Shown here piece after piece: positions 1 through 64,000 of a stretch of DNA of 64,000 bases. The stretch comes from Nemertoderma westbladi (taxonomy: Eukaryota > Animalia > Xenacoelomorpha). The position numbers and the translations under genes were made by a program. The stretch is taken from NCBI GenBank assembly GCA_032718475.1, contig JAUCBJ010007822.1, forward strand, positions 124,001-188,000, in the 5' to 3' direction. The notes under the pieces are model-generated. The model worked only from the letters and a program-made list of their open reading frames with translations, was not told the DNA's origin and made no database searches. Position 1 is the stretch's first letter. Each line of letters opens with the position of its first letter.

Positions 1-334
1 TCTCGGTGTGGGATATCGGTGGAAGGGAGTTGAGTTTGGCCTCGACCGAGGGAGTTAGGAGATGGACGAAGACCGGCGAGAACGGGTTGCTGTCCAGCGG
101 CTCCCCTTTATACATCTCGTAGAGAAGGAACAAGGCGATAAGCCGTTGCACTGGTTCGGGGAACAGGTCCGGTTGTTGTAAGAGAAGAACGATGGAACTT
201 CCCACGTTAAAGTGGCTGGATTTAGGGAACGCCGTGTGGAATTGCACTGTAATCGCTTCGAACGATATGTTTGCTGTGTAATCGTCGGTTAATAGCTGCA
301 TTAGCGATGTTTGCTCTAGAGATGTCAACGCCAT
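1..334 (-). CDS. CNOT11: CCR4-NOT complex subunit 11, N-terminal part (continues beyond left edge)
   Basis: Not in the ORF track; translated by hand from ATG at 334: MALTSLEQTSLMQLLTDDYTANISFEAITVQFHTAFPKSSHFNVGSSIVLLLQQPDLFPEPVQRLIALFLLYEMYKGEPLDSNPFSPVFVHLL...LPPISHTE. This matches the remembered CNOT11/C2orf29 N-terminal motifs (LLQQPDL..QRL.AL.LL.EMY..EPL..NPF). The frame is open to position 1. Confidence 0.85.
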   Translation of the reverse strand, partial: MALTSLEQTSLMQLLTDDYTANISFEAITVQFHTAFPKSSHFNVGSSIVLLLQQPDLFPEPVQRLIALFLLYEMYKGEPLDSNPFSPVFVHLLTPSVEAKLNSLPPISHTE

Positions 335-715
335 TTCGTAACATTGAAACAGTCCAGCCAGCAGTCTGTCTGTCTGTGGCAACATGCAATATTGACGTCG
401 GCGTCTGGCAAATATGAAATGCGTTTAAAGTTGTAAGAATATTTATTCAAATATATAATAACTCTAATACCGTAATGTAGATTCAAACATAGATACGATT
501 GAGGTACAGACAGATCACAGATCAGCAGATAGAGGTATGCCAATGCAAGTATGCCTACCTACAACAACATTTTATCTGTAATCAATAGGTAATGTGTTCT
601 TTCAGTTACTACTTTCAGTTAAAATACAGCTTGCCAACACATTGTTACTATCAACTTTCAGATACTAACAGGCTGACATGGCATTTTTTTGCTCCAAAAA
701 AGGCCTCGGTCAGTC

Positions 716-3700
716 TCTGTGGGAAAATACTTTTATTACAATTTCGTTACTACCCGGTGTCTGTGAGAAAATACTTTTATTACAATTTCGTTACTACCCG
801 GTGTCTGTGGGAAAATACTTATATTACAATTTCGTTACTACCCGGTGTCTGTGAGAAAATACTTTTATTACAATTTCGTTACTACCCGGTGTCTGTGAGG
901 AAATACTTTTATTACAATTTCGTTACTACCCGGTGTCTGTGAGAAAATACTTTTATTACAATTTCGTTACTACCCGGTGTCTGTGGGAAAATACTTTTAT
1001 TACAATTTCGTTACTTCCCGGTGTCTGTGAGAAAATACTTTTATTACAATTTCGTTACTACCCGGTGTCTGTGAGAAAATACTTTTATTGCAATTTCGTT
1101 ACTACCCGGTGTCTGTGAGAAAATTAATACTTTTATTACAATTTCGTTACTACCCGGTGTCTGTGGGAAAATACTTTTATTACAATTTCGTTACTACCCG
1201 GTGTCTGTGAGAAAATACTTTTATTACAATTTCGTTACTACCCGGTGTCTGTGAGAAAATACTTTTATTACAATTTGTCACTACCCGGTGTCTGTGGGAA
1301 AATACTTTTATTACAATATCGTTACTACCCGGTGTCTGTGAGAAAATAGTTTTATTACAATTTCGTTACTACCCGGTGTCTGTGAGAAAATACTTTTATT
1401 ACAATTTCGTTACTACCCGGTGTCTTTGAGAAAATACTTTTATTACAATTTCGTTACTACCCAGTGTCTGTGGGAAAATACTTTTATTACAATTTCGTTA
1501 CTACCCGGTGTCTGTGAGAAAATACTTTTATTACAGTTTCGTTACTACCCGGTGTCTGTGAGAAAATACTTTTATTACAATTTCGTTACTACCCGGTGTC
1601 TGTGGGAAAATACTTTTATTACAATTTCGTTACTACCCGGTGTCTGTGAGAAAATACTTTTATTACAATTTCGTTACTACCTGGTGTCTGTGAAAAAATA
1701 CTTTTATTACAATTTCGTTACTACCCGGTGTCTGTGGGAAAATACTTTTATTACAATTTCGTTACTACCCGGTGTCTGTGAGAAAACACTTTTATTACAA
1801 TTTCGTTACTACCCGGTGTCTGTGAGAAAATACTTTTATTACAATTTCGTTACTACCCGGTGTCTGTGAGAAAATACTTTTATTACAATTTCGTTACTAC
1901 CCGGTGTCTGTGAGAAAATACTTTCATTACAATTTCGTTACTACCTGGTGTCTGTGGGAAAATACTTTTATTACAATTTCGTTACTACCCGGTGTTTGTG
2001 AGAAAATACTTTTATTACAATTTCGTTACTAACCGGTGTCTGTGAGAAAATACTTTTATTACAATTTCGTTACTACCCAGTGTCTGTGGGAAAATAATTT
2101 TATTACAATTTCGTTACTACCCGGTGTCTGTGAGAAAATACTTTTATTACAATTTCGTTACTACCCGGTGTCTGTGGGAAAATACTTTTATTACAATTTC
2201 GTTACTACCCGGTGTCTGTGAGAAAATACTTTTATTACAATTTCGTTACTACCCGGTGTCTGTGAGAAAATACTTTTATTACAATTTCGTTACTACCCGG
2301 TGTCTGTGAGAAAATACTTTTATTACAATTTCGTTACAACCCGGTGTTTGTGAGAAAATACTTTTATTACAATTTCGTTACTACCCGGTGTCTGTGGGAA
2401 AATACTTTTATTACAATTTCGTTACTACCCGGTGTATGTGAGAAAATACTTTTATTACAATTTCGTTACTACCCGGTGTCTGTGGGAAAATACTTTTATT
2501 ACAATATCGTTACTACCCGGTGTCTGTGAGAAAATACTTTTATTACAATTTCGTTACTACCCGGTGTCTGTTAGAAAATACTTTTATTACAATTTCGTTA
2601 CTACCCGGTGTCTTTGAGAAAATACTTTTATTACAATTTCGTTACTACCCGGTGTCTGTGGGAAAATACTTTTATTACAATTTCGTTACTACCCGGTGTC
2701 TGTGAGAAAATACTTTTATTACAATTTCGTTACTACCCGGTGTCTGTGGGAAAATACTTTTATTACAATTTCGTTACTACCCGGTGTCTGTGAGAAAATA
2801 CTTTTATTACAATTTCGTTACTACCCGGTGTCTGTGAGAAAATACTTTTATTACAATTTCGTTACTACCCGGTGTCTGTGAGAAAATACTTTTATTACAA
2901 TTTCGTTACTACCCGATGTCTGTGAGAAAATACTTTTATTACAATTTCGTTACTACCCGGTGTCTGTGAGAAAATACTTTTATTACAATTTCGTTAATAC
3001 CCGGTGTCTGTGAGAAAACACTTTTATTACAATTTCGTTACTACCCGGTGTCTGTGGGAAAATACTTTTATTACAATTTCGTTACTACCCGGTGTCTGTG
3101 AGAAAATACTTTTATTACAATTTCGTTACTACCCGGTGTCTGTGAGAAAATACTTTTATTACAATTTCGTTACTACCCAGTGTCTGTGGGAAAATACTTT
3201 TATTACAATTTCGTTACTACCCGGTGTCTGTGAGAAAATACTTTTATTACAATTTCGTTACTACCCGGTGTCTGTGAGAAAATACTTTTATTACAATTTC
3301 GTTACTACCCGGTGTCTGTGAGAAAATACTTTTATTACAATTTCGTTACTACCCGGTGTCTGTGAGAAAATACTTTTATTACAATTTCGTTACTACCCGG
3401 TGTCTGTGGGAAAATACTTTTATTACAATTTCGTTACTACCCGGTGTCTGTGAGAAAATACTTTTATTACAATTTCGTTACTACCCGGTGTCTGTGAGAA
3501 AATACTTTTATTACAATTTCGTTACTACCCGGTGTCTGTGAGAAAATACTTTTATTACAATTTCGTTACTACCTGGTGTCTGTGAGAAAATACTTTTATT
3601 ACAATTTCGTTACTTCATGGTGTCTGTGGGAAAATACTTTTATTACAATTTCGTTACTACCCGGTGTATGTGAGAAAATACTTTTATTACAATTTCGTTA

Positions 3701-6700
3701 CTACCCGGTGTCTGTGGGAAAATACTTTTATTACAATATCGTTACTACCCGGTGTCTGTGAGAAAATACTTTTATTACAATTTTGTTACTACCCGGTGTC
3801 TGTGAGAAAATACTTTTATTACAATTTCGTTACTACCCGGTGTCTTTGAGAAAGTACTTTTATTACAATTTCGTTACTACCCGGTGTCTGTGGGAAAATA
3901 CTTTTATTACAATTTCGTTACTACCCGGTGTCTGTGGGAAAATACTTTTATTACAATATCGTTACTACCCGGTGTCTGTGAGAAAATACTTTTATTACAA
4001 TTTCGTTACTACCCGGTGTCTGTGAGAAAATACTTTTATTACAATTTTGTTACTACCCGGTGTCTTTGAGAAAATACTTTTATTACAATTTCGTTACTAC
4101 CCGGTGTCTGTGGGAAAATACTTTTATTACAATTTCGTTACTACCCGGTGTCTGTGAGAAAATACTTTTATTACAATTTCGTTACTACCCGGTGTCTTTG
4201 AGAAAATACTTTTATTACAATTTCGTTACTACCCGGTGTCTGTGGGAAAATACTTTTATTACAATTTCGTTACTACCCGGTGTCTGTGGGAAAATACTTT
4301 TATTACAATATCGTTACTACCCGGTGTCTGTGAGAAAATACTTTTATTACAATTTCGTTACTACCCGGTGTCTGTGAGAAAATACTTTTATTACAATTTC
4401 GTTACTACCCGGTGTCTTTGAGAAAATACTTTTATTACAATTTCGTTACTACCCGGTGTCTGTGGGAAAATACTTTTATTACAATTTCGTTACTACCTGG
4501 TGTCTGTGAGAAAATACTTTTATTACAATTTCGTTACTACCCGGTGTCTGTGAGAAAATACTTTTATTACAATTTCGTTACTACCCGGTGTCTGTGAGAA
4601 AATACTTTTATTACAATTTCGTTACTACCCAGTGTCTGTGGGAAAATACTTTTATTACAATTTCGTTACTACCCGGTGTCTGTGAGAAAATACTTTTATT
4701 ACAATTTCGTTACTACCCGGTGTCTGTGAGAAAATACTTTTATTACAATTTCGTTACTACCCGGTGTCTGTGGGAAAATACTTTTATTACAATTTCGTTA
4801 CTACCCGGTGTCTGTGAGAAAATACTTTTATTACAATTTCGTTACTACCCGGTGTCTTTGAGAAAATACTTTTATTACAATTTCGTTACTACCCAGTGTC
4901 TGTGGGAAAATACTTTTATTACAATTTCGTTACTACCCGGTGTCTGTGAGAAAATACTTTTATTACAGTTTCGTTACTACCCGGTGTCTGTGAGAAAATA
5001 CTTTTATTACAATTTCGTTACTACCCGGTGTCTGTGGGAAAATACTTTTATTACAATTTCGTTACTACCCGGTGTCTGTGAGAAAATACTTTTATTACAA
5101 TTTCGTTACTACCTGGTGTCTGTGAAAAAATACTTTTATTACAATTTCGTTACTACCCGGTGTCTGTGGGAAAATACTTTTATTACAATTTCGTTACTAC
5201 CCGGTGTCTGTGAGAAAACACTTTTATTACAATTTCGTTACTACCCGGTGTCTGTGAGAAAATACTTTTATTACAATTTCGTTACTACCCGGTGTCTGTG
5301 AGAAAATACTTTTATTACAATTTCGTTACTACCCGGTGTCTGTGAGAAAATACTTTCATTACAATTTCGTTACTACCTGGTGTCTGTGGGAAAATACTTT
5401 TATTACAATTTCGTTACTACCCGGTGTTTGTGAGAAAATACTTTTATTACAATTTCGTTACTAACCGGTGTCTGTGAGAAAATACTTTTATTACAATTTC
5501 GTTACTACCCAGTGTCTGTGGGAAAATAATTTTATTACAATTTCGTTACTACCCGGTGTCTGTGAGAAAATACTTTTATTACAATTTCGTTACTACCCGG
5601 TGTCTGTGGGAAAATACTTTTATTACAATTTCGTTACTACCCGGTGTCTGTGAGAAAATACTTTTATTACAATTTCGTTACTACCCGGTGTCTGTGAGAA
5701 AATACTTTTATTACAATTTCGTTACTACCCGGTGTCTGTGAGAAAATACTTTTATTACAATTTCGTTACAACCCGGTGTCTGTGAGAAAATACTTTTATT
5801 ACAATTTCGTTACTACCCGGTGTCTGTGGGAAAATACTTTTATTACAATTTCGTTACTACCCGGTGTATGTGGGAAAATACTTTTATTACAATTTCGTTA
5901 CTACCCGGTGTCTGTGGGAAAATACTTTTATTACAATATCGTTACTACCCGGTGTCTGTGAGAAAATACTTTTATTACAATTTCGTTACTACCCGGTGTC
6001 TGTTAGAAAATACTTTTATTACAATTTCGTTACTACCCGGTGTCTTTGAGAACATACTTTTATTACAATTTCGTTACTACCCGGTGTCTGTGGGAAAATA
6101 CTTTTATTACAATTTCGTTACTACCCGGTGTCTGTGGGAAAATACTTTTATTACAATATCGTACTACCCGGAGTCTGTGAGAAAATACTTTTATTACAAT
6201 TTCGTTACTACCCGGTGTCTGTGAGAAAATACTTTTATTACAATTTCGTTACTACCCGGTGTCTTTGAGAAAATACTTTTATTACAATTTCGTTACTACC
6301 CGGTGTCTGTGGGAAAATACTTTTATTACAATTTTGTTACTACCCGGTGTCTGTGAGAAAATACTTTTATTACAATTTCGTTACTACCCGGTGTCTGTGA
6401 GAAAATACTTTCATTACAATTTCGTTACTACCTGGTGTCTGTGGGAAAATACTTTTATTACAATTTCGTTACTACCCGGTGTTTGTGAGAAAATACTTTT
6501 ATTACAATTTCGTTACTAACCGGTGTCTGTGAGAAAATACTTTTATTACAATTTCGTTACTACCCAGTGTCTGTGGGAAAATAATTTTATTACAATTTCG
6601 TTACTACCCGGTGTCTGTGAGAAAATACTTTTATTACAATTTCGTTACTACCCGGTGTCTGTGGGAAAATACTTTTATTACAATTTCGTTACTACCCGGT

Positions 6701-8848
6701 GTCTGTGAGAAAATACTTTTATTACAATTTCGTTACTACCCGGTGTCTGTGAGAAAATACTTTTATTACAATTTCGTTACTACCCGGTGTCTGTGAGAAA
6801 ATACTTTTATTACAATTTCGTTACAACCCGGTGTCTGTGAGAAAATACTTTTATTACAATTTCGTTACTACCCGGTGTCTGTGGGAAAATACTTTTATTA
6901 CAATTTCGTTACTACCCGGTGTATGTGGGAAAATACTTTTATTACAATTTCGTTACTACCCGGTGTCTGTGGGAAAATACTTTTATTACAATATCGTTAC
7001 TACCCGGTGTCTGTGAGAAAATACTTTTATTACAATTTCGTTACTACCCGGTGTCTGTTAGAAAATACTTTTATTACAATTTCGTTACTACCCGGTGTCT
7101 TTGAGAACATACTTTTATTACAATTTCGTTACTACCCGGTGTCTGTGGGAAAATACTTTTATTACAATTTCGTTACTACCCGGTGTCTGTGGGAAAATAC
7201 TTTTATTACAATATCGTTACTACCCGGAGTCTGTGAGAAAATACTTTTATTACAATTTCGTTACTACCCGGTGTCTGTGAGAAAATACTTTTATTACAAT
7301 TTCGTTACTACCCGGTGTCTGTGAGAAAATACTTTTATTACAATTTCGTTACTACCCGGTGTCTGTGGGAAAATACTTTTATTACAATTTGTTACTACCC
7401 GGTGTCTGTGAGAAAATACTTTTATTACAATTTCGTTACTACCCGGTGTCTGTGAGAAAATACTTTTATTACAATTTCGTTACTACCCGGTGTCTGTGAG
7501 AAAATACTTTTATTACAATTTCGTTACTACCCGGTGTCTGTGGGAAAATACTTTTATTACAATTTCGTTACTACCCGGTGTCTGTGAGAAAATACTTTTA
7601 TTACAATTTCGTTACTACCCGGTGTCTGTGAGAAAATACTTTTATTACAATTTCGTTACTACCCGGTGTCTGTGGGAAAATACTTTTATTACAATTTCGT
7701 TACTACCCGGTGTCTGTGGGAAAATACTTTTATTACAATTTCGTTACTACCCGGTGTCTGTGAGAAAATACTTTTATTACAATTTCGTTACTACCCGGTG
7801 TCTGTGAGAAAATACTTTTATTACAATTTCGTTACTACCCGGTGTCTGTGAGAAAATACTTTTATTACAATTTCGTTACTATCCGTTGTCTGTGAGAAAA
7901 TACTTTTATTACAATTTCGTTACTACCCGGTGTCTGTGGGAAAATACTTTTATTACAATTTCGTTACTACCCGGTGTCTGTGAGAAAATACTTTTATTAC
8001 AATTTCGTTACTACCCGATGTCTGTGAGAAAATACTTTTATTACAATTTCGTTACTACCCGGTGTCTGTGAGAAAATACTTTTATTACAATTTCGTTACT
8101 ACCCGGTGTCTGTGGGAAAATACTTTTATTACAATTTCGTTACTACCCGATGTCTGTGGGAAAATACTTTTATTACAATTTCGTTACTACCCGGTGTCTG
8201 TGAGAAAATACTTTTATTACAATTTCGTTACTACCCGGTGTCTGTGGGAAAATACTTTTATTACAATTTCGTTACTACCCGGTGTCTGTGAGAAAATACT
8301 TTTATTACAATTTCGTTACTACCCGGTGTCTGTGGGAAAATACTTTTATTACAATTTCGTTACTACCCGGTGTCTGTGGGAAAATACTTTTATTACAATT
8401 TCGTTACTACCTGGTGTCTGTGAGAAAATACTTTTATTACAATTTCGTTACTACCTGGTGTCTGTGAGAAAATACTTTTATTACAATTTCGTTACTACCC
8501 GGTGTCTGTGAGAAAATACTTTTACTACAATTTCGTTACTACCCGGTGTCTGTGAGAAAATACTTTTATTACAATTTCGTTACTACCCGGTGTCTGTGAG
8601 AAAATACTTTTATTACAATTTCGTTACTACCCGGTGTCTGTGAGAAAATACTTTTATTACAATTTCGTTACTATCCGGTGTCTGTGAGAAAATACTTTTA
8701 TTACAATTTCGTTACTACCCGGTGTCTGTGAGAAAATACTTTTATTACAATTTCGTTACTACCCGGTGTCTGTGAGAAAATACTTTTATTACAATTTCGT
8801 TACTACCCGTTACTACCCGTTACTTCCCGGTGTCTGCGAGGAAATACT
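716..8848. repeat. 44-bp tandem satellite, roughly 185 copies
   Basis: Unit GGTGTCTGTG(A/G)GAAAATACTTTTATTACAATTTCGTTACTACCC repeated head-to-tail with sparse variants. It explains all ORF-track calls between 592 and 8511. Confidence 0.98.
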
Positions 8849-9312
8849 CAAAGTTGATGAGTTTTCCCGGATTCCTTGGGAAAATTTCGGGAGAAAACTC
8901 GGTATTTAAGTTTTAGCTTTCAATATCAATAGCTACAGTCTGACTGTATCACCAAATGATAATAGTGAATTGAATAGCATACAACACTTTTAGAAATGTT
9001 TGCTGCTACAGTTTGGGTAACGCTTAAAGAAAGTTTTTCTTCAGTACAGTATAGTAGTATACAGTATTCCCCAGTATATTGTATTAACAATTTATAAAGT
9101 TGGCCTTTTCTTTTCTATACGGCATATAACTGTATGTATAGGCATATAGGATTCAATTTATCGTAAATATGGGATTGTGATTGGACACCCATTATTTAAT
9201 GAATATAAAATTAATCCTTGAACTTATTCATTCTAAAGTCCATCCTACGTGCTATTGTTCACTGTATACAGTATTGCAGTTAGTAACAATAAACAAATAA
9301 CTAGTTTATTGA

Positions 9313-10135
9313 ATATGTGGCAGTGAACGCGAAAAGGTACCTTAAGGTGAAAATGAGGTTTTTGAGTTAGATATTTCATGTGATTGGCCAACATCTCAGC
9401 TCTCTAATGAGCTATAAATCATCCTGATTGGATGAGTACATCAGGAGTTATTAGAATTTAAGTATTGGCACGACAACCAGATGGAAAATATATTATTACG
9501 AGTAAATCGCGTTTAAAGTTTTTGTTGTATTTTAATTGTCGTAGGGATTACTTACAAAATATCTTGAAAGTGAGTTTACTAAATTGGAGTGGGGCGGGGG
9601 TTGTGTTGTGATGTTGAGGCTTGAGGGGCAAAATGTGTAACAGGAATGTGCATTAGCAAACTAATGAACAACTATGCTGCCTTTTTTTTCTAGCCAGGAC
9701 TTCGAGCAGCACGTGAACAACTATGCTGGGTTTTTATCTAATCTGGGACTCCGAGCAGTACATGAACAACTAAGAGAGCGATTGACAAGCAAACATATTG
9801 AAAATAACTGGAAGATAGTTTTCTATTGGAATAATAAGGCATATAAATTAATTTATAAGAGTAAATCTACATAGAACAACATAATATCTACCGGGAATGA
9901 GATTTAAATTTCAAAACTTCTGACTACCCTCAATCAAAGCTGACTATCTCCAAAACTAAGCTAGCTGTTAACATACCGTTAACAGATTTGGATTCCTCAT
10001 TAAAAACTGCATATATCACATTGAAAATAAAAAAATTGAAAATTTTGACTTGAAAATGAAATTTTTCTTTAAATACGATTTTCTCAAAACGTAATTTTCA
10101 CCTTAAGGTACCTTTTCGCTTTCACCGCCACATAT
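9313..10135. mobile_element. Non-autonomous DNA transposon (MITE-like) with ~45-55 bp terminal inverted repeats
   Basis: Left end ATATGTGGCAGTGAACGCGAAAAGGTACCTTAAGGTGAAAAT versus right end ATTTTCACCTTAAGGTACCTTTTCGCTTTCACCGCCACATAT (2 mismatches). No transposase ORF. No TSD resolved. Confidence 0.8.
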
Positions 10136-10271
10136 GGTGAAATAGTTTATAGGTGTACCACTCAATTTAAGTAGGTCCGTTAAACTATATTTAAAGTGTT
10201 TAATTTTTAGCGAATATTTATATTGTTATTATTATTTTAATAGGCCTCTTTGCATCAAAATAGAACGTAGC

Positions 10272-12282
10272 CCAATCTACTAAATAGTAAAACATTAGTG
10301 ACGTAGGCCAATCTACTAAATAGTAAAACATTAGTGACGTAGGCCAATCTACTACTGTAAATAGTAAAATATTAGTGACGTAGGCCAATCTACTAAATAG
10401 TAAAACATTAGTGACGTAGGCAAATCTACTAAATAGTAAAACATTAGTGACGTAGGCCAATCTACTAAATAGTAAAACATTAGTGACGTAGGCCAATCTA
10501 CTAAATAGTAAAACATTAGTGACGTAGGCCAATCTACTAAATAGTAAAACATAAGTGACGTAGGCCAATCTACTAAATAGTAAAATATTAGTGACGTAGG
10601 CCAATCTACTAAATAGTAAAACATTAGTGACGTAGGCAAATCTACTAAATAGTAAAACATTAGTGACGTAGGCCAATCTACTAAATAGTAAAACATTAGT
10701 GACGTAGGCCAATCTACTACTGTAAATAGTAAAATATTAGTGACGTAGGCCAATCTACTAAATAGTAAAACATTAGTGACGTAGGCAAATCTACTAAATA
10801 GTAAAACATTAGTGACGTAGGCCAATCTACTAAATAGTAAAACATTAGTGACGTAGGCCAATCTACTAAATAGTAAAACATTAGTGACGTAGGCCAATCT
10901 ACTAAATAGTAAAACATAAGTGACGTAGGCCAATCTACTAAATAGTAAAACATTAGTGACGTAGGCCAATCTACTAAATAGTAAAACATTACTGACGTAG
11001 GCCAATCTACTAAATAGTAAAACATAAGTGACGTAGGCCAATCTACTAAATAGTAAAACATTAGTGACGTAGGCCAATCTACTAAATAGTAAAACATTAG
11101 TGACGTAGGCCAATCTACTAAATAGTAAAACATAAGTGACGTAGGCCAATCTACTAAATAGTAAAACATTAGTGACGTAGGCCAATCTACTACTGTAAAT
11201 AGTAAAATATTAGTGACGTAGGCCAATCTACTAAATAGTAAAACATTAGTGACGTAGGCAAATCTACTAAATAGTAAAACATTAGTGACGTAGGCCAATC
11301 TACTAAATAGTAAAACATTAGTGACGTAGGCCAATCTACTAAATAGTAAAACATTAGTGACGTAGGCCAATCTACTACTGTAAATAGTAAAATATTAGTG
11401 ACGTAGGCCAATCTACTAAATAGTAAAACATTAGTGACGTAGGCAAATCTACTAAATAGTAAAACATTAGTGACGTAGGCCAATCTACTAAATAGTAAAA
11501 CATTAGTGACGTAGGCCAATCTACTAAATAGTAAAACATTAGTGACGTAGGCCAATCTACTAAATAGTAAAACATAAGTGACGTAGGCCAATCTACTAAA
11601 TAGTAAAACATTAGTGACGTAGGCCAATCTACTAAATAGTAAAACATTACTGACGTAGGCCAATCTACTAAATAGTAAAACATAAGTGACGTAGGCCAAT
11701 CTACTAAATAGTAAAACATTAGTGACGTAGGCCAATCTACTAAATAGTAAAACATTAGTGACGTAGGCCAATCTACTAAATAGTAAAACATAAGTGACGT
11801 AGGCCAATCTACTAAATAGTAAAACATTAGTGACGTAGGCCAATCTACTACTGTAAATAGTAAAATATTAGTGACGTAGGCCAATCTACTAAATAGTAAA
11901 ACATTAGTGACGTAGGCAAATCTACTAAATAGTAAAACATTAGTGACGTAGGCCAATCTACTAAATAGTAAAACATTAGTGACGTAGGCCAATCTACTAA
12001 ATAGTAAAACATTAGTGACGTAGGCCAATCTACTAAATAGTAAAACATAAGTGACGTAGGCCAATCTACTAAATAGTAAAACATTAGTGACGTAGGCCAA
12101 TCTACTAAATAGTAAAACATTACTGACGTAGGCCAATCTACTAAATAGTAAAACATAAGTGACGTAGGCCAATCTACTAAATAGTAAAACATTAGTGACG
12201 TAGGCCAATCTACTAAATAGTAAAATATTAGTGACGTAGGCCAATCTACTAAATAGTAAAACATTAGTGACGTAGGCCAATG
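10272..12282. repeat. 36-bp tandem satellite, left part (~55 units)
   Basis: Unit AATCTACTAAATAGTAAAACATTAGTGACGTAGGCC, with occasional 41-bp variant units. Confidence 0.98.
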
Positions 12283-12495
12283 CGCCCATGTGAAGAATAC
12301 CAGGATTTCACTTTTCGGTCGAATTTTTATTGGAATTTTATATATGAAGATTTTTTATTTTATTTAATGTATCTTTATTAAGTGTCTCATAGCGCTTATT
12401 TCTGTCTTATAACCTGTACATATACTAATTCGTTTATTGTTTTGGTTAGATTCAGCCCTTCTGTAACCTGTGTTTTTGGTGAAAACCTGGTATTC

Positions 12496-13698
12496 TGTTC
12501 GCGCTTTCAGACTTTTGGCAGTTTAACCCGCCAAATTAGGATGTCTTCTAGATAATAAATCGCTTTTAGCCTCTGACAAGTATTTGATTCACTACACTAG
12601 TTGAAACCAATCTGTGCGCGATCATTCACCCGCTGGATATACCCGGGAGATTGATTTCGACAGCTTAATCTTATTGCTATGTAAGCCTAATGTATTATTC
12701 GACTGACAGTATTATATAATCTCTGACAATATTATTCACCTTCGGGGAATATTAACAGTTCCTTTAGGACGTGGCGCTCTATCTATATAAACAGAGTTAT
12801 GACTTAAACTACTCACAACGATATGGCTTAGTTATAATTCACATATATGGCGCATTCTTTAGGAAATGCTTCGTTATCAGTCTCACTCATACACAATGCT
12901 GCACAATACTGCACACTAATCTGCCGATCTTCACTGATTTTAGTCACATATAAAAGGAACACAGACCGACTCATGTAGGGTCTATCAAATAACATTAGAT
13001 TCACTTCAAACCACTTTAACATAAGTCGCAATCGTTATATGTAACCTGTCTCTCTTACCTTCAGTATATCAAGAATAATGGGGTTTCGGGGTTATTTCTC
13101 GTTATTCCCATATAATATTTCATCACCATATAATGAAGAACCGACAGTAAATAGCAGTATAACAATATAAACGTATGTACGATAAGATAAGTTAAGTTGA
13201 GAGTTGATGTGATGGTGTGATTAGATTTGTTATGTTTGGTATGGTATGGTTGATAACGGATATATGTCCTTATAATTAAGCCTACTAGTGTTAGGCTAAA
13301 AGCAGAAAAACACAGAATATTCCAAAAGCCGTTATTTTCTGGCTTAAGAAAACCAACACACTGAACCCTGTGAGCTATTGCAGGTAGATTTCAACACAGA
13401 AAGGAAAAGCTCTCATTGGCAGAGTTCCATATTCCACAGATTCCAAATCATCTAAAATGCCAAACCTCCCTAGCCTTTGCAGCCCGTAGCTAACACACAG
13501 AATGAATCACTCTGTTTGGTTGACCTTGCTCTGGTTGGTTGATCGAACCGAACAAGGAGGCCGTCGCTAGGCAAAATCAGCCAATCAGCCGGTAGCTTCC
13601 ATCATTCGAGCCAGTGAGCTTTTTAGAGTATTCCAGCGCCTTGGGGGGAACTGGATTGCGTAGCAAAGGGCCAGTTATATCCCACAAAAGCTTTTACA
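12496..13698 (-). repeat. 3' LTR (1203 bp)
   Basis: Direct repeat of 24225-25427 at offset 11729. I saw only about four substitutions by eye. Plus-strand termini are TGTTCG...TTTACA. Confidence 0.95.
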
Positions 13699-13707
13699 CC
13701 GCTCCCA
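13699..13707 (-). other. Putative polypurine tract
   Basis: Minus strand reads GGGAGCGG immediately before the 3' LTR start TGTAAAAG. Confidence 0.55.
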
Positions 13708-16700
13708 GAAAATGGGATTTAAGTCTATAAAATATACAAAATCACAGTTTCTAAAATATAAAAATACTCTAAACAGTTAGTCTTTCTTGCGCGGACGGCG
13801 TTTACGCAGTTTTTTGAGGCTAGTAAGAGTCCTTTTCTCTTTGGGGCGAGCCACTTTACAAGGAGGGCTATAACTCCTGGATGAAGGGTGCAATATGATT
13901 GCATCAGAAAGTGTAGGATTATAGTCGGGGTATCCGCCGTTTCGATATGCTTCTCCTCAAGCTGATTTTCCTCCGCTCATCGTTGGATACGTTCGTCCAA
14001 AAACCTTCGCCGAGAATAGGGTCGTCCAAGTTCAATATTGTCTTAGAGATTCGGGATTTCACAATCGAACTGGGATAAATCCAATCCGTTTACCGCTTGG
14101 ACTTGCTGTTATAATTTAAGTTTATCTGAACAAACGTAGGTTTCTTTTCTGATCTTTGTAGAATAGCGTCTAACTCGTTTCGTACAACGCTCTCCTCCAC
14201 CTTGATGACGGGTTGTATCGTGTTAAACGGGGACGATTACGATTATACGGTTGAATGGCGATATCAGGTGTCCGTGCCCCAATCCGGCTAGGTAAGATGG
14301 GCGGATATTTAGGGAGCCCATAACCGGAGTGCTACCGACTAACGGTTCGGATAACACTGGATCTCTGAACGGTGAGTACAGCTCGGAAGGATCCGTCATA
14401 CTAATAGGATCAAGAGCCTGGGGTTTCACTAGGGAACGAGGAGGTCTGATCGAGTATTCCGGAACTCTGATCATAGGTTTATTTAAGGATCGTTTGAGCC
14501 GAGCGAGCGTAGGTGATACATCGAACAAGTTTCGGTTTCCGTAGATGTTTATGTCTTTCCGTTTATTAGTTGGGTCTAGGGCATTTATCGTAATAATACC
14601 AAAGACGCACGTCTGGTAGGGGAAACGCGGGTGATATTTATTTGTTGTTACAATGCTTCTATCAAGAATTCCAAATATACGTTGGAGTTACCGCGTCCAT
14701 TTGTTTCTTTAGTGTCTTTTCTTTCGAGTCGATTTCGAATAGAATTTTCGCATTCGAATATCAGTTTATGGTTCCGACTCCGCTGGGCAGGATATATAGT
14801 CGACATAGTCCGTATTGTGTAAATCGATAGGATGACCAGTTGTTAAGAAGCCCATATACGTACCATTACGCTGCGTATATCGAGCAGCGAATTTGCTATA
14901 GTCCAACTCGCGCGAGAGCTGCTCTTGGGACATTGGCGGTTCGATATAACGACCATCGTCCTCCGCAGCAGTTGGACTAACGTCGCCGCGTATTAAGCTA
15001 TCAACAAACGCTTGTAAAAGTAGAGTATATCGCGATACCAAGACCATCTTCTATCAACTCCGTCATATCTGCTATATATGAGTTTATCCATATTATAAGG
15101 AGTTTATATTTAGGCTAGCGAGCGTCGCTGCCTACCCCAATTAGCCCCCGGACAGTGCGAGATCCTCAGCGCCGATGTGTCGTCGCCGCTGTACTTTCGC
15201 CAACGACGTAGCCGCACAACGACAACGACAACCGGCACAAGTCACTCGACTGTCCGTCCCAAAGGCTTAGATACACCTCAGGTTCTTACTGGAGAGTTAG
15301 GGTTACTTTCACAATTGCGACTCGCTACTGTAAACACACCTTAGTAGTAACATTCGCCTATAAACTCACAAATACCACACACACAACTTGTCACAAATTA
15401 CACACACTCGGGCCATTTGTCCGTTAGTCAATGCCTTCCAGAATGTCACTGTATTATTATGTATCCTTGGATACTAGCAGTGCGCTATTTATTCCCTATG
15501 CTATTCAATGGGACAAGCTTTCTATTGTTCTTTTAACTCAATTCTAATTCTAGCGTGGTTGTTGCTATGGTGACATTATGCAAAGCTAGCGGTAGAATTA
15601 GGGTAATTCCAATGCATACAGATCTGGGATGTTATTTAATAGTAATTCTTTAATGGTCAATGTCCTGTTTTATACATGACTTTATGAATTTTATCGGCTA
15701 TTGACTATGTTTGGGAGACTTTCGCACACTCATACGAATAATAAGATAAATCTCCGCTCCCTTGATCTATTAATTAATGGAATTTTGGGAATGTTATAAA
15801 TTGCGTAAAAATGGCAATTTATTAAATTCATTAAAAGGCATGAATTTAAATTTAATCCCTGAAATTTTATTATTTGATAATTAAATTGACATATTTTGAT
15901 TCTAGAACATGTCTGGGGACACAAGATCCTTAAAAATTAAATTGACATATTTTGATTCTAGAACATGTCTGGGGACACAAGATCCTTAATTCTATGAAAA
16001 TTGTCTTTTTAAGAATATCGGTAAATGCTACGATATCTTAATTGACTAGAATTGTTGAAGGATCTGAATTTTACAGATTTTGACTTATTAGATTTGCAAA
16101 TATTAAATAATTAATATTTGAGATGGGCACCGATTTATTCCAGAACTTGTCTGGGGACGTTAACCACTGATTCTAGAATTTGTCTTTCAAGTATATCGGT
16201 GGGTGCCGCGATATCTTAATCGACTAGAATTACAGATGGTCAAAAGGTTTAACAGATTTATGTGCGTTTTACGCTACTGTTAGAGGGACATCACGCTACT
16301 ATATGTATTATTATATACGGTATGAGAGCAATATCGCACGAAGCAATGTCAGTGTGAAGAGGCAAGTCGTTTCCAAGGTCTACCCAGAGCTTGGTTTAGC
16401 TGAGACACGAGGATCTGAACTTTGCATTCCTAATACTCTGCCTACCAATAATACTTGAATATAGTAGTGGCTTTATTGTACTTTAATAAGTACGGACATT
16501 TCATCTTACTGTAGTCACGTATTTATAATATGATACGGACAGTAAGGAAAGAGAAAAAGAATTATTTCTTGCCGTCGCTCTACATATATTATAAGTAATT
16601 ACGTACGCAATAAACACGAATATATTGCTATTCTACTAAATAATCGCTAAATAATATTCTACTAAATTAAATAAAACGATTATAATAAAATTACATAGTA

Positions 16701-16770
16701 ATACATACATAAATATAAAAATAATAAAATAATATAAAATAATAGAGTCACACACCCACTCCATATGTTG

Positions 16771-19626
16771 TTACGTTATGGAGTCCCTAGATGTTTGAAG
16801 GATTAGGGAGGTGGTCGTGGGAAGAGAATCTTGCCTTCCACAGTTTCCGGAGAGTCCTCCATTCCCTTCCGGTAAACACAAACGACCGACTGGGTGATTG
16901 AGTCGCTGCATCCCGAATACAATTCCAGGTTTCCTCTTCGTCCTGGAATAGTGATGATAGAAACATCGCTCTAAGTACACGACGGCCTTACAAAGCCGAT
17001 TCCAGGAGCTATAGTGGTCCGTCGCTCCCTGCAGGAGAGGTGAGAGTCCCTGCGAGACGTCTGATGTTCCAGAGCTCCAATCGCTCTCTCTGATCTTCAT
17101 GAAGGATCCACTCGCGGTGGGGAGGTCCAGATCCACGGCGTCGTCCCTGGCAATATGTAATACCGACAGATCTATCCCGGGTTCAAATAACTCCGATCCA
17201 CCCGTCCGGGTTTTAGGTTTGACTTTCTCCGCTCCCTTGGCTGGTCTAATCTCAGTCGGAGTAAGATGGGGAGGCCATTTATCCTCCTTACTCAGGAAGT
17301 CGGGTTCACCTAACCAGTCTGTAGTATCTGTCAGTTCTTGAGGAGTTGCTCCTCTGGAAGCGATGTCAGTTGGATTAAACTTCTTGGGGCAATATCTCCA
17401 TTGATCTACATTGGAGCTAATATCGTCATTATCTGAGGAGTATGGTGTTCCCTCAGTTGGGTCGTCTCCCTCACTAGTATCATCTTCCCATTCACTCACC
17501 TGGCAGACGCGATCTTGAAGCAGTCTTTCTCTGAGCGTTCTTCGGGAAGGTCCAGTAAGGTACCAACCTACTCTAGTTCTTACCGCATAGGTCTGAAGTG
17601 GTTGCGGTTGAGCAGGTCGTTTCTCCAATGTCGCCAGCGCCTCATGCGCGTTTTGACCGATTAATATTTGTACTCCAGGATAATCGGTGTCGAATCTAGG
17701 GATGTGAAGTTGTTGGGCATGATCATCTTCGTCCCAATTATAAGGTTCCACTTGGGTGGTAGCGAAGTTCTTTATTGCCACCATTTTGACTGACCTTATA
17801 CTGTGTTCTCCTAGTTTATCCTGTGGAGTGGACAACTCACCTATATAATAGTCGGCAGCTACAGTAGATTTCCAAACCTGCATGATTCCTGACATATTTA
17901 GCTTGGTTCGGAACTTGGGTTGTCCAGCGAAGATGTCTTCGGCTAGTTCTTTATCAATGAATGTTCCTGTGCTGCCGGAGTCCAGGAGGGCGTTCACTAT
18001 ATAGCTCTTCTGAGGTCCGTGGACCCGTAACTGGACTACAGGAAATTCTCGGATTCCTACATTTGAAGTTGGCGCTTTCCAAGATTGTTGTTGATCTGAA
18101 GTAGTTAGGGTGAGGTCGCTGTCTGTGTCTTTCTCATACATGAGTGCTCGATACACTGCGGTGGTGTTTATTAAGTAACAGGATTCGTTTTGGTCGGAGA
18201 ATTCGTCCGTATAGAATCCTTCCATCTCAGAACTTTGGTCAGTGTCGTTCACATCACTGAATTGGACATGTAGTTGTTCGGACTCACTTACCTGACTCGG
18301 GCTGCTTCGTTCGAATTCAGTGTGCAACAAGATATGATGTTTTGCACCGCACTTTGCACACCTTGCGTCGGAGTAACAGGTTCGCCGTTGGTGTCCTCGT
18401 CTGAGGCAATTATAACACAACCGCTTATCCCACATGACGTCCCGTCTCTCTTTTAATGATTTCTTTAAGAATTCATAGCACATATTCAAGCGGTGAGTCC
18501 CGTCACATAGTACACATTTAGGTTTGATGTTACTGACCTTATTTTGGGTGACATTGTGCACACTCGTTCTTTCTTCAGACTTTCTCACCTGAATTCTTTT
18601 AGGAGACGTAGGAGGGGTTTTTCGTACTGGTTCCCTTCTGTCATTGGGTCGAGACTTGGATTTACTTACCTGGTCTTTAGGCATTTTATTGACATAATAA
18701 GATCTATCAGTGTCTTTTCCGCTATCCTCTCCTTGAGAAGTCTGGCTTTCGCCATCTTCGGTATAACACACTGGTGTTACTTTTCTCCTGGAAAGGGGTT
18801 TTTCACTTACCTTGTTTTCCGGTGTCTTCTCTCTGGACTGCTTGAGGAGTTGCAATTTCACTTCTCCATCCAAGAATGACATGAGATCAGCCATGGTAGG
18901 GTCTCGTCGTTGTTGTTCCATCATATATAGTACTTTCTTATCCCAGCGTGTGCCTACCCCACCTTTCGGTAAAGTAGAAGCCACAGCTCCAATGACCATA
19001 GAACTTTGGTATTCATGAGACTTACCTAACCAATCTAATTGTCTACAGATCTCTTGAATCTCATCGGAAAACTCTATTATCCCACTGCTGATGAACTTTC
19101 TGGGCGCTACTAATTTTGCATATAAATACTTAGCGATATTATTCCTATTACCATACCTGATGTTTAGTGTGTCCCAAACTTGTCTTAATCCGTCTGGATG
19201 TCCAATAAACTTTAACGCCATTGACTTGGGAGATCCTTCCAAGCACTCGATGAGAAATCTAAGTTTCTCTCCGTTGGATAGCACAGAGTCCTGTATGTTA
19301 TCTTTATAATATTCATTAAAAGGTAACCATTTCATCTCATCTCCATTAAACTTGACGATCTCTCCAACCTTTACCGCTTGCCGGGCTTTGGTTCTAGCCA
19401 TTTGTCGTGTAAAACTTTCTTGGGCCATCGTATTATTGAATAGAGAATTATCGGTATATAAATTTCTCGGATTATGATCAGGTCTATATGGAATATCGCT
19501 ATCAACAGGTTTATAATTACCCTTAATAGGGTTTCCTATAGGAGTCTCTACTTTGCTAGCAGTATAGATGCGTGTAGGCTCCACACCTTGCGCATGGGAT
19601 ACTTCAGACCTAACGGGTTGACACAT
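16771..19626 (-). CDS. BEL/Pao Gag-protease ORF fused in frame to remnants of the RNase H C-terminus and Pol tail (951 aa)
   Basis: Capsid-like segment KFNGDEMKW..F...EKLRFL..CLEG; knuckles CVLCDGTHRLNMC, CYNCLRRGHQRRTC, CAKCGAKHHILLH; protease ALLDSGSTGTFI and ILIGQ; BEL RNase H end QWRYCP..NPTDIASRG..W.GEPDFL; SSWNRL motif. No YxDD and no integrase core. Confidence 0.88.
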   Translation of the reverse strand: MCQPVRSEVSHAQGVEPTRIYTASKVETPIGNPIKGNYKPVDSDIPYRPDHNPRNLYTDNSLFNNTMAQESFTRQMARTKARQAVKVGEIVKFNGDEMKWLPFNEYYKDNIQDSVLSNGEKLRFLIECLEGSPKSMALKFIGHPDGLRQVWDTLNIRYGNRNNIAKYLYAKLVAPRKFISSGIIEFSDEIQEICRQLDWLGKSHEYQSSMVIGAVASTLPKGGVGTRWDKKVLYMMEQQRRDPTMADLMSFLDGEVKLQLLKQSREKTPENKVSEKPLSRRKVTPVCYTEDGESQTSQGEDSGKDTDRSYYVNKMPKDQVSKSKSRPNDRREPVRKTPPTSPKRIQVRKSEERTSVHNVTQNKVSNIKPKCVLCDGTHRLNMCYEFLKKSLKERRDVMWDKRLCYNCLRRGHQRRTCYSDARCAKCGAKHHILLHTEFERSSPSQVSESEQLHVQFSDVNDTDQSSEMEGFYTDEFSDQNESCYLINTTAVYRALMYEKDTDSDLTLTTSDQQQSWKAPTSNVGIREFPVVQLRVHGPQKSYIVNALLDSGSTGTFIDKELAEDIFAGQPKFRTKLNMSGIMQVWKSTVAADYYIGELSTPQDKLGEHSIRSVKMVAIKNFATTQVEPYNWDEDDHAQQLHIPRFDTDYPGVQILIGQNAHEALATLEKRPAQPQPLQTYAVRTRVGWYLTGPSRRTLRERLLQDRVCQVSEWEDDTSEGDDPTEGTPYSSDNDDISSNVDQWRYCPKKFNPTDIASRGATPQELTDTTDWLGEPDFLSKEDKWPPHLTPTEIRPAKGAEKVKPKTRTGGSELFEPGIDLSVLHIARDDAVDLDLPTASGSFMKIRESDWSSGTSDVSQGLSPLLQGATDHYSSWNRLCKAVVYLERCFYHHYSRTKRKPGIVFGMQRLNHPVGRLCLPEGNGGLSGNCGRQDSLPTTTSLILQTSRDSIT

Positions 19627-19651
19627 TGTTACAGAGGGTGATGGTATACGT

Positions 19652-21940
19652 TTACGATACGATATACGATAAGTTTACTAATTTATCGCATTCTAACGCG
19701 ATACTTTGCTGCACTTCTTGCAACTCTAACTTACTTTCCCTCACTGTTCCCTTAAGTTGGTGAACATTCCCTTCCAAATCTCGGACCTGCCGGGAGGAAC
19801 ATTCCTGTTGTTCCCTCAGCTGCCCGAGCAAGAGACCCATCTCCCGTCGTCCCTCATCCACCCAATCCGCCGCCGAAGCGGGGTCCGCCAACGTTGTAGC
19901 GGGAAGACGAGGGACAACGGGCGATATATCGTTAATGTCTCGCTTGTTGTCTAAAACAGGAAGTGACTTGTGAACAGTCTTGCTAGGCACAGATGGCACA
20001 GATAGTTTGGTGCTGTGCAAAGGGAATCTAGAGGTTATTTCAGGTAGTACAGGTGTCTCTAGCACTGAAGGTGTGGCTTCGAGAACAGGCCTAATTATTT
20101 CCGGCTCATCTACTATAGTAGGGAGTTGGTTTACGGTAGTAATTTGGTCTGTGTGTTCTGTACTACCTACGGTTGCGCTGGCTAATTGTCTTCTAACAGT
20201 GGGGGGCAATTCGGGCAATTTATGACGGTGAGACGTTCTTTTACGCCTACTAAGACGAGATCTATTTCCTCCGCCTTCAGGATCGGTGGTATCTCCCTCC
20301 TCCGATGATGTATAACCTTGGCGTTTGGAAGTAGATCGACTCATCATCTTCATTCGACTATCAGTTAACTGTCTATTGATGTTGTCTTGCGTCTCTTGCA
20401 GATTTTCCAACTCCAGTTGGATAGTTTCTTCAGATGCTCTTCGTTCTGCTTCGGCCACTGCCTCTGCCGCCTTTCTGTCCGCTTCGGCTGCTGCTTCTGC
20501 TGCCCTTTTGTCCGCTTCGGCTGCTGCTTCTGCCGCCTTTCTCTCTGCCTTTCTGTCTGCTTCGGCCGCTGCTTCTGCCGCCTTTCTCTCTGCCTTTCTG
20601 TCTGCTTCGGCCGCTGCTTCTGCCGCCTTTCTCTCTGCCTTTCTGTCTGCTTCGGCCGCTGCTTCTGCCGCCTTTCTGTCCGCTTCGGCTGCTGCTTCTG
20701 CCACCTTTCTGTCTGCTTCTGCTGTTGCCATTGCCGCTGCTACTGCTGCTGTCTTTTTGTCTTCAATCCGCCTTTTCTTTACTTGTTCTTCCTGGGCTCT
20801 AACTATGCGGAGACGTTCATCAAATTTAGCTTGGTCTGCAGCTAACATTTCAGTATCGATTGCGTCCAACACATGCTTGGCTCCTTCACTATTAGGGGAA
20901 AGTCCAGCCAGCCGTCTCCTCAACTCATCGTCTCCTGATAGGAATCGCTGATAGTCGGACAGATATATGTCAATAGCGTCTCTAGTTCGCGGCTTCTCTG
21001 TTGCTGATACTTTGCCTTCCCCTTGAGAAAAAGTGGCATCATTTGATTCTTCGTAGTGGTAGAGGCGCTCAGCCAACTGAGTCTTCCACCTGTCGGTTTC
21101 TTGAACCTTGAGGCTCACCCGCTGGAACCAAGTTTTAACAGCAACTTGCAATGACGTGTCCTGTTTTCTTTTAGATGTTTCTTCAAAAGCCGATAGAATT
21201 AGTCTAATGCGTAGAGTTCTTTCGCGTACTTGATAAAGCAGCTTTTCCTGCTCTTGAGGTCCTCGTTGTTGTCGAAACAGCTGTTCTTCTAAACGCTCCA
21301 AAGAACCGAAGAACCCTTGTACGTATCCAGCTGCCGACCTCTTCCAAACAGCTGGATCAACGGTGTCCTCAGCCACTCCCATCCGGTGTATATCATCCCA
21401 GGTGGCTTCTGACAGGTTAAACGGGAGTCCGAGTCCGGGGAAGTTCCATTGTGATTCGACAATGGACATCAGTTCTTCCTTCGAATATCCCGCATAATCA
21501 TCTTTAGTCGACTGCCCATTTCTAACCCAATCATGTTGGTGTTCTTCTACCGCAACTAACACCGTAGTGAGTACTGCTACCGGAAGAACTAGAAGAGGGT
21601 CCTCGTAAACCGTATCCGCCATCTTCGCTCCGCGTTCGGGCGTTAACTCAACAGTATCCGAACTACTGGAGCTATCGGGCCACTGAGAACTAGGTTCTTG
21701 GCTAGGAGGTTGCTGCTGATTGGCAGCTGCTTCTTGATCCCGCTTGACTTGGGCCCGCGTGCCGATGATAGACCTATGGTGTTGGATTAGCTTAGGGTCT
21801 GATATCACTACAGGAGGGGTAACCTTCCTTACAGTAGGAGGTGAGCTGAACTTAGGTCTCGTCGGTTCCACACTCCTATCTGAGTCACAGATGGTGGTAT
21901 CTAGAAGACTGTCTGATAGGTTCTGCTTTGTGTCAGACAT
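19652..21940 (-). CDS. Upstream retrotransposon ORF (762 aa), coiled-coil and Ala-rich, probable Gag N-terminal extension
   Basis: Long ATG-initiated ORF inside the LTR element on the same strand as gag. It carries AEADRKAERKAAEAA repeats and heptad-like segments and ends 26 nt before the gag ATG, in a different frame. Confidence 0.7.
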   Translation of the reverse strand: MSDTKQNLSDSLLDTTICDSDRSVEPTRPKFSSPPTVRKVTPPVVISDPKLIQHHRSIIGTRAQVKRDQEAAANQQQPPSQEPSSQWPDSSSSSDTVELTPERGAKMADTVYEDPLLVLPVAVLTTVLVAVEEHQHDWVRNGQSTKDDYAGYSKEELMSIVESQWNFPGLGLPFNLSEATWDDIHRMGVAEDTVDPAVWKRSAAGYVQGFFGSLERLEEQLFRQQRGPQEQEKLLYQVRERTLRIRLILSAFEETSKRKQDTSLQVAVKTWFQRVSLKVQETDRWKTQLAERLYHYEESNDATFSQGEGKVSATEKPRTRDAIDIYLSDYQRFLSGDDELRRRLAGLSPNSEGAKHVLDAIDTEMLAADQAKFDERLRIVRAQEEQVKKRRIEDKKTAAVAAAMATAEADRKVAEAAAEADRKAAEAAAEADRKAERKAAEAAAEADRKAERKAAEAAAEADRKAERKAAEAAAEADKRAAEAAAEADRKAAEAVAEAERRASEETIQLELENLQETQDNINRQLTDSRMKMMSRSTSKRQGYTSSEEGDTTDPEGGGNRSRLSRRKRTSHRHKLPELPPTVRRQLASATVGSTEHTDQITTVNQLPTIVDEPEIIRPVLEATPSVLETPVLPEITSRFPLHSTKLSVPSVPSKTVHKSLPVLDNKRDINDISPVVPRLPATTLADPASAADWVDEGRREMGLLLGQLREQQECSSRQVRDLEGNVHQLKGTVRESKLELQEVQQSIALECDKLVNLSYIVS

Positions 21941-24213
21941 TTCGGTTTATACAGTTGAGTGCCTACTGCTATAAATACAGCTAAAGCAAGTCTAGTAATT
22001 CAGTATCACTGATAGCTTAGTAATCAATTACTTATACTGCTACTCAGTGTAGCTATATATGTACACACAATATATTAGAATACCGGTATACACTTAAAGT
22101 ATATAAGTATTATTACAGGCTAGGTTTGTTTCAGAATACCGGTATGTGATTTCGGCACAAATAGATATAAGTATATAATAGGCCTATCTGGAATACCGGT
22201 ATACAGCTTACACTTATAGTATATAAGTATAATTATATTAGAATTAATTACAGAATACCGGTATGATTTCAGCTTAAATTTATGGAAATAAATATAATAA
22301 GCCTATTGCAAATACCGGTATGTCAATTATTTTAAATAATTGAATTTCTGAATTTTAGGAGTTACTTAGGTTACTTAGTTACTTTTCTTACTCTATTACC
22401 ATTACTTGAGCAATAGTCCAACTGATATTGAGACCTAATTGTTGTATGGCAGGCCTACTATTTATGAATCGTTTGAGTTGATTTATAATATATATATATA
22501 CCCGCTTAAATGGGTTTAGTCAATGTTTGAAATAAATGTTATTATTTCTGGGGAGTTAAATCACTACACAAAGCGGTGCGCTTTCAGTGAAGTGCTACTT
22601 ATAGGACACTAAAACAAATAATTCTACTTTCTAAGTTACTTATCTACAAATTACTTACGATTCGGGTTGAGATTACAATCTCTAAATAAACACAAAAATT
22701 TACAAAAAACACAAAATACGAATTTTTAGGGTGATTTTACAAGAAGTCTACAAACCAGCCTAACAAAGGGTTAGAATCTGGTTATTACAACGGACAGGGT
22801 ACTACGGTATTTGAAAATAATAAGTAGTAGTAAATATACTGCGCTGTCCAGATAGGAAAAAACCACCGCCTGACGACCTATAGCCGTATCGCTATAGGTA
22901 CTACGTTATGTATCACGGAGTGTCCCTACCTAGAGATTAATTACCGCGGTCTACCAGAACCAGCGTGCCTATTAACCACTTTACAACACAGATATACTGC
23001 CTACACACCAATTACCTTCGGAAAGCACTGTACACTAAACCCTAAATTAGGTACGAGTACTTGTACAACAGATAACCAGCAGTTAAAAATACTTGAACAG
23101 CTAAAAGAACCACGGCATCTGCTGGAGTGACCGGTGCACAAAATCACCAGTCTTTACCTACGCCAAGCAGCCCTGATGTAGTACCGGGGTTAATTTAACT
23201 ATAGCGGTATGTATAACAAGCACAATTACTGTAGGAATAAACTTGGGGACATGAATGTTGCGAATAATCGCATAAACTCTGAATAATAAATATTACGCAA
23301 CGCGTACAAACTACTCAAACAAAATGCAGACTAAATGCTGACAGACTACTATCAAGCCTAAACAAACTACGGTATGTGCAGACTCCGAAACGGTTAGTTA
23401 GTATGCGCGCTAACCGAGTAGTACGACTTATTCTTTAAGAGGGGGTTTACCTCACAGCACTGGAAGCCCCTACTTACTAACTGGCACTTTCTCGGACATG
23501 CACTCTACACACAACGCAATCCCTCAGACCTAATAACAGCTAGGCAACAATTCAGCCTACAGATTATCAAAATAAGAATATTACGCTACCCGTAGAGACT
23601 ACACAAACAAAGTACAGACTAAACGATGGCAGACTACTCTCAAGCCTAAATAAACTACAGGACATGCAGACTCCGAAATGGTTAGGTAGTATGCGTTCTA
23701 ACCCAGTAGTACGACTTATTCTTTAGATGGGGGTTTACCTTACAGCTTTGGCTGCCCCTACTTCCTAACCGCACTTTATCGGACAGATGATCTACACACA
23801 CTACAGTCCTTCAGACTTAACAACAGTCAGACAACAGCTCAGCCTACAAATTGTCTGTACAATCTGATCAGGCTTACACGCCTTCTGCTCAATATTGGCC
23901 TACAAACAAATAAAACCGACAGAAACAAGTAAAATCTCAATAAAAAACCAGGGCGGCCGTTCCCTGATTAAGTACTAAGACCTACCGGTATATAATTATC
24001 AAATCGAATAATACTAATGTACTTATACTGGAAGTACCGGTTAGGACAGTTGGGCCTACGGACCTACAGAAGTACCGGTTCTGGCAGTTGGACCTACGGA
24101 CCTACAGCAGTACCGGTTCTGGCAGTTGGGCCTACTGACCTACAGAAGTACCGGTTCAGATTTACCGGTCAACCGGTACTTTCAACTTTATTGCTTACTG
24201 CAATAAAGAAGCT

Positions 24214-24224
24214 ATATCCGTTAT
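24214..24224 (-). other. Non-tRNA primer-binding site candidate (ATAACGGATAT)
   Basis: Directly abuts the 5' LTR end (...GCGAACA), lacks TGG, and is complementary to an LTR-internal 11-mer at 24982-24992. Confidence 0.6.
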
Positions 24225-25427
24225 TGTTCGCGCTTTCAGACTTTTGGCAGTTTAACCCGCCAAATTAGGATGTCTTCTAGATAATAAATCGCTTTTAGCC
24301 TCTGACAAGTATTTGATTCACTACACTAGTTGAAACCAATCTGTGCGCGATCATTCACCCGCTGGATATACCCGGGAGATTGATTTCGACAGCTTAATCT
24401 TATTGCTATGTAAGCCTAATGTATTATTCGACTGACAGTATTATATAATCTCTGACAATATTATTCACCTTCGGGGAATATTAACAGTTCCTTTAGGACG
24501 TGGCGCTCTATCTATATAAACAGAGTTATGACTTAAACTACTCACAACGATATGGCTTAGTTATAATTCACATATATGGCACATTCTTTAGGAAATGCTT
24601 CGTTATCAGTCTCACTCATACACAATGCTGCACAATATTGCACACTAATCTGCCGATCTTCACTGATTTTAGTCACATATAAAAGGAACACAGACCGACT
24701 CATGTAGGGTCTATCAAATAACATTAGATTCACTTCAAACCACTTTAACATAAGTCGCAATCGTTATATGTAACCTGTCTCTCTTACCTTCAGTATATCA
24801 AGAATAATGGGGTTTCGGGGTTATTTCTCGTTATTCCCATATAATATTTCATCACCATATAATGAAGAACCGACAGTAAATAGCAGTATAACAATATAAA
24901 CGTATGTACGATAAGATAAGTTAAGTTGAGAGTTGATGTGATGGTGTGATCAGATTTGTTATGTTTGGTATGGTATGGTTGATAACGGATATATGTCCTT
25001 ATAATTAAGCCTACTAGTGTTAGGCTAAAAGCAGAAAAACACAGAATATTCCAAAAGCCGTTATTTTCTGGCTTAAGAAAACCAACACACTGAACCCTGT
25101 GAGCTATTGCAGGTAGATTTCAACACAGAAAGGAAAAGCTCTCATTGGCAGAGTTCCATATTCCACAGGTTCCAAATCATCTAAAATGCCAAACCTCCCT
25201 AGCCTTTGCAGCCCGTAGCTAACACACAGAATGAATCACTCTGTTTGGTTGACCTTGCTCTGGTTGGTTGATCGAACCGAACAAGGAGGCCGTCGCTAGG
25301 CAAAATCAGCCAATCAGCCGGTAGCTTCCATCATTCGAGCCAGTGAGCTTTTTAGAGTATTCCAGCGCCTTGGGGGGAACTGGATTGCGTAGCAAAGGGC
25401 CAGTTATATCCCACAAAAGCTTTTACA
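24225..25427 (-). repeat. 5' LTR (1203 bp)
   Basis: Direct repeat of 12496-13698, upstream of the ORFs on the coding (minus) strand. Confidence 0.95.
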
Positions 25428-25499
25428 TATTCTTCACATGGGGGTAACTGCAAAGTGAAATATAACGGCAGGGAGTCTGGTATTCTTCACATGGGCCGA

Positions 25500-26752
25500 C
25501 CAATGTACTAAATAGTAAAACATTAATGACGTAGGCCAATCTACTAAATAGTAAAACATTAGTGACGTAGGCCAATCTACTAAATAGTAAAAGATTAGTG
25601 ACGTAGGCCAATCTACTAAATAGTAAAACATTACTGACGTAGGCCAATCTACTAAATAGTAAAACATTAGTGACGTAGGCCAATCTACTAAATAGTAAAA
25701 TATTAGTGACGTAAGCCAATCTACTAAACAGTAAAATATTAGTGACGTAGGCCAATCTACTAAATAGTAAAATATTAGTGACGTAGGCCAATCTACTAAA
25801 TAGTAAAATATTAGTGACGTAAGCCAATCTACTAAATAGTAAAAGATTAGTGACGTAGGCCAATCTACTAAATAGTAAAATATTAGTGACGTAGGCCAAT
25901 CTACTAAATAGTAAAATATTAGTGACGCAAGCCAATCTACTAAATTGTAAAACATTAATGACGTAGGCCAATCTACTAAATAGTAAAATATTAGTGACGT
26001 AGGCCAATCTACTAAATAGTAAAACATTAGTGACGTAGGCAAATCTACTAAATAGTAAAACATTAATGACGTAGGCAAATCTACTAAATAGTAAAACATT
26101 AGTGACGTAGGCCAATCTACTAAATAGTAAAATAGTAGTGACGTAGGCCAATCTACTAAATAGTAAAATAGTAGTGACGTATGCCAATCTACTAAATAGC
26201 AAAATATTAGTGACGTAGGCCAATCTACTAAATAGCAAAATATTAGTGACGTACGCCAATCTACTAAATAGTAAAATATTAGTGACGTAGGCAAATCTAC
26301 TAAATAGTAAAATATTAGTGACGTAGGCCAATCTAATAAATAGCAAAATATTAGTGACGTACGCCAATCTACTAAATAGTAAAATATTAGTGACGTAGGC
26401 CAATCTACTAAATAGTAAAATATTAGTGACGTAGGCCAATCTACTAAATAGTAAAATATTAGTGACGTAGGCCAATCTAATAAATATCAAAATAGTAGTG
26501 ACGTAGGCAAATCTATTAAATAGTAAAATATTAGTGACGTAGGCAAATCTACTAAATAGTAAAATATTAGTGACGTAGGCCAATCTAATAAATATCAAAA
26601 TAGTAGTGACGTAGGCAAATCTACTAAATAGTAAAATATTAGTGACGTAGGCAAATCTACTAAATAGTAAAATATTAGTGACGTAGGCCAATCTAATAAA
26701 TATCAAAATAGTAGTGACGTAAGCCAATCTACTAAATAGTAAAATAGTAGTG
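25500..26752. repeat. 36-bp tandem satellite, right part (~35 units)
   Basis: Same unit and orientation as 10272-12282, resuming in phase after the nested insertions. It carries more variants than the left part. Confidence 0.97.
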
Positions 26753-26823
26753 ATGGTAATTGAATTAGTGTGATTTCACCTTTTTATTTTATATTTAAAC
26801 TTTCTTCTCAAATGTGAGGCAAA

Positions 26824-27276
26824 TATGAGGTGCCGTTAAAGCGTTAACCCCAAAAGGACAGCAATAATACTGTATTGGAGGTTTTAAAAATAATATTAGA
26901 GGATTTAAAAACATATTTTCGGCCGAAATATTTTATTACATTTTCAGCTTTTCCATTTGATGAAATTCTACACATCAATTCGTTATTATTATTATCCTGT
27001 GGTTTCATTGCAATACGCCGGATTATGATGAAAATGTTCAAGAAACACGTTTATACTGTAAGCAACAAAATACTTACTTCAAAGATCATTTCAATTCCCT
27101 CCAAACTTGTGAAATCACGAAATATTTCATCAAATGAAAGAGCTGAAAATGTAATATAATTATATATATATATATATAATTTATTTCGGCCGAAAAAAAT
27201 GTTTTTAAATTGTGTAATATTCTACTTAAAACTTCTAATATTATTGCTGACCTTTTGGCGTTAACGACGCCTCATA
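26824..27276. mobile_element. Fold-back MITE, possibly Tc1/mariner-derived (TA-flanked)
   Basis: Long imperfect arms (GCGTTAACCCCAAAAGGACAGCAATAATA...TTTCGGCCGAAATA...ATTACATTTTCAGCT mirrored at 27125-27276) with ends TA-TGAGG...CCTCA-TA. Confidence 0.7.
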
Positions 27277-27315
27277 CTCTTACAGTAAACTAATTGTGTT
27301 GAAATTTAAAATAAA

Positions 27316-28560
27316 ATGCGCGCTTATGCTTTACTTCAATACTTCTTGAGAGTTTGTTGTAAGAAATACGTCGCATATTGGACATTGGTATTCGCAGCGA
27401 CGTTTATATTTGCGTTACCAATACTATGTTGGAATATCAAACATACAGTTTACCACAATATCCGATTATTGCTGACAAACGACGAATACTTTGTCCAAAC
27501 AAACAATGTACGACTACACGAATCTCTCATTAAACTAAACTCGATCCCGATGTCGACAACTTCACAAAACCAATATTTCAACTCGAGTGATTTGGGAATA
27601 ATTACTAATAATAACGAGTCATACCGTTACGTAATAGCTATCATCACCAGCTACAGGAGTGACATAGCAACGGGTTATAAACCTCATTACGCAGTGCAGA
27701 ATTTACTTTCAGTTATCCAACACACTAAGGGCCGGTCCGATACAGTTGTACTGCTGTGTGACTCGTACACCAATCCCAGCGGCGACGCCCAATTCATATC
27801 GCACTTTGTACCGGTAACATTCGTTAGGCCAATCGGTAAACATAGTACCCTATTGCTGCGTGAGTACCCATATTGGAGGCGGATGCATCAACAACGGTTA
27901 GATTACGCGGGATGTTTAAACGAAACCCGTCGCTACTCATCTAAATACACAATACTCCTAGAGGATGACACTTTAGCGCGTTCTGACTTCACTAGTCTGC
28001 TCGATTTTGTTCTAGAATTTAAAACTTCTGGAATTCTCCGAGAATCTACGGTAGAAGATAATCGTTTAGGCATCATTAAACTGTATATGCCTACGTGGAT
28101 GCAAGGTTTCGCAATGACTGATGATAACCAACGTGTTGTCGAGTTGTTCCAGGTTGTTTTCGTTTTAACTTCCCTATTTAATCTTATTCAATACATAGTC
28201 ACAGGTTTCTGGAACTTTAACAACGTAATTGTGGGATTTGTATACTTTCTTCTGGTCACTCTGGCGCTCGGCAGACAAAATGTCCTCCAGTTTCGATGGT
28301 GGTTGGAGTACCTACCGTACGACGCATTCCGACTAGTGACCTCACGCACGCATTGTTCTACAACCGCTATACTATATGACTCCCAGCTCGCCTCCCTATT
28401 GGCTGATCACATTTTGGATTCCTGGCAACCAGGCACTCCCATTGACTTCATTATTGGTCAGTTTATGGAGAGACAGTTATTTTGGATTCAATGTTTATTG
28501 GAACCCAGCCCATTTACCCATATAGGACGCATTGTTACAGTCCAAGAGTTAGGGAATTAA
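27316..28560 (+). CDS. PGAP4: PGAP4/TMEM246-like GPI GalNAc transferase, single coding exon (414 aa)
   Basis: N-terminal TM helix, DY..CL...Y..LLEDD motif, KLY.P segment followed by two internal TM helices, CSTTAILY, D..I and EP..F.HIG motifs, as remembered for PGAP4. Confidence 0.8.
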   Translation: MRAYALLQYFLRVCCKKYVAYWTLVFAATFIFALPILCWNIKHTVYHNIRLLLTNDEYFVQTNNVRLHESLIKLNSIPMSTTSQNQYFNSSDLGIITNNNESYRYVIAIITSYRSDIATGYKPHYAVQNLLSVIQHTKGRSDTVVLLCDSYTNPSGDAQFISHFVPVTFVRPIGKHSTLLLREYPYWRRMHQQRLDYAGCLNETRRYSSKYTILLEDDTLARSDFTSLLDFVLEFKTSGILRESTVEDNRLGIIKLYMPTWMQGFAMTDDNQRVVELFQVVFVLTSLFNLIQYIVTGFWNFNNVIVGFVYFLLVTLALGRQNVLQFRWWLEYLPYDAFRLVTSRTHCSTTAILYDSQLASLLADHILDSWQPGTPIDFIIGQFMERQLFWIQCLLEPSPFTHIGRIVTVQELGN

Positions 28561-28961
28561 ATTATTAGTGAACTTATTTTTTTGTGTTTTAATTTTAATT
28601 AGTTTACTTGTATGAGACTGATCTGTTTGACAATTTAGCAGGAAATAAATAAGTATATTATTATATTATTATTTTATAATACAACATAATAATTATTAAA
28701 TGTTGGCCCTACATTTGAAAATGACAATTTTCTATTATGACTATTTTGGCTAAATGGCTTCAGGTTTCCCCCGGTGGTTCGTGTTTAACTTTACACTCTT
28801 TACACTTTTACTGCACTTTATTTCTTTAAACATATAAACCGACTCGCATCTTCCTATAGAGTGCCACTATATTCAGGGTGATAGCCCGATAGGTGATACC
28901 TACTGTAAATAAAGGCTAATTAAAATATTATTTATACATATTATTTGAAAAATTGATTTTA

Positions 28962-29290
28962 TGAGATTTATTTATTATTTATTTTATAAGATTTATTTAT
29001 TATTTATTTTATAAGATTTATTTATTATTTATTTTATAAGATTTATTTATTATTTATTTTATAAGATTTATTTATTATTTATTTTATAAGATTTATTTAT
29101 TATTTATTTTATAAGATTTATTTATTATTTATTTTATAAGATTTATTTATTATTTATTTTATAAGATTTATTTATTATTTATTTTATAAGATTTATTTAT
29201 TATTTATTTTATAAGATTTATTTATTATTTATTTTATAAGATTTATTTATTATTTATTTTATAAGATTTATTTATTATTTATTTTATAAG
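28962..29290. repeat. 25-bp AT-rich minisatellite (~13 copies)
   Basis: Unit ATAAGATTTATTTATTATTTATTTT. Confidence 0.95.
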
Positions 29291-29772
29291 GCTTTAAGCA
29301 GCTTATTATTCAGCCTTAAGGATTGATTTTATTGTGTTCGAGATTAGGATATTACTATAACAACCGCAGCATAGTGAGTGGTCTGGAACTAGGTGATAAT
29401 AATATTTATATATATATTTATAGCGCACAATAAATACGTATTTCTGGCGCACTAATCGAAAAAGTTACAATTATTAATGATTATTGATCTATTTACATTG
29501 ATATTGTATCCGATGGGTAATGTTTTAGCTCTGGGGGTTCTTGACAACGCTGCCAATACTTATAACTTATGTATGATATCCACATTCTCCAGCTATCGAT
29601 TTGATAATTATAGCTATAGTTAATTATGTGGTATATGCAGTGATAAAAAACAGGTCTATAAAAATAACGAAATCACCAATTGAATAAATTAAATTAAATC
29701 TGTTATCCACCCCAATAAATTACTAAAAAATATCCCATATTTACAATGTTGAGTCGATGGTATAATTTACTT

Positions 29773-32400
29773 TCAGTTTGAAGGTTGTTGGTCCAAGACG
29801 GTAGGTGCTGACTCCGGTTCAGGAGTAGCGTCATCAGCATCGCGTTCCGAGTTAACCAGTTCGTTATCACTCTCGGGGTTGACCATTAAGGATTTCAATA
29901 AATGCGCCGTTCTTTCGTCCATCCGTTTCTCTACAAACGTTTCTCTCTCCAACTCAACCACTCGTTGCCTTTCCTTAAGGACATTCTCGCGGATATCATC
30001 CAGATGTTTAGCAGCTTTGTAAAACTTCATTACGAAGAAAACATGGAGCTGATGAGTCCAGAAATTAAACTGTTTAGTTTCCTCGTCGATATCATCCAGA
30101 GCGACTTCCGGTTCCGTTGGTCTATCCGGAACGGTATCGGAACCCGCTGGTTCCACCACTTCGGATGGTTCGAACTCGACCATCGGCTCTTCCTCCACTT
30201 CCGGCATCGACTCCGGGGGCTTCGGTTCCTTAGACGCCGCCGCGGCCACCGATTTACTCGCTCGACGCGATTTCTTCCCCGATGATTTGCTCGCTTTCTC
30301 GTCGACATCGAGTTTCAAACTCGATTCCTTCCCCTTCCCGAGGGACTTGGATCTACTAGCGGACACCGTGGGACTCGCATCTTTAATCTGTTCGCTACGA
30401 ACCGAGAGTTTACTCGGTTCCGACTTCTCGTCGACTTCCACCTCGGGCTGCGATTGGTTGGGTCGCGGACTCGACTGGCCAATAGCGACGCGGCTTTCCA
30501 CCGTCGAGGGCCGCGGTGTCTCGGGATTCTCTATTACCTCCTCGGTAACGAGTTTCACGGCGCAGCCTAGGAGAGCCTCGAAGAACTCGAGAAAACTCAG
30601 ATCAAACTCGAGGTTGCAGACCCCGTCATCGGGGTCGTAGAGTTTCGGGTCGTCCGCGGAAAGAATCCCGAGGATATCCCGGGAAGAGAGCCGATCCGAT
30701 ACGAGACGGAGTTCCGACATCATCCAGAGGAATCCGCGACACGAGATCGCGTACTCGTCGCGTCGCGAAACGAACCGCGGGTTGGAGTCGCAGACACTGC
30801 GGAAGATGTTCCAACAGTCGTCGATGTATCCCAAAGCGATAACCGCCCGACGAGTTTCCCCGAGGAAGTTTCCGCCGACTTTACTCGCGTATTTGAGGAT
30901 GTTTCTATGGACGAGTTGGGAGAAACAGTTTGAGAGGACGGGGGAAGGGTGGCAGGGATCGACGAGGTACGAGATGCGAACTAGAGCGTCGACGAAGTCC
31001 CGGAAGAGGAGTTTATCATCGGGATCATGGGAGGCGGGTCGGGAACGCGAGAGGCAGCGGTCCATCTGTGGGAGCGTGGCGTCGCCCAGCCGGTGGACGC
31101 GGCAGTCCTTTAGGAGACGCCACAACTGGAGTCGAGTCATCACGAAAGTGTTGTCGATGTTGACACCATGCCCGATAGCCGCGTAGATGTTATAGATCTT
31201 CTTGAGTTGGTTGATATTGCGGAGGATCGCTTTCTGTACTTGTCCGACTTCTAGAGTCGTGTCCAGGTCCACGCGGCTCGTGTCCGGGAATATATCTTGT
31301 ACGTCCAACGCGATGCTGAGAGCCATCGAGTCAGGGTCTATTTGTTCGGATTCCGAGGGCGGCAACGGGGTTCGTGTCCGAATCTCGGAGATGTCCGGGG
31401 TCTGATCGCCCACAATCTCGAACTCGGGGTACTCCAACATGCGGTCCTTATGGAAGACCCCCGTGTAGGTTCGTCCGTTCTTGAAGGTGAAGATTCCACG
31501 TCCGTGTTTCTCGTTGTCGACCCAGTCGCCCTGGTAACGGGCGCCGCTTGCGTATCGGAACTCTCCGAATCCGTGGCGTTTCCCGACTCGCCAGACGCCC
31601 ACGTACTGATTCCGTGCGGCGTACTGGCTCCCCGGAACCCGTCGCAGGTACCACGTGTGCTCCCCCTGTCCGCTCTGCACTCCGGCCTCCCACTGACCGA
31701 CGTACTCCTCGTCGGCCGCTAGCCAACGCATCGTCCCCCGTCCGTGCCGTCGCCCCGCCTTCCACTGCCCTTCGTACACGTTGCCCGACATGTAACGACG
31801 CACCCCGAACCCGTTTCGCAACCCGCGGGACCATTCCCCCTCGTAGAAAGATAAACTATCGTCATCGTAATAGGCGATTCCGTGGCCATTCGGTTTACCA
31901 TTCTCCCAATGACCGCGATACGTAAGATTTATCGACGGAACACGGAACGTTCCCTGACCGTGGCGTCTCCCGTTCCACACATCCCCTTCGTAGTAGGACT
32001 CGTCCAACCACATATAGCGACCATGTCCGGATATCCTGTTGGATTGGAACTCCCCGTGGTAAACGATTCCATCGGTCCAGGTATAAACCCCCAAACCGCT
32101 CATCATACCATCCAAAAAGTCTCCCTCGTAGCGGTTGCCCCCCATAAACACCGCCACCCCGTTGCCATGCAAACACGCGTCCTTTGTTTCCCCCTCGTAA
32201 GATTCTATTATTAGTTCAAGTAATTCCGGGTCATCATGGAATGGATCTTCTTTCCTAACTGGAATTTGTTCTTCCGGTTCAGTTTCTACCACGGCCGGTT
32301 CCAGTGTGTCTGTGACGTCCTCCACTGCACTTGTAACTTCTACGGGTTTTTCCTGTGGAGTAGCTTCGGCCGATTTACGTTTCTTCTTATCTTTTGCCAT
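29773..32400 (-). CDS. RSPH10B: Radial spoke head 10 homolog B-like MORN-repeat protein (875 aa), intronless ORF
   Basis: ATG at 32400 (MAKDKKKRK). About 10 MORN repeats (YEG.W..G.RHG.G) with the RSPH10B-type insert HTWYLRRVPGSQYAARNQYVG, followed by NTFVMTRLQLWRLLKDC and FLEFFEALLGCA. Confidence 0.88.
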   Translation of the reverse strand: MAKDKKKRKSAEATPQEKPVEVTSAVEDVTDTLEPAVVETEPEEQIPVRKEDPFHDDPELLELIIESYEGETKDACLHGNGVAVFMGGNRYEGDFLDGMMSGLGVYTWTDGIVYHGEFQSNRISGHGRYMWLDESYYEGDVWNGRRHGQGTFRVPSINLTYRGHWENGKPNGHGIAYYDDDSLSFYEGEWSRGLRNGFGVRRYMSGNVYEGQWKAGRRHGRGTMRWLAADEEYVGQWEAGVQSGQGEHTWYLRRVPGSQYAARNQYVGVWRVGKRHGFGEFRYASGARYQGDWVDNEKHGRGIFTFKNGRTYTGVFHKDRMLEYPEFEIVGDQTPDISEIRTRTPLPPSESEQIDPDSMALSIALDVQDIFPDTSRVDLDTTLEVGQVQKAILRNINQLKKIYNIYAAIGHGVNIDNTFVMTRLQLWRLLKDCRVHRLGDATLPQMDRCLSRSRPASHDPDDKLLFRDFVDALVRISYLVDPCHPSPVLSNCFSQLVHRNILKYASKVGGNFLGETRRAVIALGYIDDCWNIFRSVCDSNPRFVSRRDEYAISCRGFLWMMSELRLVSDRLSSRDILGILSADDPKLYDPDDGVCNLEFDLSFLEFFEALLGCAVKLVTEEVIENPETPRPSTVESRVAIGQSSPRPNQSQPEVEVDEKSEPSKLSVRSEQIKDASPTVSASRSKSLGKGKESSLKLDVDEKASKSSGKKSRRASKSVAAAASKEPKPPESMPEVEEEPMVEFEPSEVVEPAGSDTVPDRPTEPEVALDDIDEETKQFNFWTHQLHVFFVMKFYKAAKHLDDIRENVLKERQRVVELERETFVEKRMDERTAHLLKSLMVNPESDNELVNSERDADDATPEPESAPTVLDQQPSN

Positions 32401-33402
32401 TATTTGAACAATATTTCCACTTTTTTTCAAGATTATCAAAAACACCTTTGCCTCATATTTTCTAATTTAGCCCTGAATTACCGGTAATTAAGTATATGCA
32501 ATGCAGATTGTAGCCTACATTCTATAATTATACAAGATAATGTTTAATGTATATGTTTAATGTTTATGTTTAATGTAAATAGGGCGTGAGGAAGCAAATG
32601 CTTTTAAAGCCCGTACACACAATAAATAAAATTAACGGAGACATATGTAAAATATATATATGAAATTGTACTGTACACATAAATAAAATATTGACTGGGT
32701 TAAAACACAGGGTTTTAGGTAAAACTGAACGTAATCGGGACCGCACAAAGTAGTATGATAATAGGCTGGGAAAAAAAGCGTTAGTTCAAATTAGTATTAA
32801 AATTTTTATTAAAATTCCCGGTCAGGATAGTCCATCGGCATGTATATAAGTTTATAAATTAATCTCAATACCGGGTCCGGGTGTATCAGCTTCATCAGGC
32901 CAAATTACAAAATTATAATATAAAATTCATGTCAGGAATAAAAGGCAAATAAAAAGTATTATGAACTAGGTATTGTGGTATATAAAGTTAAAAACAAAAT
33001 TAGAGATTTGGGGTATAACAGTGGACAATTAAAGCTATAGTAAATTATAGAAAAAATGCAATGCAGCAACAGCAACTGAGGTAGTAAAAAATCAAACGAT
33101 TATTGGGAACATGGTGTAAAATAAATAAATAAATAAAAATTATATATAGGTAAAAAGTTCTGTATTAGGTGTTGTCTCCCAAAACAACAAATAACAGTTC
33201 AATAAAGATAGTTATATTATATTATATTATCACTGTACAATTAGTTAGGATATAGTATAAACTTTAAAAATACATTGCAGCAGCGTATAGTATAAACTTT
33301 AAAAATACATTGCAGCAGCGGAGAGGGTAGGGAGAAGTGTGAATCTGAGAGTGTGTGTTTGTGGGGAGAGGGGGGGGGGGGGGGGGGGGGGTGATGAACA
33401 AA

Positions 33403-35475
33403 TCATGTCCACCAGGAAGGGGTGAACTTTAATGGAAGGTTATGGTAATGTTCGTTTAGTCGGTGTTTAAAAACATTCAGTGACGGCGACGATATGACGG
33501 ATTCAGATAACGCATTCCACGGTTCTACAACTCGGAAATGGAATGTTGAGTTCCGCTGAAGTAGACGCGCTCTGGGTTTGGACAGTTTTTTAGAGTGTCC
33601 TCTGAGACCATCGCTGGGCGCGAGTGTGAGTACTGCGGAGCAGTCGACATCCTCCATCCCGGATAGGTAGCGAAATACCTGGATTAGGTCCGCCCTGTGT
33701 CGGCGGTGTTCCAATGTTGGGAGACCCAATTCTCGCAACCGTGTTGGATACGGTTTGTCTCGCATACTCCGGACTAACCTCGTTGCACGGCGCTGCACTG
33801 ACTCTAATAGCCTGATTTCGCCAATGCGATGTGGAGACCAGACTGGGGAGGCGTATTCTAGAATAGGTCTCACCAATGATTTGTATAAGTGTGTCCAGGA
33901 GTTTGAAGTGGCGCCATATCAACCCCAGAGTTCTATTGGCTTTCTTGGTAATAGTTCCAATGTGCTTCCCAAATGTTAGCGTATTCTGGAACGTCACACC
34001 GAGGTCCTTCTCAAATTGGACAGTTTGTAATATTGACGGACCAAGGGTGTACTGAAAACCGGGGTTATTGAATCCTAGGTGCATTATTTTGCATTTCTTG
34101 CTGTTGAATAGTAGCTGCCATGTGGTGCCCCAGGTATACAATATATCTAGGTCAGACTGAAGTGGTCCTATTGAATGCTGAGGAATGCTTGGGTGGAAAA
34201 TGCAGCTGTCTTTCATATCGTCGGCGAACATTTGTAGAATGAATTGGGTTAGAGAGGGGATGTCGTTAACGTAGCTGATGAAATATATTATCGAGTTTAT
34301 CCCCCCCTGTGGAACCCCACTGGTGACCGGAAGCCAATCAGACTGTTTGCCGTTAACGACTACTCTCTGATATCTTCCATTTAGGAAGTTGCGAATCCAT
34401 CCCAGTAAGTTACCTGATATTCCAAGGGACTCCAATTTACTCAGAAGCCGTCTGTGCGGAACTAAATCAAACGCCTTAGAAAAGTCTAAGTAGGCAATAT
34501 CAACACACTCGCGATTGTCTAATGCCAGTGACCAGGTGTAAATAGCATCCAGTAGTTGGAGGCAACAAGATCGACCCTTGCGAAATCCATATTGTGAGTT
34601 TGTTAAAAGGAAATTATCCTTGTAATGTCCCCACATTACGTCTGCTACAATGCGCTCCATGAGTTATGCGACTACAGACGTCAGACTCACCTTTCTGTAG
34701 TTGACTGGGTCATACTTAAAGCCATTCTTAAAAATTGGGGTGATATTGGCTAATTTCCATTCATTAGGGATAGTTTCGGTGGTCATGGATTTGTGGAACA
34801 GATTTGAAAGCGGCCCAGCAAGTTCAGCGGAAAGCTCTTTGAGCATTATTGGGTATATTCCATCAGGGCCTGGAGCACCAGATTGTTTCGATTTCATGAT
34901 CGCTTCAGACACTATAGATGGTGTGAACTCAACTGTCGTTAACTGATGTTTATAAATATATGGATGCAAAACAGATGGTATTATACTGGTATCCTCAACT
35001 GTTGCAATTGAGCTGTAATGTATGTTGAGAACAGTAGCTTTATCTTCACTAGTAGTTACCAGTTTTCCATTATTGTCCTTTAGGTCGTAGACACCAGCCT
35101 TTGTTTTACGTTTAGATTGTATGAACTTCCAGAATTCTTTAGAGTTTACGGATGCTTTCCTCGCAATCTCCTTTTCATAGTTATGTTGTGCGTCCCTGAT
35201 TCGAATTGTGCATTCGTTCCTAGCTGCTTTGTATCTTGAGTAAGATGTATCACTCTGATAATGTCTGTGAGAGCCCCACAGATTCCTTTTATTTCTTATT
35301 AGTGATCCAATTTCTCTTGTCATCCACTGAGGTGGATTATTCCCACTTTTCCGAAGCTTAACTTTTGGAATGTATTTCTCACATGATGTTGATATCCTGC
35401 TGTGGATCATGGACCACAATGATTGGACATCCATATCTGTGAGATGTCTAGCCCAATTTGTCAATGTTAAGTCTG
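33403..35475 (-). pseudogene. Decayed 5'-truncated CR1/L2-type LINE ORF2 (RT and 3' part)
   Basis: APGPDGI, NYRKVSLTS, QYGFRKGRSC, YLDFSKAFD, SGVPQG, MFADD, EKDLGV, VRPILEYASPVW, LRGHSKKL; broken by a stop and a frameshift. Confidence 0.9.
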
Positions 35476-35846
35476 ACCGGATGCGAACGATAATGTAATA
35501 CATACCGGTACAGTACATTGTGTAATGTAATGTAATGTAATTGCACTCCAAATAATTGCACCGACAAATAAAATAATTAATTATTTAAAATTAATCTTAA
35601 TGACATACATATTCACAAAATGAAATTGAATCAGACCTTTAATTAAACAATTATATGTATGGAGGGAGAAGATAACCCAGGCAATGTTGCACTTACGAGC
35701 GTATCTCTATTGGAATTAAGTAAAAATATTGCAAACTAAAAAAATAAAATGGTAAAACACGGTCAGTCATTATGAACAGAGAAAATATAAAAAAATATAA
35801 ATCAAAATCAAATCAAAATACGTGGCGGGGTATAATGTGTGCATAT

Positions 35847-36765
35847 TTAAACAAAATGACACAAGTGACTAAAATCAATATGACGTATATGGCAATTAAA
35901 AATATACAATTTACGTGCATTAACGGCATCTGAGGGCAAGGAATTCCACACGGATACTATACGGCTGGCAAAACGATTTCTGACAACGACTAGCCTGCTA
36001 GGCTGAGCAAACAGTTTCCTGTTATGGCCTCGCAAACCTTGCCGTTGCACATGCGAGAAAAAATCGTTAAAATGAAGGTCAATGTTATTGTGACAAATAT
36101 TATAAACCATACGGATATCAAAAATAATTCGCCTAACTTCTAATGGTTGGAGTTTCAAGTGTATTAATCTATTAGAGTAACTGTTATCTATGTGTGTTAA
36201 CTGACATCTTGAAAACAATCGTCTGGTGAAATATCGTTGGACGCGCTCAACCAATTTTATATTAAAAATTTGGTGAGGAGACCAAACCACAGTACAATAC
36301 TCTAACAGTGGGCGAACATACGCCTTATAAGCCGTAATAAGTACATTGACATTAGAAGTGTGGAAGCACCTAAATATTATATTGCACATTTTATACGCCT
36401 TGGATACTTGTTGGCTGCAGTATTTGCTGAAACGCAGATTTTTGGTAACGATAATACCTAGGTCCTTACAACTCTCCTTGAGTTCTAGAATAGAACCGTT
36501 GAGAGTGTACTCACTCGGTGTGCGTGTACCAAGGTAAAGTACATGACATTTGTGAGCAGCGACATTGAGCTGCCAGGTTTTACTCCAACTGGCTAATCTA
36601 TCCAACGCATTTTGAATGTTTGCCGGATTATTACTGTTTCCATATAATTTTAAATCGTCAGCAAATAGTTTGCAACCTACATTTGTAAATTCCGAAGGCA
36701 AATCGTTTACAAAAACTAGGAACAAAATCGGCCCCAAGACGCTTCCTTGGGGTGTTCCTGATTTG
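35847..36765 (-). pseudogene. 3' fragment of a CR1/L2-type LINE
   Basis: SGTPQG.LGPILF, LFADDLK, KDLGI, YVRPLLEYCTVVW, LRGHNRKL, WNSLP. Confidence 0.9.
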
Positions 36766-36861
36766 ACGTCAACATTAAAACGATGTTCAATTTATGTTTC
36801 GGCACTAACTCATAATCATTGAAAGGAAAGGTGTACCCAAAAGCAGCATTCTCTGATTCTG

Positions 36862-37862
36862 GGGTATAACTTTTCGCTTTATCCGTATCCGTATGCACAT
36901 ACGCGTATGTGCGTATGTAATGGATTCCTATGGAGAATAATCCGTATGTGATTTTAAAGATAAGGCATTGCGGACCAGTAAGAAGTGCACAGCTGCACTG
37001 CACACATGCAGACTGAAGACATGTAGGCCTACTAAAAAGCGATATGATTTAAAGAGTGCGGCTGCCGCTACCTAATGGCAAATAAACATTGTAGGTCCAG
37101 GATGAGTGACAGTCAGACAGTTGATGTCCTTCAGCCCCGGGATGCACCACAGCGCTTGTTTTATTGTACTAACTGACACTGGCCGCCCGGTTGGACTTAG
37201 ATTAACTCGTGGACTGACTCGTGGTTTGACTAACTGGCACTAGGTTGGACTTGTTGGCACTTGGCTGCATAGGGCCTGCTATGGTTAACTAAATACTGGC
37301 CCCGAAACGGCGAAAGTAAAGGTATATTATATTTTTATACATATATATGGACAGACTGAAACGACGGTTTTCAATATGTTTATTCCTTAGCATTCTCATT
37401 GCAGCTGCTATCAGTCTTTTAGTGCCATATACTGTAACAACCAACAACATTATTGCCAGGTTGGTGGAAAAACAGTTCAAAAATAAATCACGGTTGGTTA
37501 GTTTTCCAAGCGGCGTCAAGAAGAGTTAAATGATTAATAGGTACAGCACTGCTGGCACTGCTGGGCTGGCGGACAACGGCTGTCACTCATCCTGGACCTG
37601 TCCTGCATTCAGGCATTGTTGATTTTACATTAGGTAGCGGCAGCCACACTCTTTAAATCACTTAGCGTTAGGCCTACCTGTCTTCAGTCTGCATGTGTGT
37701 TGTGCACTTCTTACTGGTCCGCAATGCCTAATCTCTAAAATTACATAAGGATTATTCTCCATAGGAATCCATTACATACGCACATACCCGTATGTACATA
37801 CGGATACGACAAATGCATACGGATACCAGATACGGATACGGATAGGGCGAAAAGTTAAACTC
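36862..37862. mobile_element. Fold-back DNA element with ~250-bp terminal inverted repeats
   Basis: 36862-37115 (AACTTTTCGC...GGATTCCTATGGAGAATAATCC...GCATTGCGGACCAGTAAGAAGTGCAC...AGGTCCAGGATGAGTGACAG) is mirrored at 37580-37862. No coding capacity. Confidence 0.85.
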
Positions 37863-38844
37863 ATCATTCTGCATGTCAGCAATAAGCTAACCGGTAACTT
37901 AAAATAATTTTGAGTTTACATTGTCGCCTAGATACAACAACCACCTTTCAGCTGTAGCCAATCACCACGGAGTATTTATTACTACAATTAATTATATTGA
38001 AAAATTGAAATTGAAATAATTATATAATGGCGAAACAAGATTAAAATTTAAATATCATTAAAATGCACAATCAAGATAAGTAAAACATAGAAGACATGAT
38101 ATTATATGAACACTCAGCCGTGCACATTCAAGGCACCACTGTAAGTAAAAAGGTTTATTAAAGGACTCTACATATAAAATAAGATAAAATACTATTTGAA
38201 TTTGAGTGAATTTGAGTATAATATCGACAAATATAAAAGTAACGAAACATAACAAACAAGATTACCATTTTCATAGATACCGGTAGGATAGTTAGCCAGG
38301 ACTTCATTTGCAGCCTGGATAGTTAGTATGGTAATCAAGTAAATATTGGTTTATACAGTATGTTAAAATTATGCACTCAGCCATGCAATAAAGCACCACA
38401 GAGTAAAATAAGTACAACTTATGTATTAATAAACAAAATAAAATGAAATGAAATGCAGAACAGAATAAAAGTGCATATTTACGTAATGCACATTAATTTA
38501 TAGATATTAATTCATTGAAACATTGGAGTAGGTACAGTATATGGCATAATAAGTAAATAAAATTTTTAAAAAATTAAATATGCAATAATTTTTATCAAAA
38601 TATGTAATTGTAGAGTAAAATTCAGTACGGTACATAAATCAGACAATTAATAGTTCAGTATACATTATTCATATTTAGTACTGTAGATCGAAACATTAAT
38701 TAAAATATGGATCAAAGTGAATTATATTATTACAGTAAAAATAAATCATTCATCACAATCTTGTATGGCAGCCTGAGTTTATTAGTTTTAAATTAAGCCA
38801 ACACATTTAATATTTAATCAATAATAATAATGATAGATAATTAA

Positions 38845-40735
38845 TTAACGTTGGAGTAGATATGGACGGTATTCACTATTCATGGTGTTTTTCCAGGAAC
38901 CAGTGCATTGAGCAGATAAATCAATGTTATTGATTTGGGTGCGAAAACCCAACGTGGTGGAGGCACCAACAACTGTTGAGGGAAGAGAGTTCCACAGGGT
39001 AATGCGACGGACCGATAAGTGGTTCTGATGGATACAGTTACGCGAGTGAGGAATGGTTACTTTGTAACCGTTTGATCGAGTTCGGGTGGATGGCAGTTGA
39101 AACATCTGTAGATCAGATATAGGACTGAACCCACAAATAATTTTAAACATTTCCACCAGATCGATAACGATGCGCCGTTCCTCAAGGGAACGGGTGTTGA
39201 GCCGGTTCAGTCGCTCTGCGTAGCTCAGACCTTGAAGGCCGGGCAGGCGACGGGTAAAATCTCGTTGAACCTGTTCTATAATATTGATGTCCTTATCAAG
39301 ATAGGGGCACCAGATTGCGCAATTGTATTCTAAGATTGACCGTGCATAAACTCTAAATAGCTCAAATTGATGGTATGCACTGCGATGATGAAAGTTTCGA
39401 CGAATCTGACAACAGGTTGGTTCTACGTGCCTTGGCAGACACAAGCCCCACATGCTCACTGAATCTCAAGTCGGATGATATTATAACACCTAAATCCTTC
39501 GCTTCGCTGAGATGTTGTAGACACGTTTCACCCATGTAGTAGGAACGCACCGTATGACTATTAGCCTGTAGAGAGACGACTGAGCACTTTTTGACATTGT
39601 AACTCATCTGCCAAACCTTTGCCCATTCGCATATTGAGTTGATATCTTCTTGTAGAAGCATGGAGTCAAGATCTGTGAATATAGAGTTGTATAATTGCGT
39701 GTCATCCGCATAGAGCTTCACATTTGTGGATATGTTGTCCGTAATATCATTTATGAAAATGATAAACAGGAGCGGAGCAATAACGCTTCCTTGCGGAACT
39801 CCGCTGGTGACCAAAGCCAGATCTGACAGAACTCCATTTATTGCTGTACGTTGGTAGCGGTTACACAGGAATGCCGAAATCCAAGCTAATTAAACTTATT
39901 AATTAACCTTATTAAACTTCACTCGTTTGGTATACAAGGCAGTTGTATACCAAACGAGTGAAGTTTAATAAGGAGTTTCTGATGAGATACTTTGTCAAAA
40001 GCCCTCTGGAAATCTGTATAAATAATATCCACTGGTCGTCCACTATTGCGAATCCTAACCCAGTCAAATGAAGATTCAAGTAGTTGTGTGAAGGTTGACC
40101 TTTTCTGCAAAAAACCGTGTTGTTTGGAGCTGATAGCTTTTATTCGTAGTAAATATATTAACATTTCATTTCTTATCGAAGTTTCCATTACTTTAACCAG
40201 AACTGAAGAAAGGGAAATCGGTCGGTAATTAGCAGGATCAGACCGAGAGCCCTTGAGTTTGTACGTCGGAACAATATGAGCGAGTCGCCATGTTGGGGGA
40301 ACAAAGCCGCAATCAAAGAACTGTTGGAATAGTGTTTCAAGCGGTTCACAAAGCCAGATAGCAAGTTTACGTAGCAATGCAGTAGGTATATTGTCAGGTC
40401 CGGGAGCTTTACCAGGTTTTAGATTCTTTAGGATTTTGAGGATTTCAGCTCTGTCAAATTTTATCGATGACAGTGTAACACCGGGGGGGTGTTTGATAGG
40501 CGGGTTTGGGTCAAGTCCATCATGAGTAGTAAATGCGGATTTGAATGTGTTATTTATTAAGTTTGCTCGATCTACATCACTGGTGTAAACCTTCCCGTCC
40601 GAATCTTTCATTGCAGGGATACCACAGCAATGAACCAGATTGTCTTTATTATATCTCCAAAACTTTTTGGAATTTTTTTCTCTCATTATTCGATCCTCAA
40701 TACATCTACGAGATCCAGAGTGGGCGAATTCCAAA
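38845..40735 (-). pseudogene. Decayed CR1/L2-type LINE ORF2 fragment
   Basis: KAPGPDNI, NYRPISLSS, QHGF, YTDFQRAFD, SGVPQGSV, LYADD, KDLGV, ARSILEYN, WNSLP; frameshifted and interrupted at ~39890-39942. Confidence 0.9.
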
Positions 40736-40869
40736 GAATTATTTAGAGCATCCAGGTTCTCCAATAGTGATACCGATAGTGATAGTGATTTTGATTTATA
40801 CATACTGTATAGGTTTTAAAACATATATGTAAAGATCATAATAATATTATAATATAATTATCGTTATCA

Positions 40870-41550
40870 TGATAACCATAACGATTCCCAAGACAGTCAA
40901 AGTGGGTTGTATTCATTGAATCTTTCCAGGATCCTTCACAGTGAATCAGCAAACTGACATCATTGAGGCGGGAACGGAAGCAACACAAAGAGGGTGCTGT
41001 CACAACTGCTGATGGAAGCGAATTCCATACCGGAATATTTCTTATAGTGAAATGTGTCTGATGCAGACGGCTATTTGAATGAGGAGTTAACAGTTTCATG
41101 GAATGCCCCCTTGTTCTACCATTGTTGTTGAGCTGAAACAGATTATGGTTGCTAAACGGGCTACGACCACTTAATATTTTGAACATTTCGACCAAATCGA
41201 GGTGAATACGCCGTTGTTCACGTGATCGGGTCTTCAGCAACTCCAGTCTCGCAGCGTAGCTCAAACCTTGTAAACCAGTAAATAGCGTGTAAAGTCACGC
41301 TGGACTCGTTCTAATTTGATAATATCACCATTGAGAGTAGGGCTCCAGATCGGGCTATTATGTTCTAGAACAGACCTTGCGTACACAGTGAACAACTCGA
41401 ATTGAAATTTAGCACTCCTATGTTTGAAGGATCGTCGTATTTGGCAGCAAATTTTCTTTGCTCGACTATAGATATGTTCGCTATAAAGAAGATCTGGAGA
41501 CATTATAATCCCCAGGTCTTTGGACTCCTCAGAGTTAGACAAACGTTGCC
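40870..41550 (-). pseudogene. Short 3' fragment of a related CR1/L2-type LINE
   Basis: KDLGII, ARSVLEHNSPIW, ERVQRDFTR, RTRGHSMKL, WNSLPS; similar to 38845-39480. Confidence 0.85.
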
Positions 41551-42880
41551 CTACTACTACTACTAGGTCGAGCGAACTCGGACAGTGAAAATGAGATCCT
41601 TCCAGGCTTCCCGATTCTCCATAGTTGTCGCAATTTCGTTTCTCCTAAGTTCAGATCCCTTTCAAGTTGATCTATATATGTTATGGCCGGTCGTCCACGA
41701 CTACGCTTTCCATGAGTTGGTTGCCAGAAAATTAGATCTGATATGACCTCGTCTTTACTTCGCCAGCAGTGCCCACTGAATCTTAATCTGCGTTCACGGA
41801 GGGTGGTTGATACAGGTGGTATTGTACCATAAAGCTCGGCGTTTGTCATGTGTTGTCTCCAGCTGATGTTTAGGGCTGCCCTTAGTAGTCTTGTGTAGCA
41901 ACCATCAATTCGTTGTTCAAGTGATTTAGTCAGTGTCCAGGTCTCACCCCCATATAAAAATACACTTTCCACTGTGGCTCGAAAGAACTTAGTCTTCAGG
42001 TGCCTGGAGAGATCTGATTTCCAGATGGTATCCATTTTTGATAGAGCTACCCAAGCCTTTGCTTTCCTAACTTCTACTGTATGTCCTTTTTGCTACTCTC
42101 TATCCATGATCCAAGGTACTGGAAGTCATCGACCTTCCTTAGTTGATTATTATCAATGGTTGTCAAGTTTCCATCAACATTAAAGGTCATGAATTCGGTC
42201 TTTGTAGCATTTATATGCAATCCAACCTCCTTAGCAGCCCTCTCCACTTTATTTAGTAGAAGCTGTGCATCTGCTAGGGTATTAGAGAGCAGGGCGATGT
42301 CATCCGCAAAGTCGGTGTCTGTGACTGTAGTTGCCGGATATCTACTACTTCTGCGTTCTTGAAGTGTGAATCCCAGATCTTCACCCTTTGTGGCCGTCCT
42401 CATTGCGTAATCCAGCACAATTACAAATAGTAATGGTGCTAATGTGTCACCTTGCAGTACGCCAGCCAGGATTGAGAAAAACTCAGTTTCACCATCTGGT
42501 GAGAGTACCTGCGCTTCTGTGTCACAATATAACAATCCAATGCCAGCAACAATTACTTCTGGTATTCCATAAGCTCTTAGGATTTCAAGCATTTTACCAC
42601 TATGGATGGAGTCGAATGCCTTCTTGAAGTCCACAAAAGTCGTGACAGCGGGGAGATTCTTTGACTTAATTCCTTCAATCAGTCTCCGTAGTGCAAGTAT
42701 CTGAGCTATTGTTGATCTACTTGGTCGAAATCCGTTTTGGCTCTTACGCAGTAGTTTCTCTATGTGAGGCCTAATCCTATATAGAATCATTTTATTGTAT
42801 ATTTTGGCAGCTACCACAAGCAGACAGATCCCACGATAGTTTGTTGGTATGCCGAGGTCTCCTTTCTTGGGGAGAGGCTT
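41551..42880 (-). pseudogene. 5'-truncated RTE-like LINE with (AGT)n tail
   Basis: QNGFRPSRST, FVDFKKAFDS, GVLQGDTLAP, FADD, FQYLGS, ESVFLYG.ETW; tail appears as CTACTACTACTACTA on the plus strand at 41551-41565. Confidence 0.9.
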
Positions 42881-43759
42881 TAGTTGACGTATATCGTTAA
42901 CTTATGTTGATCTGTATATGTTTACTAAACATTTTTAATAATTTTTTTAATAATAACCTACATTTTTTCCCCCATTGTAAAACGCAACTCGTTCAAAACT
43001 CAATAGACTCAAACGGGATTAGTTGACATTATACTGACAGCTGTGTTCTTCTTTCCGATATCCTTTTATCTCATAACAAACATTTATTTTTACACTGTTG
43101 TATTGTATTGTATTATTACGGTATATAATAATTATATACTACACGGTGTGTGTAATATTAAATATAAATATTACGCCCAATATTACATAAATAAAATATA
43201 TTACAACTACACAACATATGGAACAAGGATTATCAAAACTTCTTTACAGCATTATGCCTACTAGTCAAGTAGACAGTGGCGACCACCGTTCAAATTGGGT
43301 ATGACAGCAGTTTTTTTGCTGAAAGTGTTAACTTGTATAAGACATTTGAAATTATGTTATATTTTACATAGTCCGCATTGATCAATTTTTTCTAGAACAC
43401 TATTTATCTTAACGACAGATGTTGTACATAGCAACAATAATGAATTAACACGCAGGGGTATATTTATCTATTTAGATACTGGTCAATCATAAATAAGGAG
43501 AAACCAAGCTCGAGAAAATAAAAACTTAAGGAATAAGTATTATGTTTGAAGTTAGGAGTTACTAATTTTATAACAGTGCAGTGTTATGGCAAACACTGTT
43601 ACTGGTAGTGAACTTGTAATACATACAAGGCTCGGTGTGCAATTTGGAGCTCATCATTGTGGCCAAGTAATGCACCGACATACCTCTCTCAGGAATACAT
43701 GCTGTCAGCTCGCTAACTCTCTCTAGACATGTTCCTCAAGAACTGGCGGAGATATACTG

Positions 43760-44698
43760 GCGGAGGGGTCCTCTTAGTGGACCTTTGTTTACCAAAGACA
43801 CTGATGAAATTCGAGCTGACGATGGATCCCTAGCAAAATATTCTGATGACTCAAGAAATCTACAGGGGATAAGGCATTCCGCAGAAAATGACAAATATAA
43901 GTCTAACATACAGCGAATTGTTGAGCTATCACATGGAAAAAACTTAAAGATAAACGCAAAGAAATCTGAAGAACTATGTTTCATTCCAATGAACTTTAAA
44001 GAACAGAAAGTTCTAGATATCGCAGAAGAAATAATCTACATAGATGGTGACGAGGTTCCGCGTCCGTCCGAAGTGAAACATCTTGGAATATGGATTGCAA
44101 ATAATCTATCATGGAAAACTCATATATTTAAACTTATAAAAAGGGTAAATTACATAGTTCGCCAATTCAGTTTTTTCATCCGGTTTGCAAATAAAGATAC
44201 AAAAATATTTCTCTTTGAAACTTACATTGTACCACAATATATGTACTGTGCGGTTGCGTGGGTCCCCCTCATTCCAAAGAATCTCAAAAAGAAGTTAAAG
44301 AGGCCACTGTCGCTGTTTGCCAAACACTCAAAAATTGAAAAACAAGTTTACATGAACATTATAAATGATGCGTTTTCCAAACAGTTCACCAACATGGTAA
44401 AGAAGATTGTGGACACGCCGAGTCATCCTCTACACGCTTTCATTATTGGTTGCCGATCAAACTCCACCGCAACTCGCAATAATTACAGAATGCCTGATAC
44501 ACGGACCAAGATGTTTTGTAACTCTTTCGCTCCAAGTGCTATTAGATATCTAATAAACAATGAGATACCGATTTTCATGCAATGATATTTTATTTATTTT
44601 TATGTAATCTGTGTTTGTGATTAACGGTAATTTTCCTATTTACATTCCTCCATATGTACAGGAAATAAAACGAATTATTCATTCATTCATTCATTCAT
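43760..44698 (+). pseudogene. 3' fragment of an L2/Crack-like LINE with (ATTC)n tail
   Basis: KYSDD, LKINAKKS, VKHLGI, LSWKTHI, HPLH, F.NSF.PSAIR; AATAAA followed by ATTC repeats at ~44677-44698. Confidence 0.8.
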
Positions 44699-45679
44699 GT
44701 TAATTCGAATGTGGATTTTGTGGCCGATGCATTTATGGACAGAATGGCGCAGGTTTATCCTTAACGAAGTAGCAGTGGTTACCCAAACTGAGATGTTGTT
44801 TCTGTATGGTGATGTTCGGTATTAACAGTGGGTTCTCATATTGCTATCGCTGCATTTTATCTTGCGTTACCAACTTTTGGATTTTTTTGATCTATCGCCT
44901 TACATAAGGCGGTAGATCCCCAGATAAGGCAATCTTTCTCAAAACTAAATGTCACTATTAATTTTTTTAATTATGTTAGCCAAAACATTCGTCGCCTCCA
45001 ACTCTCTTTATGACCCTTTTCATTGCCTAAATGTAGCCTATTACTGCAATGTTTTGAAATATGTATTACATTAAACATAATATTCTAGAATGTTTAGTGT
45101 TGTTGCTAACACATTCTCTACATTATCTACATTGGAGAACGGTTCATCAGTAAAATGTACCAACACCAAGCGTCTACTCGACTATACCTACTAACAGCAT
45201 CTGTCGTTGAGGTAAGTTGCCTATCTTGTTACCCGTACCGGTAGTTTGAGCGAAATACCCGACAGATATTCATATAGTAAAGAAATTTATATATTTAAAT
45301 TTTTTTAAATAATTACAATTAATTGGATATATAATTGATTTCGTAAATTCGCAATTACAATTAATGGATTGGTTGATAGCAGGCAATTAAATTGCAATAA
45401 ATTTTTGATAACCCTCGGAGCCATGGAGTACGTAGCGTTACTCTAAAGAGTCTTGAAGTCAAAAGTTTGAAGTTATTAAATATTGTGGGAAGTGCAGCTC
45501 CAACTTACAGACAGACCTATAATAGGCCTACCGGTAACGAAGGGTACCGGTACAAATAAAGCACAAGAAGAAAGGAATCTGTTTTGAGGCAAACATAGTT
45601 TCTGTTCTTTATTACATTGTTTTAATATTATAGTTTACTCAGAGTATTAGATACATTTAATTAGGTAATAAATAGATTG

Positions 45680-45835
45680 TTAAGTCTTCTCAGCTGCTTC
45701 CATCTGTTTGTCTTTGAGGTTCTTAATGGCAGCCTTGATGCTGTCCTCGGCAAGCATACTGCAATGGAGTTTTACTGGGGGAAGTTTCAACTCATTTGCG
45801 ATATCTGTGTTCTTTATATCCATTGCGTCATCCAG
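45680..45835 (-). CDS. ISCU: ISCU exon 3 (last coding exon)
   Basis: After a TAG acceptor: LDDAMDIKNTDIANELKLPPVKLHCSMLAEDSIKAAIKNLKDKQMEAAEKT*. Contains the LPPVK chaperone motif and the third Cys ligand; phase 0. Confidence 0.95.
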   Translation of the reverse strand: MDDAMDIKNTDIANELKLPPVKLHCSMLAEDSIKAAIKNLKDKQMEAAEKT

Positions 45836-46270
45836 CTAATACAATACAAACTAAAATATGAAACTAGATAAAATAATATAATATAAATAACAATATATTT
45901 ACAATGTTATATTCTCGCAAATAATATCCCACCAACATATATACATCTGGGCAACTCCCAACTAAAAAAAACTCCCACTACTCCTACTGACTGTTACAGT
46001 TGCTGCTGGTTGAGAAACCTCTTCATATAAGGGAATATTTGTAGTCAGCAGTAGTAGTGCTGCGAACTGAAACAAAAATTAAACTAGTTTCGGTTTCAGT
46101 TCGAATAAACATGTTCATTTCAGTTCATGTTTGAGTTCCAGTTACCAAAAGAATATTAAATTTAGTTTCAGTTCCAATAAACCTATTTTCTCGCATTACT
46201 AGTCACTATAGTCATTGGGGGTAAAAAAACAAGCGGGAAATTAAATTGTTATTTGTATATAATTATGAGT

Positions 46271-49200
46271 TAGTGTTTAAACGGGATCAGACTTTTCGGA
46301 ATCGGGACCGGGATTATCACTACCGGGATCCCATTTTTCGGAATCGGGATTGTTATTTTGTATTAAATTTCCTTAAAGTTGTTTGGGGTTTTCGGTAACA
46401 CTCACTTTATCTTACACTTCTAAAATATTAGTAAGATAAAGTTATATTAAAATGTATTTGCAATTGATTACTGGATGGTTTCTGACATAAAAATTCGATA
46501 TAATCAAAACATTTCCTTTCAGCTGGAACTATTTATCGGATATTAAAGAAATTTACTTCACTATTTATAGTTCGGGATCCCGGTTCAGAAATGTCGGGAT
46601 CGGGACTGGGGTTACAGTTTCAACGGGATCCCGTTCCAATAAAGTCGGGATCGGGACTGGGGTTACAGTTTCACCGGGATCCCGTTCCAATAAAGTCGGG
46701 ATCGGGACTGGGGTTACAGTTTCAACGGGATCCCGTTCCAATAAAGTAGGGATCGGGACTGGGGTTACAGTTTCAACGAGATCCCGTTCCAATAAAGTCG
46801 GGATCGGGACTGGGGTTACAGTTTCAACGGGATCCCGTTCCAATAAAGTCGGGATCGGGACTGGGGTTACAGTTTCACCGGGATCCCGTTCCAATAAAGT
46901 CGGGATCGGGACTGGGGTTACAGTTTCACCGGGATCCCGTTCCAATAAAGTCGGGATCGGGTCAGGGGTTACAGTTTCAACGGGATCCCGTTCCAATAAA
47001 GTCGGGATCGGGACTGGGGTTACAGTTTCAACGCGATCCCGTTCCAATAAAGTCGGGATCGGGACTGGGGTTACAGTTTCAACGGGATCCCGTTCCAATA
47101 AAGTCGGGATCGGGACTGGGGTTACAGTTTCACCGGGATCCCGTTCCAATAAAGTCGGGATCGGGACTGGGGTTACAGTTCCAACGGGATCCCGTTCCAA
47201 TAAAGTCGGGATCGGGACTGGGGTTACAGTTTCACCGGGATCCCGTTCCAATAGTCGGGATCGGGACTGGGGTTACAGTTTCACCGGGATCCCGTTCCAA
47301 TAAAGTCGGGATCGGGACTGGGGTTACAGTTTCACCGGGATCCCGTTCCAATAGTCGGGATCGGGACTGGGGTTACAGTTTCACCGGGATCCCGTTCCAA
47401 TAAAGTCGGGATCGGGACTGGGGTTACAGTTTCACCGGGATCCCGTTCCAATAAAGTCGGGATCGGGACTGGGGTTACAGTTTCAACGGGATCCCGTTCC
47501 AATAAAGTCGGGATCGGGACTGGGGTTACAGTTTCACCGGGATCCCGTTCCAATAAAGTCGGGATCGGGACTGGGGTTACAGTTTCACCGGGATCCCGTT
47601 CCAATAAAGTCGGGATCGGGTCAGGGGTTACAGTTTCAACGGGATCCCGTTCCAATAAAGTCGGGATCGGGACTGGGGTTACAGTTTCAACGCGATCCCG
47701 TTCCAATAAAGTCGGGATCGGGACTGGGGTTACAGTTTCAACGGGATCCCGTTCCAATAAAGTCGGGATCGGGACTGGGGTTACAGTTTCACCGGGATCC
47801 CGTTCCAATAAAGTCGGGATCGGGACTGGGGTTACAGTTCCAACGGGATCCCGTTCCAATAAAGTCGGGATCGGGACTGGGGTTACAGTTTCACCGGGAT
47901 CCCGTTCCAATAGTCGGGATCGGGACTGGGGTTACAGTTTCACCGGGATCCCGTTCCAATAAAGTCGGGATCGGGACTGGGGTTACAGTTTCACCGGGAT
48001 CCCGTTCCAATAAAGTCGGGATCGGGTCAGGGGTTACAGTTTCACCGGGATCCCGTTCCAATAAAGTCGGGATCGGGTCAGGGGTTACAGTTTCACCGGG
48101 ATCCCGTTCCAATAAAGTCGGGATCGGGTCAGGGGTTACAGTTTCACCGGGATCCCGTTCCAATAAAGTCGGGATCGGGTCAGGGGTTACAGTTTCACCG
48201 GGATCCCGTTCCAATAAAGTCGGGATCGGGTCAGGGGTTACAGTTTCACCGGGATCCCGTTCCAATAAAGTCGGGATCGGGACTGGGGTTACAGTTTCAC
48301 CGGGATCCCGTTCCAATAAAGTCGGGATCGGGACTGGGGTTACAGTGTCATCGGGATCCCGTTCCAATAAAGTCGGGATCGGGACTGGGGTTACAGTTTC
48401 ACCGGGATCCCGTTCCAATAAAGTCGGGATCGGGTCAGGGGTTACAGTTTCACCGGGATCCCGTTCCAATAAAGTCGGGATCGGGACTGGGGTTACAGTT
48501 TCAACGGGATCCCGTTTCAATAAAGTAGGGATCGGGACTGGGGTTACAGTTTCAACGGGATCCCGTTCCAATAAAGTCGGGATCGGGACTGGGGTTACAG
48601 TTTCACCGGGATCCCGTTCCAATAAAGTCGGGATCGGGACTGGGGTTACAGTTTCACCGGGATCCCGTTCCAATAAAGTCGGGATCGGGACTGGGGTTAC
48701 AGTGTCATCGGGATCCCGTTCCAATAAAGTCGGGATCGGGACTGGGGTTACAGTTTCACCAGGATCCCGCTCCAATAAAATCGGGATCGGGACTGGGGTT
48801 ACAGTTTCACCGGGATCCCGTTCCAATAAAGTCGGGATCGGGACTGGGGTTACAGTTTCACCGGGATCCCGTTCCAATAAAGTCGGGATCGGGACTGGGG
48901 TTACAGTTTCAACGGGATCCCGTTCCAATAAAGTAGGGATCGGGACTGGGGTTACAGTTTCAACGGGATCCCGTTCCAATAAAGTCGGGATCGGGACTGG
49001 GGTTACAGTTTCACCGGGATCCCGTTCCAATAAAGTCGGGATCGGGACTGGGGTTACAGTTTCACCGGGATCCCGTTCCAATAAAGTCGGGATCGGGACT
49101 GGGGTTACAGTTTCACCGGGATCCCGTTCCAATAAAGTCGGGATCGGGACTGGGGTTACAGTTTCAACGGGATCCCGTTCCAATAAAGTCGGGATCGGGA

Positions 49201-52200
49201 CTGGGGTTACAGTTTCAACGGGATCCCGTTCCAATAAAGTCGGGATCGGGACTGGGGTTACAGTTTCACCGGGATCCCGTTCCAATAAAGTCGGGATCGG
49301 GACTGGGGTTACAGTTTCAACGGGATCCCGTTCCAATAAAGTTGGGAACGGAACTGGGGTTACAGTTTCACCGGGATCCCGTTCCAATAAAGTCGGGATC
49401 GGGACTGGGGTTACAGTTTCACCGGGATCCCGTTCCAATAAAGTCGGGATCGGGACTGGGGTTACAGTTTCAACGGGATCCCGTTCCAATAAAGTCGGGA
49501 TCGGGACTGGGGTTACAGTTTCAACGGGATCCCGTTCCAATAAAGTCGGGATCGGGACTGGGGTTACAGTTTCACCGGGATCCCGTTCCAATAAAGTAGG
49601 GATCGGGACTGGGGTTACAGTTTCACCGGGATCCCGTTCCAATAGTCGGGATCGGGACTGGGGTTACAGTTTCACCGGGATCCCGTTCCAATAAAGTCGG
49701 GATCGGGACTGGGGTTACAGTTTCACCGGGATCCCGTTCCAATAGTCGGGATCGGGACTGGGGTTACAGTTTCACCGGGATCCCGTTCCAATAAAGTCGG
49801 GATCGGGACTGGGGTTACAGTTTCACCGTGATCCCGTTCCAATAGTCGGGATCGGGACTGGGGTTACAGTTTCACCGGGATCCCGTTCCAATAAAGTCGG
49901 GATCGGGACTGGGGTTACAGTTTCACCGGGATCCCGTTCCAATAATGTCGGGATCGGGACTGGGGTTACAGTTTCACCGGGATCCCGTTCCAATAAAGTC
50001 GGGATCGGGACTGGGGTTACAGTTTCACCGGGATCCCGTTCCAATAGTCGGGATCGGGACTGGGGTTACAGTTTCACCGGGATCCCGTTCCAATAAAGTC
50101 GGGATCGGGACTGGGGTTACAGTTTCACCGGGATCCCGTTCCAATAAAGTCGGGATCGGGACTGGGGTTACAGTTTCACCGGGATCCCGTTCCAATAGTC
50201 GGGATCGGGACTGGGGTTACAGTTTCACCGGGATCCCGTTCCAATAAAGTAGGGATCGGGACTGGGGTTACAGTTTCACCGGGATCCCGTTCCAATAAAG
50301 TCGGGATCGGGACTGGGGTTACAGTTTCACCGGGATCCCGTTCCAATAAAGTCGGGATCGGGACTGGGGTTACAGTTTCACCGGGATCCCGTTCCAATAA
50401 AGTCGGGATCGGGACTGGGGTTACAGTTTCACCGGGATCCCGTTCCAATAAAGTCGGGATCGGGACTGGGGTTACAGTTTCACCGGGATCCCGTTCCAAT
50501 AAAGTCGGGATCGGGACTGGGGTTACAGTTTCACCGGGATCCCGTTCCAATAAAGTCGGGATCGGGACTGGGGTTACAGTTTCACCGGGATCCCGTTCCA
50601 ATAAAGTCGGGATCGGGACTGGGGTTACAGTTTCACCGGGATCCCGTTCCAATAAAGTCGGGATCGGGACTGGGGTTACAGTTTCACCGGGATCCCGTTC
50701 CAATAAAGTCGGGATCGGGACTGGGGTTACAGTTTCACCAGGATCCCGTTCCAATAAAGTCGGGATCGGGACTGGGGTTACAGTTTCACCGGGATCCCGT
50801 TCCAATAAAGTCGGGATCGGGACTGGGGTTACAGTTTCAACGGGATCCCGTTCCAATAAAGTCGGGATCGGGACTGGGGTTACAGTTTCAACGAGATCCC
50901 GTTCCAATAAAGTCGGGATCGGGACTGGGGTTACAGTTTCAACGGGATCCCGTTCCAATAAAGTCGGGATCGGGACTGGGGTTACAGTTTTACCGGGATC
51001 CCGTTCCAATAAAGTCGGGATCGGGACTGGGGTTACAGTTTCACCGGGATCCCGTTCCAATAAAGTCGGGATCGGGACTGGGGTTACAGTTTCACCGGGA
51101 TCCCGTTCCAATAAAGTCGGGATCGGGACTGGGGTTACAGTTTCACCGGGATCCCGTTCCAATAAAGTCGGGATCGGGTCAGGGGTTACAGTTTCACCGG
51201 GATCCCGTTCCAATAAAGTCGGGATCGGGACTGGGGTTACAGTTTCACCGGGATCCCGTTCCAATAAAGTCGGGATCGGGACTGGGGTTACAGTTTCACC
51301 GGGATCCCGTTCCAATAAAGTCGGGATCGGGACTGGCGACTGGGGTTACAGTTTCACCGGGATCCCGTTCCAATAAAGTCGGGATCGGGACTGGGGTTAC
51401 AGTTTCACCGGGATCCCGTTCCAATAAAGTCGGGATCGGGACTGGGGTTACAGTTTCACCAGGATCCCGTTCCAATAAAGTCGGGATCGGGTCAGGGGTT
51501 ACAGTTTCACCGGGATCCCGTTCCAATAAAGTAGGGATCGGGACTGGGGTTACAGTTTCACCGGGATCCCGTTCCAATAAAGTCGGGATCGGGTCAGGGG
51601 TTACAGTTTCACCGGGATCCCGTTCCAATAAAGTCGGGATCGGGACTGGGGTTACAGTTTCACCGGGATCCCGTTCCAATAAAGTCGGGATCGGGACTGG
51701 GGTTACAGTTTCACCGGGATCCCGTTCCAATAAAGTCGGGATCGGGTCTGGGGTTACAGTTTCACCGGGATCCCGTTCCAATAAAGTCGGGATCGGGACT
51801 GGGTTTACAGTTTCAACGGGATCCCGTTCCAATAAAGTCGGGATCGGGACTGGGGTTACAGTTTCACCGGGATCCCGTTCCAATAAAGTCGGGATCGGGA
51901 CTGGGTTTACAGTTTCAACGGGATCCCGTTCCAATAAAGTCGGGATCGGGACTGGGGTTACAGTTTCACCGGGATCCCGTTCCAATAAAGTCGGGATCGG
52001 GTCAGGGTTTACAGTTTCAACGGGATCCCGTTCCAATAAAGTCGGGATCGGGACTGGGGTTACAGTTTCACCGGGATCCCGTTCCAATAAAGTCGGGATC
52101 GGGACTGGGGTTACAGTTTCACCGGGATCCCGTTCCAATAAAGTCGGGATCGGGTCAGGGGTTACAGTTTCACCGGGATCCCGTTCCAATAAAGTCGGGA

Positions 52201-55200
52201 TCGGGACAGGGGTTACAGTTTCAACGGGATCCCGTTCCAATAAAGTCGGGATCGGGACTGGGGTTACAGTTTCACCGGGATCCCGTTCCAATAAAGTCGG
52301 GATCGGGTCAGGGGTTACAGTTTCAACGGGATCCCGTTCCAATAGTCGGGATCGGGACTGGGTTTACAGTTTCAACGGGATCCCGTTCCAATAAAGTCGG
52401 GATCGGGACTGGGGTTACAGTTTCACCGGGATCCCGTTCCAATAAAGTCGGGATCGGGTCTGGGGTTACAGTTTCACCGGGATCCCGTTCCAATAAAGTC
52501 GGGATCGGGACTGGGGTTACAGTTTCACCGGGATCCCGTTCCAATAAAGTCGGGATCGGGACTGGGGTTACAGTTTCAACGGGATCCCGTTCCAATAAAG
52601 TCGGGAGCGGGTCAGGGGTTACAGTTTCACCGGGATCCCGTTCCAATAAAGACGGGATTGGGACTGGGGTTACAGTTTCACCGGGATCCCGTTCCAATAA
52701 AGTCGGGATCGGGACTGGGGTTACAGTTTCACCGGGATCCCGTTCCAATAAAGTCGGGATCGGGACTGGGGTTACAGTTTCACCGGGATCCCGTTCCAAT
52801 AAAGTCGGGATCGGGACTGGGGTTACAGTTTCACCGGGATCCCGTTCCAATAAAGTCGGGATCGGGACTGGGGTTACAGTTTCACCGGGATCCCGTTCCA
52901 ATAAAGTCGGGATCGGGACTGGGGTTACAGTTTCACCGGGATCCCGTTCCAATAAAGTCGGGATCGGGACTGGGGTTACAGTTTCACCGGGATCCCGTTC
53001 CAATAAAGTCGGGATCGGGACTGGGGTTACAGTTTCAACGGGATCCCGTTCCAATAAAGTCGGGAGCGGGTCAGGGGTTACAGTTTCACCGGGATCCCGT
53101 TCCAATAAAGACGGGATTGGGACTGGGGTTACAGTTTCACCGGGATCCCGTTCCAATAAAGTCGGGATCGGGACTGGGGTTACAGTTTCAACGGGATCCC
53201 GTTCCAATAAAGTCGGGATCGGGTCAGGGGTTACAGTTTCACCGGGATCCCGTTCCAATAAAGTCGGGATCGGGACTGGGGTTACAGTTTCACCGGGATC
53301 CCGTTCCAATAAAGTCGGGATCGGGACTGGGGTTACAGTTTCAACGAGATCCCGTTCCAATAAAGTCGGGATCGGGACTGGGGTTACAGTTTCAACGGGA
53401 TCCCGTTCCAATAAAGTCGGGATCGGGACTGGGGTTACAGTTTCACCGGGATCCCGTTCCAATAAAGTCGGGATCGGGACTGGGGTTACAGTTTCAACGG
53501 GATCCCGTTCCAATAAAGTCGGGATCGGGACTGGGGTTACAGTTTCAACGGGATCCCGTTCCAATAAAGTCGGGATCGGGACTGGGGTTACAGTTTCAAC
53601 GAGATCCCGTTCCAATAAAGTCGGGATCGGGACTGGGGTTACAGTTTCAACGGGATCCCGTTCCAATAAAGTCGGGATCGGGACTGGGGTTACAGTTTCA
53701 CCGGGATCCCGTTCCAATAAAGTCGGGATCGGGACTGGGGTTACAGTTTCAACGGGATCCCGTTCCAATAAAGTCGGGATCGGGACTGGGGTTACAGTTT
53801 CAACGGGATCCCGTTCCAATAAAGTCGGGATCGGGACTGGGGTTACAGTTTCAACGGGATCCCGTTCCAATAAAGACGGGATTGGGACTGGGGTTACAGT
53901 TTCACCGGGATCCCGTTCCAATAAAGTCGGGATCGGGACTGGGGTTACAGTTTCACCGGGATCCCGTTCCAATAAAGTCGGGATCGGGACTGGGGTTACA
54001 GTTTCACCGGGATCCCGTTCCAATAAAGTAGGGATCGGGTCAGGGTTTACAGTTTCAACGGGATCCCGTTCCAATAAAGTCGGGATCGGGACAGTGGTTA
54101 CAGTTTCAACGGGATCCCGTTCCAATAAAGTAGGGATCGGGTCAGGGTTTACAGTTTCAACGGGATCCCGTTCCAATAAAGTCGGGATCGGGACAGTGGT
54201 TACAGTTTCACCGGGATCCCGTTCCAATAAAGTCGGGATCGGGACTGGGGTTACAGTTTCACCGGGATCCCGTTCCAATAAAGTCGGGATCGGGACTGGG
54301 GTTACAGTTTCACCGGGATCCCGTTCCAATAAAGTCGGGATCGGGACTGGGGTTACAGTTTCACCGGGATCCCGTTCCAATAAAGTCGGGATCGGGACTG
54401 GGGTTACAGTTTCACCGGGATCCCGTTCCAATAAAGTCGGGATCGGGACTGGGGTTACAGTTTCACCGGGATCCCGTTCCAATAAAGTCGGGATCGGGTC
54501 AGGGGTTACAGTTTCACCGGGATCCCGTTCCAATAAAGTCGGGATCGGGTCAGGGGTTACAGTTTTACCGGGATCCCGTTCCAATAAAGTCGGGATCGGG
54601 ACTGGGGTTACAGTTTCACCGGGATCCCGTTCCAATAAAGTCGGGATCGGGTCAGGGGTTACAGTTTCAACGGGATCCCGTTCCAATAAAGTCGGGATCG
54701 GGACTGGGGTTACAGTTTCACCGGGATCCCGTTCCAATAAAGTCGGGATCGGGTCAGGGGTTACAGTTTCACCGGGATCCCGTTCCAATAAAGTCGGGAT
54801 CGGGACTGGGGTTACAGTTTCACCGGGATCCCGTTCCAATAAAGTCGGGATCGGGTCAGGGGTTACAGTTTCACCGGGATCCCGTTCCAATAAAGTCGGG
54901 ATCGGGACTGGGGTTACAGTTTCACCGGGATCCCGTTCCAATAAAGTCGGGATCGGGACTGGGGTTACAGTTTCAACGGGATCCCGTTCCAATAAAGTCG
55001 GGATCGGGACTGGGGTTACAGTTTCACCGGGATCCCGTTCCAATAAAGTCGGGATCGGGACTGGGGTTACAGTTTCACCGGGATCCCGTTCCAATAAAGT
55101 CGGGATCGGGACTGGGGTTACAGTTTCACCGGGATCCCGTTCCAATAAAGTCGGGATCGGGACTGGGGTTACAGTTTCACCGGGATCCCGTTCCAATAAA

Positions 55201-55964
55201 GTCGGGATCGGGACTGGGGTTACAGTTTCACCGGGATCCCGTTCCAATAGTCGGGATCGGGACTGGGGTTACAGTTTCACCGGGATCCCGTTCCAATAAA
55301 GTCGGGATCGGGACTGGGGTTACAGTTTCACCGGGATCCCGTTCCAATAAAGTCGGGATCGGGACTGGGGTTACAGTTTCACCGGGATCCCGTTCCAATA
55401 AAGTCGGGATCGGGACTGGGGTTACAGTTTCACCGGGATCCCGTTCCAATAAAGTCGGGATCGGGACTGGGGTTACAGTTTCACCGGGATCCCGTTCCAA
55501 TAAAGTCGGGATCGGGACTGGGGTTACAGTTTCACCGGGATCCCGTTCCAATAAAGTCGGGATCGGGACTGGGGTTACAGTTTCACCGGGATCCCGTTCC
55601 AATAAAGTCGGGATCGGGACTGGGGTTACAGTTTCACCGGGATCCCGTTCCAATAAAGTCGGGATCGGGACTGGGGTTACAGTTTCACCGGGATCTCGTT
55701 CCAATAAAGTCGGGATCGGGACTGGGGTTACAGTTTCACCGGGATCCCGTTCCAATAAAGTCGGGATCGGGACTGGGGTTACAGTTTCAACGGGATCCCG
55801 TTCCAATAAAGTCGGGATCGGGACTGGGGTTACAGTTTCATCGGGATCCCGTTCCAATAAAGTCGGGATCGGGACTGGGGTTACAGTTTCACCGGGATCC
55901 CGTTCCAATAAAGTCGGGATCGGGTCTGGGGTTCCAGTTTCAACGGGATCCCGTTTAAACAATA
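46271..55964. mobile_element. TIR element (hAT-like ends) that contains the 51-bp satellite
   Basis: TAGTGTTTAAACGGGATC at 46271 and GATCCCGTTTAAACAATA ending at 55964 (17/18 complementary). Degenerate CGGGATC motifs at 46281-46350. No TSD found. Confidence 0.65.
46573..55955. repeat. 51-bp tandem satellite, roughly 185 copies, within ISCU intron 2
   Basis: Unit CCGTTCCAATAAAGTCGGGATCGGGACTGGGGTTACAGTTTCA(C/A)CGGGATC, with scattered 49-bp deletion variants. Confidence 0.98.
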
Positions 55965-56018
55965 GTATACAGACACAACGTCCTGTAATATAGTCCAAAT
56001 ATTTCTACAAATCTTAAT

Positions 56019-56849
56019 GAGATTGCATGAAATTTGAAACAGAGATAGTTTCACCTCCCGACCACTGACTGGGTGAGATAGTTTCACCTCCCGACCACTG
56101 ACTGGGTGAGATAGTTTCACCTCCCGACCACTGACTGGGTGAGATAGTTTCACCTCCCGACCACTGACTGGGTGAGCCAGCATTTTTATTTTGCTTTCAA
56201 TCTTTAGCTACAACCGTTTAAACAAAGTGTCTCCAGCGATATTACACGAGTTACACCGCAGTTATTCTTCGACCTTATAGTGATTTGTTGGTACCAATGG
56301 AAAGCTGGCCTGGCCATGCAAGGATTCCAAATATGTCGTCGTAAAATAGCTGAGATATGATCGTTCAAAAGTTGCAGGGTTTTGCACCGGCGTGAGGCTA
56401 TTTTATTTACACCATATTCTTTCGTACGTAGCTGGGCAACAATGCAATACCTCTTTAATCACACTATTTACGTAGCTATTCATACATAAACAAAATGTTC
56501 CAGAATATGGTGTTTTTATTTAATAGAATATAATAGCCTCACCCAGGTGCAAAACCATGCAACTTTCTAACACCCGTATCTCAGTTATTTTACGACGAAT
56601 TTCAGATTGTGTTACATATTTGGAATCCTTGCACGGCCGCTTTCCGTCAATATCAATAAATTACTACAAGGTTGAAGAATAACTGGAATAACTGCGGTGT
56701 AACTGGTACCGGTGGTATCGGTGGAGTGGAGACAACTTTTTCAAAAGCTTGTAGCTAAAGAATGAAAACGAAAATAAATATTCTGGCTCACCCAGTAAGG
56801 AGGAGGGAGGTAAAAGTATCTATCTCTGTTTCAAATTCAATGTAATCTC
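56019..56849. mobile_element. Fold-back element (imperfect palindrome over its whole length) with an internal 33-bp x4 repeat
   Basis: GAGATTGCATGAAATTTGAAACAGAGATAG...ACTGGGTGAGCCAG...TCTTTAGCTACAA...GTTACACCGCAGTTATTC...AAGGATTCCAAATATG all have reverse complements in 56520-56849. Flanked by AAT on both sides. The 33-bp repeat is at 56042-56175. Confidence 0.85.
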
Positions 56850-56976
56850 AATAAGGTTTGTAGAAAAATTGGGGGGGGGGGGGGGGGGGGGGGGCACATA
56901 GCCTTGCCGTATATGTATGGTCGGTATGGTGGTAAGAAAAAATAACGGTAGACAGAGAGATGTTAACCAGATTAAC

Positions 56977-57201
56977 CTTCTTTCCTTTGACCCATTCGGT
57001 TGCTAGACTGCTGCTAGCTATGGCTGATCCGCACCCGAATGTCTTGAATACCGCCTCAACTATCTTCCCTGCCTCATCCACTCGGATCTGTAGCTTCATG
57101 ACGTCGCCACAAGCCGGCGCACCCACCAACCCAGTACCAACCAATGGGTTGCTTTTATCCAATGAACCAACATTTCTTGGACTCTCGTAGTGGTCCAACA
57201 C
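56977..57201 (-). CDS. ISCU: ISCU exon 2
   Basis: CAG acceptor, VLDHYESPRNVGSLDK...GAPACGDVMKLQI...FKTFGCGSAIASSSLATEWVKGKK, GT donor; 225 nt, phase 0. Confidence 0.96.
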
Positions 57202-57743
57202 CTGCAACAACAAAAATAAACTCCCATTGCTGCCTCGTACAAATAACAGCCAATGGCCAAAGAATAATAATGGTATATATGTCAGTATGTGGTTTTTTAT
57301 AGACTTTCGGAAAGCATTTGATTCCCTCGTCGACAGAAAGATACCTGGATACTGCTCTACAAACTACCGGTATACTCTCAGTCTCAACTCAAGTCAGCAA
57401 GTAGGAAACAGCTGAACAAAGGAAAGCTACCGGTAGGCCTATTCATTCAATTTAACAAAGGCTCTTCTACAGAATAAAATTAAAATACTTGATGGTTTAA
57501 AACTTTGAACTTTCAAAGGTCCCGAATCTCCGTTGCCTTCTTCAAGATGACCGTTTGCGTAGGCAGTACTGGCAGACTGGGGGGTTGGGTAGGCCTACGA
57601 TAAAATATACCGGTAGGCCTAATAGAAATAGATCAACTGCAGAACTGTAACATAATACTGTAATATACTGATATACCAGTACCGGTAAAGCAGAAGGCCT
57701 ATACCAGTATACCTGATCAGCTGATATCGGTAATCCAACCAAC

Positions 57744-57821
57744 CTTTTCATGGTATCCTTGGCGAGGTATTCGGTTTAAGGAAATCGCCCGCTTCCCGAT
57801 TAACCTTCTCACAGGGATCAT
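57744..57821 (-). CDS. ISCU: ISCU exon 1 (mitochondrial presequence)
   Basis: MIPVRRLIGKRAISLNRIPRQGYHEK then a GTTGGT donor. Arg-rich presequence ending in the conserved YH.K; joins exon 2 in frame to give 152 aa. Confidence 0.88.
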
Positions 57822-58559
57822 TGTTACGTCTGTTTTAGAGCTCGTACGGGCAGACAGGTGTTAGCTGTTAGCCCTTTTAGGGCCTATGTCAGTACCAGAG
57901 TACAGTATGTTGTTTAGGCTAATTCCAAAATTCACACTGCGCAGCACAACGGCCAGACGGCAGACTGACGGAGCAGGAATGGCAGAGTCAATAAAATATT
58001 TTAAAATAAACTGACTGGCTGATGACTAAGATCAGAAGATGGAAGACTGTATCTTCTAAGTTCAGAAGTTCCTTTTACCTGTTTACTACAGTGACTGTGA
58101 CTCTGGCAGCGCGGTCTGGCGGTAGGCTATTTCTGTATTTCAGTACCGATAGGCGGTATTTCAGTACAGCAGTCCTATCGCTTGGTTAGTACAATATGGT
58201 ACTTCACCAGCATACTTTTTTTTACAACATAACTAAAGCAGTATAGTATCAGTTTCTTTTTACTGTTTATTTACTTTATAATTTCTGAATTTAGAAATGT
58301 CTAATCTTTATCTTTATCCATTACAGTGAAGGCGTACTTGATTACCAATCGTTAATGGCACGATTATTGCACCTGCACAGGTGCAATAAGCTTCTGCTTC
58401 CTCCACCTCAATATTAAACATTAAATATTACAGTACAGCATTATGCAATGTGGGCTGTAACATAGATTTGATATATTGTAGATACAGTAACAGATAGGGT
58501 AGGCTACAGTTAGATATCATATACAGTATTATATAATTTTGTTATAATATATACTACTG

Positions 58560-60808
58560 TACTACTACTACTAGGATCGGCATGCTGCATTGCAGCTGCA
58601 TTTTTAAGAATGCTGTGCTGGCTTATCGACAAAATTGCACCACCACAACTCCCTATCACCCAGACATTTGCTAGATCATCCGCATCTTCAAGGCCAGTGT
58701 CCTTTAAGATGCGTCTCAAGAAAGTCATGGGCTGTCCACCATGCTTATTCACTCCATGAGGCTGCCAAAGTACAAGATTATGCACTGGTTGGTCCTCACG
58801 GCGAAAGCAATGTCCTGCAAAGCGGAGGCGATTTTGTTCTAGTGTCAAGCTTGGGGGAACCAATGAGACACCTCCAATGTTATATAGTGTCTGGTTGGAG
58901 ATGTGTGCGTTGTACTTGACACAATGAACCCGGCGTAGCATTCTTGTGAATGTGCCATCCAGAGATTTGGTGTCCTCAGAAGTTAGAGCCCAGCATGGAC
59001 TCCCATAGAGGAGTACTGGAACTACTGCTGCTCTAAATAATCGGACCTTAAGTTTCCGATTAATTCTCGGTGACTTCCAAATCCTGGAAAGCCTATTCAA
59101 GGCTGCCCATGCCTTTCCCTTACGTATTCGAAGGTCCTCACCTGACTTCCGGATCCATGATCCCAGGTAACAGAAGTCGTCCACATGCTCAAGCATACCA
59201 TCTTTTGAGCTTATGCTCATCCGATCAGAGACTTGCTGAGGACTTTCAAAGTTAACTGTCAAAATTTTGGTCTTTCTGGAGTTAATAAAAAGACCAACAC
59301 TAGAAGCAGCATGTTCTAATGAGCTGAGGAGCCGTTGGGCTCCCTCTAGTGATTCTGAGAGTACTGTCCAGTAGGTGGAGTTATTATCACCCCATAATCA
59401 TTATGATGATCTAAGGACATGCGTAGAACATAGTCAACCACAATTATGAACAAGAATGGTGCAAATGTGTCTCCCTGGAGGACGCCCATGGTTCTGTGTC
59501 ACCGTCAACAGTAGACACAAATGTTGTCAAACCATCGTATACTGATCTAATTGCTGCAATAATTTCATCAGGAATCTCATATAATGAAAGTATGCTGAAC
59601 ATACGTGAGCGAGAGACTGAATCAAAGGCCTGGAAGAAGTCAACAAAGATAACAGCCAGATGCCTGTCTTTCTTTTTTTGATAACTCTTCAATTATCCTT
59701 CTAAGTGCCAAAATGGGCTCCATGGTCCCACGACCTTTACGGAACCCATTCTGATTTCCACGGAGCAGCCTCTCAATGGGATCCCTGATGCGATTTAAAA
59801 GAACTCTATTGTATAGCTTTGCAGCAATCGAGATCAATGAGATTCCCCGAAAAGAACCATATAGTGTTAGGTTGCCCTTCTTGGGAACTGGCACCAACTT
59901 ATTTGTTTTCATTTCTTGTGGGACTCTTGTTGTACGGTACATGTCTACTATGATGGGATAGATGAGCTTTAAACACTCAGGTATTTTAAAGACCTCAGGA
60001 GGAACACCATCTACTCCACTGGCACGATTGGTCTTAATGCTTTTTGCAGCAGCCTTCACTTCTGCAAAGGAGATATCGCCAATGGGAATATCTGGGAGTA
60101 CAGACTCAGACACTTTTACTTCTATAAAGTTATCAGGCAATACCCTGTCATTATTGAGGAGCTTTTCAAAGTGGGCCTTCCAACCATTGAGGCGATCGGC
60201 TGGTGATGTAGCTTAACCTTGGTGGTTGGTTGGCTTTTCCGACCAGGAAGCAAGTTGATCGATTTCCATGCCTGGGATGATTGCCTGCTGTCGTCAGCAT
60301 CATTGATGGCATCAACCTGTTGGTTTATTAGCTCCTGTAGATTAACAGAGTACTGCCTGTTCAGGGACCTAGATGCAGCCTTAACTGCATTCTTGGCCGC
60401 TGTAGTCTGTTTGATTCGGGACTCTTTCTGCGCCTTATATAGGTCATTTCGGCACTTCTGGATTTTGTTGTCAGTCCAGGGGGCCCTTTTCCTGTTTCGA
60501 GGGTATACAGGAACTGTTTCTGCAGCTGCTAACTTAACTGCTTCTGTGAAGGCAGTATAGCCCTCACAGTGATCTGCCGCCTCAGAGGCAAGAACCTCAT
60601 ACCTGTTGCTCAGCTGTAGTGTGAAGCTGGATCTCACACTTGGCTGTTGCAACAGAGAGGACCAGTCATGCCGCGGCAAGGCAGATTTCGTTTTTCTGCT
60701 AGCACGCAGACTAAGTCTTACCTTGGCCACAATAAGGCAGTGATCACTGGAGAAGGGTCGAAGTGTAAATGCATTACAGTCTTGTATAGAGCTCCTGTAC
60801 TTCCTATA
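58560..60808 (-). pseudogene. Decayed RTE-like LINE (endonuclease C-terminus, RT, (AGT)n tail)
   Basis: SSDHCLI, ASGVDG, FRGISL, QNGFRKGRGT, FVDFFQAFDS, FCYLGS, VLLYGS; several frameshifts and a disrupted RT core. Confidence 0.88.
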
Positions 60809-60851
60809 TGATGTTATAATATATTACATCATTGCTATAATATACCAGTGT

Positions 60852-61357
60852 TATATAAACCTAACCCAGGAAGAGGAAGCACACTTGGTTCAGGTGTAAC
60901 AAAAGGACCCCTACAGTTGGCAGCAGGGCTGTAGGCCATGGATAGGCGGAAGGTAATCAACCAACGGCTAGACATGCTGACAAGGTCGGCGAAAGGTAAT
61001 CAACCAACGGCGACCTAGCGAAGACGCTTGTAGGAGTTGCGACCACAAGCGGTTTACTCTCGCAACTGAAAGATATGAGTATGAGAAACCTCCAGGAGAA
61101 ATACCGGCTCGGTCGTCGCCCGGGTCAACAAGGACCGCGTCCCTCAGTGGTACACCAGGCTGGGGTCGATAAATTGGCTACTGGAACAGAAGACAGAGAA
61201 GAAAGAAGAACCAACCTGCTGAAATGTAAAAAGACACTAAAGATTGCTACAATGAACGCACATACCCTGAAAGCACATAACAAACAGGGTGACATGGTCG
61301 CTCTGGCAATGGAATATAACATCGACATCATCTGCATCCAAGAACATTGGATTTGTC
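60852..61357 (+). pseudogene. 5' UTR and endonuclease N-terminus of an RTE-like LINE
   Basis: ORF from 61075 contains the APE motifs LKIATMNAHTL and IDIICIQEH, then is interrupted. Confidence 0.75.
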
Positions 61358-61461
61358 ATAATTGGATAATTGATTGGAAAGGACGTAATTAATTGGATAA
61401 TTGATTGCTCTGGAAGCAATTATCCAATTAATTGCGCCCATCGCCCAACCCAATCAATTAT
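61358..61461. mobile_element. Small palindromic MITE, right arm interrupted by an LTR
   Basis: Left arm ATAATTGGATAATTGATTGG, inner arms AATTAATTGGATAATTG/CAATTATCCAATTAATT, right arm CCAATCAATTAT cut by TGTAAAAG. Confidence 0.65.
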
Positions 61462-64000
61462 TGTAAAAGCTTTTGCTGAATTGCCCGGTTATTTTTCCTT
61501 ATTTTTCCCGTAAAATACTCTGTAGTTGGTTTAATAGGCGTAAGAGGCCGTATTATTGCTGTATCGGTGTTTTTAGAGGATCTAAGAGCTATTTCTTCCG
61601 TATGTGTACTGTGGAAGGCATAGTTGATGATTCTATGGCAATTCCTTGACGCAAAAGGGGCTAGATACTCTTGAACAGTAGTTACTATGACGACGGTTAA
61701 CAGCTGATATTCATACGTGTCGATTTTCTTTGTTCTACGGCATCTCTTAGTTCAGTCAACCAATCAGAGCGTTTTTACGGCTCTTGTGCAGAAATTTCCG
61801 AGAAATCACGCAATGCTTTATGGGCAGTGTTATCATTCTGTCCTGAGCCAGGAAGAACGGCTTTGGAATATTTTGTGCTGTTCTGCTTTTAGCCTAACAC
61901 TAGTAGGCTTAATTATAAGGACATATATCCGTTATCATAACACACTGTGCAACTCAATACTTACCTACTAACCTAACTCAACTGGGCAATGCATATATCT
62001 TGTTGTACATACTTTTATATTGTTATACTGCTATTTACTGTCGATTATTCATTATATGGTGATGAAATATTATATTGGAATAACGAGAAATAACCCCGAA
62101 ACCCCAATATTCTTGATATACCGAAGGTAAGAGAGAAAGGTTACATATAACGATTGTGACTTATGTTAAAGTGGTTTGAAGTGAATCTAATGTTATTTGA
62201 TAGACCCTACATGAGTCGGTCCGTGTTCCTTTTATATGTGACTAAAATCAGTGAAGATCGGCAGATCAGTGTGCAGTATTGTGCAGCATTGTGTATGAGT
62301 GAGACTGATAACGAAGCATTTCCTAAAGAATGCGCCATATATGTGAATTGTAACTAAGCCATATCGTTGCGTGTAGTTTAAGTCATAGCTCTGTTTATAT
62401 AGATAGAGCGCCACGTCCAAAAGGAACTGTTAATATTCCCCGAAGGTGAATAATATTGTCAGAGATTATATAATACTGTCAGTCGAATAATACATTAGGC
62501 TTACATAGCAATACGATTAAGCTGTCGAAATCAATCTCCCGGGTATATCCAACGGGTGAATGATCGCGCACAGATTGGTTTCAACTAGTGTAGTGAATCA
62601 AATACTTGTCAGAGGCTAAAAGCGATTTATTATCTAGAAGACATCCTAATTTGGCGGGTTAAACTGCCAAAGGTCTGAAAGCGCGAACAATAACGGATAT
62701 TGCTTCTGTATTGCAATAGGCAATAAAGCTGAAGTACCGGCAACCGGTACCCAGTAGGCCTGACTACCTAACCACCCGGACCGGTACATACAGCAGTACA
62801 GGTACAGCAGTATTATTCGATTTTGATAATTATATACCGGTAGGCCTTAATAATTAATCAGGGACTGCAGCCCTGGTTTTTTATTGAGATTTTTACTTAT
62901 TTCTGTCAAGTTTTATTTGTTTGAAGGCCAGTATTGAACAGAAGGCGTGTAAGCCTGATCAGATTGTACAGACAATTTGTAGGCTGAGCTGTTGTCTGAT
63001 TGCTGTTAAGTCTGAACGGATTGCAGTGTGTGTAGATCACCTGTCCGATAAAGAACGGTTAGGAAGTAGGGGCAGCGAATGCTGTAAGGTAAACCCCCAA
63101 TTAAAGAATAAGTCGTACTACTGGGTTAGAACGCATACTACCTAATTATTTCGGAGTCTGCATGTCCTGTAGTTTATTTAGGCTTGAGAGTAGTCTGCCA
63201 TCGTTTAGTCTGTACTTTGTTTGTGTAAGTCTGCACGGGTAGCGTATAATTTTATTTAGATAATTTGTAGGCTGGATAGTTGTCTGGCTGTTGTTGGGTC
63301 TGAACGGATTGCAGCGTGTGTAGATCACTTGTCCGATAAAGAACGGTTAGGAAGTAGGGGCAGCGAATGCTGTAAGGTAAACCCCCAATTAAAGAATAAG
63401 TCGTACTACTGGGCTAGAACGCATACTACCTAATTATTTCGGAGTCTGCATATACCGTAGTTTGTTTAGGCTTGATAGTAGTCTGTCAGTGTTCGGTCTG
63501 CATTTTGTTTGAGTAGTTTGTACGCGTAGCGTAATATTTATTATTCAGAGTTTATGTGATTATTCGCAACATTCATTCCCCAAGTTTGTTCCTACAGTAA
63601 TTGTGTTTGTTATACATGCCGTTATAGTTAAACTAACCCCGGTACTACACGGGCTGCTTGGCGTAGGTAAAGACTGGTGATTTTGTGCACCGGTCACTCC
63701 AGCAGATGCCGTGGTTCTTTTAGCTGTTCAAGTATATTTAACTACTGATTATCTGTTGTACAAGTACTCGTACCTAATTTAGGGTTTAGTGTACAGTGCT
63801 TTCCGAAGGTAATTAGTGTGTAGGCATTATATTTGTGTTGTAAAGTGGTTGATAGGCACGTTCGATTAGCTCTATTAACTTCTAGGTAGGAACACTCCGT
63901 GATACATAACGTAGTACCTATAGTGATACGGCTATAGGTCGTCAGGCGGTGGTATTTTCCTATCTGGACAACGCAGTGTATTTACTACTACTTATTATTT
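61462..64000 (+). mobile_element. Second member of the same BEL/Pao family: 5' LTR (61462-62689) and 5' leader, running off the right edge
   Basis: Begins TGTAAAAGCTTTTG and ends GCGCGAACA. 61845-64000 is largely a reverse-complement homolog of ~22820-25075; the U3-side portion is divergent. Confidence 0.92.

Follow-up and report, generated by a model that had tools for sequence, protein, structure and literature searches.

A BEL/Pao-derived LTR element carries a sequence signature of tRNA-independent self-priming

In a 64,000-nt stretch of the Nemertoderma westbladi genome (GenBank assembly GCA_032718475.1, contig JAUCBJ010007822.1, positions 124,001 to 188,000; the window), we found an LTR element of BEL/Pao descent that has a Tf1-like priming signature, lies outside the Tf1 group, and lacks the complete pol and the tRNA site that mark BEL/Pao family members. 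The site adjoining its 5′ LTR exactly complements a 12-nt motif within that LTR, so the element probably primes minus-strand synthesis with its own RNA, in the manner of Tf1, instead of with a tRNA. This position-exact complement and the relatives whose complements use other letters support, at the level of sequence, tRNA-independent self-priming in BEL/Pao. The signature is real and likely widespread; at the window locus it occurs in a defective element of atypical geometry.

A recent insertion lacking reverse transcriptase and integrase

The element lies on the minus strand (25427-12496; 12.9 kb) between 1203-bp LTRs of the TG...CA type (5′ LTR, 24225-25427; 3′ LTR, 12496-13698) that are 99.7% identical, differing at 4 positions. 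It is flanked by a 5-bp target-site duplication, GAATA (25428-25432 and 12495-12491, minus strand), and a purine-rich tract (13699-13712, minus strand) adjoins the 3′ LTR. The near-identical LTRs, the duplication and the purine tract indicate that this copy (copy 1) is a recent insertion. With just 4 differences over 1203 bp, the LTRs show that the LTR-adjacent site was used in a recent copying cycle. On either side of the element lie arrays of a 36-bp satellite.

Two minus-strand open reading frames overlap in different frames. ORF1 (19652-21946; 764 aa, stop to stop) had no Pfam match. ORF2 (16771-19674; 967 aa) encodes a DUF1759 Gag (Pfam, E = 2.9e-11), three Cys-His knuckles, a protease and only the tail of an RNase H. 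The protease match was weak in Pfam (E = 0.0099, below cut-off), yet this segment aligned to the proteases of relatives. PF05380 and PF03564 were present in all four longer homologues of the element protein. When 62 full-length BEL/Pao polyproteins were compared with the window by tblastn, only Gag, protease and an RNase H tail of about 50 aa were matched, and neither reverse transcriptase (RT) nor integrase had a match anywhere in the window. Lacking both enzymes, copy 1 is a non-autonomous BEL/Pao derivative, and without RT, integrase and most of RNase H it cannot cut or extend its own primer. We filed it as a derivative and not as a full member of the Belpaoviridae because a Pol with RT, RNase H and integrase is missing.

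Contigs assembled from a single run, X1, which is only tentatively RNA and shares 13% of the sequence words, matched 29 of 30 bins along the element in many diverged versions. Some of them reached about 90 nt to either side of 17519-17521, near the join between protease and RNase H; contigs spanning this region suggest that the RT-less form is probably a family and not one copy.

The LTR-adjacent site is an exact complement of an LTR motif

The preliminary description of this DNA had placed ATAACGGATAT directly after the 5′ LTR, where a TGG would be expected for a tRNA site, and the coordinates bear this out: the sequence occupies 24224-24214 on the minus strand, 0 nt past the LTR end at 24225, and has no TGG. 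Past the LTR, a TGG first occurs at a distance of 275 nt in copy 1 and of 185 nt in a second copy (copy 2). The complement that had been reported within the LTR (24992-24982) was confirmed, as was the end of pairing at the LTR boundary, and the motif occurs again in the 3′ LTR at 13263-13253. In copy 1 the match extends to 12 nt, between a primer-binding position at 24213-24224 and a candidate self-primer at 24982-24993 (both minus strand; LTR positions 435-446 for the latter); in copy 2 it is 11 nt, and it too ends at the LTR end. By the self-primer rule of Neumann et al., as it stands in passages of PMC6317226 (a match of 10 bp or more that begins 0-5 bp past the LTR), the window element qualifies with 12 nt at offset 0. 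The motif begins 768 nt before the LTR end in copy 1, leaving a loop of 757 nt between primer end and LTR end, in line with the long R-U5 that had been pointed out earlier.

The match was rarely reached in dinucleotide-shuffled LTRs. Of 20,000 shuffles for copy 1, one reached it at offset 0 and 15 did so at offsets 0-5; for copy 2 these counts were 19 and 54 of 20,000. Also allowing splice junctions gave 2 of 1,000 for copy 1, and no splice-built primer in the window element exceeded the contiguous 12 nt. ARAGORN found no tRNA genes in the window. A reading of the motif as part of a poly(A) site was set aside: the copy 1 LTR contains neither AATAAA nor ATTAAA, and hence no canonical poly(A) hexamer, and the sequence 3′ of the motif is C/A-rich.

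Copy 2 lies on the plus strand and continues past the end of the window. Its 5′ LTR (61462-62689; 1228 bp) has a U3 mostly unlike that of copy 1. As had been noted, it keeps both 11-mers, the motif at 61925-61935 and the primer-binding position at 62690-62700. It adds little independent support, because R-U5 is identical at 672 of 695 positions (97%) and a 58-nt block that carries the motif (25037-24980) is identical in 57 of 59 columns, ending 2 nt past the motif. The divergence that had been described around these parts was also evident: 37 of 85 positions are identical in U3, 28 of 60 in the 60 nt 3′ of the motif and 37 of 81 in the leader. As the motifs are identical in both copies, no covariation is visible within the window family. 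One X1 contig (depth 16.6 of 22.3) carried 24224 T>A and 24220 G>T (plus strand), which alter two bases among the first five of the site and still leave it without TGG. One mirror change, A>T at 24982, was not among the six A>T rows in the part of the table that was listed, and this position is thinly covered and close to where the alignable block stops.

Distant relatives carry self-complements in other letters

The best protein relatives of the element were only about 30% identical, and we found no close ones: query P0001 yielded no confirmed locus among viral or metagenome contigs, and alignment A2 yielded none among viral contigs. We therefore turned to distant BEL/Pao loci. A search of metagenome contigs with an alignment of 20 polyproteins gave 79 discovery loci, of which 45 reach the end of Gag. 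We scanned 41 of these (38, plus 3 with a cruder shuffle), leaving out L002, L005, L023 and L052, which have almost no upstream DNA. As the LTR end we used whichever A[CT]A ahead of Gag scored best, a freedom that the shuffles were also given.

Thirteen of the 41 loci, from 12 families, had an 11-16 nt complement that was matched by at most 5 of 100 shuffles, where about 2 of 41 are expected by chance at this cut-off, which was chosen after the data had been seen. These were L004, L007, L010, L012, L018, L019, L028, L034, L043, L046, L048, L056 and L059; L046 and L048 are one family, and the splice donors of L007 and L019 are weak. All 13 complements span a GT-AG junction and none is contiguous. 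Any GT was allowed as donor, and the donor was GTAAGT, GTGAGT, GTAGGT, GTATGT or GTACGT in 11 of the 13. In the TGG-type discovery loci (L016, L020, L045, L064 and L077; complete LTR in two of the five) the complement was at most 6 nt. The remaining 23 loci, assigned to neither type, include five near misses (L030, L031, L038, L075 and L076) and many with truncated LTRs.

We then applied the same pairing rule to a held-out set, with the LTR end taken from the repeat pair alone. This set consisted of 44 BEL/Pao DNA loci inside prokaryotic genome bins, presumably host contamination; 12 fragments were dropped and 32 loci were tested. From these 32 we excluded 12 without a repeat pair, 5 whose pairs run into a contig end, 1 with a cut 5′ side and 4 that were judged not LTR-like (L091, L102, L115 and L118). 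All four non-TGG elements had a self-complement (L080, 11 nt; L081, 11 nt; L098, 14 nt; L100, 11 nt), reached by 0-2 of 200 shuffles. None of the six TGG-type elements exceeded 7 nt (Fisher p = 0.005 against the non-TGG elements, a value that overstates independence because kin share states, with two state changes on the tree). With four discovery loci added whose ends are also fixed by repeats, a self-complement was present in 6 of 6 non-TGG elements versus 0 of 8 with TGG. In these six non-TGG elements the complement is 11-15 nt long and differs in its letters; in five it exists only across a GT-AG junction in the LTR, and in one it is contiguous. The contiguous case, L080, has identical 320-bp LTRs and a target duplication; its 11-nt primer pairs at offset 4, and an AT-rich, TATA-like stretch precedes the primer by 27-29 nt. 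This is the layout of Tf1.

Among the relatives the letters of the site vary from family to family, which is not what a fixed tRNA would give. The window element resembles the relatives (L004 to L059, with L043, and L080, L081, L098 and L100) in having no TGG and, as they do over 11-16 nt, a complement in its own LTR. It differs in protein sequence, in lacking the RT and integrase that they encode and in its much longer loop; the distance from primer end to LTR end was 23-150 nt in the 12 spliced relatives, of 14, in which it was measured. Except in L080, moreover, the relatives have the complement only across a GT-AG junction, whereas that of the window element is contiguous. The primer of the spliced relatives lies 170-390 nt into the LTR, at an exon end, and these elements usually have a canonical poly(A) hexamer. 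Most relatives would thus build their primer by removing an intron within the LTR, and the window family would have it ready in one piece. We also considered whether an acceptor just upstream of the primer, as found 32 nt before the window motif, is a shared feature; it was present in 8 of 14 relatives versus 5.7 expected (p = 0.15), and the idea was dropped.

In trees, which were built from 457 columns of Gag, protease and RNase H tail because the element has no RT, the element protein formed a long branch. It fell outside a clade rich in self-primers under LG+G4, and under a mixture model it was weakly sister to that clade (support 69). AU tests rejected neither placement (p = 0.49 and 0.53). 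A grouping of the element with L056 and P0015 was rejected (p = 0.003).

Start of the RNA and alternative readings

The TATA-like sequence TTATAAGG, which had been listed as a caveat, does lie 5-12 nt upstream of the motif (24997-25004, minus strand; LTR 424-431), inside the kept 58-nt block. Read conventionally, it would have transcription begin near LTR 452, some 6 nt past the motif; the window element has no TATA-like sequence about 30 nt upstream of the motif.

For an RNA that starts at the motif, the helix between site and motif was predicted to close the fold, with a pair probability of 0.87-0.99 in both copies. The predicted structure has this central helix and a U5 stem that ends 4 nt before the site; its 3′ side is a local hairpin and not a duplex between LTR and leader. 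Moving the 5′ end upstream lowered the predicted probability in copy 1 to 0.48 at -5 and to at most 0.33 from -9; in copy 2 it stayed at 0.90 or above to -13 and was 0.00 from -18. With such longer 5′ ends, the motif and the 20 nt before it were predicted to pair with a competing segment at LTR 819-875 (24553-24609, minus strand). The competing duplex, which was picked post hoc, is modestly above chance (reached by 15 of 500 and 6 of 500 shuffles), and 7-8 other 34-nt LTR windows score at least as high. Because the helix is lost with longer 5′ ends, the self-priming model calls for transcription to begin no more than about 5-13 nt from the motif, or for Gag to act as a chaperone.

On the self-priming model, the transcript would begin at the motif or a few nucleotides before it, and its 5′ end would fold onto the site 768 nt downstream. 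RNase H from an autonomous partner would then cut just past the motif, and the partner's RT would extend the freed 3′ end into U5, as in Tf1.

The pairing might instead prime with a geometry unlike that of Tf1, which we consider unlikely. Since the TATA-like box would start transcription past the motif, the motif would then be present only in U3 near the 3′ end of the RNA (or in a longer leader), and the primer would be a cut 3′-end or internal piece of the same or a co-packaged RNA. In both copies TTATAAGG and a CA at about LTR 451-453 have ordinary TATA-to-start spacing, and the primer of the spliced relatives, being at an exon end, does not have to form the very start of the RNA. Against this geometry, with U3 in front the prediction pairs the motif with LTR 819-875 and not with the site, a cut past the 3′-end motif would presumably remove the R needed for strand transfer, and TATAAG is an imperfect TATA box.

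It is rather improbable that the match is a coincidence within an AT-rich, partly palindromic promoter block and that the true primer is some trans-acting RNA, be it half of a tRNA, an organelle tRNA, a small RNA or RNA of the helper element. Six other inverted repeats of 10-11 nt occur in the same 2 kb, copy 2 is almost the same across the region, and priming by tRNA halves without TGG is described for Copia lineages in passages of PMC6317226. The position-constrained chance of the match is, however, only 5e-5 to 8e-4, and the complete split between non-TGG and TGG relatives with fixed LTR ends speaks against coincidence.

Least probable of all is a purely structural or regulatory role, as an RNA switch or packaging fold that governs splicing from a donor-like site at 24787 or access to the primer-binding position: both copies are predicted to form two folds that exclude each other, and both also keep the donor-like site and a hairpin 3′ of the primer-binding position, but the competing duplex is the modest, post hoc one described above, a recently copied element would be left without a primer, and the match stops precisely where the LTR ends, a feature required of a primer but not of a switch.

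The donor-like sequence in question, AG/GTAAG in R-U5 (24782-24787, minus strand; LTR 641), is present in both copies and is a candidate only. We rejected splicing from 24787 inside the LTR of the RNA that is copied, as progeny would lose the intron, yet both copies keep the donor. The hairpin lies directly 3′ of the primer-binding position (24186-24208, minus strand); its stem is largely kept between the copies, its loop differs, and its 3′ arm contains AATAAA.

Comparison with known self-priming elements

According to passages of PMC7175516, the Tf1 transcript's initial 11 bases pair with the primer-binding site and RNase H cleaves between bases 11 and 12. Self-priming is described for the Tf1/sushi group in passages of PMC6317226, PMC4600332 and bioRxiv 10.1101/2022.12.06.519325, and passages of PMC6317226 also predict it for Tcn1 and the Copia TAR lineage. 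As in those accounts of Tf1 and Tf2 of S. pombe, Tj1 and the Tf1/sushi group, the window element has an LTR-adjacent site that complements about 11 nt of its own LTR, and no tRNA site. Unlike the Tf1/sushi elements, which are Ty3/gypsy chromoviruses, it has BEL/Pao-type proteins and lacks RT, the RNase H core and integrase. It also differs from Tf1 in its 757-nt loop, and the three-duplex 'pretzel' presented in passages of bioRxiv 10.1101/2022.12.06.519325 is only partly predicted for it. The resemblance to Tcn1 and to the plant Ty1/copia TAR lineage (Houba, Osr-1) is that the same rule, in passages of PMC6317226, predicts self-priming for them; the TAR elements belong to a different superfamily and host kingdom, and those passages do not mention a splice-built primer. 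These predictions suggest that self-priming arose in more than one superfamily.

The ICTV account of the Belpaoviridae describes elements of 4.2-10 kb with a complete pol and an 18-nt site that complements the 3′ end of tRNA-Arg or tRNA-Gly, and calls BEL/Pao replication poorly understood (PMC8742986). The window element shares with this family the TG...CA LTRs, a DUF1759 Gag with Cys-His knuckles, a protease, a purine tract and an animal host. Unlike the Belpaoviridae of that account (PMC8742986), it has no 18-nt tRNA site, RT or integrase, and is 12.9 kb long.

In full-text literature searches we found no report of self-priming in BEL/Pao, a scope outside which lie subscription papers, Repbase, GyDB and supplements. 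By term search, the portions available of PMC554778 (Sinbad) and PMC3118150 (a BEL/Pao survey) do not mention PBS, priming or tRNA, and self-priming in BEL/Pao is absent from passages of PMC6934838, PMC3601003, PMC8220671 and PMC3286476.

An independent origin of self-priming in BEL/Pao had been proposed for this element. Self-priming in the superfamily is supported by the sequences, whereas a one-off origin here is not, the trait being common in relatives. Because it is common in the sampled relatives, where it is mostly splice-built, the trait appears to be older than the window element. Tentatively, and with not quite even confidence, we suggest that much of BEL/Pao self-primes, mostly with primers built by the spliceosome, and that the window element is an enzyme-less parasite of this system. 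The position of the LTR intron would keep strong-stop DNA from ever spanning the junction, and progeny would thereby inherit the intron. In the window element a ready-made primer, 757 nt from the site, would be cut and extended in trans by the RT-RNase H of a helper, and a fold that depends on the start site would prevent competition by the motif's 3′ copy.

If self-priming in BEL/Pao is true, it would extend to a third superfamily, making tRNA-free priming a recurrent solution. Such elements would no longer depend on tRNA supply and, we infer, would escape control by tRNA fragments. They would also be overlooked or mis-scored by LTR finders for which a tRNA site is mandatory. A self-priming element without RT would further imply that the primer cut can happen in trans.

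Two minor observations concern the surrounding DNA. In the region 12000-26000, Rfam gave just two matches, both at chance level. Elsewhere, the window contains an ISCU exon, which has many animal matches.

Candidate primer complements in BEL/Pao relatives

We examined distant BEL/Pao loci fetched from metagenome contigs or prokaryotic genome bins. At L004, L010, L012, L018, L028, L034 and L043, the complement of the LTR-adjacent site, where the minus-strand primer would pair, was found only across a GT-AG junction within the LTR, as it was at L046/L048, L056, L059, L081, L098 and L100. In the LTR regions of these relatives, the downstream exon supplies 3–8 nt of the junction-spanning complement, and a poly(A) hexamer usually lies within about 50 nt of it. 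On the basis of this arrangement, the complement is a candidate splice-built primer.

L080 is a BEL/Pao element with identical 320-bp LTRs (5′, L080:6091–6410; 3′, L080:12766–13085). Its self-complement is 11 nt long and contiguous, with a TATA-like stretch 27–29 nt upstream. Among the elements examined, it is the cleanest case of an arrangement like that of S. pombe Tf1, in which the first 11 nt of the RNA pair with the LTR-adjacent site. BEL/Pao DNA was present in bacterial- or archaeal-labelled contigs at 44 loci (L080–L123), with L094 and L108 both within one Wolbachia chromosome record. These loci are probably host DNA in bins or assemblies.

Candidate splice signals and copy differences in the window element

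The window element (copy 1, 25427–12496, minus strand) carries a strong donor-like site in R-U5 (24787, minus) and acceptor-like sites just upstream of the ORF1 start (~21980–21960, minus), splicing between which could yield an mRNA that lacks the primer site. No such joint was found among the listed matches to contigs of X1, a single sequencing run containing diverged copies. Two further exact 11-nt inverted pairs lie in the LTR and leader (25032–25022 with 24301–24291; 24431–24421 with 24014–24004), and copy 2 also has the arms of both. The LTRs of the two copies have their first 14 nt and R-U5 in common, whereas U3 largely differs (copy 1, 25427–25075; copy 2, 61462–61845), a pattern such as a promoter swap would leave. 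The 2.3-kb leader contains 38-bp tandem units and a 288-bp duplication (24031–24157, 23816–23278), and ORF1 an alanine/glutamate/lysine-rich repeat (20448–20749).

Other features of the window

Satellite arrays have units of 44 bp (716–8809), 36 bp (10265–12281 and 25500–26753) and 51 bp (46573–55955); long ORFs within them are a product of the repeats. Short MITE-like elements end in 50–108-nt terminal inverted repeats (9313–10135, 36884–37808 and 55995–56873). Three minus-strand fragments with RVT_1 matches (33590–36791, 39919–42901 and 58510–60212) gave no match to BEL/Pao polyproteins in a search of the window and are likely non-LTR retrotransposon remains. Also on the minus strand are an 897-aa MORN-repeat ORF (29773–32466) and one exon (56848–57363) of ISCU, an iron-sulfur scaffold gene.
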